A DNA stretch of 64,000 nt, taken from positions 12,463 to 76,462 of the forward strand of contig NW_021833588.1 of NCBI RefSeq assembly GCF_006345805.1. The letters are read 5' to 3'. The notes beneath the pieces were generated by a model. It had not been told where the DNA came from. It saw only the letters and a list, made by a program, of their open reading frames with translations, and searched no databases. Positions 1 through 64,000 of this stretch are shown here, in pieces. The position numbers and the translations under genes were made by a program. Every line of letters begins with the position of its first letter. The first letter of the stretch is position 1. Origin of the DNA: Octopus sinensis. Lineage: Eukaryota.

Positions 1-59
1 CGTTTTTCAGTGTTTATGTACAAAGAGAGAGGTTCTCTGATAAGCCAGGTGGAAAGGGT

Positions 60-174
60 CGTTTTGAAATAAAGATCATTTAATTCAAAAAAATCTGATT
101 TAAATCAAAAAAATCGTGATTAAATCAAAAAAATCAGATTTTTTTGAAAAAAATCATGATTTTTAACAACCCTG
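60..174. mobile_element. Right end of a hAT-like DNA transposon/MITE
   Basis: Ends in ...AAAAATCATGATTTTTAACAACCCTG (reverse complement CAGGGTTG..., hAT-type terminus) with repeated TTAAATCAAAAAAATC subterminal motifs. The left end is not identified. Confidence 0.45.
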
Positions 175-177
175 AAA

Positions 178-390
178 GAAATTAAAGGAACTAAATCTAA
201 AAATATCACAAAAAGTATAAATAAGTAAAAAAGGAGATTAAAAGAACAAAATCGAAAAGCATCACAAAAATTATAAATAAGTAAAAATGGATATTAAATG
301 AACTAAATCGAAAAATATCGCAAAAAGTATAAATAAGTAAAAAAAAAGTAGATTAAAGGAATAAAATCGAAAAATATCACAAAAATGATG
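178..390. repeat. Degenerate tandem repeat, about 57-60 bp unit, about 3.5 copies
   Basis: Recurring AAATCGAAAAATATCACAAAAAGTATAAATAAGTAAAAA...ATTAAAGGAA variants. Confidence 0.75.
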
Positions 391-799
391 AACTTTCAGA
401 TAATTAAATCATTAAACGAAAATACATCTTAAATTATTCCTTCTGAATCCAATTAGGATAAAAAAATAAAATGTAGCAAAAAATTAAGAGAGCACCACAA
501 AGTAAATCAACAGCGTGTTCACACGTGGCTTAATTTATTAGGTATTAGGTTTGCCATTAAAAATTAAGATAATTGACAATAATTAATGAAAAAAACTTTA
601 TTTTTTATTACAAACCAGTTTTGAATGTCAGTAATTATAGTAATTTTGTCACGTTGCATCATGTGGTTCACCAGTTGTTACAACTGTGAAGGCGCACAGA
701 ATTCGAGAAAGCACTCTTCCCAGCTGGAATTATCCAGACGACAATCCCAGGATCTCAGCCCCCGATGGACGAAAGGCTTGAGCATTCTGCTTTCGGGCG

Positions 800-1250
800 A
801 TGTGGAGGAAAATCGAGACCCTATCTAATCATACTCCAACTGAACATCAATGGAATAAGAGGGAAAGTTCTTGAATTACGGACATCCCTCAAAAAACATA
901 ACATCAATGTAGCTGCCTTGCAAGAAACCAGATTAACACCTTCCTCTATTACTCCCTCATTCCCGGGATATAACTGTATCCGCTTATGCCGGTTAAACCG
1001 ACTTGGCGAGGGCCTTCTGTTCATAATCAATACGGTTTGCACTATACGGACTCTACGGATGACCTCAAAACAACAATTCAAGACGGCGTATCAGAAATGT
1101 CTGAAGCACATCACCCCGATTCAAATCTTTACTAAAACTGTTCCCTTTCCGTTCCCCACATGCATTGGGTCCAGAGTTTAACATCGGGAAAAGCTGAGAA
1201 AAATCTTAAGGATTGTTAGAATCACCTAATTAATTACCCTAATTAACTCA
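800..1250 (+). mobile_element. Internally deleted non-LTR retrotransposon: APE/EEP endonuclease N-terminus joined to the element 3' end
   Basis: ILQLNINGI...INVAALQETRL is the EEP motif. The tail at 1105-1240 matches the stub at 30130-30270. Confidence 0.8.
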
Positions 1251-2199
1251 AGAGTTAAATTAAAAAAATGTTAGTAATTCCTACCTTATCAGAGAGCAAG
1301 GATCCAATAATAACCAGATTATTGAAAAGGTGATTTTAAATCAATCAATCTTGGTTATAGCAATTGGAAACCTGATTGCTAAATTGGCAGCGAGAAGTGT
1401 ATGTCCCCGCCTCAGCTCAGAATTTCCACCTTACTTACTCCGGGTGGGTATTGCCAACGGTTGCGAGTTCGACATCGTCAATTCATTTCTTGTATATCAA
1501 TCTTCCCTGGTAATACAACTACCCGAATTAGCAGTCAAATTGTTTTTTGCGGTGCAAGTGATTTCATTGGTCATTGCTATTTCTAAGTTTGGTGGGGCGA
1601 TTTTATGCTTGAAAAATTAAAAATTTATACTGTTTAATCTAAAAAAATATTGTTGTCACCACGCCTCGGAAAATAAGTAAAAAGTAACTATATTAGCAAT
1701 AAAGTTTAACTCTGGAAAGAACATCTTAGTTATTAAATTTCTGTTTTCGTTATTTGTAGTGTTTTACTCTATCAACCTCAACCTCTTAGGGCCCACGTAT
1801 AGTGCATGGATGTGCAGATTCATGTCAACGCGCAGTCTAGATTCAGGGACTACCAAAGTAATGACAAAGTAATGACAAGATTTAGGTCTATATTTAATTT
1901 GCCTAAAAAATCTTGCGGAAATTTATTTTTCAAAGCCTCTTTTAAAATTCGATATTTTAAAGCAGCATCTCCCAACTTTAATGTGGTTGCAAAACCCTTT
2001 TATTTTAATTTTTTTCTGATGAGAACTTTCAATTAAATTATTGAAAATTTCATTTCATTATAACCAAAAAGGATTCTTTGACACCAGAGAATAGCAGTGA
2101 AAGAATACAACGATTACTAGTAGAATTTGGACCCATGTGTTTATTTTTAACAAAACTCAAGAAAATTTTCCGATCATACATTTAGCTCTACGTCAGTGC

Positions 2200-2470
2200 G
2201 TTTCCTTTTATCTCTTCCTTGTATCGAATTCTTAATCACCGTCCAAACGGGGATGATTTTTTTCAAATTTCCTAGCACACTTCTCATAGGCAAGATACTC
2301 CTCTTCAAGGGGACCTCCGGTAGATCTTGCCATCGCTAAGAAGATGTGCTGTCTTTCTGTAAGATGGTCCATTAATTTTATGACGTTGAGTGTATTCTCA
2401 ATTCCGAAATCTGCGTAATTTTGTCACGTTTCAGTAATATCAGTAAGCACTGGTTCTGTACGACTTTCAG
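2200..2470 (-). mobile_element. Degraded LINE RT C-terminal fragment
   Basis: Minus strand reads LSISAQNKLKVVQNQCLLILL, similar to the LINE post-RT 'LQxVQNxCLRxI' motif, then frameshifts. Confidence 0.4.
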
Positions 2471-2805
2471 TTTGTTTTGTGCAGATATTGACAATCTACC
2501 AAAAAAAAATTTTAATGATTTCAGGTTCACCTACATTAAAAAAATGACATTTTCAAATTAATAAAATACATGAAAAAATATAATATAAATCAATATGAAC
2601 AGTTGGAATTTATAATTAGTATTTTACCCGTACAAGGTATTTTAATCAACTAATAAAACATTGTATTATCATTTTTAATTCTTATAATTTTTATAATTTA
2701 TTTTATTAAAATAAAAAATTATAAATTTAAATAAAATAATTAATTCACGTTTTTCTTACGTAGTGCTGAATCTTTTATTAAAATAATAACAAAATTACCT
2801 TTGAA

Positions 2806-4153
2806 ATGGACGGTAAATTTTTTTCTAGTTAACATAATCTAAAGATACTGAAGAATACTATTCAGACGAATCATCAGAGACCTGTTCTTTCAAAGACTAC
2901 CCAAACAAAAATTTCGATACAAAACCAACGAGCGGACCATCCTGTTCAGAGGAAGACATTCAGTCAAATTATTCCGATTATGACAACGAGAGGTTTCTAT
3001 ATTCTCCGTAATACAATCACAGTGTCTGTTCTGGAATAAAACGAGTCAAAGAACTTGAATTTGTCACATCTACAGGCATTTTCTTATCATAACAAATACA
3101 GGAAAGAGAATTCCTCCCAAAATCATTACTGAAAATACAAATCAACTGGAAAATCTTAAATCTAAATCAACACGTTTTCAAATCGGTATTTTTGATTGAT
3201 ATAACAGAATTGAACAACAAATTGTTGAAATGTCGAATGAAAGTTCAGCCCATTCTGGCAAATGTAAATTCTCTGCCACAGAAACATTTATTTAGTCAAA
3301 TTGAGGGGTGTGGGGACCTCGAGTTGACCCAACAAATTGAATCCAGTTTTTAGATTTTTTAATTTTTTTAGTTAGGGATAAACTAAACTGTTTTACCGAT
3401 TCATTTGAAAGTATTTTGAATTCAGTTTGTTCGTCTTTTTTGGAAAAAGACGTTGAAATTGCCGGAAATGAGTTTCTTGAGGATTTTGATGTTAAATTGA
3501 AGGATTGTCGGTTAAAAAATAATTATTATTTTGTAGAAATGGAATTCTGCAAGATTGGTTTGATAAGACAAGACTTTCAGTGGCTAAAATGCCGAAAAAA
3601 GACTTTTCCAATTTCGAAAAATCTCCAGTTGTCCAAATTGAACAAATCATGTCAGATCCGACTCGTTTAATCAGGAAAACTCAAATGAATCGATCAAATT
3701 GTCGTGTAGTGGGACAGATTGACCAGTCAATGCCTTTGACACGTGTCCAAGACTTGAGAAACGACGGGACTCTTTATCAATATGACACAGAGATGTTTGA
3801 CGATTCGGATTTCTATCAGAGACAGCTTAGTGATTTTATCAAAAAGAATACGGAAGGGTCTTTGGATTGTTCACAAGTTGATAAGTTTGTGTGTTGGTGA
3901 TGAGATAGGAATTATTTGGATATGCGTAGTCGAGCTCAATATAAAATGGATAGACCTGTGGATGTGAGAGCTACAAAGTCGAGAAAAATAAGGTTTGGAG
4001 GTTTTGTTGTTTTTAGATATACGGTTATTAAGAAACTTGCTGGATTTTTTGCGCCTGTCGATACTAGTACGTGGACGGATGAGTCAATGTTGGTTTTTTT
4101 AATTTTTTGTTAGGAATGAACTTTTTGGCTCGTTGTTTGGAAAGACACTTTAG
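2806..4153 (+). CDS. AATF: AATF/Che-1/Bfr2 (nucleolar pre-40S factor), 10 exons
   Basis: Splicing 9 introns (2813-2844, 2993-3022, 3076-3101 GC-AG, 3186-3207, 3346-3371, 3511-3536, 3885-3908, 3993-4016, 4089-4113) gives one ORF. It contains RFQIELNNKLLKCRMKVQ, WFDKTRL, RLIRKTQ, FDDSDFY, VDVRATKSRKIRY and FFAP...ELFGSLFG (AATF/TRAUB motifs). Confidence 0.9.
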
Positions 4154-4689
4154 TTATTTTTTGTAATTTTTTTGTACATTTAATTATTGTAATTAACACG
4201 ATTTGTGAATAGATTTTGATTATTACAATAATTTTGCTGAATAGTGTTTCCAGAGATATTTGTTTTAATCGAGGAAAATGTTATAATTTGATTTTAATAC
4301 AGTTGATATAAAACCCCTTTAATGAAACGTTGCTAAATGACAAAAAATATTTTATTTTTCGAAATTAGTAAGTTTTTAATATGGTTCAATGTAGTTAAAA
4401 GTCGTTCAAAATGAATGATATTTAATCTACTGACGTTTGTGGGTGAAGAGTTATCTTCTGACTAATATGAGTAAACAATTCATTACGATTCATATTGCGA
4501 TGGTACAAATTCTCATTCCAAATGAAGATATATGGCAGGGGTGTCAAAGATACGGCCTGTGGACGATCTAATATGCCCCGCAAAAAAAGTTTAAAAGTTT
4601 ATTTAAAATCTTGAATTATTATTTAAAACTAAATAAAAATATAGATTCAAGAATTCTCGCCCCAGAACCTGCTGATGTAAGCATCCTCC

Positions 4690-4922
4690 TGAATCAATCG
4701 CCACAACTGCTGAATGCAGAGAAGTACCAATTCACAGTTGAGACTTTCGGTTCCTTGGAAGGAGAGGTAATCAGGTTCGTTCAGGAGATTTGGATATCTA
4801 CATTCACAGGCGACGCCCGCGAATCGAAATGGTTTATTGAACGGATATCCCTTGCGATAGTACGCTTTAACTCTTTCTCGATCGAGTCAGTCTCTCTCCC
4901 AGTAAAGAACTATCCTTTTTGA
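4690..4922 (+). mobile_element. CRE-clade non-LTR 3' stub (REL endonuclease end)
   Basis: FTVETFGSL...TGDARESKWFIERISLAIVRFN matches the CRE C-terminal VETxG...QRISxAIxRGN motif. Confidence 0.7.
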
Positions 4923-5638
4923 CAATGATTGATATTGATTAAAAAATTTTTTTTCATTACAAATAAAAATTTATTACTTGAAAAATAATTAATTGTTTAA
5001 ATATTTTATTTAAATGAATATATTTTTGGATTTAAATTGTTTATTTTGTTTCGTTTAGATGCATTTTTAAACAAAACGTAGAGTTGATTTAGAATGCGGG
5101 TCATTCCAAAGAAAGTTGCAACTTAATATTTCTTTGCCGAGTTAAAGCATTACCCTTACAAGAAATACTGTAGCGAATAGGATTCGCATAATAAACTCAA
5201 GACGAAAATCAGTTCATTCATTACCTTTTCTATTGCTATTGACGAGTGTGCTGACATTATGGATGTGGTTCAGTTAGATATATTCATTTGTGGCGTGGAC
5301 GAGGATTTGACGGTCAGAGAAATTCCTAGATTTGATACCTTATAATGGACACGCCAAATGAAATATTCAAATATCTTGTCAGTGTGTTGGATAGCTTTGG
5401 AGTGGAATAGGCACATCCTGTTAGTGTGGCTACAAATTAGCTCCATCAATGTTTGGAAAAAAACTGGCGTTGTGGCTCAATTCAAAGACAAGTTACAGCT
5501 GCAAATGGAGAATGTGATTTTTGGATATTTCACTTTATTTTGCACCAAAATGTACTCTGCACCAAAACGTTAAAAATTTACCATTTAATGGAGGTGGTCA
5601 TTTTGACGACAAATTTTATCCTTGCAAGATGTCTAAAT

Positions 5639-6735
5639 CAGGGGTTCTCAACCTTTTTAGCTCAAGGGCCAAATCGATAATTAAGATTAGCTTTGCGGGC
5701 CGCACAAAAAATATTTTATATATTTTTATATTTTCCATTTTGGACACTATAGTGAGTAATAATAAACCGGACATTTTTGTCTTCGACAAAGTTCGGAATA
5801 TTATTACGCTTATCGAAATTGGGATTACTTCTCAGCAATCCTTGAAGCAAGTAGAAGTAGAAAAATTACATAAATATGACCTTTTGGCGAACGAATTGAA
5901 GGTAATCCATAACGCAAAAGTGAATATCATACCTTTGGTTATTACGTGAGATGGAATAACATCCAGATTCTATAAACATTACCAGAACTCCTTGCAAGTC
6001 CAGGAATCTACGCGAGCTTATATCCAGTCAATCGTGATAAAGAGAACATTGGAAAGCATGCGCCCGGAGTATAAACTCCTTCCTACAGCGACGAAGCATG
6101 CAATTAAATCGGACTCGAGAACAATCACAAAAGTGGCCTGCCCTGTAAAATGGATAAATGTACCCGTTGAAGACACTTGCTCGGGCTCGAAGAGGAGGAG
6201 AATTGACTGAAAGCAGACGCAATAATTAAAAATCAATTTTATCTGGACTTTTCAAATAAATAAAATTACGTAAATTTTTCCATTTTACTAAATATTTATT
6301 CGCATAAATATGTAGATTCATATATGCATTGTGTGTTATATTTTTGAATTTGTCTTGAGGAATTAATTCGTAAAAATTAATAATTGACGCATTTTTGAAC
6401 AATGCCGCCATTTCTATATCATGTTGTAAATTATTGAGTTCTAATTGAAACTTTGCAGGCGCATCCTTAATTTCCACGCTGAATGGAGTTACGAATATTT
6501 TCATTAAAGGAAGGAATTCTTTAAAATTCTAAAAATTAAATTTATATAAATTTACCCCAAAACGTGCTTCAAATTGATTAATGAAATCACCAATTATGGA
6601 TATGTTTAACCTTAAGAATGAATAATTAAATTTAAAAATTATTAAAAAATTAAAAAAGTTAGTTACTCTAGAGGGGCCGCAAAAAAAATTCTGGGGGCCA
6701 CATGCGGCCCCGGGGGCCGCATTTGAGAACCGCTG
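5639..6735. mobile_element. Non-autonomous hAT element with 8-bp TSD GTCTAAAT, carrying a nested LINE fragment
   Basis: Termini CAGGGGTTCTCAA...TTGAGAACCGCTG. GTCTAAAT at 5631-5638 and 6736-6743. A transposase fragment lies on the minus strand (6330-6504). A sister copy is at 18822-19527. Confidence 0.9.
5745..6210 (+). mobile_element. R4-like non-LTR retrotransposon REL endonuclease fragment (pseudogene)
   Basis: NNKPDIFVFDK...LIEIGITSQ..EVEKLHKYDLLANEL...IIPLVIT*DG is a PD-(D/E)xK REL domain. The conserved W is mutated to TGA. Confidence 0.85.
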
Positions 6736-7734
6736 GTCTAAATCACCGTCAATATGAAAATATTCTCAGCTATATTGGTTTCGCCCAGGGATCATTCCGG
6801 GATAAGGTCGTAAGCCGAGGTGTGGTTTTAAACAGATTTTTTGATTTAAGACAAGAAATTAAACACTTCATGTTTGCAATGAACAAAACTTTATTAGAAT
6901 TGGAATCTCTTGATTGGTTGCTAGACTAGCACTTACGGTAGATATTACAAAACACCTGAACACGCTTAACAAAAATTTGCAAGGCCGAAATAAATTTGTT
7001 ACATAGTATTTCGAATGCATACAAGCTTTCACCATGAAAGCAATGTAATAGGAGACACAATTGACAGTGGGAAACACTGAACATTTTTCTTGTTTAAAAA
7101 GTGTAAATTCCACTTTGTATAATTGATAACAAATTACGAAATTGATTAAAATACAAATTGGATCAAACCAATATAGGTTTTTTATATGGAGTTTTAACCA
7201 ATTGAACTAAAAATAAAGCTCTAGAACAGGGGTCGGCAGAATTTCCGACTTCACGGGCCGGATTATAAAAAATTATTGGTCTGCGGGCCGGATAATTTTT
7301 TTACTTATTTAAGGCTAATATTAATTAATTGAAAGAAAAACAGTTTAAACGTGCGAAAATGATTAACATAATCTTAAGCTGCTGATGATCGAGAAGACGT
7401 TGCCCCTCAGGATCGCAATGGATATTCTTTGGAACAACCATTGCTTCTCCCGAGGCTATTAATTAATTGAATAAAACTTTATTTAATCAAACAACGAGTA
7501 AATTTTAATTGAATTTGCTGTTTAATTTTTCATATACTGTCATTTATTTTCAAGAGTTCATCGATATTAGGTGCATAGGTTGTGGACGCTAAAATTAAAA
7601 CATCATTAAGATGATTGTCCGTAATTCTTGTTCTATGATTGTTTTTCATATTTTTCATTTTTGAAAATAACTGTTTGCAAACAAAAGTACTTCCAAATTA
7701 TTATTAAAGCAATCTCGCGGAATCAAAAAGTTAA

Positions 7735-8256
7735 TTAAGATTCTGCCATCCGACTCAGGATACGCTTTGTTAGTCGTATCCACGCTCCCCTGTTACGTGC
7801 GAGGCATCTCAGTTCGTCCAGATCATCGGCCGATTTCAGTTTCCTTCCAATCGACGTGAGATCATGGTCGAGCGTAGTCGGTAATGTTGTTCTTTGTCGG
7901 CCCCTATATGCCGTTTTATTTAATGAGCAGAAGTAGGATTCCATGTTCTGATTGGCTGGCGTCATTTCCGAGGCTCTAAGTACATGTCCAAAGAGCATCC
8001 ACTTCGTAAACATCACTTTCTTTGCAATCTCAGATGTATGGGTGATTCTGTAGAGTTCATTATTGGTCATCTTTTTTGGCCAGTGAATTCCCAGGAGTAG
8101 TTGTTTTCTGTGGAAAGAGTTGAGCTGCTCCAGTTCTTTAGCGGTTAGGCCCCAGGTCCCCGCGTTGTAAAGCAAGATTGGTTCGACAAAGGAGTTGTAC
8201 AGCCGAATTCGAAGGCGGGTTCCTATGTACTTGCGCCTCATCCAGATCGTCCACAA
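7735..8256 (-). mobile_element. RTE-like LINE 3' fragment
   Basis: RLYNSFVEPILLYNAGTWG...SFHRKQL...LFGHVLR...GRQRTTLP. Same family as 25575-26661. Confidence 0.85.
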
Positions 8257-8640
8257 ATGCAATAAATTGAGAATATAATTCATATATCAGCAGATTTTTT
8301 CCTTGTAAATTCGAATTCAGATCATTCAGATGAAAAGTAATGTCAACCAGAAATGCAAATTTTTCAAGATCATAAAAGTATGAAGCATCAAAATTTTTAC
8401 TTTCAAAGAATAATCGTACCTTATTGTGCAATAAAAACAATCGTTTCAACATCGATCACATGCTTAGCCATCTACGTTAGACGTTAGATCTCAGTATTTT
8501 GATAACTTCATCAATATTTGGTTTTAAATTGCTGCATATATTTTTCCAAGTGAAATAATTTTCGTTATTTCGTATCCGGCTCTTGTTACATTTTCATTAT
8601 TTTCAATTTTTTAATAAGGCCTTGTTGAATTCGTAAAGTG
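8257..8640 (-). mobile_element. hAT (Buster) transposase fragment
   Basis: FAFLVDITFHLNDLNSNLQGKN motif. Confidence 0.75.
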
Positions 8641-8659
8641 CGCTTCAGTGATTCAATTT

Positions 8660-8749
8660 TATCCTCACGTAGCCTTCAAAAATCCGGGGGTGCCCCAAAA
8701 TCCGAGGGTGCCCCACCCCTGGGGTCTACCCCAATTCGGGGTCGGACTG
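8660..8749. mobile_element. pogo/Tigger-type MITE end
   Basis: Ends CCAATTCGGGGTCGGACTG followed by TA, like the TIR of the pogo element at 51436-52820. Confidence 0.55.
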
Positions 8750-8939
8750 TATTTGAATATATCGGAGAATGATTTGTTTATAGTGAAGTCGAATGTTATA
8801 CTCCTTCATAACAGAGAGATGTTCGTGGCATATTAAACAATAAGCTTTCTGCTTTAATTCATCTTTCGCAAAAAATATTTCATTTCCCATAATTTGTTAA
8901 ATACACGACATTGGCGATCAACTTTTCTTTTCATATTAG

Positions 8940-10788
8940 TAGGGCAACCAATTGCAATTTTTTGCAATTAAATATAATTTAATTAAAATTCGATAAATAA
9001 TAAAGTAATGAATAGACATTAATTTTAATTATATTTTTATTCGATTTAAATTTGCAATTTTTTGCAATTTTTTGTAGTCATTTTACAATTTTTTGCAATT
9101 TTTTTAAATTAAAAAAAAAATTTTTTTATTAAAAAATAATATAATTATAAGTAAAAGATTATTAAAACGTGTTTTAGTTGTTTGTTGTAATGGGTAAAAG
9201 GACAGTGTCACAGAAAATTTCATTTTATGCAAAGAAATTCCCCGAGTTTGTTATTGACAGTGAAGGGAATTTATTTTGCTCCAATTGCTCAACTGTTGTA
9301 CGGTGTGACACAAAATTTTTTGTTGATGCGCACCGTTCTTCAAAAAAACATTTAAAAGCACACAGTATTTCTTTGAATTTAAATTTATAGAATGGACAAA
9401 TTCATCTCAGAGTTCACAAACATTTCTTTCGGCGATAACGGATACTCGAAAGGATTGGGGGATCAAAGTAACACAAGCGTTTTTGGAGGCAAACATACCA
9501 ATTTATAAAATCAGACATCCTTCCCTCATACGGCTTTTTGAGCAGGAAACATATCCTTTGCCATCTGAATCATCTTGCAGGTTAAATGTTAAAGAAATAT
9601 CAAAATATAAAATTAATACCATTCAGACTCATTTACTGTTGTTTTTTTTAAGTTATTCAATAGTGGGGAATGTGTTTTTTTTGTTTGTGATGAAGCCCAA
9701 ATCAATGGAACTCGTTTTTTAATTACTTTGATTGGGAAAATCTCCACTCCAAAAAATCTTCATTTAGTATCGTGTACCAATCTATATTATCCGCCTACTA
9801 CTTCAACAATTTGTGTTGAGGTGGACAAAGTAATAAAGAAATTTTCTATTGAACGTGAAAATTTTATATTATTCGTTACAGATGGGGCGAGATATATGAC
9901 CAGTGGTATATATAAATAAATTTAATTTTAGCTGGGGCATCAATGAAATTGATATACCAAAATCTTTTCCACGTGACTTGCGTGTCACATTTATTGCACA
10001 ACTGTGCTCTAAAGATTAAGGCATACTTCGCAGATGTTGATGAATTGATTTCGTCTATAAAGGCTGCCACAGTCAAAAACAAGAGACGTTTGGAGATGTT
10101 TTCACGAATCGGAAATCCACCCGAAGTTGTGGTTACAAGATGGGGAAGCTGGCTAAAAGCAGCAAAATATTACTCCCAGAATCTTCCAGAAATTATTAAA
10201 ATCGTATCTGAATTTGAAGGAGATGGAGTTTTAATACAAAATGTTTTAGTTTTTAATTATTTTAGGCAAAAAAATCAGTGAATAATCCTACGTTGTTTCC
10301 AAGCTTAACCCAAATCAGTTCAAATTATTTGGGATTAATTGAAATGATTTCAAATACTGAATTGCTTGATTACTCCATTGCAACAGCTTATGGTGATCTA
10401 AACACCCTAGACTTTACATCAGATCCATGCGACATAAAATCCTATATATCAAAAAAGCTTGAGAAATCAGGAATACTAAGTATTCTTGAATTCTCAAATA
10501 AGAATCTATCGCCAGAAGTTTATTCACATCTCAGAAAATGTAGCGCAAGTTCAGCATCTATCGAAAGGGCAATATCTCTTTTGACGAAAATTCTTAGTAA
10601 AGAGAGGAACTTTAAACCTGAAAATGTTCAGGAATATTTGATTTCCTATTACAATAAATAATTTCGTTAATTTTTTGCATAATGTAATGTTTACAATTAA
10701 AAAAAATTATTTTTGCAATTTTTTACAATTTTTAAAATTCATTTTTGCAATTTTTTTTATTAAAAAGTGCAATTTTTTGGTTGCCCTA
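8940..10788 (+). mobile_element. Full-length hAT-superfamily transposon with TIRs and 8-bp TSD
   Basis: TIR TAGGGCAACC...GGTTGCCCTA. TSD CATATTAG at 8932-8939 and 10789-10796. GCAATTTTT subterminal repeats at both ends. Confidence 0.93.
9190..10661 (+). CDS. Intact hAT transposase (456 aa) with four introns of 23-26 nt
   Basis: Exons 9190-9364, 9391-9637, 9664-9905, 9932-10242 and 10266-10661 total 1371 nt with no internal stop. Motifs: N-terminal C2H2 finger (FCSNC...AHRSSKKH), CDEA, VTDGARYM, CVSH (CxxH), TRWGSW, SIERAIS. Confidence 0.85.
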
Positions 10789-10929
10789 CATATTAGGAAT
10801 AGCAACAAACAAAAATTTAATGTTAATGCTGATAAGTTTTTTTCGAATTAAATCTTGCGAAATAGTTTATTTTTTTAATTAAAGTTTTTATTTGAGTTAA
10901 TTATTAAAATATTAATTGAATATCTCGAA

Positions 10930-11528
10930 AGGGGTGCATCGTCCTGGGACGAAGATGTCGCCAGGGGGACAAGTTTTGATGGTTCTTTTCCGGTGAGTAT
11001 TAGGTACCCCCTGAGCGTTTCCAAATGCGTCTGAATTGCAAGATTCAAGCGAGTTGGTGAACCACATAACGCCACGTGTTTCGACTTACTTCCGTTCCCT
11101 TCTGCAGGAGTCAGACGGTCCTAGGGGTAACCCTCGACATGCACCTCTGTTTCTCCCCTCATGTGGACAACCTCCTTCGCAAATGCGAACATAAACTGAA
11201 CATTCTGCGAACTCTATCTGGTATTTGGAAATACGGGTCGCACCCGGTACTGGCGAATATCTACCGCCAGTACTTCGAACCCTGTGTTGCGTACGCTTGC
11301 GGATCATGGGGTCCGCGGCTATCGTGGTCCAACAGGAGGCGAATCGAGGAGGCCCAACAAAGGGCCCTCAGATTAACCGATCGTTGGTCACATGATAGCC
11401 AACGCCCCGGTCCAGCCTCTCTGGAAGACCTCATCAAGGCCTGCCGCCCTGTGCGATCTTGTGTGGGCTCGTGGAAAGACCACCGAGCGAGGATGAGGTC
11501 CCTGGTTGAGTGTATCGGGATCACGTGA
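10930..11528 (+). mobile_element. LINE (Jockey/I-like) RT 3' fragment, 'GIT-stop' family
   Basis: LGVTLDMHLCFSPHV...YRQYFEPCVAYACGSW...IEEAQQRALR...HRARMRSLVECIGIT*. Confidence 0.8.
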
Positions 11529-11949
11529 CATTTGTTCGGTTTTTAGCGTGGTCTTGGTGTTTTAATAAATAAATATTTCGAAATAGTGGGCGGGCTGTAG
11601 TTTGATGACGTCTGAAATATGCCAAAAGAAATGTAAGGACGGTACTCATGTCTAACAATGGAATTTATTTTAATATCTTTAGTTAAAATAGTTTATTCAA
11701 CTAAATACTAACATTTGTTCAGGATAAAATGTAACCAGTCGCTCATGTGTATTCATCCACCCATGTCACAAAATTCAATGTGATGAAAATTATTCGAATC
11801 TTTTCAAAGATAATTTGTCATTATCAACTATTCCGAGTTATTATGGAATTAACATGAAAAGATGTTTCAGTTACCCGTTGGTTTCAGATTTAAATATTCA
11901 AATCAAATTTTTTTAAGATATTAAATTGTTAAAAATAATTGTAATTTAC

Positions 11950-12190
11950 TAGAAGTTAACAAAGCCATCCATCCGAAGTGGACCCCGCCAACATTATTGA
12001 TGTTGCGTTGCCTCTCACGATAGCAACGGAGATCAACTGGAGAAGCCACCGGGTCTCACGTGTGTCGTGGCTTTTTAATGTGGCTAAGCGTCCAAGCTTC
12101 TTTAGGAAGCGAAGCGATTTCCCACTTATTCCTCCAGTTGTCTCGACCACAATCGGGCGGAACATTAATTCCGTGGCCTCTAAAAAACAT
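11950..12190 (-). mobile_element. CRE-clade non-LTR 3' stub
   Basis: FRPIVVETTGG...FLKKLGR...DTRETRWLLQLISVAIVRGNA. Confidence 0.8.
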
Positions 12191-13109
12191 TCATCGGAAA
12201 AATACTCTAGAAGTCAGTAAAGTAAGTGTTTTAGATCTTCTAAAAAGGTTGATTACAGGACATCATATAAATTTTTTAAATTAGTGATCGCTTGAATCCA
12301 TCTAATTCATTCGATTCTTCTGCATCCACAAATCAGCTAAAGTTCTCTCCTTAGTAAATTAATTATCCATTTCCGATCTTTTATTGATTTCTCAATTTGT
12401 TTTATGTGGATCCCTATTCTTTGATTTCCGGATCTGTTTATTTTGACAACACTCAATCTTCCTTGGACTTAAAAATTAATAGTAGAAAAAATGTTAATTA
12501 CATGTAATTAAAATCAGCAAGGAATAATTTTAATAATCCCAAATGAATAATAATAAATCTAACTTTCTAAATGTTTTTTTAGTGTTAGAAAGTTTTATCA
12601 GTTAGAAAATTTTTCATTTGTCAAGATTATTTGTTTTTAGTAAATAGTGAGAACAGCTGTTCTACAAATTAATTAAAATGGACTATAAAATAGAATAATT
12701 AAGTATTTTTTTAACAAGTGATCTTCAAATTATGAATTAAATTAAAAACGAAAATAATTCATTATAATCAAGGGCTTTGCGTTACTTTAATTAAAAATAG
12801 TTTCTCCCAAAAGAAACTATTTCATTTGTCTCAACCCTTAGGTAACGTGAAAAATGAAGTGAACATCTAAATCTCGTAAATGCAGTTCTCTAATAACCAG
12901 TAACAATTACACCTAAATCACAAAAATGAATCGAATCAATCTATAATTGGTTTATAAAGTTACATAAAAAGTGTAGTGAATTCTATTTCACTGTAAAACG
13001 CTCAACTATTCAATAAATTATAAAAACTGCAAAATTTGTAAAACAACTAAAAGCTTTTTTATTTATAAAAAAAAACTAATTAGCTAAGTAATTTTTTTAA
13101 CTAAGTCCA

Positions 13110-13345
13110 GAGCCTTCGAAGTGGGCAGAGGATAGCACTCCACGCACCTCCTCCCCTTCTTTCTCCTCTTCTTTGACACTTTTGACCTCATCACACACAC
13201 GGGATGACATGGACTTTGCACTGATGCATCAGTCCTAGCTCGTTTGCAAGGAAGTTATACTTCCTCCTTTTCTCCACTTCCACTGTCTGCAAATGGTCTA
13301 GGCACGTGATGCCCACTTCCACGATAACGATCTCCTCTGTGAGTA
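13110..13345 (-). mobile_element. R4-like REL endonuclease fragment
   Basis: EIVIVEVGITCLDHLQTVEVEKRRKYNFLANELGLMHQCKVHVIPCV, the same family type as 5745-6210. Confidence 0.8.
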
Positions 13346-13949
13346 AAGTAAAAATACTTAGGTATCAAATTTTAATTAACTCTACGAAGTCAAAATTAAA
13401 GATTCCAGGCGGATTTTATGGATGCTAAATATATAACGATTTTGACGATAAATATAATTAAATATTGACAATTTTTGACACGTACGGAAAATTTGTAATC
13501 TGCAAGATGTTAAAAAATGAAATTGCTTTTGACAATACTGAAAATTTGGTTTAAAAAGTTAGAAATAAATTCAAAAAAATTTTGTCAAATGGATATTGCC
13601 AAATTTTACAAAATAAAAACGGGTTCAAATTGGAAAACTAATTTATAGATCATTTATTCAAAGAAAATAAAATCAAACATATTTATAGAAAAAAACCGTC
13701 CCATTCACGAGTTCTAATCAAAATAAAGAACAAAGTTAGATGCTAGCTAATATAAGTGTCTTAAAGGGTCAGTCGAACGCCATCGCCATCGAACTGCATA
13801 TTAAATGGCGGTTTTCACGGAGCACGGCGACTAAGATTCGCTGAAAATCTAGCTCGTCTCCCTTCGCTCTTTTTTTCAGAGAGTTTCTCTTATTAATATC
13901 AGTCAGGAATTGAGTCGCGGCTTTGCTGATGATTTCTGAAGGCAAAAAG

Positions 13950-14400
13950 AGAAAACTTAAAAGCGTCAAAATATGCCGGTATTTCGTCCTCTTTAGCCTT
14001 AGCACTCGCCGAGCCCGGGTTGCTGACAGTCTTGCCCAAGCGTAAGCAGATACCAATCCGTACGGATTCGTCGTCCAGTAGTAATCCTGTTCTGGGAATA
14101 GGAAGTGCTTTGAGCCAGTCTCCCGTATAATAAGGCCAGCTGAAATTGGTCCGACTTTGAACAAAGTTTTTGTTCGGTATTTACGCAGATTTCGTCCCAG
14201 TTCATTTGGATTGAAGGTAATCAAGGCAAAAGTTAAGGAAATTATATTTGTATGTTTTTATTTTTATTTAATTGGTAAAATATGCCCTCCCAGCACCATT
14301 CTTGAGGGGATGAAGACAATTTCGAACGACAGTACTGCCATAAACACAGCTACGAGGCTGACAAATTTTCAAACCAAGCCTCAGGCGAAACTGTAATATT
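13950..14400 (-). mobile_element. CRE-clade non-LTR fragment (post-RT region), frameshifted
   Basis: QMNWDE...SDQ, then in another frame TGDWLKALPIPRTGLLLDDESVRIGICLRLG, resembling the CRE 'WLxALPxxxxGLxLDDxxxRIxxxLRLG' motif. Confidence 0.75.
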
Positions 14401-14761
14401 TAAAAGCGCAGTGTACAGCAAAGATCCAATGAATGACAATGCCAATGAATTTCCCAGTTAAGGAATTTTGAAAATCAGAAATTGACGTGGAAATATACGG
14501 AAATTGTATAGAAATTCAACTACCCTGCGAGCAAATACTTAAGTGGTAAATCCTCCTCTTTAAACACTTTGAAGATCTCTTTTGCTAATCTAAATCGCAT
14601 CTTTAATGCCAGAATGAACTTTAGAGTAAGCCTTTTTATAGAATGAGTAATTGGAATTTTTTCGCTATGCGGCATTGACATGAGAACCTATTCCGATCTG
14701 GATCTTTCTGCTCTGCTAATAAACTAACAAAAATGAAGAATTTCCATCGATACAACAAAAA

Positions 14762-14832
14762 TGCATCTGCCGGGAATCGAACCCGGTTCGCTCGCATGGG
14801 AAGCGAACATGATACCATTACACCACAGATGC
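14762..14832 (-). tRNA. tRNA-Gly(CCC)
   Basis: GCATCTG/CAGATGC acceptor stem, TTCGC-TTCCCAT-GCGAG anticodon arm and CCGGG-TTCGATT-CCCGG T arm. Confidence 0.93.
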
Positions 14833-15196
14833 GTCTATTTATTTTTTTAGAAACGAATAATAAAATTTTTAATGCGTCACTCCTCCAGACATGAATTCAT
14901 CTTATTTTAAAAGAATGAATAAAAAGATGGGAGTACACAGGTCAAAATATAATTTTAAAATAGAGAATGAGGTATAATTAAATAATAACAGTTTAGGTTC
15001 GAATCTTACAAGATTATGGGACGAATCCGTCATTGAATCCCCATATGAAGAAAAGGGAAAAATAAAAAATATAATGTCTAACAACAGATTAATGGTTAGT
15101 CGTCTTTCCTAACATTTAGATCGAATTACGAAATGAAACCAAGATAGTTACTATGAATAGAGTTAAAAAATGTTAAGGTTTTTGAATATTTAGCAA

Positions 15197-17418
15197 CTAG
15201 CTCGGCAGCTCGCTTCGCTCACCGCGACCTAGCTCCTGCGGAGGGCCTGTTTTATCAAACAACTATAAGTTTATGTAGATGTATAAAACTACCTGGTTTA
15301 ATGAATAAATTTTCTCTTCTGCCTACCCTCGAGCATCCCACATACAGCTGTCCATGTGAAAAGCACTCACTCTCTAAAAATAACCCAACTACCTTTAATG
15401 ACTGTCCCTGGGCCTTGTTTATTGTCATTTCAAAACTCATCCTCAAAGGAAATTGCAGCCTTTTAAATCTAAATGGTAATTCATCAGTAATTATCGGAAT
15501 TCGTAAAATATAAACATCCTCACCTCTATACTTACCTGTTAATATCGTCGCCTCTATTACGTTAGCCATCAAATTTTTGATAACTAACCTCGTTCCGTTG
15601 CATAATTTAGGTGGCGCAAGATTTCGTAATAAAACAACTGGAACGCCTATCTTTAACTTTAAAAGATGATTCGGCATTCCAGAGGGATTTAAGGAGTTTA
15701 AAAATTCAATCCGGTTGAATTTTTAGAAAATAACAAAAAAAATAAAAAAAACAAATAAAAATAAATAATTTAAAAACAAAAAAATAAAAAAAAACTAAAA
15801 AAAAACTTAGCAGCAGCCAAAAAAGCGACACACAAAAAAGATTTAATTAATTACCCTAAGCTGACCGTTTTTCTTCAGCTTCGTTTTTCCTCCTTCGGTT
15901 ATCTATTTAAAAAATTATTTTTGAATAATAAAAAATATTAGGAAAAAAGAGGCATACAGAAAATTAATTCTATCTTTACGAAAAACTTAACTAAATAGTT
16001 AATATTTTTACGCAAATTCTTCTGATTGCGCTGTCAATTGGTGGTAAATTGTGTTAATGATTGTGCTAATGTGGTTTCAACTATCAAAGTGTTTTTCAAA
16101 ATCTGTTAATTGCACACTCTATTCAAGGTCGTGCAATCTTTAATTGCACATTCTGTCAAAGTCAAATATGATAATAGCTTTAATTTTGATTCATGGTCGA
16201 TAATGATATATGCATTTAATTTTAAAGAGAAAATCATAGGATGAATTGAATTTCTTTATCGCGAATAATTGGGAGTTCATCATTGTTAATATTCTCGCTG
16301 TCGTTTTCATCAAGGATATTCTTAATACGTGAGATTTTTGCCTCGGAGGTTTTAATGGACCTCATTATGAATGTCGAGGACATTAACGTTGTTCATTTTA
16401 ATCAAATGCAGAAAATAATTTTTTGCTTTTTTGGCGGGAAGGTTTTAAAGACCTCATCATGTAAGTCGAGGACATCGTAGTTGTTCATTTTAACCAAAAT
16501 GCAGAAAATTTTTTTTTAATTTTTTTTGGGGGGAGGTTTTAAGGACCTCATCATGTAAGTCGAGGACATCGTAGTTGTTCATTTTAACCAAAATGCAGAA
16601 AATTTTTTTTAATTTTTTTTGGGGGGAAGGTTTTAAGGACCTCATCATGTAAGTCGAGGACATCGTAGTTGTTCATTTTAACCAAAATGCAGAAAATTTT
16701 TTTTTAATTTTTTTTGGGGGGAAGGTTTTAAGGACCTCATCATGTAAGTCGAGGACATCGTAGTTGTTCATTTTAACCAAAATGCAGAAAATTTTTTTTT
16801 AATTTTTTTTGGGGGGAAGGTTTTAAGGACCTCATCATGTAAGTCGAGGACATCGTAGTTGTTCATTTTAACCAAAATGCAGAAAATTTTTTTTTAATTT
16901 TTTTTTGGGGGGAAGGTTTTAAGGACCTCATCATGTAAGTCGAGGACATCGTAGTTGTTCATTTTAACCAAAATGCAGAAAATTTTTTTTTAATTTTTTT
17001 TGGGGGGAAGGTTTTAAGGACCTCATCATGTAAGTCGAGGACATCGTAGTTGTTCATTTTAACCAAAATGCAGAAAATTTTTTTTTAATTTTTTTTGGGG
17101 GGAAGGTTTTAAGGACCTCATCATGTAAGTCGAGGACATCGTAGTTGTTCATTTTAACCAAAATGCAGAAAATTTTTTTTAATTTTTTTTGGGGGGAAGG
17201 TTTTAAGGACCTCATCATGTAAGTCGAGGACATCGTAGTTGTTCATTTTAACCAAAATGCAGAAAATTTTTTTTTAATTTTTTTTTGGGGGGAAGGTTTT
17301 AAGGGCCTCATCATGTAAGTCGAGGACATCGTAGTTGTTCATTTTAACCAAAATGCAGAAAATTTTTTTTTGGGGGGAATTTATCTCTACTTTGCCAATT
17401 TGAAGTTGGTGTGCACAC

Positions 17419-17457
<39 letters not shown>

Positions 17458-17483
17458 CACACCATACCATTTTATTATTAAGA
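15197..17483 (-). mobile_element. Non-autonomous Helitron, copy A
   Basis: 5' TCTTAATAATAAAATGG plus (GTCT)n, 3' GC-rich subterminal segment and CTAG, inserted between A and T. Carries a PIF1-type helicase C-terminus ([10 protein letters not shown]...[19 protein letters not shown]...[11 protein letters not shown]). Confidence 0.9.
16455..17365. repeat. Tandem array, about 95-bp unit, 10 copies plus one degenerate monomer, inside Helitron A
   Basis: GTCGAGGACATCG recurs about every 94-96 bp from about 16466 to about 17320. Confidence 0.95.
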
Positions 17484-18249
17484 TTATCTTGAGTCAGTAA
17501 TTAATGTCAAACTATGTAGGTCACCCTGTCAACCCTGTAAACTATGTAGGTCACCTTGGTCGCCAGCGTGGTATGGTCGCCAGGGTAGTTCGCGACATAA
17601 TATATTAATTTTTAAAATTTATTATTTTTGTCACGATTAACTCTTATTACTTTATTTTAATTATTTTTCTATCTTTTACTTAGAGATATTTTTAATGTTC
17701 AAAAAAACCAGGTTTTGAATGAAATAAAACAACCCTTCTGGTCTTTATGTGCAAATTGTTTATTGAAAACATTTACCAACTAATCCGGGAATAACTAAAA
17801 CTGAATGACTCGATTTCTGTAAAAACTAATAAAAATTAATTCCAATTTATCCCTGTAAATAACAACCATTAAAAAACTAACAAACTAAAAAAAACTATTT
17901 TAAAAATTTTTATCTTATCGAATAAAAAACAGTAGTTTTAATATAAACAAATTTTGGATTTTTTAAAGATCTTTTAAAAAATAAAACCAAGAAGAGGCTC
18001 TTATAGTTAAAAAATAAATACTTGAACTCCGCCTGAATTCTTTACATTCATTGAATAATTAAATAATAAAAGTTTTCAGAATTCATATTTAGATATAAAA
18101 GGATTATTTTTAAGACATGCAATAGTTATATTTTTATTGTTTATTCTAAACCTAGTAAATAAAAAGCAAATGTACTTATTGTTCTCTTTAATTTAAATAG
18201 TTAACAAAAAAGAATTAATCAAAATCATAAACGGAATTATTAGTGAGAT

Positions 18250-18797
18250 TAATTAAATTAATGAAATTCAGTCAAATCGATTTTTGACATTAATTTTCTT
18301 CTCAAAATTTTTTTCACGCGTGCGAGCCTGTACATAAAATTTTGCGTAGGAAATCATTTTTTCGCCTCAAAAAAAACCAAAAACACGTGTAAGAGTCATT
18401 GGCTATATGATGAATATATATAAATACAATAATTTAAAGTGGGAGTCTTTTTTTATACTTAAAGCTGATTTGATTGTTTTTTTAAAGGTGGACACTGCCC
18501 TGAGATATAATCACATGCGTCATTTATTTGAAAAATTGGGAAATGTAATTCATCCCCTTCCATAAATTCATCCACTGCGAAATTTTTGAGTGATTTTGCT
18601 AAAAATAAAATCGTTTCTATACGTATGGTACGATTTTTTTCATTTCAAAATCCTCTTCTCCGAATACATAACATGAGGTCATGCTACAATTTGTAAATCA
18701 ATGCTTGTTATGAATGATGATTTTTGACATTTTAAATGATACTGACCCACATATCCACATTAGACAAAATAAAAATGAAAAAAATGGTTATTAACAT
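18250..18797 (-). pseudogene. NPC2: Third NPC2/ML-domain paralog, frameshifted
   Basis: Same signal peptide start (ATGTTAATAACCATT...TTGTCTAATGTG) and ACDYISGQCPPLKNNQISFKYKK. Indels in exon 1 and a MITE inserted immediately upstream of the ATG. Confidence 0.75.
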
Positions 18798-18821
18798 CTA
18801 GAATCTAGATGTTAATAACCA

Positions 18822-19527
18822 TTTTAGCTCAAGGGCCAAATCGATAATTAAGATTAGCTTCGCGGGCCGCACAAAAAATATTTTATATTTTTTATATTTT
18901 TTATATTTTCCAAGCCTGGTAACTCGCTCGCAATTTGAAGTGCAGCCACTGTTGATGCGTAATGAGTTTTTGGACTCTCTTTTTTCTTTTTTAATTGCCA
19001 TTTCCTTTATAAAGAAATAAAAGCTAAAAAATCTATAAAAGGCGTTGTAACTAAAAAGAAAGTATTATTTGTTTATTCAGTTTTTGAAATCCGGAATAAG
19101 AAAGTCAAAGAAGTTCGTAAAAGCTGACGTAGAATTTTTTGAATTGTCTTGAGGAATTAATCGTAAAAATTAATAATGGACGCATTTTTGAACAATGCCG
19201 CCAGTTCTATATCATGTTGTAATTAATGAGTTCTAGTTAAAACTTTGCAGGCGCCACCTTAATTTCCACGCTGAATGGAGTTGCGAATATTTTCATTAAA
19301 AGAAGGAATTCTTTAAAATTCTAAAAATTAAATTTATATAAATGTACCCCAAAACGTGCTTCAAATTGATTAATGAAATCACCAATTATGGATATGTTTA
19401 ACCTAAGAATGAATAATTAAATTTAAACATTATTAAAAAATTAAAAAAGTTAGTTACTCTAGAGGGGCCGCAAAAAAAATCCTAGGGGCCACATGCGGCC
19501 CCGGGGGGCCGCATTTGAGAACCGCTG
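18822..19527. mobile_element. Non-autonomous hAT element (sister of 5639-6735) with damaged left TIR
   Basis: Both ends are nearly identical to the 5639-6735 copy (TTTTAGCTCAAGGGCC...TTGAGAACCGCTG). The outer ~15 bp of the left TIR are missing. Confidence 0.85.
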
Positions 19528-20020
19528 ATCTAGATTCTAGAATCACAAAAGATGACCTAATTATTTTAATGTTGATTTATTAAACAAATTTTATTATTAT
19601 TCAAAAAATCGATAATTTCATTAAAAATTTTAATTTAATTAAAATTTTTAATAATGCAATCACTATCTACACGGTTGCCCAATTTATTGAGCATTTTCTA
19701 TTTGATACTATCTGATACTGCTTCTGAAAAATAAAAAACGGTTAAAATTGAAAACTGGTAGGAGTAAAAAAAGGAATATTATTTTTATCGAATTCAAATT
19801 ATAAAAATTTGAACAAGCTAATAGTAATCGTCCGTGGCTCTCCTCGATAAACTCAGAGCATTGAGAGTATGTTTCCATGATGTCATTACTGGAACAGTGG
19901 GATCCATCCGTAGTATAAAGATCAAACAATCAATTAAATCAAACACATCGGATAATATAATAATTTAACAAATATTCTAAAGATGACATTCTCCGAATCG
20001 ATATTGTGAGCTCCGAAATA

Positions 20021-20090
20021 GCATCTGTGGTGTGATGGTATCATGTTTGCTTCCCATACGATCGAACCGTGTTGATTCCTGGCATATGCA
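20021..20090 (+). pseudogene. Degenerate tRNA-Gly(CCC) copy
   Basis: Copy of 14762-14832 with broken anticodon-stem pairing, a T-loop deletion and an acceptor mismatch, followed by a T run. Confidence 0.8.
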
Positions 20091-20368
20091 ATTTTTTCAG
20101 AGTTTGATTATAATTTAACATTATTGAATTAAACACATTTGAGTGCATATAAGCATAGAAAACTTATCTAAACCTAACTCAAGTAATTTTGGAGTTATTT
20201 TAGCACCAGTCTGTTTAATGACATCGCACAAAAATAAAAAGGGATTTATAAAATAAGTGATCATAAGGATTACTTGATTTTTTGAAATTTATTATTTTTT
20301 TCATATAAATTTTGTTATAAAATTTTTGTCTCATATCATTAAATTTTTTAAAATAATTTTTCCGTTCA

Positions 20369-20620
20369 ATGTTAGAGTCTACAAACACACTTTTAAACTA
20401 CCAAGAATATGCCGTTTATTGCTGTAGCAAATACTATCAAAAATACGGTGATATTTTAAAAGTTGCTTGCTTGATTAAAGAGAAATTCGAATATAAATTT
20501 GGAAATCACTGGAATATATTATTCGGAATGGATTATTCATCAGATCTCACCCTAGACGAACACAAAACAGTTTTTCTTGAGTGTGATAATTTCAAAATAA
20601 TTTTATTTTCAGTAAAATGA
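20369..20620 (+). CDS. Divergent dynein light chain LC8-like protein (intronless)
   Basis: 83 aa. QEYAV...IKEKFEYKFGNHWNILFG.DYSS...FKIILF parallels LC8 [23 protein letters not shown]...AILLF. Confidence 0.65.
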   Translation: MLESTNTLLNYQEYAVYCCSKYYQKYGDILKVACLIKEKFEYKFGNHWNILFGMDYSSDLTLDEHKTVFLECDNFKIILFSVK

Positions 20621-21489
20621 TTTTTTGGATTTATATTGTTATCTAATTATTACATTTTTGTGCAACAGCTTTTAATGATAAAATTGCGATACACTTTTAA
20701 AATCAATTACATTTTATATTTTCTAAATAGAATGGATAATCCCGTGTAAGTTTATATTTTTCAACGATTTCTAAATTTTCATCAAGAAAACTAATTTATA
20801 AAATAAAATTAGACTATTTGTAAAAAAATGTTTATCCAAAGATCTTATAAGAGAATTTTCACTCGTTTTTAATGGGGTCGCTTTAAAAGATTCTCGTAAC
20901 AGTTTTAGTTAAAGATTATTGAAAAATAATCAATCTTCAATGCCATTTAAATCGTATAAACAATGAAACTAATAAATCAAACCAAAAGAAAAGCATATTT
21001 AAGACATTTATGATTGATAAATTAATTTTTTTAATTGTAATGGTGCTTATTTTTAACTTCCAAAATTGAAAAAAATTAATATTTTCGACTTTTTATGGAA
21101 CAAAATAATTTCAAAACTAGGTAAAAATTTTAATGCCGATTTTTAAGAAATTAAACATTTATAAATTTTATTGATTCATCACAGTGATGGAGAATCGGTC
21201 ATACTGCGAGACAGTTCCTCTGGAGACAGTCCCAATGAGATCCTCTGGAACAGTCATGGCGTCTCTTTTCTCTCCAGAATGCGATTGAAATCATTCTTCC
21301 AATTTTTGCAAAAAAACTTTTGATATTACTTGCCTCGAACAGAAATAGAACAAATTTAACAATGTTAGGGAGAAAGGTGCAATTTTATTTTTCGAGCAGC
21401 GGCCAGAGAACAGGCAATTTTGACAACCGTCTCCGACAATGGCAAATGATTTTCAAGTTTGATAACCAATTTATAAATAAAATTAGAAA

Positions 21490-21933
21490 TTAATAGTTAT
21501 AAAAGTCATTGAATTCTTTTTGATCACGTTCATATTTATCCGTAGATTTTTTATGTTTCATTCGTCGATTTTGAAACCATACTTTAACCTGTTTATCCGT
21601 TAACGTTGTTTTCTTGGCTAGTTCAGCTAATTTATCTTTTGATGGGTATTTATTTGTGGAAAATTCCTTTTCCATTTCGAGTAATTGAGAATTTGTATGA
21701 CATTTGCGTGATGTTAAAGAATTCGCTAAAATTACAAAAAATTACAAACTGTTGTTTTTTTGATTCATCCAGGGGTATAATTTAGTAGCATCGGAATCAA
21801 ATAGTTGATTATTAGTCGAAATATTAGAAAAACAATTATTATGCTGATTAACATATTGAGGGAAAGGGTATGAATTATCCAAATCTATATTTGTGGTAGT
21901 GACAATTTCTTCATCATCCATCAAAATATACAT
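21490..21933 (-). CDS. Hox-class homeobox protein, Hox2/proboscipedia-like, divergent
   Basis: Exon 21750-21933 contains YPWM. A 24-nt intron at 21726-21749 joins it to the homeodomain RKCHTNSQLLEMEKEF...QVKVWFQNRRMKHKK. The start codon is uncertain. Confidence 0.8.
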
Positions 21934-22633
21934 TATAATACATTATAAACCTCATGTGGAAATTTGTTTTTATTTTTAAACAATCTATCTGGCATCTAGA
22001 GAATACAATAATTCGCGAATAATTTATTATAACTGGTAATTTTAATTAATCAAAGTGACAATATTTCTTTCTTTTTACAATTGCTTTTTTAATATTTTAT
22101 TGTTTTTTGATATCTGGATCTCCAAGGAGAATCTATACGCTCTCCCTGACCAAATTTGACAAAAATTAAAGTTTTCTCAAAATTATATTGTCCTAGATTT
22201 TTCGGATATTTAAATTCAAAACAGTTTTTTGAATGAAAAAACCAACTAACTGCTTGATTATCTAACTAAGCACTAAGTTCACAGTGTATACAAGCAGCAG
22301 CACTTCACACAGCTTCTTCCTTTCCACTTCCTTTTCTCTGTTGTGTAGACCATCGGGAAAATGCAGTCGGACGTCTCTGCTGACTAAATGTCAGGAAAAA
22401 GTGAATCCGAAAGCATAAAACGAGATACTCCCAGAATCCTCTTTAGATTTTAGCTAATTGTGTTGTCAGATAGAAGATTTTAAATATTTTATTCAATAAA
22501 CAAATTCACTTGAATATTTAAGTAAAATTGACTTGGAGTAATTCAAATGAATTAGTATTATTTTTCCGAAATTAATAAATAAAAGTCTTGTAATAATCAT
22601 AAATTTAATGTCACAAAAAAAACACAGAAGATA

Positions 22634-23126
22634 TTGGGAGTAACCATTGATACTTTCCTCTGTTTTTCACCTCACGTAGAATCGATCGTATCAACCTGTA
22701 TAAAGAAAATCAATTTTGTAAAAGCCTTCCTTTGGAACTGTGGGAGAACTTATCCGCCAGGGGTAGAGACCCTTTACAAGCAGTATATCGAGCCAACAAT
22801 AGGCTATGCATGTGCTGCTTGAGGCTGTAACCTGGCGGCAACGAACCGGTTAAAAATCGAAAAAATCCAAGAAAGATCTATCAACCTACTGAAGGACCAT
22901 ACAGATAGGGAAATTGTCCATAGAACACTGGAGTCTTTCGTAAAGGCAAATGGGGGGATCGTGGAAATGGACCACAAACTATTCACCGTACATACAGAAA
23001 GTGTGTGGGGTCACGGTCGGAACATCGTGAAAAAATGGCTCGACTGTTGAGAAGTGTCGGAATCACCTGAACGTGTTAGTTAATGGTTAAGACGGTGATT
23101 TTGTTTGGCTTAAATAATAATAATAA
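22634..23126 (+). mobile_element. LINE RT 3' fragment, 'GIT-stop' family, with (TAA)n tail
   Basis: GVTIDTFLCFSPHV...YKQYIEPTIGYACAA*G...HREKMARLLRSVGIT* followed by a 3' UTR and TAA repeats. Confidence 0.8.
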
Positions 23127-23458
23127 CTGATATTTATAAGTTGCCCCTCAGAATCGCAATGGAACAGCCATTGCTTCGTCCACGGTTCTTGCCGTCCTTT
23201 GGAAATCAGTCCCCCGATTCTCCCAACGACTTCCAGAGATTTGTTGGTCATGACTGATATTTTATGAAAACTCTGAAGAGACCATTGCGCGTTTATTATT
23301 ATTATTTAAGCCAAACAAAATCACCGTCTTAACCATTAACTAACACGAAATAATAATTAAATTATAATTAATGAATAGTGAAATATGAAATTGTTAAATA
23401 ATATTTAAATATATTTATAGCGCATTTCAATAAATTCTTGTTTTCTTGTGATTTTTTC

Positions 23459-25126
23459 ATGTCTGGAAACCGAATTTCAAACTATAAAAATATGGGCAAA
23501 ACAGGAGATGTATATTTTAATAAAATCTATAAAGATACTACGTCGGAGAAGAGCCGAAGCTTCTGTAGAACTTAGAAAAATCAAAAAATTAGAATTATTG
23601 GCTAAACGAAGAAACATTCAAGAAACTAAAAGTGATTGCGACATAGATGAAGTTAACTAATAAATGTAATATTTTGTAGATTCAATTTATCGGAAATTTA
23701 CCCCAACTTTCCACAAATGTTCCTCGTCTGGAATTAGTAACAAAAATCCGTCAAAAATTGGTTGACGACGAAACAGCCACAGTATCTGAAATAATCAAAT
23801 CAGAAACAATTCCATTTCTTATTGAATGTTTGACTTGTTTCGAATCGTTGTTTTATGATTTTAAACTTAGTGATTATAAAATACAACTTGAAGCGTCTTG
23901 GGCACTGACGAATATAACTTCAGGGGATCATGAATCGACTAAAGCAGTCGTGGACTGTGGTGTTGTCCCTGTGATTGTTGAACGCATCTCTAAAGTTGAA
24001 AATGTGGATGTCCTTGCACAATATGTGTGGATTCTTTCAAATATAATGGGTTTTTAACATACAATTTATTATTTATTAAGGTGACGGGGACATTGTCAGA
24101 GATTATTGCATTCACTGTGGAGTAGCTGAAGCATTGATTTTTTTAATTGGGAAATTTGACTCAGTTTTTTTTATTTTTGTCAAATTTAAAGATTTTGTTG
24201 TCGGAGATGATTTCCTGGACTATTTCCAACATTTATCGATCTTCCATATCGCCTTTGAATGAAAAAACGGCAAAACAACTTTTCCCATATGCCGAGAAAT
24301 TTTTTTACAACAAAAATCCAGAAATTCGTTCAAATGCTTCCTGGGCACTAACCTTTGCCTCCAATTCATTTGAAAATAAACTCGGGATGTTTACTCCTGG
24401 TATTTAACAATGAATAATACAAAGAATTGATGCAAAGTTTGTTGTCAGTAATGGAAAGTGGAGTAAATTGTGACAATTTTTACTCTGCTCTAAGAACTAT
24501 TGGAAATATTGTTATGGGATCAGATTCTGACACTCAAATGGTGATCGACGAAGGAGGACTGTCTGTTTTTATGAATTTACTTCCCGAAGTTGACAAATCA
24601 TTGAAAGCGGAGGTTGTTTGGATCTTATCGAATGTCGCCGCTGGAAATGTTAGTCAGAAATGGCGACTTCTTCAAAAAAATTGTCATTTATCGATGATTG
24701 ATTTTCTTTATGATGTTGGTTTATATTTCTGGACAAATTTTAGAAAAATGTCAAAATTCAACGAGAAGCTTTGTGGTTTGTTCAAAATTTTTTAAAAGGT
24801 GCGTTGGATCTCAGGTTGTCAGATTTTTATCAGTGGAAATTGTAACTGCAATTTTTGAATTGTTAAAAAAACCTGAATCTGTGCCAGAGATTGTTTTAAT
24901 ATCTCTTAATTCAATCTTTTCGATTTTTAAAGTTATTGGAATTTGTATAAATGTTTAGGCAGCAGAGGAAAATGCAGTGGATATTGACGAATTTATAGAA
25001 TTAATTGAGACGAGTGGGACTTTGGATTTTATCGAGAATTTGCAGATGTCTAAGAATAATGAAATATATCGTGCGTCCATCAAATTTCTTACTAGTTTTT
25101 TTAATCAAGATAATTCATTGAATTAA
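23459..25126 (+). CDS. KPNA: Importin subunit alpha (karyopherin alpha), multi-exon with short introns
   Basis: IBB domain (RRRRAEASVELRK...KRRNI) and ARM repeats (QLEASWALTNITSG, ALRTIGNIVMG, WILSNVAAG). Confidence 0.92.
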
Positions 25127-25164
25127 AATAAATATTCAATTCTTGTATTGTGTTGTTAAATCCG

Positions 25165-25345
25165 CTACTGTGTTGTACCGCTGGAGCCGCTGGAGAGGAC
25201 ACTCATTTGTTTTCTAACAAGATCAGATTGTCAAATGGAGGCATGTTTAAGGATCCGAGAGTGAATTACTAGTTCCGGCAGCGTATTGGGACTGTCCATT
25301 GTTCGCGGCAACGCACACTGCGTCCTTGCTACTGGCAAATAATTT
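25165..25345 (+). mobile_element. CRE-clade 3' stub
   Basis: KDPRVNY*FRQR...LSIVRGNAHCVLATGK*. Confidence 0.6.
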
Positions 25346-25436
25346 ACTCCCTTTCTATTGTAATTGTTTTTTTTAAAAGAGTAAAAATTATTTTATTAAT
25401 ATCTTACTGAAATTCAACAAAATTAAATCGAAAAAC

Positions 25437-25509
25437 CACCCGATACGGGGCTCGAACCCGTGACCCTGGGATTAAGAGTCCCATGCTCTACCGACTGAGC
25501 TAACCGGGC
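25437..25509 (-). tRNA. tRNA-Lys(CTT)
   Basis: GCCCGGTTAGCTCAGTCGGTAGAGCATGGGACTCTTAATCCCAGGGTCACGGGTTCGAGCCCCGTATCGGGTG forms a canonical cloverleaf. Confidence 0.95.
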
Positions 25510-25574
25510 ACGCTAATAATATAGACCCTAAACTCTAATTGTCTTATTCTGATTTATTTATCTTATTAGTTATT

Positions 25575-26661
25575 ATTATTATTATTTGCAACATACGTAG
25601 AATCATATTAGTTATAATTTTACTCGTGCAGCATTAAAAACAATCCTTTGAACCAGCCTCCTCCAACCTCCTCTGTCGTGAGCGAGTTTCCTCAGCTCGT
25701 CCAGATCCTCACCACTCCTTAGCCTTTTCTTCACACATTTCAGGTCTCCGTCAAGTGTTTCCGGCAGCGTAACACGTGGACGTCCACGGAAGCTCGATCC
25801 CTCTTTCAGGAAGTAGCCCTCCATTGCTATGTTAGCTGGGGCAAGCATGTCCATTCGTAGAATATGGCCAAATAACCTCCACCGCATATTGACGATTTCC
25901 ACACTCAGAGGGCCAGTTCTGCATCTATTGTATAGCGATTCCTGGTTGATTCTTATAGGCCAGTTCAATCCCAGTAGGGATCTAAGTTGCCTGCGGTGAA
26001 AAGAATCGAGTCCACGTTGTTGAATAGACCTGTCTAGGGCCTTTGACACGGTACGCCGTGGTCTACTCCTCAAAATACTGGAACAATTCCTGGACCCTGA
26101 CTCTGTCAATATGATAAGAGTACTACTATCGAACACAAAGCTCAAGGTGCGGGTCGGCACGGCGTTTTCCCGTGAATTCACGTGCAACGTCGGTACCCCT
26201 CAGGGAGACGCCCTCTCGCCGTTGCTATTCGTGATCTATCTGGAGACGGCACTACGAGACCTTCGAAAATTCTATGCTGGCAATATCGTCGAAATTGTAT
26301 ATGCAGATGACGTCGACTTCGTGTCAGACGACAAATCGGCCTTACTTCGACTCCTTGAAGTGGCACCTGCTGAGCTGAACAGATGGTTCCTTAAAATGAA
26401 CGTTGGAAAAACCGACATCGTTGAAATCATGAGGATGGAGAGCAGCTCAAGTGAAGCCTGGCGCAAAACGAACAAACTTGGTTCTCTACTTGGGGACGGC
26501 CATGATATTGTCAGAAGAAAGGCTCTCGCTTGGGCCACGATGAACAAGATAAAGAAAGAGTGGATCGGCAAACGACGACTCTGTACGTCACTTCGTCTGA
26601 GGATGTATGAAGCCTTTGTCAAACCAATCCTGACATATAATTCGGCGACCTGGGGAATGTC
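25575..26661 (-). mobile_element. 5'-truncated, 5'-inverted RTE-like LINE insertion
   Basis: RT segment on + (DLSRAFD, QGDALSP, YADD, 26024-26661) and C-terminus plus (TAA)n tail on - (25575-26029). TSD TATTAGTTATT at 25564-25574 and 26662-26672. Confidence 0.88.
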
Positions 26662-27440
26662 TATTAGTTATTTAAGAAAATAATATTTAGTCTTTTTAAC
26701 GTCAGAATTTTTTTCGAATTCATTAATTTTTTATTTATTTGTTGCGAGGTAAGCAAAAAACTGTTGACCGTTCCACCAAGTAGTAAGATAAAATGTTTTA
26801 TTGTTATTACAACCATGGAGACAATAAAGGAATAAATCAGAGTCAATATTTAAATGAAAATTTAATTTAACAAGCAGGATATTTTCAATAACAAGAATAA
26901 AATAACTCTGATCAAAATTGTTACTACTTCCCAGGAGAAAGTTAAACACGTTGAAGTTAAATAATTTTACTAGCATGAGTTATAAGTGAACTTTAGCTTT
27001 TTACGACTGTCAGGAAAAATTATCTCGTTGGTGAATTTGGATTCAGTTTTCTCAAAATGGTACAACATTATATAAGGTAAGCTATCTATTGAATAATCAA
27101 ATAAAAACTATATTTAATTAGTTATCCTGAAAAAGACTTTTGAAAGCGTGTTAATTGAACACAATCATAGGATGAGAGTATTTTATAAAAAGTATTCCTC
27201 AGCTTTCAAACTACTTATGGAACGGGACATATCTTTGAATTTTAACACATTTGTGTTGACTGTTCTGATGTGGGGATGATGAATAAGGAGAAGTTGGCTG
27301 CAAGATCTTGACATTAAAAAAGAAATATCATCAACGATTTTAGCTAAAATTCTTTATTAGATATTTTGATTAATAAGGTAAGAATATATCTTGTATTAAA
27401 AATGTAAAATGAGTAAAAAGAGCTTTATTTTAATTAAAAT

Positions 27441-28837
27441 CTAGTAAATAAACGGAATTATTTTATATGGGACTGCATCACAATACAAATTCCAAAATTT
27501 TTCATATTTGAGTCTGCACTTCTTCTCATCCCGGAAACTGCGATGTAAGAGCAAAACAAATAGAAAAATAAAATAAGAATATGGAAGTAAACTCCCAAAT
27601 CCACACGGCAGTGTCCAACAAAGTGCAGAACACAACTCGGCAAAATAATTAAAATGCCGACTCAAACTCCACCACCCACTGGCCAACAAAAGCGAGTGAC
27701 GAACTTGATTGTCGGTTGTGGTATAAGCCGCTTTTATAAACTTTGGTTTTTTTCTCCAAATAAAACAATTTCCATTTGTTTCTCTTACTTTTTTCTTTTG
27801 CCAATCAATATCATAATTAACAAAAATAGCACCAACTCCAAAAACTAAGAGACAGATTGAACAAAACCAGCCGAGATATACAGGTCTGGATACAAGATAC
27901 ATTCCACTCTAACTATTACGTAAAACAATACTAACCAGAGTGTACAGCGTAGGGACAAATACTAGACAACCCCAACATATATAAAACCCTGCTCGATCAA
28001 CTGCGATATCAATAGTCCTCATGTATCCAATCTCCCACCAAAAAAACTTGCTGATATAACACAACTGAAGAAATGAATTCACAAACATGGAATCAACAAA
28101 TCCATGTAACTCCCAACTCTTGATTGCAAAAATAAACACAAGTAGTCCCCAAACCATCATACCAAAACGACAGTTTGTGAATACCTAACCAACTTAACCA
28201 ATAAAAGAAATAAACTTTAATATCAATCCCCCATATCTTCGGATAAAGCTCAGTCCCCCAATAATAGTCAAATATCCAATTTCCAGATGGTCCACAGTCT
28301 TTATTGGTCGGGAAGTAAATTCCCTTGTAGAGAAGAATTAGGCAGAAGATCAAAGCAATGAAGTTGAGACTGAAATAAATTTGTTGAAGGTTGTCATAAA
28401 TTATTGTTACAGACAGTCCATTGGACTTTAAAAAATATTGTAGTCCAAAAAATGAGCAAATAGTAACAATATATTGCTTGAATCCATTATCCTTAAAGTA
28501 AGGTAAAAATCCACTTTCTGATGTATTTCCTGGTTCAAGTTTTCCTAAAATATAAATTTTCTCACATCGAACCGGGCAATATTCTCATTAAAACAAGACT
28601 GAACAGAATGTACCCAAAAATAATACAAAATGAGATTAATGTAAATGGCGGTCTTTGCCAAATTAACCACATCCAATCAATTCCATATTGTTTTATTAGA
28701 TCTGAAAATGTTCCATTTGTTTCAAAATTAATAAAACTAGAATATATGTCACCTAAATACCAGAGAGTTAAAGCAAATATGGGCGATGTAACAATAAGTA
28801 TACAAGGAACTGTTGATCTCCACAACCAATCACGCAT
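27441..28837 (-). CDS. DHCR7: 7-dehydrocholesterol reductase (ERG4/ERG24 family), multi-exon
   Basis: DYYWGTELYP, VFTNCRFGMM, DIAVDRAGFYICWGCLVFVP, LLASGWWSLSRHFNYFAE, RDEKKCRLKY..W..YC..VPYKIIP. Confidence 0.9.
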
Positions 28838-29052
28838 TAAATTAGTTTAACAAAGTGTCAAAAATGCGGAAGCTTACGAGTTATAAAATGTTAACGTGAT
28901 AATCGATTAACGTCGGATTATTACGTAAAATTTAAATCAGTTATCAGAAATAGAAATAAAAATTTTTAAATGAAGGTGTTTTGATATCTTTCCTGATGGT
29001 ATTACTCAGAGGATGAGTTTACGTTGAATTAAATCTGTTTAATAAGTTAGGT

Positions 29053-29713
29053 CAGCGGTTCTCAACCGTGGTCCCCAGAAAATTTTTAGTGGTCCCCAGG
29101 AATTTTCGAAAAATAAAAATATATTAAAGTTAAAACTAATTGTACAATTAAGTATAAATCAAAAACATTGAAATTAATCAAGCGGTTCTCAATCGTGGTC
29201 CCCAGAAAATTTTTAGTGGTCCCCAGGAATTTTCGAAAAATAACAATATATTAAATTTAAAACTAATTGTACAATTAAGTATAAATCAAAAACATTGAAA
29301 TTTTGAGTCCATTTTGAGTAAAACTGCATTGGAAGCAATACTTGCATTTCCCACTACTTATCACTGTGAAATGGCGATGTCGTGTCTGACTTTTCTAAAA
29401 ACAAAATATAGAAATAGACTACGGGTACAAGATGATATGCGAGTAGCTTTGTCGAACATAGAGCCTGATATAAGTAAAATGATTTTGAGCAAACAAGATC
29501 AGAAATCTCACTAAATTACTATTAAATTTCCTGTTATTTTCATAATGTTCATGTTATTTTTATAATAAATATTCGAACATGTCTAAACCTGGCCCTGACG
29601 AGGCCAAAAATTGTGCGCTAATACCAAAAAATGTTTATTTTATTTAAGGTGGTCCCCACAAAATTTTATAGTGCAAAAGTGGTCCCTAGTCTAAAAAAGG
29701 TTGAGAACCGCTG
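29053..29713 (+). mobile_element. Non-autonomous hAT (Buster) element with 8-bp TSD AGTTAGGT
   Basis: CAGCGGTTCTCAACC...GGTTGAGAACCGCTG, TSD at 29045-29052 and 29714-29721. The 5' ~130 bp is tandemly duplicated. Contains a transposase C-terminus (FPTTYHCE...KTKYRNRL). Confidence 0.92.
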
Positions 29714-30059
29714 AGTTAGGTTAATTGGATGTGATAAATCGATTAAACCACAAACCAGTCATTTTTGAGATATTATGTGTAATAATATTTTTATGTGAAA
29801 AACGATTTTGCAAAAAGGAAATCAGGATTCGCCAGTGGCTGCATTGCAGGTTACAAACGCGTTACCTCCCAATTTCATGATTTAATATTTTTTATGTGAT
29901 ATTTTAAATTATCAGACACAAAATATCCTCAAAATAGTTCAGCTGTAAGCAACGCTTGTCAGATTTTTTAAAACAATTAAATCGAATAAATATGTTACTA
30001 ATAATTAGGAACTTACTTAAAATAATTAATTTTTTTTTAATTCGCTTGACCAACTTATT

Positions 30060-30315
30060 AAGAAAGATGGAAAGGGTTTCTTAGCCCTCCAACAAGACCA
30101 CCTGCCAAAAGACTACAACAATCAGAAACACATCACCCTAATCCAATTCCTCAAAAAAACTGCTCCCCGCCCGTCCCGCACTTGCGTTGGGTCCAGAGTC
30201 CAACATCGGGAAAAGCTGAGAAAGATTTTGAGGATTGTTGGAATCACCTAATTAATTACCCTAATTAACTGTTGGTGATTCTTGGGTTAAATAATAATAA
30301 TAATAATAATTTTTT
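30060..30315 (+). mobile_element. LINE 3' stub, 'GIT' family
   Basis: Reads HREKLRKILRIVGIT, matches 1105-1240 and ends in (TAA)n. Confidence 0.7.
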
Positions 30316-30866
30316 AATTAACATCAAGGATAAACGGAGTTTTTTTATAAGGAACAATTTTTTTTAATTCAAGCAATTTCCTGATGTAATATCTTATAAA
30401 TTATTCAGATTAAAATTGACTTTCTCAGACCCAAACGTTATGAAAATTCAAAATGTTCTGATCTAGGATGCTTGTACAAATCCAAAATAAAAGTAAGATA
30501 TTAAGGCGTTCATAAAGTCAATTAAAATAAAATACTTTGAAAAGTATGATAGTTGAAAGCAGTCATGGATTAAAAATAAAAGTTTAAAACAAAAACGATA
30601 CGATTTTTAAAGGTTAATTGGTTAATGTTTGATTATATAATTTTCTTTTAGATATCTAAAATTAAAACTATGAGTTATAGGTTTATATTGTGTCATTTAA
30701 TAAAGAAAAGTTAAATGACTATAAATGTTAAAATTATCCCTCATTTTTTGATAAATTACATTTTTTAGTGTTGTAAATGAGATTTAAAAATATTTAATAT
30801 TATTTTTTTATAAGTAAAATTTTGTAATAAAAAAAATTTCTACGAGTTTCTAAACGTGCTGTTGTA

Positions 30867-31519
30867 ATGGAACAAGCGCTTGCTGAATTACAAACACTAA
30901 GACAAATATCAAAAACCTCATATGTCCAGGAATATTTGGATGCCGGAATTCTGAGTGTAACAAGGATCCTGGACGCTTCCAATTCTCGCCAAGAAACAAA
31001 TTCACAAAATATCGTTACATCGACTGTTCCCATAGACAAATACGGTGTCTATTAAAATACCAGTTATTCTTAGCTGGGATCAAAATAATACTCATGTTAA
31101 GATATATATTAATCCCGAATTCGAATATAACTTGGAACAGTCTTCTATTACTCATCCAAATAAAAATTCCGTGAAAATAACGATTCCCGACCGGACTGGA
31201 AGGACCCACGTTTTAAATCTATGCCTTTTTGCTGGAGTCGTTGATGGTTCTTCTACAATCCAAGTATTTGTTGAAATAATCTTCAAAGTCAAAATCGCGT
31301 GGTTTGGTTGTCATCTTTAAGAAGGAAAAGGCTGAAAATTGGGCAGATATTTTGGAGAAGAAAGAAAAGGATTCAGCAGTGCCTAAAATGGACGACAATG
31401 CTGACCCACAAGCTAATTTAATGAATATGATGCAAAAGATGTATGAGGAGGGGGACGACGAAATGAAGAGGACTATGAATAAGGCTTGGTATGAGGCCAG
31501 AAATAAGCAAGGAGTCTAA
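30867..31519 (+). CDS. CACYBP: Calcyclin-binding protein (CS and SGS domains)
   Basis: WDQNNTHVKIYI and DPQANLMNMMQKMYEEGDDEMKRTMNKAW. Two short introns, about 31045-31063 and 31264-31288. Confidence 0.85.
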
Positions 31520-34240
31520 AATGATTTTTTTCCTCGTTTTTGATTCGTTTTTAATGATTTTGGCTTAAATTTGGTTGGTTTATATTATATAGGCAATTTA
31601 ACGTAATTAAATATTTAATTATTGAGATTCTGGAGTCAATGAGTCTGGTCACTCGATCTTATTTTTCCTTGATTCATAAAATATCACAAAAAATGAAATA
31701 GGGCATTCGCTTTTTATTTCCACATTCGTTAAATGTACTTAAGTGTCCTGATAGGAGAAAAATTCATTTTCTATAAACGTATTGCTATTCTTAGTCGGTA
31801 GAGAGATCTTCATTTGGGAGAAGATTTATTTAGGGAAACTTTGTACCAAAGAATAATAAACTCTATTGACCTAAAAATTTATTTTAATGATACTCTTACC
31901 ATTAGTAAATACTCCTTTGACGCGTCTCCCATTTCCACGGTCGAGCCCAACAGGTACAGTTACAAAAGAAATTTTGTCCTTGGTTTCCCCTCATCAAATC
32001 CATAAAAATCACCAAAAATAAAGTATTAAAATAAGGACTTTCATTTTTATGCCGCCATTGTATGAAAGCATTTTAATATTTCCATTTTGTAACTTCATCT
32101 AAACGGGATTTAATTATTATTTGGCCGATGGGAAAAAATATGAGAAGTACGTCGGAGTCTGGAATAACACAGTTTTTGTCTCATTAGTAGTCGAAAGTTA
32201 AGAATAAAGGGACATTCTACTCGGAAGGTGTTCAGGCGGATTGGATCACTTATAATAAATCAGTGTTTAGCCTAACGAGTCTTTAACTATCTGTCAATAA
32301 CTATTTTCTTTTTTGGTGAAATTTATTTAAATACAGTTTTTAAAAATCAATATTTCAAGATATATTAAACTTGAGAAAAATCCAAATTATTCAATTAATT
32401 ATAGTGAAACCAATATAAGACAGTTTTTGCCAGTATCTTCGTTTTTGAATTATCAAAGACCAAAATATCTACGAAATGAACAAAACAGTCACATTTTGAA
32501 ATTACTGGGGTTTATTCTAGTTTTGTGTCACATTTATTCAAATTTAAACACTTATTGCGTCGAATGATACTTGACAGATAATTTTACGCCATTATTTCTG
32601 ATATAAATATCGACACAAGCTAATTTTAATTTTGATCAAATCAGGAATTTTTACATATAATAACTGTGATCCCCCAATCTGCCTAAAAATTAAAACAGCA
32701 AAACCAACAAAAGAAAATGAGTTTACCACATCTTAATCAGATACAAAGCAGCTACCCCCATAATATTTCAGTTGTTGATCATGATCAATTAATTCTTTCT
32801 TTCCAGGACAAAGGAAAGTGGAAAATAATCACTCTGTTAATTATAGAAATTTTAGTAGTCGCCCTATTTTCGAAAACGGTTTATAATTTTGATATTGTAG
32901 GAAAAACAAAAGGAATTACAAGATTCTATTAAATGAAATAAAACCGTTAATTAGAATGATCTTAAAAATGCGTTTTGGATAGCATAATGTGAATACAATA
33001 ATGAAAACCTGCAGCATTGTAGCCGCTAAAAGAGGTATTGAAGTACCTTGACATGTACTCCAAATAAAATAAGTCCTTTGAGGTCGTAGATAACTGTAAT
33101 TTGGAGAATATCCAGGCCAGTCTGAACAAATCTTGATCCATTTTAGCCAGGATTGAGTTTAGCAGTTTAATTTTATATTTGATAGAATGTGCAATTGTAA
33201 TTACATGGACAATTCCCCTCTAGTCAGTCATTACTGTTTGTTCGTACTACACCGGTCAAAAGTTTTAGTCATGTCGAGAAAAATATTCCCCGACATATTT
33301 AACGTACACATCTGAAAATGAATAATCAGGCATGTCTTTTTTTTGTAATGCTTTAAGAATATTCTTTTGCGATCATAAAAATATTAAATAATATGAAACA
33401 ACCTTTTTAATCCAAATAAGAAAATTCTTTATTTTCAGATAGAAAATATTATGTGACCAGAAAGAGGCAGAACAAAAAAAAATTGTTGTTATTTGTAATA
33501 AACAAAATTTTTTGTTAATTTAATTTGCGTTAGAAAATCATAATTCGTTTTTTTCAAGACAACTTGTCTTTACTGACTGATCAGACAGCATAACAAAGAG
33601 GATTACACACATCAGCTGTTTTTCAAGTTGATTAAAGGTATTCTTGGACTATCTCTTCTTGTTAAAGTATTTCCAGATTGGAAGAGCTCTAGTCATCAAT
33701 CTAGTAAACTGGAGTCTAATGTATCACCTTGTTTATAAATCACAGAAAATAACAAATTTCAGTTTTGGAAGTGTCAATAAAGTGCTTTTGACCGTGAAAG
33801 TTATTTCCTCACGTAAGCCAATGAAATGAGTTCAATACATCAGCATAAAATTCATTTAGGTTTTGAAAGATCAGAGTGATAATTATTCCTACAAATATTG
33901 GTCATTCAACTCTATAATTTCGGTACTTAGACAATGTCTTGATATTTGAGTGGCTTTTCAATATCGATTCACCTGGAAAAAATGTGAAACTTCTACTGCA
34001 AGCACCATTCGTTATTTCCAAGTAATGATTTAGTCTCAAAGAATTTTTCACTAAAAAAAGAAAGGGGCAGTAGACCTTTTCTAACATTCTCAAAATGAAG
34101 ATATATCCTTTGTATATACGTAAAATGACAAAAAAATCTATATTAATATTACAATATTTGGATTACGATAACACAAATTTAACGATAATGACAAAAAATC
34201 TCCCTAGCAAATTAACGATAACACAAACATTTTAATAAAG

Positions 34241-34312
34241 GCCTTGTTAGCTCAGTCGGTAGAGCATCGGCTTTTAACCCGACGGTCGTGGGTTCGAGTC
34301 CCGCACAAAGCT
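34241..34312 (+). tRNA. tRNA-Lys(TTT), aberrant (possible pseudogene or base-call error)
   Basis: A and B boxes are intact. The anticodon arm TCGG-CTTTTAAC-CCGA is 1 nt short, and there is a C:A mismatch in the acceptor stem. Confidence 0.7.
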
Positions 34313-34689
34313 TATTTTATTTATTTCAGAATAACTACCAAATTATGTTCAAATATTCACGAAATATACTGTTAATATTTCGTCGCTCCATAAAAATTTA
34401 TGTTTCATACATCATTTGTATTGATCAATTGATTAGATCAATTTTTCATATTTTTTGATACCATGGCCCCACTCAAAATGAGTAGCCATGTCTAAGTAAT
34501 GCTGGTTATACTGTTACTTCTGTCAGACAAAAGTACTTTTTAAGAAATTAGAAGGATGATTTAAAAACCTACACTGGAAAATAGAATAAAGAGAAGCTAT
34601 GCTATTCCAGCTAATCTAAGTGGGATCCCAAAAAGAGTTTTAATCTCAAATGATATAAGAGTTATTTGGACTAATTGACAATTCAATTC

Positions 34690-35100
34690 GTATTTAAATT
34701 TGTCGCTCGCTGCCGTTAACACTGTTTGCAGATTAATAAAGGAGAAGGAAACCTGTTGTTTGTATTAACACCGGAGCGATAAAACCGTGGATGATCTTAA
34801 ATACCTCGAATAGTTTGTGGATGCAACTGTTTCATTCAAGATGTAATAAGGAAGAGAAAGAACAAGGCTACCCAAATGTTGAAAGCGCTGATGCGATTCC
34901 AGCTGAAACCGGAAACGTTCTTATACGTATACTCTGCGTTGTATAGAACCCTTCCTGATCCATATGGATCTCAAGATTGTTCGGAAGCTGCGAAGGAAAG
35001 AAACATATTGATCTTTTGGAGAAAACGCGGAGATATGCCATTAAACTGGCACATGGTTGGACTTAAATCCAAACTAACCCCGGAGCGGGGAGGAGATTCG
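34690..35100 (+). mobile_element. LINE RT C-terminal fragment (frameshifted), in duplicated block
   Basis: Copy of 49772-50215 (KATQMLKALMRFQLKPETFLYVYS). Confidence 0.75.
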
Positions 35101-36405
35101 GTACTAAAGATCCATGTTGATAACAATGCTGGTGTCAAACAAGACAATCTAACAAATAATGAAGCTACTGACCAATTAGTGTTGCATGTCGTTTTTGATT
35201 ATGCTTATGGCGGAAAGTATATGGTGTGTCCCATAGAATTGACCCCAATCAGCAAACAACTTGTTTCTTCCGTCTCCTGGTTTCGTTTGGCCTTCTCTTC
35301 TCTCCCCCTTTTAATCTAGTGACGAGTTTGTTACATAAAATAAACTTCAATAGTCAATAGCCGTTAACTACCGGTGTTACGGCACTTGATACAAAATCGA
35401 TTTTGCGCGATCGTTCTCACCCTGTAGATCGTTCACAACCGGTGACAATTATTCTTACTAATATTAGTCATCCAACATTAATTTTTGGTACTTCTAATCT
35501 TGTCAAATGTATAAAAAGAGCTTCTGGTTGTTTCTCACCGACCAAGTTTTCATTTACAAAATGTTTCTTTTCCGTATAATTGTAGCTTACTCTGACAGAC
35601 TTTTGGCTTAGTTAGATAAGTCGTTCTTAAAGCCAATGAGGGCGAGTTCTCGTAAACTGGGCAAACTTTTGGGCGGCTTGCCCGATTTTTCGTCCATTTG
35701 TGACAATGTAGATCTTTTGGGTGTATTTTATTCGACTGTGAGATTATTTATTATAAAATATTGCACTTACTTAAATAAAATCTTTCATGGACCACTTTGA
35801 TAATTTTTTTTATTTTATGACTTATAAATGATACGTGGATGCATTATGCAGTTTCTTCCCATTTCCTACTTTGCAATAATTAAGGATTGATGCGGTCCAA
35901 AAAGTTACAAACCCATCAAGTTTAATCGGTCTGTGGGAACTCGAAAGTTGCATTATGATAGATATCCCAATACGCACGTCATTGTTTCCAGGACAACAAA
36001 ACCAATATTGTGTCACGATAAGGTCCCGGTTAATTTATTTAAGGGGGTATCCACTTTAATGAATACCTTCAAGTTTTACACTAATTTAAATTAATCTTTT
36101 CTTTTTTTCATATTTCTTTCGTTTTAATTTATTCAAGATAGCTTTATTATTAGAGTTTATAATTCTAATAAAAATTCATTTTAATTAGAAACTCTTTAGC
36201 AATGCGATTTATGCTAAAATGGTGGAACCAGCAATACTGGTGTTATAGTTCCAAATTTATAGCATGTTCTATTTAATAATAACTGGTACGGCTTTTGACT
36301 AATAAAACACTGCTAAAATTGAAATTTTCTGATTATAAATTGAAGACAATAATAAAATTAATCAAAAAACCGAATTATTAGTATGTTTAAGTATATTAAT
36401 GGAAT

Positions 36406-36931
36406 TCACTCTAATTTAATTTTGACATTAATTCGGTCATCGAAATTTGTTTTATGCGAGCGCGTCTTTATTCTAAATTTTGCGCAGGCGATTAGTTCCT
36501 TGCCGTCTAAAAACTTCCAAAAAACCTCTAGACTCATCGACTATATCATAAATATGTCAAAATACCGGAAAACGTATATTGGGAAGTTCCTTCTTATATT
36601 TAAAGGAAATTGTTTCGTTTTTTTCAGGTGGACAGTTCCCTGTGATATATCTACATGCTTCGGTAGTTTTAAGAATAGAAATGTGTGGTATTTGGATGTA
36701 TCCCTGTGTTTGTAACATTCCGACTGACTCCGCTAAAAATAAAATCTTATTTATACATGCTGTTAAATTTATTTGCATCTCCATTTTGTCTCCTCCATAT
36801 AGAATACATGAATTCATGTTGCAATTTGTAACATCAATGCTCGTTATGGATGATGATCCCCCACATTCTTGAAATGGTACTGGACCACAAATCACATTAG
36901 ACAAAATAAAAATGAAAATTGTTATTAACAT
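36406..36931 (-). CDS. NPC2: NPC2/ML-domain secreted lipid-binding protein, paralog A
   Basis: Signal peptide, FQECG, C-x4-C, ACRYITGNCPPEK and VFWKFLDGKELIACAKF. Two introns of 24 and 25 nt. Confidence 0.8.
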
Positions 36932-37106
36932 ATATAATCACAAAAGATGACCTAAATTATTGCAATGTTAATTTATTCACACGAATTTTATTATTATCAA
37001 AAAATATATAATTTTGATAAAAAATTCAATTTAATAAATAATTTTTAATGATGGAATCATTAATGTATCTACACTGGTCGCCAGATCTATTAACTATGTT
37101 CTATTG

Positions 37107-37312
37107 TAAGAATTAGAACACGTATTTAATTAGTAGCAGAGGATAAGATGGAATGGCAATTCCCAAGCAAGATGGCTATTGATATGCGTTGGAAAAGCCA
37201 TGTCCGTTCCCAATGATCATTTCTCCTTCTGCTTGCCAGGCCCCCCAGTTTAATAAGGAATTTTTTAGTTCTGGGACCGAGGACTCCCGACGTCTCCACT
37301 GCGATCGGGGCA
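37107..37312 (-). mobile_element. CRE-clade 3' stub with apparent 10-bp TSD
   Basis: AVETSGVLGP...WLFQRISIAILLGN, flanked by ATGTTCTATT on both sides. Absent from the homologous upstream region at about 19690. Confidence 0.7.
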
Positions 37313-38479
37313 ATGTTCTATTTGATAGTGCTTTATACTGTTTTTGACTAATAAAAAACTGTTACAATTAACCAAACGATTGAGATTAAGAGAATTTAAG
37401 AATTGGTTTAACTTTATTTTATTATTAGCAAATTAGCAAATCCGCGACAAAGTCAATTTAGGGAAAGCAAGGTTTTGATACACATCTTTACCAGACTTAT
37501 TATAAAGTGGTCGTGCAAATGAAAATTTATAAAATTAAAAAAAAACTTCCAATAAATGTCAATGGCCTTTAAAATTCATTAGAAATTTTCGTTAAATGTT
37601 GAAAATCTTCAGATCTATCATGTCTATTTGAAAACGTTCATTTAAACAGGAAGCAAAGGCATGGGGATTTATATCTCCAATCTACAATTAAATGAAATCT
37701 TGAGCTTTAAAAAGACGCGAAAATTTAGAATCTTCATAATTTTGAATGACTTTTTTGATAATCTCATTCTTTACAGTGAAATATCTTTGTCGAAATTCAT
37801 ATTCAATTTTATTTAATACTCCGTGCGAAAACTCGTGTAATGATTTTGCCAAGAATTCCATTTCGGTTTCATTATCGAGGGGTATGGCTAACTTAGGATC
37901 ACGTGATTTAAGATAATGTCAGTATGTCAGTAAATTTATTTTTTGAAATTTGATATTCTCCCCACTCTTTTACAAAACCCAGGTGGAGAAAATTCAGAAA
38001 TTTCTTCGGTGGGCATACCTTTTTGTCGGTTGATGGTCTTAAAGTTTTGTAAACGCATTCTTCTGTTTTTGCCAACTTTCTCAAACTTTGTTTTGTCTAC
38101 GCTTTAAACTTTAACATCTTGCTTTCGGTAAGACCGTGAAATCGAATTCTTAATACATTTTTCTAAATTTTACCGCCGACAATACATGAGATAAGTAACC
38201 ATGGTAAGTGGATAAATTAGCACAAACATACAGCGCCTACAAACATATTCTAGAATCAAACTAAAGATTGAACAGTCTTATAATCTGAACAAGTGACCCC
38301 ACAAATAAAACATCTAGATTCCTATAGTTAATGTGTCAGGTAACGACATAACAAATCCACCAACATAGCATAAGATCCTCTTAATGGATGACTTTCCGTT
38401 TAGGAAAGAGAGTTAAATATAATTCTGAATGTTTTCGTCACTCAAAATTCTGCACTCTTTTATTGGATTGTAAATTTCG

Positions 38480-39410
38480 TTTAGAACCTTTTTACAAAAT
38501 GGAGAATTAAGCTAACATTCAACCAGCACATAATCGGAGGCGTCAAAATGGAAAGGGGTATACTCCAGGGTGATTCCTTGTCACCTCAAATTTTTGCAAT
38601 GGACCCCCTCAGTCGAATTCTGAACGCAAAGTACCCAAAAGTTATTATGGATAATCAAGACCACGGTTTTATTACATACACAACAAACCAACTACTTTTC
38701 ATAGATGACCTAAAAATATTTTCACGAAAAGAAAATACAATGATGAGTATGATGAACGAGGTAAATAATTTTTTCGCAGCCGCCGGACTAAAAAATGTCG
38801 AAAAGTCCGCAACTAATTTGGGTGACCTTTGGTTGAAAGCTAAATTGCTTGATGGGATAGATGGTTACAGATACCTCGGAGTGGTAGAAGAATAAATTAA
38901 GTGAAGTATTGAAAAGCGAAATACTGAACACATTCTTTGGATAATTAAAAAAGAAGATCGTCAATCTCTTGAAGACAAAATTAAACTCTTACAACTTATT
39001 TAAAGCCATAAATAAGCACGCATTATCCTTCCACAACTACTACATTGGGCTTGTCAATATTTAGCTAACAGAATTTGAACAGATTGACATAAATGTGTGC
39101 AAGATTTTTGTACAACATCGAATTAACCTGAAACCTGCAAATAAAGAAAAACTTTACCTCCCAAGAGGCCAACTTGGAGAGGACTCGTATCCACTGTCCT
39201 AAAGCATCCAAGAAACTGGGACCTTGATTTGAACTTGCTGAGGGAAGTGCAGAAGAACCGCTTGATTTACTAAATAAGGAAAAAATCATTGCATGCAATT
39301 CTCAACGAGTATTTAAATGATCTCAACGTCTATATTGATGAGTTCCTTTCATTGGAGGGGCTTCTGTGTCTAATACAGGACCGTAGCCTATTTTTCGACA
39401 ATGCTGGAAC
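38480..39410 (+). mobile_element. R4-like non-LTR RT pseudogene
   Basis: RGILQGDSLSP...LLFIDDLKIF...YRYLGVVE, with multiple stops and frameshifts. Confidence 0.85.
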
Positions 39411-39755
39411 ATTGTAAATTTGTTTTTTAATATTTTAAGAGTCAATAGACATAAGAAAGCCCCCTGGTCTAGCATTTTGAAGAGTGATGGAATTGTTCAA
39501 CAATATCGGGTTATTAATATTTGATATAATTTTGAATATTTAGTTGGTGAGACTAGGAAACGATTATTTGACTCGAATACCAACAGACTATCTCAATATT
39601 AAAGGATTGGAAGATTCGTTTTAATCTGAATTTTACTAATTACTTGAATTTCATTTCCTCTAATACGTTTTTTTGATATATTCTGATTAGTATATATTAA
39701 AAAAATTTAGTTTAAAAATTAAAATAATTTATTTAACGTTTACTTGTTTGTTACA

Positions 39756-40138
39756 ATGAACGAAGTACACCGAATGGCTGGTAGGACCTTTTTTGGTCGA
39801 AAGTCATTAAAAGGACGTTATGAGGTTTTTTAATTATAAAAATTTAGTTTATTCCCATTACTGTCCTTATGTTTACGTCTTTTGGTCTTGCTACATTCGC
39901 TATAACACGTTATTTTTCTCAAAACCCTGAAGTCATGTATTATTTATTTAAAAATATATATCAGGGTGAAGACATAAGAAGGTACCATGGTCGGGCACAC
40001 TCAAGAGTGATGGTACTGTCCGTCAGTATCAAGTTGTCTTATACGTCTAATATATAGTTTTTACGTCTTGGGGATGACTACATCAGAAGAATGCCACAGA
40101 ACCGGCCAGAGATCGAGGGACTCGAAGACATCTTTTAG
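39756..40138 (+). CDS. NDUFA4: NDUFA4/COXFA4-like mitochondrial subunit, 3 introns
   Basis: FIPITVLMFTSFGLATFAITRYFSQNPEV...VPW...QYQFLRLGDDY...RPE parallels NDUFA4 LIPLFV...NPDV.W..NPEPW..QYKF..DYSK..RPDF. The acceptor of intron 2 is ambiguous. Confidence 0.6.
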
Positions 40139-40342
40139 TTGTAGTCGGAATAGTTGTACTAATATAGAATTCTTACTAACGTTCAATTTTTTAAACGTCT
40201 AAAATAATAGATAATTTTTCTTGTTTTTATAAGTGAAAATAGGTCAGATTTAAATCCAAATTATTGTGAGTGTGCTAATTTCGAAATATAGACTTTTTTG
40301 AATAGCATAACTATTTTATGTAATAAGTGTTAAAAGAATAAT

Positions 40343-40440
40343 CGATGGGAGGGCCAGCTCGACAATCGCCAAACTGTTCCCTCGTATAATGGCAGTCGAG
40401 AACCGCTGGAAAGGCCAGTCCACTTCCCGACGATCGTGAG
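40343..40440 (-). mobile_element. CRE-clade 3' stub
   Basis: DRREVDWPFQRFSTAIIRGNSLAI. Confidence 0.6.
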
Positions 40441-40539
40441 TGCTTTATATATAAAGTATAATGTTATATGTAATACATTTTAGAAAATTGTGTCAATATT
40501 TGTGTGTTATTAAACAAAACATAATGTTCAATATTCAGA

Positions 40540-41400
40540 ACATTAATTGTAAAATGCTACATTCGGTGCTATTCAAATGCATGGACGAACAAAATGTTGA
40601 TCTAGTTACGTCCTCAGAGTGGTTTTTGAAGAAAATAATGGTTCAAGGAGTGAAGAATTGTACACTCTCTTGCAGGATAGGAATTTGTTTTTCACATCCA
40701 TTGGATCTTTATGCAGTCACTGCAAAAAATGCAAGAAAAACGATTGATGATTTGGCACGCAGTGCGGGCAAATGTTAAACATTGATTATCTGTAAGACAC
40801 AGTGAAATTCATCTTCATTTGTATCGACTCTATGGTATTAAAAGAGGAAGGGAAATAAAGAAAAATTCTATTCTGTCTATAATATCGACGCAGAATGTTA
40901 AATCCGAGTTGATACGTCAATTATGACAGAAACAAAAGTTAAATCGAAGTTGGAATCACTTCACAAAACAGCCTCAAACAAGTCGAAATCGAGAAATTCC
41001 ATAAATATGATCTGCTTGCAAACCAACTTTCGATTCTTTATGATACAAAGGCAAAGATTATCCCGGTTGTCTTGACGTGGGAAGGCGTTGTTTCAAGACA
41101 CTTCAAAAACTATATGGACAAATTATCAATTGAAAAAGCTTACATTCATTTAGTCTGTTGTTTTAAAAAGGACTCTAGAAAGCATGGTAGTTGAACACTG
41201 ACATGGAGTGAATGTATCTGGTGAAGAATACACCTCTGTTGCTTACTAGCTTGCAGAAGTGGCATGCTGACGTGACACGTCGGTGAAAGCTATGAGACAA
41301 TTATAAAATTTATCTGATAGGAAGATGGAAAGTGAGGAAGAACTGGGTGCAAACTCTTCTCCTAAAAGGAGAAGAGAGATTTCCAATAATCGGGACTGAT
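40540..41400 (+). mobile_element. R4-like non-LTR C-terminal (zinc-knuckle/REL) pseudogene
   Basis: LLQDRNLFF and IIPVVLTWEGVVSRHFKNYMDKL, with frameshifts. Confidence 0.75.
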
Positions 41401-41459
41401 AATCTAAATTAAATAGCTTAAGTAATCTGTCTGAAGGTTTATTTGTGTCGGTAAGCCTT

Positions 41460-42978
41460 CAATATAAGATCGCCATTTTAAATTTGTGACACATGGCACA
41501 GATATGTCCCTATAACACATCTACAATTGATTTCCCAGGACTGAATCCACTTTTACTAAACGACAGATAGTCATTGAAAGAATCTTTAATGTTGTCAAGT
41601 GGTACGAACAACAAGATTTATCTTATTGTGTTCAGGAATATGCCAAATGTTGCTAAGAAGACCTCGCAGTTTGTTAGGTGTATAAAAGAAATCAACGTTT
41701 CGCTGTGCGCTATAAAATTCAAAGAAAACTACATTCCTAGCCCTGATTATTTATGAATTCAGGTCATAATTTAGTTAACATTTCCGTGTATTATCTGTTA
41801 GTTAAATACAATTTAATTTAATTATTAGTTTATTAATCGAGCCATAAGGAGGATGACTCCAAACCAGAAAATTATATGTGTTGGCAAAGTTACTAAAATT
41901 TATAAATAAAATCTCAACTTGACTTTTTGTCAATTACTTTCTCTATTACGTAGTCGAATTTATCCTAAATGTTAGAAATTAATATAAATACAATAAAATT
42001 ATCGACACTTGAAAATATATTATCATTTAATGTTTTATTTTCGGCGATTATTAAACCAACAAAAATGAGAAAGACAATCATTTTGATTTAACTGCACAAA
42101 ATGCTATATTTATACCATTATTCATAATTAGCACACTTACGTCTAATTTTACTGAGAAATATAAAATAGTGAATTATTTTTTCCGAACCAACGTCCTCTG
42201 CTTATTAGGATCCCCGACAATCTGTTCCTGAGTAACCAATCCCTTCCTCAGTCGAACTTCCTTCACAAGTTTGTAACCCAGTTGATCATCTCCACACTCC
42301 TTCCCCACTACCTCCCAATGTGAGAACTTGAACTGACAACTACACATCCCCCTCGTCCTACTTCTCATCTCCTCCTCAATCCCGAATGAATTGACCATCG
42401 GAATATACCAATCACACATAAACACACTCAGATCATACAAGTCCTCACTGACCACCCTTCCTCCTCTCCTCCCAATAACCCCTTTCACTTTCCCTGACCA
42501 TTACTCTCCATAACTACCAATCAGCCAACCCGGCACTCGGATACTCCCCAACAACACAGGCTGCACTAACCGTACTCCACATGATGACACCAATACACCC
42601 CAAATGGCATTCCTCACATCACAACTGACCTGTCCTGAGTGATGTGAGTGTCCTAACTGTCGAATTGTGCAGCATAATCCATGAAGGGGTTTCTCACACA
42701 GGGGGCCTGCCTCCATTGCTAACTTAAAACCATTAATCTAACAAATACAACATTCTGACATACAATTGAAGACAGAGTCGACTGATTCACCCCATCCATA
42801 CCATTTATGAGAATATTTGTCGAATAAACAGCACAAATCTGCTTTGATGTTACCGATTACCTTATCAGAATCAATCATTTCACACTCCTTCCTCAATAAA
42901 TCGACACCAATGGAGTAGTAAGTCAACACTCAGACAACCTGAATGGGCAGTTGTTCCACACTTGAATCCAATAATCAA
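41460..42978. repeat. Direct segmental duplicate of 55280-58398 (without the Tc1 insertion)
   Basis: Colinear match from GATCGCCATTT...AATTTGTGACACATGGCACAG to CACTTGAATCCAATAATCA. Confidence 0.92.
42174..42978 (-). pseudogene. EFL1: 3' partial duplicate of EFL1
   Basis: Near-identical to 57594-58398, with small indels near the 42510-42540 splice site and no G domain. Confidence 0.88.
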
Positions 42979-43676
42979 TAAACGGTATCTTCTTCCTGCT
43001 CCTCCTGCCTTACAATCATGACATTCACTAACCCTCTATTCGTGGGCAAACCACATAGCCACCCACTGCCTGAATTTTCTCCTTGTGATCACATTTTGCT
43101 TTTCAGGTCGAATAATTATTGCAAAAATAGTCCTGTCCCTTCTCCGTTAGACATATTTCATATTTAAGTTCATCAGCCGGCATCTCTCGACAAATGGGAC
43201 AGGTGTAGCCCAGACTAGACACCACTTCTGCCTCCATTTGATTCCTTATATTATCGCATTAGTCATCACTCTCTCATCACCCGACCAAGCACACTCCCAA
43301 CACTTCAAAAATAATTCCCCTTCTTTGGTAGACACATTGCAGCAAGTATAAAGGTTTTGACTGTAACACCGAGGACAGAGAATGTTTTCGTCGTAATATG
43401 TCACGAGCGCTAGACGCGAACAATCTAATTCACTCAATGTCAAATTAACTTATTTTATTAATAAATCCAGCACAATTATTATTTCTAACTGTAATCTAAC
43501 TTGTTGGCATGTACTTTCATTGCTGATCCATCACTATTTTCCTCATTCACAAAATTGTTAGACAATTTGTCGCATAATTCTTGTGAATGCAAATCTTTTA
43601 AGTAATTATGAAATAAATACTATATCTCCAATGGGTGATTCATATTTTGACACATGCATTTCCTTCTTTCTGTTTA

Positions 43677-46408
43677 TCTTAATAATAAAATGGTATGGTG
43701 TGTGTCTGTCTGTCTGTCTGTCTGTGTGTGCACACCAACTTCAAATTGGCAATACGATGTCCTCGACTTACATGATAAGGTCCTTAAAACCTTCCCCCCA
43801 AAAAAAATTAAAAAAAAATTTTCTGCATTTTGGTTAAAATGAACAACTACGATGTCCTCGACTTACATGATGAGGTCCTTAAAACCTTCCCCCCAAAAAA
43901 ATCAAAAAAAAATTTTCTGCATTTTGGTTAAAATGAACAACTACGATGTCCTCGACTTACATGATGAGGTCCTTAAAACCTTCCCCCCCAAAAAAAATTA
44001 AAAAAAAATTTTCTGCATTTTGGTTAAAATGAACAACTACGATGTCCTCGACTTACATAATGAGGTCCTTAAAACCTTCCCCCCCAAAAAAATCAAAAAA
44101 AAATTTTCTTTCTGCATTTTGGTTAAAATGAACAACTACGATGTCCTCGACTTACATGATGAGGTCCTTAAAACCTTCCCCCCAAAAAAAATTAAAAAAA
44201 AATTTTCTGCATTTTGGTTAAAATGAACAACTACGATGTCCTCGACTTACATGATGAGGTCCTTAAAACCTTCCCCCCAAAAAAAATTAAAAAAAAATTT
44301 CTGCATTTTGGTTAAAATGAACAACTACGATGTCCTCGACTTACATGATGAGGTCCTTAAAACCTTCCCCCCAAAAAAAATTAAAAAAAAAATTTCTGCA
44401 TTTTGGTTAAAATAAACAACTACGATGTCCTCGACTTACATAATGAGGTCCTTAAAACCTTCCCCCCAAAAAAAATTAAAAAAAAAAATTTCTGCATTTT
44501 GGTTAAAATGAACAACTACGATGTCCTCGACTTACATGATGAGGTCCTTAAAACCTTCCCCCCAAAAAAAATTAAAAAAAAATTTTCTGCATTTTGGTTA
44601 AAATGAACAACTACGATGTCCTGGACTTACATGATGAGGTCCTTAAAACCTTCCCCCCAAAAAATTAAAAAAAAATTTTCTGCATTTTGGTTAAAATGAA
44701 CAACTACGATGTCCTCGACTTACATGATGAGGTCCTTAAAACCTTCCCCCCAAAAAAAATTAAAAAAAATTTTTCTGCATTTTGGTTAAAATGAACAACT
44801 ACGATGTCCTCGACTTACATGATGAGGTCCTTAAAACCTTTCCGCCAAAAAATCAAAAAATTATTTTCTGCATTTGATTAAAATGAACAACGTTAATGTC
44901 CTCGACATTCATGATGAGGTCCATTAAAAATCTCACGTATTAAGAATATCCTTGATGAAAACGACAGCGAGAATATTAACAATGATGAACTCCCAATTAT
45001 TCGCGATAAAGAAATTCAATTCATCTTATGATTTTCTCTTTAAAATTAAATGCATATACCATTCAAAATTAAACCTATTATCATATTTGACTTTGACAGA
45101 ATGTGCAATTACAGATTGCACGACCTTGAATAGAGTGTGCAATTAACAGATTTTGAAAAACACTTTGATAGTTGAAACCACATTAGCAAAATCATTAACA
45201 CAATTTACCACCAATTGACAGCGCAATCAGAAGAATTTGCGTAAAAATATTAACTATTTAGTTAAGTTTTTCGTAAAGATAAAATTTATTTTCGGTATGC
45301 CTCTTTTCCTAAACTTTTTTATTATTCAAAAATAATTTTTTCAATAGATAACTGAAGGAGGGAAGACGACCTTAAGAAAAGAAGTTTTTCGTAAAGATAG
45401 AATTTATTTTCTGTATGCCTCTTTTTTCCTAATATTTTTTATTATTCAAAAATAATTTTTTAAATAGATAACCGAAGGAGGAAAAACGAAGCTGAAGAAA
45501 AAACGGTCAGCTTAAGGTAATTAAATCTTTTTTGTGTGTCGCTTTTTTGGCTGCTGCTACTCTGCCTGCCGCATCTCCGGCTGCCCCATCTCCGCCAGTG
45601 GTTTGTCTAATCAAGGTCACTAAGCTAAATCTCCGGACTATAAAGGCTCTTAAGCATTATCTTAACTGGCTGTTAAAAAAATTAGACAGGTTGTTGCCGT
45701 GGCGGCAGAGATTTTTTTTGTTTATACTTTTTTACAAATTTTTAAAGTTTTTTCATTTCTTTTGTTTTTAAATTATTTATTTTTATTTGTTTTTTTTTAT
45801 TTTTTTTGTTATTTTCTACAAATTCAACCGGATTGAATTTTTAAACTCCTTAGATCCCTCTGGAATGCCGAATCATCTTTTAAAGTTAAAGATAGGCGTT
45901 TCAGTGGTTTTATTACAAAATCTTGCGCCACCTAAATTATGCAACGGAACGAGGTTAGTTATCAAAAATTTGATGGCTAACGTAATAGAGGCGACGATAT
46001 TCACAGGTAAGTATAGAGGTGAGGATGTTTATATTCCACGAATTCCGATAATTTCTGATGAATTACCATTTAGATTTAAAAGGCTGCAATTTCCTTTGAG
46101 GATGAGTTTTGCAATGACAATAAACAAGGCCCAGGGACAGTCATTAAAGGTAGTTGGGTTATTTTTAGAGAGTGAGTGCTTTTCACATGGACAGCTGTAT
46201 GTGGGATGCTCGAGGGTAGGCAGAAGAGAAAATTTATTCATATATGCCAAGGAAGGACAAACGACAAACATCGTTTATCAACAGGCGATAGAATAGGGTT
46301 ACATTAAACCAGGTAGTTTTATACATCTACATAAACTTATAGTTGTTTGATGAAACAGGCCCTCCGCAGGAGCTAGGTCGCGGTGAGCGAAGCGAGCTGC
46401 CGAGCTAG
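43677..46408 (+). mobile_element. Non-autonomous Helitron, copy B
   Basis: A|TCTTAATAATAAAATGG...GCCGAGCTAG|T. The helicase C-terminus [14 protein letters not shown]...[10 protein letters not shown] (about 45830-46296) keeps a natural stop. Confidence 0.92.
43750..44880. repeat. Tandem array, about 95-bp unit, 12 copies plus one degenerate monomer, inside Helitron B
   Basis: ACGATGTCCTCGACTTACAT recurs about every 93-99 bp. Confidence 0.95.
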
Positions 46409-46559
46409 TTCTCTTATAATACAGAGAATTTATTTTACTTGAATTCGAATTTATCTTTAGTTGAACTAAAAGCATTTATTGTTAGTTTCGGAAGTGTATT
46501 GAAGTTCAAAATTCTATTCCGCTGTATAATTGAAGAAACTTGCAGAGACCAAAATGCAT

Positions 46560-46740
46560 AAGAATATAATGAATAGTCGCCACTTTTATTTTTAAGATTC
46601 CTTGTAAACGCATATTTTGAATATACGTCTATTACAGAGATGAACCAAGAAAAATTGTTGTTTTCATTTTTAAATCTACAGAATAAACTAATTTTATACT
46701 GTTTAAGATCAAGAATCATCATACTGTTTTACGGAAACTT
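46560..46740 (-). mobile_element. Integrase (rve) fragment
   Basis: ILDLKQY...FSWFISVIDVYSKYAFTRNLKNKSG. Confidence 0.65.
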
Positions 46741-47149
46741 AAAATTTGCAGATATTGCATTTTTTAACAACTTTGCGAATGATCTGTCGCTTCAATATAA
46801 AAAATCTTAGGCTTCCGAAGCATTATGTCCACAATGATTGGCTTCATGAATTTCACGTGCAATTATTTTTATCTCTTCTAAGCTGTTTACATTTTCTAGG
46901 ACGTTTACATTTCTAAGATATCGTTTATTATTATTAAAAGCACTCCCGAGAAGTCATAAAACTAATTAAGCTTCCCTTGTGCCGCGTGAACAACAATACT
47001 ATCCCACAACCTTCTTCAGGTGTCTCTAATTTTTGCCAATTCTCTCAGGTTGTCGAGTCAGTTCCAGAGATGTCATTGAGGTGGGTCGAAAATATTGAGG
47101 TGGGTCGAAAATATTTCAATTCTCTCAGGTTGCCAATTCTCCCAGTTCG

Positions 47150-47760
47150 TGGAGACATCGTCCTTTGATACTGTCCAGCAGATATTGTCGTGGGACAAGC
47201 GCTGCCAGCTAGGCATATCAAGGAACGATGCAGGCGATATTTCCGAAGCGGAGATTCTGGCAGCGATCTCCCGAAGTATGAACACTGCGGCGGGTCTGGA
47301 TCGGATCCCTATTGCCATCTTTAAGAAGGCCCCGCCGTTGTTGATCACCGCCTTACAAGTCTTATTTAGCGGGAGCTTGCGACTTGGGATGATTCCCTCT
47401 AGGTGGAAAGTGGCTGAGGTAATCCTTATCGAAAAACCCAGGATGCCTCATGATGTCCACGGGCGATACATGCCTATTTCCTTGCTTCCCGCTGTATTTG
47501 AAATTTTAGAAAGGATCATGCTCCGAAGGGAGGGTCGTTCGTGTGGAGACTGCTTATGGAAGGTGTCCTCTGAGATGAAGTGCGCCCTCCAGAAGGAAGA
47601 GTGTGGTATGTTAGTTAGTCTTGACATTGAAAAGGCCTTCGACTCGGTGTGGGGAGCTCTCAGAAACCCAGAAATTGTCCCTCAAAGGCCTCCCTGAGGT
47701 CTTAGAGAAGATAATGTCTAGGTGGCAGGTAAGGCGGTAAGTCTTAGTTTGCGGCTGAGA
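47150..47760 (+). mobile_element. LINE RT N-terminal fragment with internal deletions
   Basis: TAAGLDRIP, WKVAEVILIEKP, RYMPISLL, SLDIEKAFDSVW. Confidence 0.85.
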
Positions 47761-48020
47761 GGCAAGCGTGTGTGCGGGACTGAACAGGCAGGAATGCCGA
47801 AGGTCTTAATATACCCTCTACTAACAGCCTTTTTAAAATAAAAATTTTTGTTCGTTCATAGTCAATAGATTTGGCGACCAGTGTAGTTACATTAATGATT
47901 CCATCATTAAAATTTTTTTATTAAATTTATTTTTTATTAAAATTATATATTTTTGATAATAATAAAATTCGTGCGAATAAATTAACATTGCAATAATTTA
48001 GGTCATCTTTGTGATTATAT

Positions 48021-48556
48021 ATGTTAATAACAATTTTCATTTTTATTTTGTCTAATGTGATTTGTGGTCCAGTACCATTTCAAGAATGTGGGGGATCATC
48101 ATCCATAACGAGCATTGATGTTAAAATAAAATGCGACGCAAAGTGTTGGATGTATGGAGCAGTCATACTGGTGATACGAATAAATTTAACAGCATGTATA
48201 AATAATATTTTATTTTTAGCTAAGTCAGTCGGACTGTTAAAAACAACGGCATACATTAAAAACCCACTCTTTTATTTTTTTGACCATATGAAAGCATGTC
48301 AACTTGCCAAAGGGCACTGTCCACCTGAAAAAAACGAACAAATTTCCTTTGAATTTACCAGCCGACTTAGCAGAATTATATTTAAAGAGGTATTTTTGAT
48401 ATATGTATGATATAGTCGATGAGTCTCCAGCAAAAGGCTAATCGCATGAATCTAGATGTTATTTGGGAATTTTTTGACCACGATGTAGTAATCGCCTGCG
48501 CAAAATTTAAGATAAAGTCGATATTCTATGACCGAATTAATGTCAAATTACAGTGA
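48021..48556 (+). CDS. NPC2: NPC2/ML-domain protein, paralog B
   Basis: First 34 codons identical to paralog A, same intron positions (24 and 26 nt), open to TGA at 48554-48556. Confidence 0.8.
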
Positions 48557-49771
48557 ATTCCATTAATATTCTTAAACATACTAACAATTCGGTTTTTTGA
48601 TTAATTTTATTCAGAAAATTTCAATTTTAGCAGTGTTTTATTAGTCAAATGCAGTACCAGTCACCATTAAATAGAACATGCTATAAATTCAGAACTATAA
48701 CACCAGTATTGCTAGTTCCACCATTTTAGAATAAATCGCATTGCTAAAGAGTTTCTAATTAAAATGAATTTTTATTAGAATTATAAACTCTAATAATAAA
48801 GCCACCTTGAATAAATTAAAACGAAAGAAATATAAAAAAGAGAAAAGATTAATTTAAATTAGTGTAAAACTTGAAGGTATTCATTAAAGTGGATACCCCC
48901 TTGAATAAATTAACCCCAGGACCTTATCGTGGACAACAATATTGGTTTTGTCGTCCTGAACAACAACCGACGTGCGTATTGGGATATCTATCATAATGCA
49001 AACTTTCAAGTTCCCACAGACCGATTAAACTTGATGGGTTTGTAACTTTTTGGACCGCATCAATCCTTAATTATTGCAAAGTAGGAAATGGAAGAAACTG
49101 CATAATGCATCCATCTGTAATCATTTATAATTAATAAAATAATCAAAAATTATCAATAGTTGATATTTAAGTAAGTGCAATTATTTTATAATAAATAATC
49201 TCACAGTCCGAATAAAATACACCCCAAATAATCTACACTTGTCACAAATGGCCGAAAAAATTCGGGCAAGCCGCCCAAAAGTTTGCCCAGTTTACGAGAA
49301 CTCGCCCTCATTGGCTTTAAGAACGACTATATTATAACTAAGCCAAAAGTCTGTCAGAGTAAGCTACCATTATACGGAAAAGAAACAATTTTGTAAATGA
49401 AAACTTGGTCGGTGAGAAACAACCAGAAGATCTTTTTATACATTTGACAATATTAGAAGTACCAAAACTATAATGTTGGATGACTAATATTAGTAAGAAT
49501 AATTGTCACCGGTTGTGAACGATACCAGGGTGAGAACGATCGCGCAAAATCGATTTTGTCTCAAGTGCCGTAACACCGGTAGTTAACGGCTATTGACTAT
49601 TGAATTGTTTATTTTCTATGTAACAAACTCGTCACTAGATTAAAAGGGGGAGAGAAGAGAAGAGCCAAACGAAACCAAGGAGACGGAAGAAACAAGTTTG
49701 TTTGCTGATTGGGGTCAATTCTAATGGGACACCAGATGTCCCTTCGATAAAAATAACGACCCCTTGCACCA

Positions 49772-50215
49772 CTATTTATTTAAGTGATGCAACAGTTTTT
49801 CAATGGATCGTACCGATCCCTCCAGCTCTGGGGTTAGTTTGGATTTTAAGTCCAAGCCATGTGCCAGTTTAATGGCATATCTCCGCGTTTTTCTCAAAAG
49901 ATCAATATGTTTCTTTCCTTCGCAGCTTCCGAACCATCCTTGAGATCCATAGATCAGGAAGGGTTCTATACACGCAGAGTATACGTATAAGAACGTTTCC
50001 GGTTTCAGCTGGAATCGCATCAGAGCTTTCAACATTTGGGTAGCCTTGTTCTTTCTCTTCCTTATATACATCTTGAATGAACCAGTTGCATCCACAACTA
50101 TTCCGAGGTATTTAAGATCATCCACGGGTTTTATCGCTCCGGTGTTAATACAAACAACAGGTTTCCTTCTCCTTTCATTAATCCTGCAAACAGTGTTAAC
50201 GGCAGCGAGCGACAA
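49772..50215 (-). mobile_element. LINE RT C-terminal fragment
   Basis: DDLKYLGIVVD...VYSACIEPFLIYGSQGW. Confidence 0.8.
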
Positions 50216-50679
50216 ATTTAAATACGAGTCATTAAGTTTTCAAACCTAATAAACTCTAATTTCTGCCCTTTGGACAAAAAAACAAGCGTGTCGTTTCGTT
50301 TGAGCTACTCTTAAATACTTCAAACAACAAAATGTATATATCTCATAGACTTGCTTAAAGAATGACAAATAATTACTGAATTAAGTATTATATAATAAGA
50401 ATCGTTATACTTTTTAATAGAATACATTTCAAAGAAATGTTTTGATACATTTTCCAATCAAAAAAGTATGCTTTTCTGTTACTAAAAACCTTCACTATAA
50501 TGTGTCATTTTGTAAGCAAGTCTTCTAGTCTCCTTAGAAATCCCCAACATATTTAGTGATTAGAGACCATCTTTTCTGATATTTGAGACTCCAGGTCACA
50601 ATGGGGGGAAACTAAATGACTGACAACTCAAAGATGAGAAAGCCAAGATATTAAGAAAAATTTATTTAAAGAAAAAGTG

Positions 50680-51416
50680 TTAATTAGTTTCTAAACTTGC
50701 CAGGTCTCTGCTATCTTCTTGTATTTCTCTGCCATCTTTGGACTCCAGTATCACCATACCAGTGGGTGAAAATCCTTTTACATAGTATATTCTTGTATCA
50801 TGGTGCTCATTTAGAGACCACTTCCGCGTCCCTTTATTTTTGTCTGTTTTAATTCTTCTAACAACTTTTTCCCCAATTTTAAAAACAGAGGTGTCATTCT
50901 TCCACATGTTTTTTTTAGCATTTTTTTTTCCGCCGCATCCGAGTACTGGACAGCCTTTGTCCTTGTACTACTGACGGTAAACCATTTCCAAGCCATATAA
51001 TTCTTTACGTCATTTTTTTCATAGGAATTTAGGCGAATAGGAGATTCTTTTTCATAGGCGAATAGGAGATTAAGTTCTTCTTCGCTATAGTGTATGTTTG
51101 CAGACTGATCGGCATTTTCTCCAAACATAATTCTGAACGGTGCAAACGACGTAGTGGAATGCACCGTTGAGTTATATGAACTGGTTATCCGGTCTATAAT
51201 CGAAATCCATTTATAATCGAGGTTTTCAGACAAAAAGGTGGAGGACAACATATATTTCAGAGATTGGTTTAGTCTTTCCACCTGCCCCTGCACCCAAGGG
51301 CACCTTGCACGACCTTTCACGTGCTTTATCTTGTACTCATCGCACAATCGGGAAATCCTTTCGTTGACAAATTCCTTCCCATTGTCCGTATGAAGAATTA
51401 ATGGTTTTCCAAACAT
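50680..51416 (-). mobile_element. Ginger/KRBA2-like DDE integrase, 5'-disrupted
   Basis: PLILHTDNGKEF...GRARCPWVQGQVERLNQSL...YNSTVHSTTSFAPF. Cut at its 5' side by a pogo insertion. Confidence 0.8.
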
Positions 51417-51435
51417 TAATATTATTTTATTTATA

Positions 51436-52820
51436 CAGTCCGACCTTGAATTGGAACCTTGAATTGGAACACTAAGTTAATTAATGCAAAAAAGTCTTAA
51501 ATATTATTATTTATTGAAAAATAGTCATCGATCCTTTTTCATAACCATAATTTTTCTTCAAACTACTAAACAAATTTTGTCTGAAACAGTAAAAATCATT
51601 TAAAAAAATTGGAGCTATGTCTAGAACTGATTTTTCCAATTCATTCACTTTTGCTACTACTTCTTTGACCGTAGTCTGTTTATTTTGCATACCACTGTAA
51701 AAAATTTCTTCATTATCGCTGCTTTCCGTATTTTCCAACACTTTGTCTACAACTTGTTTTATAACATCATCCGTCAGATTATCAGAAACAACAAATATTT
51801 CATTGCCGAAAGTATTGCCACGATTTCGATACTATTATCAATGATTGGCGTAAATTAATTTTTTTAAGTAAGTCGCAGTAAAAATCTTCTTCATCTATAC
51901 AACAAATAAATTCAATTAACGCCTTATCTTTAAAAGCTTTGATTATCCCATTATCCAATGGTTGAAGAATTGGAGTTGTATTTTTGGGTAAAAACAGCAA
52001 TTCGATATTTGAGAGCGATTTATTTTCATGACACGAAGCGTTATCAAGAATTATTAAATTTTTTTTTCCATTTTCATTCGTTCATTCACTAAGAATAACC
52101 ATTGAATAAAAATATCTCTTGTCATCCAGGCATTTTTGGAAGATGAGTACATAGCACCATAATCCTCAGGGTTAAAATTTCTGAAACATCTGGGATTTTT
52201 AAATTTCCCGATTATTAAAGGATCAAATTTTTGGCCTGAATAACTGCAGCAAAAGAGCAAATAAATTTTTTTCTTATTTATTTTTGACCCTGACGCTTTT
52301 TTATGTTTTGTACGAATGATTTTTTGGGGTCTTTTTTATAAAAAGACAAGTTTCATCAATGTTAAAGATATTATTTTTTCCAAATTGATCAATTTTTTCA
52401 TGGAAAACTTTTAAAAATGATTGAATTCCATCACGATTACATGAGTTTTTTTCGCCGCTAAGGATTTTGAATTTGAGTTCATGTCTTTTTTTTAAATTCA
52501 TTAACCAACCATTCGATGCTTTAAAGCTTGTAATGTTCAATTTACCCGCAATTTTCAAACCTTAAAACAATGTAAGAAAAAGTAAAATTACCAATTTTTT
52601 TGAATATTTTGGAGCCGTAATTGTTGAAAAACGTCGAGAACTTTACTATCCAATGTTTTAAAAATATGTTCCAAATGTGTTTGTTCCAAATCGAGGTTTT
52701 CATTTAAAACAGAATTATTTATTCTAGGCAGAGATCCTACAAAGTGTTCCAAAAACTGAGGTTGTTCCAAAAACTGAGGTGTTCCAGCCCCGAGGTCTGT
52801 TCCAAATCGAGGTCGGACTG
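51436..52820 (-). mobile_element. pogo/Tigger-like transposon with TIRs and TA TSD, frameshifted transposase
   Basis: TA|CAGTCCGACCT...AGGTCGGACTG|TA. CENP-B HTH (FKASNGWL), IDET, AWMTRDIF, LDNASCH, FLPKNTTPILQPLD. Confidence 0.9.
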
Positions 52821-52858
52821 TATATATTTACTAAAAAACTAAAAAAATGTAAAATACT

Positions 52859-53880
52859 TTAATCTATGTTAAAAATAAATTTGAGATATATTTGAAATAT
52901 CGAGGTAAGGAGCAGCGAGCCTGTTGGGCCGATCAAGGGAGAGATGAGGTTGCGAAGGTGACTGGGGCGGAGCCCCTCGATGCCTGCACTGCTGCTAGGT
53001 GAAAAAGATTTGAGAGCGCGGGAGATCGCATTGTTGGTGAGTTTCGGGGGGGAGGGCGAGGAATCGACGGATGGAAAAGGCCTGAGGTCTACAGGGGCGG
53101 GGGGGTGTTTGCACTTCAAAGTGTTGATAACGTTTTTGGTCGATGAGAGTACTCCGCCATTGGAAGCCAGAACTCTCATAGCAGCTCTGGTGTCGCCCTC
53201 GATCAATTTGGACAAGATACGAGGCCCAAGAGAGGCGGTGTCAAAGCCTAAAGTACCGGCGTTTGTACTATCGTCGGGATTGAAGCGCTTTGCGGCTTCG
53301 ACATGGCTGGCAAGGATCGAGCTTAGAAACTCGTCCTTAGCTGATTGTTCCATAAAGTCCGAGATGTTGTTTTTGACGGATGTGGCGAGAGAGCGATCTG
53401 ATTTCTCGTGGTCGTAACTGAGACCTAGTGCAAGAAGAGGAAATAGGAAGATTCTGACCCAAGCGGATTTGGATGAAGAGAGAAGGATGTCATTTATTAG
53501 AGAGGCCAAAGATTCGGATGCCAGCGGCCGGGCGGCCTTAGGGATTTTTCCGAGCACAAAGCGGCTGCGGCGGGGCGAGGAAATTGCGAGGAGGACATCT
53601 TCTGCGGAGAATTCGTCCAGGCAAATAGCGTCCGCAGGGGGTTTCCGGGTGGGAATTTTTGGATTTCTGCGAGGCTGAGGTAGGCAAGAGGGGCATAGCC
53701 AGCATTTTAGTGCCATAGCCTCGCGTTTACGGATATTTAGGCAATACAGGTGGAAATACTCATCGCAAGAGGAGCAGCGAAGTGCGTTCTTTCTGGGGGC
53801 TGAAGACAGGCAATGCCTGCAAAGTGTAGGTTCACGAAGGAAACAACTGGGTGGTTGTGAAGTTTTGGGTGTCATGGATA
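52859..53880 (-). mobile_element. CRE-clade non-LTR 5' region: PHD finger plus RT N-terminus, 3'-truncated
   Basis: C4HC3 PHD finger (CRHC...CSSCDEYFHLYC...WLCPSC), LKCKHP, SSAGIEGLRPSHL. Confidence 0.8.
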
Positions 53881-54299
53881 TAAGAAAAAAAACAGAATGA
53901 GTGAAAAGAAATGAAATGAAAAAAGAAAAAGAGTAAGAGAGGATAGGAAAGATAGAAATGGGGCTAAGAGTGAGAGTAAGAGGTAATAAAGAGATGGAAA
54001 GATGAGAAAAAGTGAACAAAGATACGAAGGATGAATACAATAGAAAAAAGGAAATTACAATGAAACAGAATTACAATGAAAAAGACAAAGACACCACAAC
54101 GACAGGCGTGCTAAATCAAAATCTTTATTTTTTTGAAATATTGTCCAATTGTAAATTTATAAGAAAAAGCATGTTCAGTTTTTATTTTTGTTCACTGTAA
54201 CTTGTTCATGGTTATAGGTTTTTGTTTGTTTTCCCAGTATATATTAATTATCGAACAAATCCGTATTAAACAATTATTAATTATATTTTTTCTAAAATA

Positions 54300-54510
54300 C
54301 ACAACAAGTATCCTCTTTTTACTCCCTTGATGACCGAGTCTTGTGGTGTCTCTGACATCCGTAAGAAGTTCGATGAAGGAGTAATCCGTCTCTCTGACTG
54401 GAAGACACCTGGGGTCGATAAGGTGTATAATTTCTTTATAAAAAATTGCAGTCTTTACACTATATGTCGTCGTTGAAAATAACCCTGAGAGTTACCCAGA
54501 GGTACCAACT
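54300..54510 (+). mobile_element. R4-like RT N-terminal fragment
   Basis: LSDWKTPGVDKVYNFFIKKLQSLH. Confidence 0.6.
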
Positions 54511-55506
54511 CCCAGGACCGCCTGCTCACCGTGAGACGAAAGACCGACAGTCGGAAAACGTGTGCTGGCCTGTCAGGAGGAGGCCAGAAAAGTCGGACGA
54601 GGTCGCTGGGGGGGTCTCTCCCGGGAGATTGTGCGGCGAGTACTGTGTGTGGTGGAGGACAGTCAGTCCTCTTGTTGGCCAAACAAGGAAGGGACTGTTC
54701 TGGTCTCATTTGGCCTGATTGGTAGGCTTGGTCGAACACGTCGTGAATGCATCCAAAATGAGAATTCTGTTATTAGAGGACTGGCAGTATGTTTATGTCA
54801 CTCTCCACGGAATACGCGTGTGTTGTCCCCGACTGTTGAATGTACTGGTTTTGTACTGACTGAGAGGAACAAGACAAGGCGTTTATGGTGGCTTGTCTTT
54901 TGCAGAGGAAAGTGACTAGTGGCATATTTATCTTAGAAAAGTGATGTAGCCATCAGTCTCATATCGTCTACAATGAGGACAGTGGGACCACCAATGTTCT
55001 CAGGATCGACCGAGACTGTAGGCATTTATCACTTTAGTTATTGATTCAGTATTCACTAGTTTTCTCAGATTTCTTAATACGGTTTCAAGATAGATAAAAC
55101 AGACGACATCGAATCACTTTAGGGGGTTCCAATATTTGTTTTAAAAGACCTTGAATATATGAATCCAATCTTAACTGGCAACTCTACCAGTTACCAAACC
55201 ATTCTGATCGAGAAATCATCAAGAATAGTCTTAAAGACATTTCTTTGCGGATCGTGTTAAATACCCTGCTCATATGAATGTTCAATATTGAGATCGCCAT
55301 TTCAAATTTGTGACACATGGCACAGACATGCCCCTATACTACATCTACAGTTGATCTCCCAGGACTAAATCCACATTGACTCCGACAGATAGTCATTGAA
55401 AGAATCTTTAATGCTGTCAAGTGCTACGGACAACAAGATTTATCTTATTGTGTTCAGGAATATGCCAAATGTTGCTAAAAAGACCTCGCAGTTTGTTAGA
55501 TGTATA

Positions 55507-57102
55507 CAGTGCTGGTAGAAAAAAACCGGTTTTGCAGTTACTAACTTTTTTTGGCGGATAGCATTCATTTTTTTAACTGAATTGAACTCTTTGTAGTTGA
55601 TTAGATTTATAATTTTTTTTATTTATAAAAAATTCCATTAATCGGTTAAAATTATGAAGATTTAAATTTTAGCGTGTGAATAAAAAACCGGTTTGGATTA
55701 TTGAGTGATATTTTAGTAGTTGAATTTTTAGTTTTATAAGCAAATGTTAAATAAAATAATTAAAGGGAAGATTCTTGCTCTTTATGAGTTAAATTGGACG
55801 ATAAAAGATATCGCAGATCATCTAAATACTCCAAAATCGACAATCAGAGATTTTCTTCGAAAATTCAAAAAATATGGAACTATTGATAGGATTCCTGGTT
55901 CTGGACGTCCTAAAAAGCTTCAAAAAACAGACCTTGAAATTTTATTGCATCTTTTTGAGTGAGATCCAAAAAAATCTTCTAACACGTTGAGGAATGAAAT
56001 AAACCATTTAACTGGTAAGAGTGTCTGTAGAAAGACAATTGGAACTTATTTAAATTCTAATTTTCTCTCCGGAAGAGTATGTCAACGTAAACCGTTGCTT
56101 TCGAAGAAAAACATAATAAAAAGATATGAATTGTCAAAAATTTTTATTCGGATGAACAATGACGCATGGAAAACTATTATTTTTACTGATGAAGCATCTT
56201 TTCAGATTTTTCCTACTAAAAAAGGCAATACAGTTATCGAAAAAAAAGTTCACGTTATGAATTGAGCCATATTACGCCGACAGTAAAATTTGGTGGAGGC
56301 AGTGTTATGGTTTGGGGCTGTATCTCCTATCAAGGAGTGGACAATTTAGTTTTTGTTAATGGAACCCTCAATTCCGCTAAATATATAAATGTTATAACGA
56401 ATAATTTGTTCGTTTCGGCGCGAAAAATGGGACTAAATCAGTTCACTTTCCAACAAGATTTGGCTCCCTGTCATCAATCTGCATTGACAACCAAGTTTTT
56501 TGAAGAAAATAAAGTTCCAATTCTTGATAGGGCTCCGCAATCTCCAGACATGAACCCAATGGAACATGTTTGGAGCATGATGAAGCAGAAGTATTCTTTA
56601 GATCCTGCAAAAAATAAACTGGATCTGGAAGTCAAATTAACAAAAATTTGGAACGAATTGCCGTCTGAAAGTATTCAGAAGTTAATTGATAGTATGCCTA
56701 AAAGGTCATACGAGCTATTTATTAATCGAGGATACCACACAACATATTAACTGTTGATTTCGTTAACTCTTTTTGTTAAAACCGGTTTTTTATTCACAAG
56801 CAAAAATTTAAATTTTTAAAATTTCCGCTACAAATTTGGAAAAACAGGTTACAATAAATAAATAATAATAAATCAAAAATTATACAAATATATTAATGAA
56901 TCGTTTATGATAATATAAAATTTTTCCCCGGTAGGGGGTTTATTTAATTAAAAATCACCGTATTTTATAGGGATGGCAAAAATATTTCCCCAAAAGCAAA
57001 GTTTTCCCCAAAAAAGAGGGTTTCCCCGCTACTTGGTTTTCCCCAATTCGAGGTCGCACTGTAACTGCAAAACCGCACTGTAGAAGAAATCTACCAGCAC
57101 TG
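55507..57102 (+). mobile_element. Tc1 (DD34E) transposon, defective transposase 55744-56750
   Basis: TA|CAGTGCTGGTAG...CTACCAGCACTG|TA. GRPKK, FTDEA and QQDLAPCH-(34 aa)-E. One in-frame TGA and one frameshift. The empty site is preserved at about 41687. Confidence 0.93.
56920..57061. mobile_element. pogo-type MITE end nested in the Tc1 right TIR
   Basis: CCCCAATTCGAGGTCGCACTG followed by TA, resembling the pogo TIRs at 8749 and 52820. Confidence 0.55.
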
Positions 57103-57593
57103 TAGAAGAAATCAACGTTTCGCTGTGCGCTATAAAATTCAAGGAAAACTACATTCCTAGCTCTGCTTATTTATGAATTCAGGTCATAATTTAGTTAACA
57201 TTTCCGTGTATTATCTGTTAGTTAAATACAATTTAATTTAATTATTAATGTATTAATCGAGCCATAAGAAGGATCACTCCAAACCCGTAAATTATATGTG
57301 ATGGAAATGTAACTATAATTTATAAATAAAATCTCAACTTGACTTTTTGTTAATTTTTCTCACGATCAAGCCTGCGGATGTATTCTAAATGTTAGAAATT
57401 AATATAAATACAATAAAATCATCGACCCTTGAAAATATTTTATCAAATAATGCTTCATTTTGGGCGAATATTAAACCAGCAAAAATGAGAAAGACAATCA
57501 TTTTGATTTAACTGCGCAAAATGCTATATTTATACCATTATTCATAATTAGCACACTTATGTCTAATTTTACTGAGAAATATAAAATAGTGAA

Positions 57594-60500
57594 TTATTTT
57601 TTCCGAGCCAACGTCCTCTGCTTATTAGGATCCCCGACAATCTGTTCCTGAGTAACCAATCCCTTCCTCAGCCGAACTTCCTTCACAAGCTTGTCACCCA
57701 GTTGATCATCTCCACACTCCTCCCCCACTACCTCCCAATGTGAGAACTTGAACTGACAACTACACATCCCCCTCGTCCTACTTCTCATCTCCTCCTCAAT
57801 CCCGAATGAATTGACCATCGGAATATACCAATCACACATAAACACACTCAGATCATACAAGTCCTCACTGACCACCCTTCCTCCTCTCCTCCCAATAACC
57901 CCTTTCACTTTCCCTGACCATTACTCTCCATAACTAACCAATCAGCCCACCCGGCACTCGGATACTCCCCAACAACACAGGCTGCACTAACCGTACTCCA
58001 CATGATGACACCAATACACCCCAAATGGCATTCCTCACATCACAACTGACCTGTCCTGAGTGATGTGAGTGTCCTAACTGTCGAATTGTGCAGCATAATC
58101 CATGAAGGGGTTCCTCACACAGGGGGCCTGCCTCCATTGCTAACTTGAAACCATTAATCTACCAAATACAACATTCTGACATACAATTGAAGACAGAGTC
58201 GACTGATTCACCCCATCCATACCATTTATGAGAATATTTGTCGAATAAACAGCACAAATCTGCTTTGATGTTACCGATTACCTTATCAGAATCAATCATT
58301 TCACACTCCTTCCTCAATAAATCGACACCAATGGAGTAGTCAGTCAACACTCGGACAACCTGAATGGGCAGTTGTTCCACACTTGAATCCAATAATCATA
58401 ATCTCACCCAATCTCACACTTTAGTGAATTTGAATGGACACACACAGTCAGGTCACCACACACCAAGCTTTCTCTGAATTGTACAATTGGGCGGGAAATC
58501 GAAAGTGGAACACGTGCAAATCTAATTCTGGTGGGTCATTGAATCAACCGAGTCCTCAGATCCTCAATGCACTTGTCCAGATGCAACTGCCCAGCCACTC
58601 TGATGACCTGTTCCCCCAAATTAGTCACGTGTGTCTCCACACAGGGGTCTGACAAATACAGCAACTCGAGCCCCTCCTTCAGAGCACTCATATCGTCTAC
58701 AATGAGGGCAATGGGACCACCAATATTCTCAGGCTCCACCGAGACTGCCAGAATGGGAGTTGTCTCGTAGTAGAGGGGAGTCAAAGGGGGGAGATCTGCC
58801 CTGTCTGACAATGTCGCCGTCTTCATAAATCGACATGACTCACTCCATGAGAACCCAAAAATATTCCCCGGACTGACCATGTCGACAGGAATCAGTTCAC
58901 GGCCCATAAAAATAAACAAATTCTCTATTTTAATCTTCTTTCCATGCTTATATGAGACAGGGAGTGTGGACGAGTCCTCAATCTAATTTACAAGTCCCAC
59001 TTGTGTGATAACCAGTCGACTGTCATGTTTTGGTCCCAAAATAAACAGAGAGTCCCCCTTTCGAATTGTCCCACAAAATGACCGCGTAAAACCAATACAA
59101 AACTCAACAATATTTGATTCCGTTTGGTTAACCAATCTACAATGTTAATTAATTTAATATATATAATTTAACATTATTGCTAATTTATTACTAATTAATT
59201 ATTATAATACATTTGATATTTTCGTGGGAGTTCGTTTAGTGGGACGAAAACTAGTTTGCTCATAAAAGCAACCAAACTATTCCCATTAGGAGTAATATTA
59301 GTCAATTCTACACATTGAATAAAACAATACACCATCCATCACATCACCAGACACCTCTCTTCCTCCCAATAGCCTACTAACCCTACGACAGTCCAAATCC
59401 AAGGGCGAAGGCAAAAACTCAACAACAACATCTAAAACACCCAAACCACAAAGAACCGAACACAGATTTATAAAGAGGCAGCCAATTCGACATTAGTAGA
59501 GACACGTCAAAGGTCCCCACAAAGTTAACTTTATCAGACATTACCACTCTTCTTGCAATTCGACTGAACCGTTCAGAATCCCTTTGAAAGTAACTCACGT
59601 GGCAATACTTATTATGTGCAGCTTCATAAACCGTCCAAATATTACTGAGAACAAAACTCTCAAAAATTGTCAGTTTGTGGCTTCCTGTACATTCCTCGAA
59701 TTTTGATGTTTTTGAACTCCAAAAATAATTTCCCCACATATGGGCGGCAACATCAAAGGCGGTTCGGTCTTTTATCTTTTTGGAAAACATTTCAGCGAAT
59801 TGGGGAATACTTGGATTATATATATGTATTACGTAAAGGCCCAACCGTCCGTCGAGCTGCCGAAGATCACATTCCCCGCTTCAGGCGAAACATAATCGGC
59901 GGCATTCTTTGAAGTACTTTGATCATGTTGGAATTGCTCAGATATAAAGTACTGGGCGATGATTGAATTTACCTAAAGTAATAAATTATATAATTAAATT
60001 ACTTGTTCGACTATTTTTTTCAAATGTATAAATGATTGTTGTACAGTTAGATTGAGATGGGTGTACAGTTTGTCCATTTTGTTAAGAAAAATGACTATTT
60101 TGAGTCCCTCAGTCAAGGCTAGTCGTATGACTGAGTACGTCTAGACTGAGAGACCTCCCCTACCTGTGAACAGACTCCCTCCACCACATCAATGAGGATT
60201 ATGGCGCCATCACACACCCGTATTCCCGCCGCTACTTCAAATGAAAAATCGATATGTCCAGGTGTGTCCACCAGGTTGATAAGATAAAGTGAATCTGCTA
60301 TATAATTAATTAGTTAATTAATTAAGACTAATTAATTAATTACTGTGGTTGTATAAGAGAGAGATGGCACTGGACTTCATAGTGATGCCCCTCTCTTGTT
60401 CGTCATCCCTGCTGTCCATGTAACGAAGCTTAGAATGATAACAGATTGGGTAACCTCCCCTGCAATATTGTTGGAGATTATTCCATTAGATGCACAGAGA

Positions 60501-60635
60501 GAGTCAACAAGTGTAGTCTTGCCTTTAATATATATAAAGGGTAGTACCGTGGTCTACGTGGGCGAGGATACATATATTTCTTATACATTTCGTATTGGCT
60601 TGACATTTGGAGACCACGTCGTACAGTCTGTCCAT
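57594..60635 (-). CDS. EFL1: Elongation factor-like GTPase 1 (Ria1), many short introns
   Basis: [72 protein letters not shown]...KQRTLARKK*. Confidence 0.92.
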
Positions 60636-60713
60636 GTTACTATATATTTTATTACAAAATATACTATTTAATTTTTAGTAATTAATTTAAAATTAATTAT
60701 TCTTGTTAGTAAA

Positions 60714-63040
60714 ATGGATGTGGATGAAATATACAGGAATATGCTGTGCAGTAATCAAAAGTTACAGCGAGACAAAGGCCTTATAAAATTATCTGAGAAT
60801 TTAAACCAATCAACGAGCAAAGAATGGATCCCCAAACTGTTGGAGACATTAGAGGACACAAACCACCCCTGGAATATCACATTCGGCTCACTCATATTCC
60901 TCAAAGAACTACTCCACTCCCAATTAGACACCAAACATGCCATAAATGTCACCAATATCCTCCTTCTCCACATGGAAGACCAGGAAGTGAGGGTTAGAGA
61001 AGAGTGTGGTTAACCTATATTTTTATTCCCGCCAAAATAGGCTCAGTCTTGGGTGTTCTTTACCAGAATAACGAGGAAAGCATTGGGTTTGTTGTTAGAA
61101 GAATGTTGATTGATGGAATCAAGTCGAATGCAGTCAAATCTGCACAAATATCAGTCACAGTGCCATTAAAGAAAGAAATTGGCCCAAATAGGGCAGTTTG
61201 TGTGTCTCAGGTGGGTCAGTGGTCATCCATTCGTGTAGTGTGGGGTCTCGGCAGGTCAGATTGTGACTGAGTCCTCTGGCTGGAGACATCTCGACACTTG
61301 GCTGGGGTAATTAGTCCATGACATATCAGGGCTCTCTTCCTTGTGTTGGATTCTAATCGACACGTCTCTATTTTTGACAATGAAATGAATGCTACGGTTG
61401 ACTGTGCATTTGCTACGGATAATCGTTTTGTAAAGGAAAAAATATTTCGGATTTTTGGACTGATTTTTGAGTCGTTGGATGAAAAGATTAGTTTTTTGAT
61501 GTCCGAGATCAAAGCAAAGCAACTCAAAAGTGGCCTGTCTGATAATTGGAGCCAAGTAAATGACACTCTCCTTACAAATCCAGGTCAGACGGGCGGCTTT
61601 GGAAGCCACCTGGCAATTCTTCAAAGCCATTTCCCGCCTTGATTCATCAATGAAAAATAAATATTTATCGATTTTATTGCCACCTTTGTGTCTTAATAGG
61701 CACTATTTGGGAGAGGGAGTCAGGTTGTTGGCTCAGAGGGCGTGGCCAGAGATCACTGGGAATGAGGGAAGGTCCCTGATTGAGCAGAACATGAAGGAGA
61801 CGGTGGTTGGTTGGTTATATTTTGCAGGTTATTTATTATTTGGAGGAATGTCAGGCGGAGAATCACGCTGTGAGAGAATCGGCATGTTTGGCTGTGAATG
61901 AGTTGGTCTTGAAGGTCACAAAATGTGACAAAAATTGATAGATTGACCACCAAGTCATGGAACCTCATGTTAATTCATTTTTTGACATGTTTTTGACTTT
62001 ATTTGGAGATGACAGTTGGCCTGTTCGACATGGTTAGTAATATATATTTATTATTCAGCTGCCTGTCTCTCCAGCAGTAGATTTATACTGAACTATCCAT
62101 CTGAGGGAAGGTGATTATTCCTGATTATTCATTCTAGAACATTCATTGAACAGCTGTGGCCACTTTATCTGGTAAATCTCCGAGATTCCATATCCTACGT
62201 CCGTTCAGGGGCTGCAGTGGCCATTGCTAATGTGTGTGTGGCCTACAGTTATATATATAACATGTATGTTCTCAGGGGATTTCATTAAACGGGCATTGCG
62301 GGTGATTACGAACGCATTCGACGCAATCAAGAAGCAGCCTGTAGTCCCGTTGCGCTTTAAAAACGTCGAGAAAGGACGGGCTACTTTCTCAGTGGCCAAG
62401 ACAGTGCATGACAACGACGTGGAACTGCACAGTAATCAGCAGATGTACTCATGTGGGTCACTGGCTCCAAAGTTCTCCAGAAACACTTGTGGATGTTCAT
62501 GTCCTTCAATATTATACAAGAAGGCAGAGGAGTGGGAGGAGGCTGAAGGGTTGGGGGTCAGTTTGATGGCATAGATGTCTCTATCTGTTGGCTGAGTTGT
62601 TGAAATGTGAGGAGGGGGAGGTGAGGAGTATATGTGGAGAGGACTGTCACGATTTACTCACATCCCTCGCTGTGGCATCCTCCTATCGGGAATATACCAG
62701 GCACTGTGATTTCTTAAAGACATTGTGTGACTTGGTTGGTGCTGATTGGCTATTTAAGTTGCCTGGAATTGCGAGGGGAATTGGCGGGAAAAAATTTGAA
62801 GAATATTTGGAATTGTTTTTTGAATCGATTTTTTATACATTGGTATAAATATTGATTGTAATTGAAGGAAGGTGATTTGGAGAGAATTAGCAAGTCGGGG
62901 GAGGTGTGTTTGCGTGACCTGGGATGTCTTGTTGGGATAAATGTGCTTTACTCTCGTGTAGAACAGTGGGACATTAGGCATTCACGTGGTTTGTTAGTTT
63001 TAGATGTTTGGGAGTATTAGAACGTGTTTTTAAGTCTTAA
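60714..63040 (+). CDS. Conserved uncharacterised HEAT/ARM-repeat protein, multi-exon
   Basis: Spliced motifs GWRHLDT, DNRFVKE, GLSDNWSQVRRAA, LCLNRHYLGEGVR, DSISYVRSGAAVAIANV and MYSCGSLAPK recall a family of HEAT proteins. The model is approximate. Confidence 0.65.
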
Positions 63041-63347
63041 TAAATTTTATTCCTGTCTTAGTAAAGTATATAAAATGGTTTGATTGTAGGGTTAATTAGA
63101 CTGGTACCTTTATTGGGCATATCTGGGAATGAGGGGACTGTCTTTTAGTAAAGAGGGACTTATTAGGAGTGTATGTGAAGTATATAAGTCTAAATTACTT
63201 ACAATCATATATATTAGTAAGTATTAACAGACGGTTTAGATTTGACGAAACAAGTCAACCAGGAGGTTAGAATAATATAATTTAAAAATTTTATTAATAA
63301 AAAATACAAACAAAATTAAAATTAAATAAAACTAAGACATGGCCTAT

Positions 63348-63926
63348 TTAAAATTTATTACTCTCCCGTTTATTTTTTTGTCGACGATTGCAAAACCACA
63401 CTCGAACAGCTTCTTTATCAATACAAAGACAACTCGCTATTTCTGAAATTCTCCCCAAACTTGGTTTCTGATCAATACAAAAATGATTTTCAAGACACTT
63501 CTTGGTGGACTCTCGAAAACAAGTCCGCTTTTTCCTTTTTTTAGAAATCCTTTTTATTTTATCCATTCTTTCAAAATAAAAATAATGTTCGATATATTTT
63601 CTGACCCAAATATTCAAAAGAGGTCTCAATCTGCACATATTCTTAAAAGACAGCTGCAGTAGTTCAAATCTACATATGGTTGTCTGGGAAATCACACATC
63701 CATGCTCCCTTTCTAATTCGTACCCCAAATCAGCCTGAGTGTACCCAATTTTTAGTCTCAAATTCTTCAAAACACCTGCAAATTCCTTCATTTCAAGCAC
63801 GTGACAATCGTCTTCACTCTTCAGCATATGGACAGGTGGATTAGTCCTTGATTTTATTGTCTCGGCGTTTGGAAAGTCACGTTTTTCGAGATTGGGTGCT
63901 CGAATGCTTGTTGTATAAAGAAACAA
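63348..63926 (-). CDS. POU-domain transcription factor, class III-like, divergent
   Basis: POU-specific domain (GYTQADLG...SQTTICRFELLQLSFKNMC) and POU homeodomain (RKKRT...VRVWFCNRRQK). The true start is uncertain. Confidence 0.9.
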   Translation of the reverse strand: MFLYTTSIRAPNLEKRDFPNAETIKSRTNPPVHMLKSEDDCHVLEMKEFAGVLKNLRLKIGYTQADLGYELEREHGCVISQTTICRFELLQLSFKNMCRLRPLLNIWVRKYIEHYFYFERMDKIKRISKKRKKRTCFRESTKKCLENHFCIDQKPSLGRISEIASCLCIDKEAVRVWFCNRRQKNKRESNKF

Positions 63927-64000
63927 TTGATTTGATCAGTTGAATTGAAAAAAGTTATGAAATGATCCATTGACTTATTTCGCTGTAGAAATACATTTTG

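What the first reader, a model, noticed from the sequence alone, without database searches (positions are those of the whole stretch)
8940..10788. Apparently intact hAT transposon whose transposase carries four host-style nano-introns
The ORF track shows five broken fragments. Removing GT-AG introns at 9365-9390 (26 nt), 9638-9663 (26), 9906-9931 (26) and 10243-10265 (23) gives one 456-aa ORF. It keeps the zinc finger, the putative D/D/E residues (CDEA, TDGA, SIER), CxxH and RW motifs, inside perfect TIRs with an exact 8-bp TSD. The introns have the same size and composition as host-gene introns, and none is a multiple of 3 in length, so only the host's ultra-short-intron spliceosome could yield transposase. 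Inference: this is a potentially active element adapted to the host's intron regime. It could offer splicing-based control of transposition, a barrier to horizontal spread, or a tractable test of whether tiny introns are gained de novo in mobile DNA.
Basis: partly seen in the sequence, partly recalled or inferred. Interest (0 to 1): 0.85.

Follow-up and report, generated by a model that had tools for sequence, protein, structure and literature searches.

The report
hAT transposon with four tiny introns
This is a young, multi-copy hAT "cut-and-paste" transposon whose transposase gene is split by four 23-26-base introns of the kind its host uses; the host appears to be a dicyemid-like parasite whose contigs sit inside an octopus genome assembly, and relatives show the introns were added to an originally intronless gene.

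Summary
The element spans 8940-10788. It has 12-bp perfect TIRs, an exact 8-bp TSD, and four GT-AG segments (26, 26, 26, 23 nt) whose removal gives a 456-aa ORF.

The segments behave as real introns:
- Nineteen intronless homologues from other sources, aligned to the DNA, pick the same four segments, and their protein alignment is ungapped at introns 2-4.
- Two divergent sister lineages in the same genome carry introns at the same sites and phases as introns 2 and 3, with different sequences.
- Coding sequence between two intron-bearing lineages has dN/dS of about 0.14.

A host gene in the window has 24-31-nt introns of the same style.

The family looks recently active. It has at least 19 full-length copies at 98-100% identity, different TSDs fitting nTnATnAn, deletion derivatives, and paralogous empty sites. 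The fold of a homologue matches Hermes transposase.

Two corrections apply. Splicing itself is not shown, because no RNA data were reachable. The host is not the assembly's main organism, which is an octopus-like mollusc, but a compact nano-intron animal, most likely a dicyemid.

hAT transposases with introns (Ac, Tol2) and dicyemid nano-introns are both already known. This is therefore a new member of a known kind, and a useful intron-gain series.

The parts
8932..8939 (.). Left copy of the 8-bp target-site duplication, CATATTAG
   Evidence: Identical to 10789-10796. The joined flanks carrying one TSD copy match >=37 uninterrupted paralogous repeat copies.
8940..8951 (+). Left terminal inverted repeat, TAGGGCAACCAA
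   Evidence: Perfect reverse complement of 10777-10788. The same TIR bounds the other copies. It starts TAGGG, as do related elements L031 and L051.
8952..9189 (+). 5' subterminal region with four TGCAATTTTT repeats (8953, 9053, 9063, 9094), an A/T tract and the untranslated leader
   Evidence: 7 of the window's 10 exact TGCAATTTTT matches lie in the two subterminal regions; 1.26 are expected by chance in the whole window. Repeat families D1/D2.
9190..9364 (+). Exon 1 (aa 1-58 plus 1 nt): CxxC...HxxxxxH zinc finger
   Evidence: C30, C33, H48 and H54 are invariant.
9365..9390 (+). Intron 1, 26 nt, phase 1, GTATTT...TTATAG
   Evidence: Chosen by 14/19 homologue-guided alignments. It lies in a length-variable linker, so it is the least securely placed. 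Retention gives a 66-aa product.
9391..9637 (+). Exon 2 (aa 59-141)
9638..9663 (+). Intron 2, 26 nt, phase 2, GTTGTT...CAATAG
   Evidence: Chosen by 17/19 alignments. Introns at the same site and phase occur in L045 (24 nt) and L051/L056 (24 nt).
9664..9905 (+). Exon 3 (aa 141-222): first and second catalytic Asp (D150, D214)
   Evidence: Matches Pfam DUF659 over residues 132-263.
9906..9931 (+). Intron 3, 26 nt, phase 1, GTATAT...TTTTAG
   Evidence: Chosen by 18/19 alignments. The junction ARYMTS|AG is identical in intronless P0001. Introns at the same site and phase occur in L045 (24 nt) and L051/L056 (25 nt).
9932..10242 (+). Exon 4 (aa 222-325): CxxH and RW motifs, start of the helical insertion domain
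   Evidence: Aligns to Hermes CSSHLL and TRW.
10243..10265 (+). Intron 4, 23 nt, phase 0, GTTTTA...TTTTAG
   Evidence: Chosen by 19/19 alignments. Not seen in L051/L056.
10266..10661 (+). Exon 5 (aa 326-456 plus TAA): catalytic Glu (E425 in SIER) and C-terminal hAT-like region
   Evidence: Weak Dimer_Tnp_hAT match over residues 417-451.
10662..10776 (+). 3' subterminal region with three TGCAATTTTT repeats (10714, 10746, 10768)
10777..10788 (-). Right terminal inverted repeat, TTGGTTGCCCTA
10789..10796 (.). Right copy of the TSD, CATATTAG
8748..8939 (.). Left half of the ~326-bp interspersed repeat into which the element inserted (right half is 10797-10930)
   Evidence: Joined flanks, query positions 109-434, match >=37 loci contiguously at ~92% identity.
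10797..10930 (.). Right half of the interrupted ~326-bp repeat

Best explanation
Window 8940-10788 is an autonomous, recently active hAT-superfamily DNA transposon. It belongs to a compact ~455-aa, DUF659-type lineage. It resides in the genome of an animal with ultra-short introns, most likely a dicyemid whose contigs are mixed into an octopus assembly. Its transposase gene is interrupted by four spliceosomal GT-AG introns of 26, 26, 26 and 23 nt. These were inserted into an ancestrally intronless gene. Each is out of frame, so a full 456-aa transposase carrying the D150/D214/E425 triad can be made only from fully spliced mRNA. Retaining any one intron truncates the protein before E425. The transposase would then bind the TGCAATTTTT subterminal repeats and the TAGGGCAACCAA ends, excise the element and reinsert it at nTnATnAn targets, making 8-bp duplications. 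SHOWN: element anatomy, insertion into a repeat, copy number and identity, intron positions relative to intronless homologues, shared intron sites in sister lineages, purifying selection, host introns of the same size, and hAT fold of a homologue. INFERRED: that the introns are actually spliced, that the element is active now, that the repeats are the binding sites, and that the host is a dicyemid.
For: Anatomy and ORF.
Introns are insertions, not disrupted coding sequence. About 60 homologues at 35-47% identity are single ORFs of similar length. Three of them were verified as contiguous in DNA. The alignment is ungapped at junctions 2-4. Nineteen homologues pick the same four GT-AG segments.
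Intron sites 2 and 3 recur at identical position and phase, with different sequence and length, in the 60%-identical L045 and the 35%-identical L051/L056. The latter are themselves TIR/TSD-bounded elements.
REF and L045 are sisters with 100% SH-aLRT support. They differ with dN/dS = 0.14 over 264 codons, so protein was made while the introns were present.
In the intact copy L005, intron 2 is 1 nt shorter and intron 3 has a substitution, while the spliced protein is unchanged.
The host importin-alpha gene in the window has introns of 25, 24, 31, 28, 25, 29 and 27 nt with GT(A/T)...AG ends, consistent across 10 guide proteins. Other host genes also show 20-30-nt introns.
Activity: at least 19 full-length copies at 98-100% identity plus internal-deletion derivatives. 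Twelve distinct perfect TSDs give nTnATnAn. Six of 19 copies have an intact spliced ORF. Empty paralogous sites exist.
hAT identity: all 20 aligned family members match DUF659. Motif-level alignment to Hermes. AlphaFold model of homologue P0009 has pLDDT 90.7, and its 12 best PDB matches are all Hermes transposase (E 2e-9, TM 0.52-0.56).
Host identity. Chromosome-size contigs carry molluscan haemocyanin arrays and a long-intron ERG4 gene. All hAT hits lie on other, mostly small contigs. The window's importin is 82% identical to a partial protein labelled Octopus sinensis, but <=32% identical to every true orthologue, including a cephalopod one. Among animals, introns under 30 nt are reported only in myxobolids and Dicyema japonicum (PMC13644364). 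D. japonicum lives in O. sinensis and has GC 36.7% and 49% repeats (PMC6736024).
Against: No RNA evidence was found. No protein derived from a spliced transcript exists in the searched database.
Thirteen of 19 full-length copies have frameshifts in the spliced ORF. However, 1-nt indels outnumber substitutions 65 to 28 in exons, which points to long-read assembly error.
Sequence-only evidence for hAT membership is weak for this protein. DUF659 scores 34.2 bits against a cut-off of 34.7. Dimer_Tnp_hAT has E 0.17. Hermes by phmmer has E 0.04. A family profile did not retrieve Hermes from PDB sequences.
Intron 1 lies in a length-variable linker and was chosen by only 14 of 19 guides.
The dicyemid assignment is circumstantial; no dicyemid sequence could be compared.
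Confidence: 0.75

Rival explanations
1. The introns are real and were spliced in the past, but the family is now extinct or silenced. The near-identical copies would be relics of one past burst, and no functional transposase is made today.
For: Thirteen of 19 full-length copies carry frameshifts in the spliced ORF. No transcript-derived protein was found.
Against: Six copies at five loci keep an intact ORF with 0-2 amino-acid changes. Substitutions run at about 1.3 per kb in exons. Most frameshifts are 1-nt deletions typical of assembly error. Deletion derivatives with shared breakpoints occur at several loci.
Confidence: 0.2
2. The nano-intron host is not a dicyemid. It would be another compact-genome animal present in the sample, for example a different parasite lineage with ultra-short introns.
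For: No dicyemid sequence could be compared directly. Myxobolid myxozoans also have 22-27-nt introns and can be repeat-rich (PMC13644364; bioRxiv 10.1101/2024.02.09.579586).
Against: The main genome is a mollusc labelled Octopus sinensis. Dicyemids are renal parasites of cephalopods, and D. japonicum was isolated from O. sinensis with matching GC and repeat content (PMC6736024). Known myxozoan hosts are fish, other vertebrates, annelids and bryozoans (PMC13644364).
Confidence: 0.1
3. The four segments are not introns but small disruptive insertions or indel scars, and the element is a dead pseudogene copy that spread by other means.
For: The raw ORF track shows five broken fragments. Splicing is unproven.
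Against: All four segments start GT and end AG, and all fall in the host's intron size range. Exact removal restores an ungapped alignment to intronless homologues at junctions 2-4. Two of the sites are shared with divergent lineages whose intron sequences differ. dN/dS is 0.14. Every copy keeps all four segments.
Confidence: 0.03
4. The element belongs to the octopus genome itself, and the short segments are unrelated to any special spliceosome.
For: The contig is part of an assembly whose annotation labels neighbouring genes as Octopus sinensis.
Against: None of about 195 DNA or protein hits lies on chromosome-size contigs. The window's own genes are compact with 24-31-nt introns, whereas the mollusc ERG4 gene spreads its exons over 8 kb. 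The window's importin is <=32% identical to molluscan importins.
Confidence: 0.03
5. The segments are removed at the DNA level, by programmed elimination in somatic nuclei, rather than by RNA splicing.
For: None from this analysis. It was considered only because short internal eliminated sequences of about 26 nt exist in some eukaryotes (own knowledge: Paramecium IESs).
Against: The boundaries are GT...AG, not TA...TA. They are the same style as introns at sites in a conserved host gene. Every assembled copy contains the segments.
Confidence: 0.02

Closest known systems
Ac/Ds of maize (hAT superfamily; own knowledge)
   Same: Autonomous hAT element with short TIRs, 8-bp TSD, subterminal transposase-binding repeats, a transposase gene with four introns, and internal-deletion non-autonomous derivatives.
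   Different: Ac introns are of ordinary plant size (tens to hundreds of nt). The Ac protein is about 800 aa and the element 4.6 kb. Here the element is 1.85 kb, the protein 456 aa, and the introns 23-26 nt, below the size most spliceosomes handle.
Hermes transposase of Musca domestica (PDB 2bw3, 4d1q, 8edg)
   Same: Same fold. The model of a 45%-identical homologue matches Hermes over its full length. The D, D, CxxH, RW and E motifs align. The target consensus is nTnnnnAn.
   Different: Hermes is intronless and longer (612 aa) and has a classical BED finger. Sequence identity is only 12-14%. The family here has a short CxxC...HxxxxxH finger that weakly resembles the U1-C type.
Intronless DUF659-type hAT elements from other sources (P0001-P0069; e.g. 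L031 from GCA_022599525.1)
   Same: 35-47% identity over the full length, the same protein size, a TAGGGCAA... TIR and about 1.85 kb element length in L031.
   Different: All are single uninterrupted ORFs. The window element has four introns.
Drosophila P element third-intron control (own knowledge)
   Same: It works alike in principle: full-length transposase requires removal of an intron, and intron retention yields truncated N-terminal products.
   Different: It is a different superfamily. P-element control is tissue-specific and experimentally shown. Here no regulation has been shown; there is only an obligatory dependence on splicing.
Host nano-introns of Dicyema japonicum and myxobolid myxozoans (PMC6736024, PMC13644364)
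   Same: 20-30-nt AT-rich GT-AG introns with weak splice-site motifs and A residues upstream of the AG.
   Different: Those were described in host genes. In the papers read here, DNA transposons of these animals and intron gain in them were not described.

Membership tests
hAT superfamily DNA transposon | 8-bp target-site duplication | tested here: met
   Exact 8-bp TSD in the window and at 12 distinct sites among the copies. Sister lineage L051/L056 also has exact 8-bp TSDs.
hAT superfamily DNA transposon | Target consensus nTnnnnAn (Ac-type; own knowledge of the family) | tested here: met
   T at position 2 in 10/12 sites and A at position 7 in 11/12, plus invariant central AT.
hAT superfamily DNA transposon | Short TIRs beginning (C/T)A(A/G)NG | tested here: met
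   12-bp perfect TIR TAGGGCAACCAA. Relatives have TAGGGCAATTT.
hAT superfamily DNA transposon | DDE RNase-H-like catalytic core interrupted by a helical insertion domain, with CxxH and RW motifs | tested here: met
   D150 (>=90% of sequences), D214, E425, C238, H241, R291 and W292 are conserved. Motif alignment to Hermes. The AF2 model of homologue P0009 has Hermes chains as its top 12 PDB matches, E 2e-9, TM 0.52-0.56. The window protein itself could not be folded.
hAT superfamily DNA transposon | C-terminal hAT dimerisation domain (Pfam PF05699) | tested here: inconclusive
   E 0.17 (12.1 bits against a cut-off of 21.4) for the window protein. Four of 20 family members match, with best E 0.0017. 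The fold match to Hermes spans the C-terminus.
hAT superfamily DNA transposon | N-terminal BED-type zinc finger | tested here: inconclusive
   A conserved CxxC...HxxxxxH finger is present, but there is no Pfam zf-BED hit. A family profile weakly matches the U1-C zinc finger, E 0.008.
Spliceosomal (U2-type GT-AG) introns | GT...AG boundaries, with removal restoring frame and colinearity with intronless homologues | tested here: met
Spliceosomal (U2-type GT-AG) introns | Size and composition within the host's own intron distribution | tested here: met
   TE introns are 23-26 nt with GC 8-19%. Host importin-alpha introns are 24-31 nt with GC 12-32% and the same GTA/GTT...AG ends.
Spliceosomal (U2-type GT-AG) introns | Position and phase conserved in diverged paralogues while the intron sequence diverges | tested here: met
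   Sites aa141 (phase 2) and aa222 (phase 1) are shared by REF, L045 and L051/L056. Introns 1 and 4 could not be assessed in the truncated L045.
Spliceosomal (U2-type GT-AG) introns | Exon-exon junctions observed in RNA | not testable with these tools
   No RNA data were available. Searches for proteins from spliced transcripts found nothing above 55% identity.
Autonomous, currently active element | Intact transposase ORF plus intact ends in several near-identical copies at different sites | tested here: met
   Six of 19 full-length copies are intact after splicing. Identity is 98-100%, with distinct TSDs.
Autonomous, currently active element | Demonstrated excision or insertion polymorphism | not testable with these tools
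   Only paralogous empty sites in a repeat family were shown, not allelic empty sites.
Dicyemid (Dicyemida) genome as host | Ultra-short introns (<~30 nt) in conserved animal genes, in a compact, repeat-rich genome | tested here: met
   The window holds a POU-homeobox gene and many TEs. Literature: PMC13644364 and PMC6736024.
Dicyemid (Dicyemida) genome as host | Association with a cephalopod | tested here: met
   Molluscan haemocyanin arrays lie on chromosome-size contigs. The nearest named protein is labelled Octopus sinensis.
Dicyemid (Dicyemida) genome as host | Sequence identity to a reference dicyemid genome or rRNA | not testable with these tools

The most novel reading that the evidence does not exclude
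DNA transposons resident in this nano-intron genome accumulate host-type introns stepwise after invasion. On this reading, the co-resident hAT lineages form a dated series of de novo intron gains in mobile DNA. One young lineage has none, one lineage has one, L051/L056 has at least three (aa141, aa222, aa351), and this element has four. A fragment of this element's sister lineage (L045) shows two of the four sites. The out-of-frame 23-26-nt introns would then confine the element to hosts whose spliceosome can remove such introns. That would be a natural host-range lock, and it would give a tractable way to measure intron-gain rate and mechanism.
Probability: 0.3. Interest if true: 0.7.

Novelty: new member of a known kind. 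Interest (0 to 1): 0.5.

Why it matters
1. Well-documented recent gains of spliceosomal introns are rare. This gene is demonstrably intronless in dozens of relatives, yet it carries 0, 1, at least 3 or 4 nano-introns in different lineages of one genome. Multi-copy families allow the gains to be dated.
2. Because each intron is out of frame and far below the usual animal size limit, the element is a natural reporter for ultra-short-intron splicing. Genomic and cDNA transposase clones can be compared in heterologous cells.
3. On the practical side, a public octopus assembly appears to contain megabases of a second animal's genome. At least one of that animal's genes is annotated as an octopus protein. 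This matters for anyone using that annotation, and it offers long-read contigs for a poorly sampled phylum.

Tried and rejected
For the same reason the structure was predicted for homologue P0009 rather than the window protein.
The ~50%-identical lineage could therefore not be read. It lies on C900, C8845, C12461, C12762 and C12137 and shows a single frame over aa 221-456, that is, a break at the intron-3 site and none at the intron-4 site. Its intron set is inferred only from the hit table.
- An ORF-maximising dynamic-programming finder that used no homology recovered introns 1 and 3 exactly. It chose in-frame alternative donors for introns 2 and 4 and added a spurious 5' intron. I replaced it with a homologue-guided spliced aligner.
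- A family-profile search of PDB sequences did not retrieve Hermes. It retrieved only a weak U1-C zinc-finger match.
- A search for proteins from spliced transcripts, using a 242-aa query across junctions 2-4, found nothing above 55% identity.
- A test for intron origin by tandem duplication of flanking exon sequence found no score above the shuffled 95th percentile.
- A ciliate or reassigned-stop-codon explanation was considered at the start and rejected. The exons contain no in-frame TAA, TAG or TGA, the segments shift the frame, and the window encodes animal genes such as a POU-homeobox gene.
- A myxozoan host was considered and downgraded once the main genome proved to be molluscan.
- A literature look-up of homologue assembly accessions linked JAHZIM only to a sponge-microbiome study.
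Full report
**1. The observation**

- A 12-bp perfect terminal inverted repeat, TAGGGCAACCAA, lies at 8940-8951, and its reverse complement lies at 10777-10788.
- It is flanked by an exact 8-bp direct repeat, CATATTAG, at 8932-8939 and 10789-10796.
- Under the standard code the interior shows five ORF fragments on the + strand, in frames 1, 0, 2, 1 and 0.
- I started at ATG 9190 and removed 9365-9390, 9638-9663, 9906-9931 and 10243-10265. This gives a 1371-nt CDS of 456 aa ending in TAA at 10659-10661.
- All four removed segments begin GT and end AG. They are 26, 26, 26 and 23 nt long with GC of 8-19%, against 35% in the exons.
- The exons contain no in-frame TAA, TAG or TGA, so a reassigned stop codon does not explain the breaks.
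- The subterminal regions hold 7 of the window's 10 exact copies of TGCAATTTTT. Only 1.26 are expected by chance in the whole window.

**2. Are the four segments introns or scars?**

- A protein search with the spliced product returned 70 relatives. About 60 are at 35-47% identity, and most are 450-465 aa.
- I looked up three of them in their source DNA. Each translates as one uninterrupted ORF: P0003 (1374 nt), P0041 (1269 nt) and P0044 (1362 nt). The family is therefore ancestrally intronless.
- In a 20-sequence alignment the spliced protein runs through junctions 2, 3 and 4 without a gap.
  - At junction 3 the sequence ARYMTS|AG is identical to P0001.
  - Junction 1 lies in a length-variable linker behind the zinc finger.
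- I wrote a protein-to-DNA spliced aligner that allows GT-AG introns of 15-70 nt, frameshifts and codon gaps. I ran 19 intronless homologues against the raw element. They chose:
  - 10243-10265 in 19 of 19 cases;
  - 9906-9931 in 18 of 19;
  - 9638-9663 in 17 of 19;
  - 9365-9390 in 14 of 19.
- The homologues have no residues left over to align with the segments. The segments are therefore insertions relative to the ancestral gene, not coding sequence damaged by indels.

**3. Evidence from the same genome**

*Copies of this family*
- The window is C10059:12463-76462 of a 2.72-Gb assembly.
- A DNA search found at least 19 full-length copies at 98-100% identity, plus many partial or internally deleted ones. 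The deleted ones include 1-722 joined to 1157-1849, and 1-742 joined to 1717-1849, the latter at four loci.
- Twelve distinct perfect 8-bp TSDs give the consensus nTnATnAn, which fits the Ac-type hAT target nTnnnnAn.
- All 19 full-length copies keep all four introns. Six copies (L001, L002, L003, L005, L006, L009; five loci) have an intact spliced ORF with 0-2 amino-acid changes.
- In the remaining copies, 1-nt indels outnumber substitutions 65 to 28 in exons. That pattern is typical of uncorrected long-read contigs, so the true number of intact copies is probably higher.
- Copy L005 has a 1-nt deletion in intron 2 and a substitution in intron 3, yet its spliced protein is unchanged.

*Empty-site test*
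- I joined 300 nt of each flank, keeping one TSD copy. Positions 109-434 of this query, which span the junction at 300/301, match at least 37 other loci contiguously at about 92% identity.
- The element therefore inserted into one copy of a ~326-bp interspersed repeat.

**4. Other hAT lineages in the genome**

A six-frame protein search, followed by spliced alignment, found several lineages:

| Lineage | Identity to this element | Introns found | Other features |
|---|---|---|---|
| L045 (C12603), a truncated fragment covering aa 66-330 | ~60% | 24 nt at aa141 phase 2; 24 nt at aa222 phase 1 | Same sites and phases as introns 2 and 3, different sequences |
| L051/L056 | ~35% | aa141 phase 2 (24 nt); aa222 phase 1 (25 nt); aa351 phase 1 (24 nt) | Complete elements of 1781 and 1776 bp, TIR TAGGGCAATTT, exact TSDs |
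| L046b/L052 | ~38% | One 31-nt intron at aa144 phase 0 | |
| L040, L041, L043, L046a, L054, L055, L057 | 34-40% | None | Young lineage of nearly identical copies |

- L046a (intronless) and L046b (one intron) lie within 100 nt of each other on one contig. Intron-bearing and intronless lineages therefore share one genome.
- In a maximum-likelihood tree, this element and L045 are sisters with 100% SH-aLRT support. L051 joins them only weakly (82%), together with the external intronless sequences P0002, P0011 and P0013.
- Between this element and L045, dN/dS is 0.14 over 264 codons, with dS 1.8, which is near saturation.
- Both lineages carry introns 2 and 3, most simply by descent, and in this element both introns shift the frame. 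The coding sequence has therefore been kept functional while interrupted. This is indirect but real evidence that the introns are removed from the mRNA.

**5. Are they host-style, and who is the host?**

*Host introns*
- The window encodes animal genes:
  - a POU-homeobox gene (63348-63935, minus strand);
  - an importin-alpha gene (~23460-25120);
  - a sterol reductase (27441-28584, minus strand);
  - an EFL1-like GTPase (57600-60300, minus strand).
- Ten importin-alpha proteins from other animals, aligned to the DNA, agree on introns of 25, 24, 31, 28, 25, 29 and 27 nt. These have GTA/GTT...AG ends and GC of 12-32%.
- The sterol reductase and the GTPase also show frame changes bridged by 20-30-nt GT-AG segments.
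- The four transposase introns therefore fall inside the host's own intron distribution.

*The assembly is mixed*
- Chromosome-size contigs carry arrays of molluscan haemocyanin units: C5 beyond 90 Mb, and C28.
- Another chromosome-size contig, C11 beyond 59 Mb, carries an ERG4-family gene with exons spread over 8 kb.
- None of the roughly 195 DNA or protein hits for this hAT lies on such contigs.
- The window's importin is 82% identical to a partial protein labelled Octopus sinensis. It is at most 32% identical to every genuine importin-alpha, including one from the cephalopod Argonauta.

*Most likely host*
- Among animals, introns shorter than 30 nt are reported only for myxobolid myxozoans and Dicyema japonicum (PMC13644364).
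- D. japonicum is a renal parasite isolated from O. sinensis. Its genome is 67.5 Mb, GC 36.7%, 49% repeats, mean intron 38 bp (PMC6736024).
- The most likely host of the element is therefore a dicyemid whose contigs were co-assembled with the octopus.
- This is an inference. No dicyemid reference could be compared.

**6. What it is and how it most likely works**

*hAT membership*
- Membership rests on several points:
  - the TIR, TSD and target features;
  - conserved D150, D214, C238xxH241, R291-W292 and E425;
  - a motif-level alignment to Hermes;
  - all 20 aligned family members matching Pfam DUF659;
  - an AlphaFold model of the 45%-identical homologue P0009 (pLDDT 90.7), whose twelve best PDB matches are all Hermes transposase (E 2e-9, TM 0.52-0.56).
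- Sequence-only evidence is weak for the window protein itself. DUF659 scores 34.2 bits against a cut-off of 34.7, and Dimer_Tnp_hAT has E 0.17.
- There is no Pfam BED hit. The N-terminal finger weakly resembles the U1-C type.

*Mechanism (inferred)*
- The element is transcribed, and the host spliceosome removes all four nano-introns.
- The 456-aa transposase binds the subterminal repeats and ends, then cuts and pastes the element.
- Retaining any single intron gives products of 66, 168, 225 or 337 aa, all of which lack E425.
- Transposase output therefore depends strictly on complete splicing.
- Whether this dependence is used for regulation, or limits horizontal spread, is untested.

**7. 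Comparison with what is known, and novelty**

- hAT transposase genes with introns are long known, for example Ac with four and Tol2 with three (own knowledge).
- Splicing-dependent transposase production is classic for the P element (own knowledge).
- Dicyemid nano-introns are published.
- What is new is threefold:
  - the combination of a hAT element with nano-introns;
  - the clear polarity, with intronless relatives everywhere else;
  - the graded intron content of co-resident lineages.
- The papers I could search did not describe DNA transposons of dicyemids.
- I file it as a new member of a known kind, with moderate interest as an intron-gain system and as a flag for assembly contamination.

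**8. Limits**

- There is no RNA evidence.
- The ~50%-identical lineage could not be read.
- The window protein itself could not be folded or searched against the large representative library.
- The grouping of L051 with this element's clade is weakly supported. A single origin of introns 2 and 3 across all three lineages is therefore likely but not shown.

Noticed in passing
Whole window (G000:C10059), compared with G000:C5, C11, C13 and C28: The assembly appears to hold two animals. One is a mollusc on chromosome-size contigs, with haemocyanin arrays and long introns. The other is a compact nano-intron animal on many smaller contigs, including this window. At least one gene of the second animal is annotated publicly as 'importin subunit alpha-1-like, partial [Octopus sinensis]' (P0071).
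   Followed up: partly
window 8748-8939 plus 10797-10930: The hAT sits inside a ~326-bp interspersed repeat with at least 37 other copies at ~92% identity on many contigs. A further conserved 38-nt piece lies about 70 nt upstream (8640-8677). The repeat was not classified.
   Followed up: partly
G000:C4561:28508-30964 compared with window 8640-11096: Contig C4561 carries the same insertion with identical flanks and the same TSD at 100% identity. It is probably a haplotig or a duplicated contig of the same locus.
   Followed up: no
L040, L041, L043, L046 (1501-2790), L054, L055, L057: A second, intronless hAT lineage has near-identical copies, is 34-40% identical to this one, and has TTAGGTCATAT subterminal repeats. 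In L046 it lies within 100 nt of a one-intron lineage copy. It may be a more recent arrival in the genome.
   Followed up: partly
G000:C900:14877-15584, C8845:10669-11376, C12461:399163-399870, C12762:405554-406261, C12137:9850-10557: A ~50%-identical lineage reads in one frame over aa 221-456, starting exactly at the intron-3 site and crossing the intron-4 site without a break. On C12137 and C12762 an upstream piece ends at about aa 138-139, near the intron-2 site. The DNA could not be fetched.
   Followed up: no
window 15255-15722 (-) and 45772-46296 (+): Two near-identical ORF fragments have the look of a Helitron/PIF1-type helicase C-terminus (KAQGQSL...[10 protein letters not shown]). This reading is from the sequence only and was not run against a family library.
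   Followed up: no
window 690-1181, 7735-8286 (-), 11070-11528, 25612-26683, 38485-38895, 47080-47697, 49772-50239 (-), 50811-51476 (-), 56220-56750: The window is dense with other mobile-element remnants. By eye these are several non-LTR reverse-transcriptase and endonuclease fragments, a retroviral-type integrase ORF and a Tc1/mariner DDE ORF. This fits the ~49% repeat content reported for D. japonicum. They were not run against family libraries.
   Followed up: no
window 52859-54070 (-), GC 0.49: A 403-aa open frame lies in the most GC-rich kilobase of the window. It has a Cys/His-rich stretch (CRHC...CSSC...HLYC...CPSC) resembling a PHD-like finger. It may be part of a retroelement. Not analysed.
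   Followed up: no
window 63348-63935 (-): A POU-specific domain plus homeodomain is encoded in one 195-aa frame. This is a developmental transcription factor gene in the nano-intron genome.
   Followed up: no
L001-L019 (all full-length copies): Among the copies, single-base deletions greatly outnumber substitutions (65 to 28 in exons). This suggests that these low-coverage contigs carry uncorrected long-read indel errors, which would also damage gene models of the second organism.
   Followed up: partly
residues 30-95 of the family profile (window about 9277-9500): The N-terminal CxxC...HxxxxxH finger of this hAT family matches the zinc finger of spliceosomal protein U1-C (PDB 3cw1_L) at E 0.008, rather than a BED finger. 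This may be mere similarity between zinc-finger classes.
   Followed up: no
window 23652-23679 and about 24808-24811: In the host importin-alpha gene, two frame changes were not resolved as GT-AG introns by the homologue-guided aligner. One is probably the 28-nt GT-AG segment 23652-23679 found by the ORF-based finder. The other may be an assembly indel or a non-canonical intron.
   Followed up: no

Follow-up and report, generated by a model that had tools for sequence, protein, structure and literature searches.

NPC2-type proteins are beta-sandwich carriers of lipid and sterol. Lineage-specific expansions of NPC2/ML genes with positive selection have been described in arthropods, for example for the arachnid NPC2s (PMC13151251; reviewed in PMC5810286), where derived copies came under episodic positive selection after duplication, at few sites on a branch, and where neofunctionalisation away from the canonical sterol carrier has been proposed. 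In the liver fluke Clonorchis sinensis a non-canonical NPC2-like family comprises 32-35 copies, clustered on scaffolds, most of which lack the residues that bind cholesterol in the bovine protein, and a dN/dS analysis is apparently not part of that report (PMC6979364). Outside the family, snake venom genes provide examples of accelerated secreted paralogs whose non-coding DNA and signal peptides are conserved (PMC6062510; ASSET, PMC2711939). Positively selected NPC2-like expansions in arthropods and large ones in flukes are thus already known, and the two genes A and B described here open no new category. They lie in a window of 64 kb, by which we mean the whole stretch of DNA that was analysed, within an inverted duplication that is laid out as follows.

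34688..37098, minus strand: inverted duplication, arm 1; 167 nt precede the ATG of gene A and 1.7 kb follow the gene
36406..36931, minus strand: gene A (gene model), NPC2-like with an ML domain, 158 aa
36931-36757, 36732-36566 and 36540-36406, minus strand: exons of gene A
36756-36733 (24 nt) and 36565-36541 (25 nt), minus strand: introns of gene A
36830..37040, minus strand: conserved 5' block of A (counterpart in B, ~47912-48122)
36406..36829, minus strand: hypervariable core of A, from codon 35 to the stop (counterpart in B, 48123-48556)
47857..50227, plus strand: inverted duplication, arm 2; 164 nt precede the ATG of gene B and 1.7 kb follow the gene
48021..48556, plus strand: gene B (gene model), paralogous to A, 161 aa
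48021-48195, 48220-48389 and 48416-48556, plus strand: exons of gene B
48196-48219 (24 nt) and 48390-48415 (26 nt), plus strand: introns of gene B

In both gene models the three-exon ORF and its GT-AG introns are intact, at exactly the coordinates given by a first-pass annotation of this DNA, and the family that it had named, ML/NPC2, is borne out. Pfam PF02221 (E1_DerP2_DerF2) scores 43.4 bits in A and a marginal 24.5 bits in B, the curated gathering cut-off being 22.7 bits, and human, bovine and ant NPC2 are matched in the PDB (phmmer, E = 2e-6 to 8e-6) in alignments that pair up all six cysteines. Gene A aligns end to end with canonical NPC2 (human 5KWY, 6W5V; bovine 1NEP, 2HKA), gapless at the intron 2 junction and with NPC2 insertions of only 1-2 residues beside the intron 1 junction; its C23, C37, C42, C85, C92 and C133 correspond to the six cysteines of the human protein, and the mature N-terminus PVxFxxCG, the CPxxK motif and the W-x-L/F motif of the late strand are shared. 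All six cysteines are kept in B, in which a C-x3-C loop replaces C-x4-C, and the three disulfides of the NPC2 pattern would be expected. Identity to canonical NPC2 is only ~25%, however, so that the register is approximate, and A and B carry a C-terminal extension of ~10-20 residues (...DRINVK...) that is missing in NPC2. At this level of identity, the cholesterol-binding residues of the bovine protein, F66, V96 and Y100, align with S77, L108 and F113 of A and with Y77, L108 and F113 of B and are matched by neither, and A and B are treated here as non-canonical NPC2-like proteins. The best genuine ML-domain match to A in the library is a trematode NPC2-like protein with 35% identity. A hydrophobic N-terminus of 16 residues, MLITIFIFILSNVICG, immediately precedes the residue aligned with the start of mature NPC2, and B exceeds A in hydrophobicity and aromatic content. 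Each gene would encode a small NPC2-type protein with a signal peptide and a single ML domain, which is probably secreted and may bind lipid. Intron 1, at 24 nt, is in frame and stop-free and is presumably spliced as modelled. Introns of 24-26 nt occur in A, in B and also in the EFL1 gene of the window, and among animals such introns are found in dicyemids and myxobolid myxozoans only (PMC13644364). Judged by these introns, a dicyemid or myxobolid-type parasite is a plausible host of the two genes, in keeping with the parasite proposed earlier.

The two arms of 2.4 kb, whose presence had been noted in the first reading of the DNA, are spaced by 10,758 nt, and the downstream part of arm 1 contains a decayed retroelement-like ORF. 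Two of the earlier counts were recovered unchanged, namely 0/102 differences over the first 102 coding nt and 1/24 in intron 1. The non-coding DNA of the arms had been called nearly identical, which overstates the case: identity is ~93%, with 128 mismatches over 1848 aligned sites (p = 0.069; JC 0.073) and 36 indels, and divergence is uneven, varying between 1 and 10% from one stretch of 100 nt to another. Intron 1, with its 24 nt, serves poorly as a neutral reference, because it is probably constrained by splicing, 20 of its 24 positions being kept even against the much older pseudogene C (see below); the better yardstick is the 1.7-kb downstream flank. Upstream, the conserved 5' block consists of ~110 nt of promoter and 5'UTR followed by codons 1-34 (signal peptide and first strand) and holds a single mismatch in ~212 nt, for which the probability at the flank rate is 4e-6 (one mismatch or fewer). 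This could reflect constraint or a recent conversion tract.

The situation changes abruptly at codon 35. Per-nucleotide divergence is 26-31% in the rest of exon 1 and in exon 2, compared with 0% in codons 1-34 and 6.9% in the flanks, and the encoded residue differs at 58 of the 116 alignable codons of the core. The method of Nei and Gojobori (NG86) gives pN 0.282, pS 0.152 and a dN/dS of 2.07 (bootstrap 95% interval 1.22-4.18; the ratio is 1 or less in 0.3% of replicates), and pairwise codon likelihood (GY94) gives an omega of 3.2-3.65 (likelihood-ratio test against omega = 1, p = 0.003-0.007); the fit with omega 3.65 has dS 0.108, dN 0.395 and p = 0.004, and dropping codons within two of an indel leaves omega at 3.55 (p = 0.009). 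These ratios are those of one gene pair over 116 alignable codons, and GY94 tests run exon by exon are each weak (p = 0.10 for exon 2 and p = 0.30 for exon 3). Since the dS of the core is close to the divergence of the flanks, the excess is confined to replacements. Codon position 3 is the least changed (23/116, against 34/116 and 32/116 at positions 1 and 2), and codons with a single difference comprise 34 non-synonymous and 3 synonymous cases. The first-pass annotation had thus rightly described very few synonymous changes, and the dN/dS above 1 that it anticipated holds after codon alignment, a clear but precedented sign of adaptive divergence. The sequences that it had singled out are present as well: the block TGT CCA CCT GAA AAA AAC GAA uses the same codons in A and B (codons 92-98), and GGA GAC AAA ATG GAG ATG CAA in A faces GCA GTC ATA CTG GTG ATA CGA in B (codons 47-53). 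As half of the core codons differ, a run of seven changed codons is unremarkable (P = 0.34 by shuffling for at least seven; the longest run is nine, P = 0.08 for at least nine). In codons 35-44 the replacement is nearly complete, and +3 and -3 indels there offset each other. The lengths of the six coding indels are all divisible by three (3, 3, 3, 27, 15 and 6), as opposed to 3 of the 36 in the flanks, and the reading frame is under selection in both copies.

The direction of change could be assessed with a third copy, which the first-pass annotation had missed.

18268..18797, minus strand: paralog C, an ML-domain pseudogene with ~71% identity to A, used as outgroup

C has decayed by frameshifts, in-frame stops and the change of its last cysteine codon to Tyr, and differs from A in the core at pS 0.39 and pN 0.38. 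Polarised by C, a distant and decayed outgroup that leaves 33 differences unpolarised, B has acquired 39 non-synonymous and 4 synonymous changes and A 13 and 0, respectively, and the pooled non-synonymous excess is significant (binomial p = 0.007). About three-quarters of the polarisable changes are on the B lineage, and A is the less derived copy. The first-pass annotation had proposed strong diversifying selection on a family, or repertoire, of secreted lipid-binding proteins. The selection part stands, given the dN/dS above 1, but the window holds only two intact ML-domain copies and one pseudogene, and because the change is asymmetric and mostly in B, the pattern is more like that of a single new copy diverging in one direction than like a diversifying repertoire. 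The suggestion of ligand specificity fared less well when the variable sites were mapped by alignment to NPC2. Predicted sterol-pocket positions are changed in 9 of 24 cases and other positions in 48 of 101, so that enrichment at the predicted pocket was not found and tuning of ligand specificity is not singled out. The changes in B include in-frame loop indels, a remodelled segment aligned with the rim of the NPC2 pocket entrance and, on one strand, the replacement of charged by hydrophobic residues at positions that face outward in NPC2. Together with the marginal Pfam score of B, these outward hydrophobic gains could indicate a loss of the ancestral function.

Several other explanations of the contrast between core and flanks have to be considered. 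A and B could be old paralogs whose flanks, introns and 5' exon were homogenised between the arms, or the core of B could have been imported from a distant paralog, in which case the contrast would be one of age and not of selection. Such a mosaic would account for the sharp step from 0/102 to 26-31% directly after it, for a 5' block that is better conserved than the flanks and may itself be a conversion tract, and for the patchiness of the flanks. It also draws on the NG86 core pS, which is about twice the flank value (0.152 against 0.069, nominal p = 0.015; dS in exon 2 alone is 0.20), so that some homogenisation of the flanks by gene conversion is possible. Age alone nevertheless fails to explain the pattern, since dN is 2- to 3.6-fold above the core's own dS. 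Codons of conserved residues in the core show only 3 synonymous differences over 37 synonymous sites (0.08), about the flank rate, and the near-identical intron 1 lies within the divergent zone. A conversion tract from a distant paralog, the alternative raised by the first-pass annotation itself, does not fit, as C, the only old paralog present, is far more diverged from A at synonymous sites than B is, and a donor for the B-specific 14-mers was not found elsewhere in the 64-kb window. We consider a mosaic unlikely.

It could also be that B is a relaxed or decaying copy, an incipient pseudogene in which replacements are neutral, as the drop in Pfam score and the hydrophobic residues on an outward strand face might suggest, in a family that does yield pseudogenes such as C; B may also not be expressed. 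However, neutral decay cannot outpace the neutral rate, and non-coding divergence is only a quarter of the pN of the core (Fisher p = 6e-22), while synonymous sites show no acceleration. Moreover, B is stop-free with intact splice sites, and its frame-keeping indels and six retained cysteines imply that it is not decaying, which makes this explanation very improbable. Marginally less probable still is a mutational process aimed at exons and independent of selection, be it clustered multi-nucleotide events, transcription-associated or templated mutagenesis, or a 'segment switch'. The runs of seven and nine changed codons and the near-total replacement of codons 35-44, which recalls ASSET of snake toxins (PMC2711939), would be in line with such a process, but synonymous sites should then suffer too, the run lengths match shuffling, the polarised spectrum has no single dominant substitution type and a template was not found within the window. 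As for an assembly artefact, in which haplotypes or copies had been collapsed or wrongly joined into the arms and the inverted pair did not exist in this form, the region is indeed rich in repeats and transposons (Helitron-like elements, satellite, LINE fragments). Yet the arms are 7% apart with many indels and have distinct unique sequence at their inner and outer ends, and the conclusion on coding versus non-coding divergence is independent of arm orientation, so that we see hardly any chance of this.

We therefore favor, with a probability of about 77%, a recent duplication followed by positive selection on the mature domain, mainly in B, with neofunctionalisation as its likely result. A recent inverted segmental duplication would have produced the A/B pair, with neutral divergence of the arms at ~7-11%, and residues over the greater part of the mature domain would then have been replaced under positive selection, at a rate ~3-4 times that of neutral change and chiefly on the B lineage. 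Promoter-proximal DNA, signal peptide, first strand, the six cysteines, the CPPEKNE motif and the C-terminal tail would have been held fixed. The most likely outcome would be a B protein that binds lipid, is secreted or endolysosomal and has a changed specificity for its ligand or partner. A broader version of this, speculative and in our estimation rather doubtful, would make A and B part of a genome-wide, cassette-type hypervariable family of secreted ML proteins in an ultra-short-intron dicyemid or myxobolid parasite. In such a family constraint or conversion would maintain a uniform 5' cassette of promoter, signal peptide and first strand, and the rest of the beta-sandwich would diverge under selection at the host-parasite interface, through scavenging of host lipids or interference with lipid-based recognition by the host.

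Compared with the arthropod NPC2 expansions, the locus shares the domain family, duplication followed by selection on a derived copy and a proposed departure from the canonical carrier. It differs in its host, which is not an arthropod, has introns of 24-26 nt and is probably a dicyemid or myxobolid parasite, in a signal that spans the whole domain, with a pairwise omega of 2-3.6 for two copies that are very young, instead of few sites on a branch, and in changes that extend beyond the pocket entrance alone; A and B are moreover known from sequence alone. Like Clonorchis sinensis, the putative host would be a parasite with several divergent NPC2-like genes, although two intact copies and one pseudogene in 64 kb compare with 32-35 copies in the fluke (PMC6979364). 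The likeness to venom genes lies in conserved flanks, introns, 5' end and signal peptide next to a hypervariable mature region with dN above dS, in a conserved cysteine scaffold and in the segment-like replacement at codons 35-44. Conotoxins evolve in the same accelerated mode. The fold is unrelated, however, the family is tiny as visible in the window and a toxin function is without support, and the resemblance is one of evolutionary mode and not of family membership.

It is uncommon for young duplicates to show a pairwise dN/dS well above 1 over a whole domain, and such a ratio flags genes that are truly under adaptive pressure. Should the host be a dicyemid or myxobolid, A and B would be a concrete candidate for the host interface or for lipid acquisition, and to our knowledge almost nothing is known about the molecules that serve these functions in such parasites. 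In addition, the locus has a built-in neutral yardstick in its co-duplicated transposon relic and dated pseudogene, and is therefore a clean teaching case for selection versus gene conversion. The pseudogene itself adjoins another mobile element.

18798..19540, strand not assigned: MITE-like insertion of 743 nt with terminal inverted repeats CTAGAATCTAGAT..., recognised from its sequence and the break in homology

This insertion separates the ATG of C from the conserved upstream region, whose homology resumes at 19538-19662, and a second, partial copy of the element is found at 6341-6740.

The divergence between A and B, the two intact NPC2-type genes with an ML domain (Pfam PF02221), has probably been driven by positive selection, a reading to which we assign a probability of roughly 0.75–0.8. 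Both genes lie in an inverted duplication, and a third copy, C, serves as outgroup:

34688-37098 and 47857-50227, in inverted orientation: arms holding A and B, with a 10,758-nt transposon-rich spacer between them
36931-36757, 36732-36566 and 36540-36406, (-) strand: exons of gene A (158 aa)
48021-48195, 48220-48389 and 48416-48556, (+) strand: exons of gene B (161 aa)
18268-18797, (-) strand: C, the sole further family member found in the window by tblastn and a custom HMM
18798-19540: MITE-like element of 743 nt with terminal inverted repeats, exactly between the conserved upstream region of C and its ATG

Each arm consists of the gene with about 165 nt 5′ of its ATG and 1.7 kb of downstream DNA, which contains a decayed retroelement-like ORF and was used as the neutral reference. 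Of 1848 aligned non-coding sites, 128 differ between the arms (6.9%, JC 0.073), with 36 indels in addition; the flanks, called nearly identical in the first-pass annotation, are in fact 93% identical. That annotation had placed A and B exactly where the gene models put them, and its local observations were reproduced: the first 102 coding nucleotides are the same in both genes, intron 1 is changed at one of 24 positions, the block TGT CCA CCT GAA AAA AAC GAA is identical, and a run of seven codons is changed throughout (GDKMEMQ to AVILVIR). Intron 2 differs at 4 of 25 positions and by one indel, and nucleotide divergence is 26% in the rest of exon 1, 31% in exon 2 and 16% in exon 3. The seven-codon run was rejected as evidence in itself because half of the codons differ anyway (P = 0.34), and intron 1 was rejected as a neutral reference since this tiny intron is conserved even against C.

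Family assignment follows from PF02221 scores of 43.4 bits for A and 24.5 bits for B (cut-off 22.7). Over its full length, mature A aligns with NPC2 from human, bovine and ant sources (E = 2e-6 to 8e-6), and each of the six cysteines finds its counterpart. The alignment is gapless at the intron 2 junction and shows only NPC2 insertions of one to two residues flanking intron 1, which supports the two small introns. Intron 1, 24 nt long, in frame and stop-free, is presumably removed; its retention would add a seventh cysteine. A 16-residue hydrophobic N-terminus ends just before the residue aligned with the start of mature NPC2. Unlike NPC2, both A and B carry a C-terminal extension (...DRINVK...), and the bovine cholesterol-binding residues F66, V96 and Y100 correspond by alignment to S, L and F in A and to Y, L and F in B, so that both are non-canonical NPC2-like proteins. 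B is the more hydrophobic (GRAVY 0.03 versus -0.31 for A) and has more aromatic residues (17 versus 12). The two proteins may have a secreted lipid-binding role and may take part in host interaction.

The codon alignment of A and B was made by hand, matching cysteines and evident indels, and was verified against both coding sequences. Over the core, i.e. codon 35 to the stop, 58 of 116 alignable codons have changed residues, and codon positions 1, 2 and 3 are changed at 34/116, 32/116 and 23/116, respectively. Synonymous changes are indeed as few as first noted, making up 3 of 37 single-difference codons, the other 34 being non-synonymous. For the core, the Nei–Gojobori method (NG86) gives pN 0.282, pS 0.152 and dN/dS 2.07 (one-sided Fisher p = 0.022; bootstrap 95% interval 1.22-4.18, and a ratio of 1 or less in 0.3% of replicates). 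Pairwise Goldman–Yang codon likelihood (GY94), in our own implementation, gives an omega of 3.2-3.65 over three codon-frequency models (likelihood ratio test against omega = 1, p = 0.003-0.007; dS 0.108 and dN 0.395 under F3x4). With proper alignment, then, dN/dS does lie above 1, in keeping with the original proposal. Omega is 3.55 (p = 0.009) once all codons within two positions of an indel are removed, and an automatic MAFFT protein alignment leaves the picture unchanged (ratio 2.06). Whereas pN in the core reaches four times the divergence of non-coding DNA (Fisher p = 6e-22), the synonymous level falls within the range of the flanks, both for the likelihood dS of 0.108 and for the codons of conserved residues, where 37.3 synonymous sites carry 3 differences (0.08, 95% CI 0.017-0.22). 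The excess thus lies in replacement changes alone.

An alternative explanation is that B is a pseudogene. All six coding indels between A and B are multiples of three (3, 3, 3, 27, 15 and 6 nt), compared with only 3 of the 36 flank indels, and both genes have open ORFs, intact GT-AG sites and all six cysteines. We reject the pseudogene explanation on rates, as neutral decay would not be able to give replacement at four times the neutral rate. Gene conversion, on the other hand, may have left its mark on parts of the locus. Over about 212 nt, made up of about 110 nt upstream and the 102 nt of coding sequence, the 5′ block has a single mismatch (P = 4e-6 if it diverged at the flank rate), as conversion would produce, but it is the best-conserved part against C as well (84% identity for the upstream region versus 71% for the gene), so that constraint on promoter, 5′UTR and signal peptide explains it equally well. 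The NG86 pS of the core is nominally higher than the flank value (p = 0.015), which would also suit conversion; core dN, however, exceeds the core's own dS even if the pair is dated by that dS. Had the B core been imported from an old paralog, A–B synonymous divergence should be about 0.4, and 0.11-0.15 is observed. The A–C comparison (core pS 0.39, pN 0.38) gives the divergence to be expected of an old paralog, and import of the B core therefore does not fit; no donor for the B-specific sequence was found within the window. Conversion would alter the dating of the pair and leave the conclusion of positive selection unaffected.

The changes between A and B are not enriched in the ligand cavity, falling on 9 of 24 positions inside it and 48 of 101 outside it (Fisher p = 0.49) in an approximate mapping that used a HMMER alignment to human NPC2 (~25% identity) and 24 published cavity-lining residues (PMC13050278). 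Rewriting is heaviest in four segments. One is the cysteine loop following strand A (codons 35-44), and another is the GDKMEMQ strand, where inward and presumed outward positions alike are changed and the outward ones turn from charged to hydrophobic. The remaining two are the stretch matching the NPC2 entrance rim in the alignment (PHISILKTTE to PLFYFFDHMK) and the loop ahead of the last strands, in which B has a 9-codon insertion.

Frameshifts, stops and a mutated last cysteine codon mark C as a pseudogene. When changes are polarised by C, B receives 39 non-synonymous and 4 synonymous changes and A 13 non-synonymous and no synonymous ones, with 33 further changes unassigned, which makes B the fast copy. 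The replacement rate of A is near or slightly over the neutral expectation, and the pooled non-synonymous excess on both branches gives a binomial p of 0.007. The data fit an asymmetric, directional divergence of a single new copy, and the repertoire-wide diversifying selection suggested in the first-pass annotation was an overstatement from two genes and one pseudogene. A partial copy of the MITE-like element next to C, 95% identical, lies at 6341-6740, and a two-unit 127-nt tandem repeat at 29054-29302 (unit start AGCGGTTCTCAACCGTGGTCCCCAG) resembles its subterminal sequence.

No homolog of the spliced protein A was found in an index of 5.8 billion proteins, four ORFs of the window had no match in an exact-sequence comparison with public contigs, and a metagenome scan for relatives yielded none. 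With the contiguous ORF of A as query, exhaustive HMMER searching yielded just five matches: P0004 was discarded as spurious, being a translated tandem repeat, and the others are NPC2-like proteins from a trematode, a barnacle and a springtail (24-35% identity). In arthropods, NPC2/ML families have expanded, diverged in function and undergone episodic positive selection (PMC13151251, PMC5810286), and the fluke Clonorchis sinensis has a large family of non-canonical NPC2-like proteins (PMC6979364). The mode of A–B divergence is the classic one of venom gene families (PMC6062510; for segment switching, PMC2711939): non-coding sequence and signal peptide are conserved and the cysteine scaffold stays fixed, while the mature part accumulates replacements at an accelerated rate. 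New in this case are the lineage of the host, how strong the pairwise signal is, and the controls that the locus itself conveniently supplies.

The window is AT-rich (GC ~34%) and from an animal genome. POU-homeobox, importin-alpha-like, DHCR7-like and EFL1/Ria1 genes lie in it amid many transposon relics (RT fragments, integrase, DDE transposase and Helitron-type Pif1-helicase fragments):

24427-24795, (+) strand: armadillo-repeat (importin-alpha-like) exon
27441-27902, (-) strand: DHCR7-like exon, 52% identical to its best match
60380-60560, (-) strand: conserved GTPase domain of EFL1/Ria1, split by two GT-AG introns, 25 and 26 nt long
63348-63926, (-) strand: gene with POU domain and homeodomain

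The EFL1 introns interrupt the conserved GTPase domain between AHVDHG and KTTLVDSL and after IAGE, and their size indicates that ultra-short introns are a genome-wide feature. Among animals, introns below 30 bp are known only from myxobolid myxozoans and the dicyemid Dicyema japonicum, both groups being parasites (PMC13644364). The Dicyema genome, with 36.7% GC, 49% repeats and 5,012 genes in 67.5 Mb, comes closest to the GC content, repeat load and gene density of the window (PMC6736024). A dicyemid or myxobolid source is thus suggested by intron length, its one basis, with GC, repeats and gene density backing it loosely. The supplements on the Dicyema genome have no ML, NPC2 or PF02221 entry, and NPC2 or ML-domain genes are absent from the main text on Myxobolus honghuensis. 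As queries, the DHCR7-like and EFL1 fragments matched only distant or anonymous proteins. The proximity of a sterol reductase (DHCR7-like) to sterol-carrier-like genes may be coincidence.

A composite element, made up of a Pif1-helicase (Helitron-type) fragment and a 95-nt satellite array of 11-12 units, is present in two inverted copies (15301-17372 and 43750-46241; 95-97% identical), one some 0.9 kb 3′ of C and the other some 1.8 kb 5′ of B, and could conceivably have had a role in spreading the ML genes. A 1.3-kb piece with the 3′ part of EFL1/Ria1 is duplicated into the A–B spacer at 95.8% identity (41458-42981 versus 55281-55506 and 57103-58401), the copy lying in a strongly GC-skewed stretch. 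About 375 nt beyond the outer end of the first arm is a tRNA-like gene (34240-34313, (+) strand; Rfam tRNA, 57 bits), to which ARAGORN gives a four-base anticodon (ttta) without an amino acid; ordinary tRNA genes in the window are tRNA-Gly(CCC) at 14762-14832 and tRNA-Lys(CTT) at 25436-25510.
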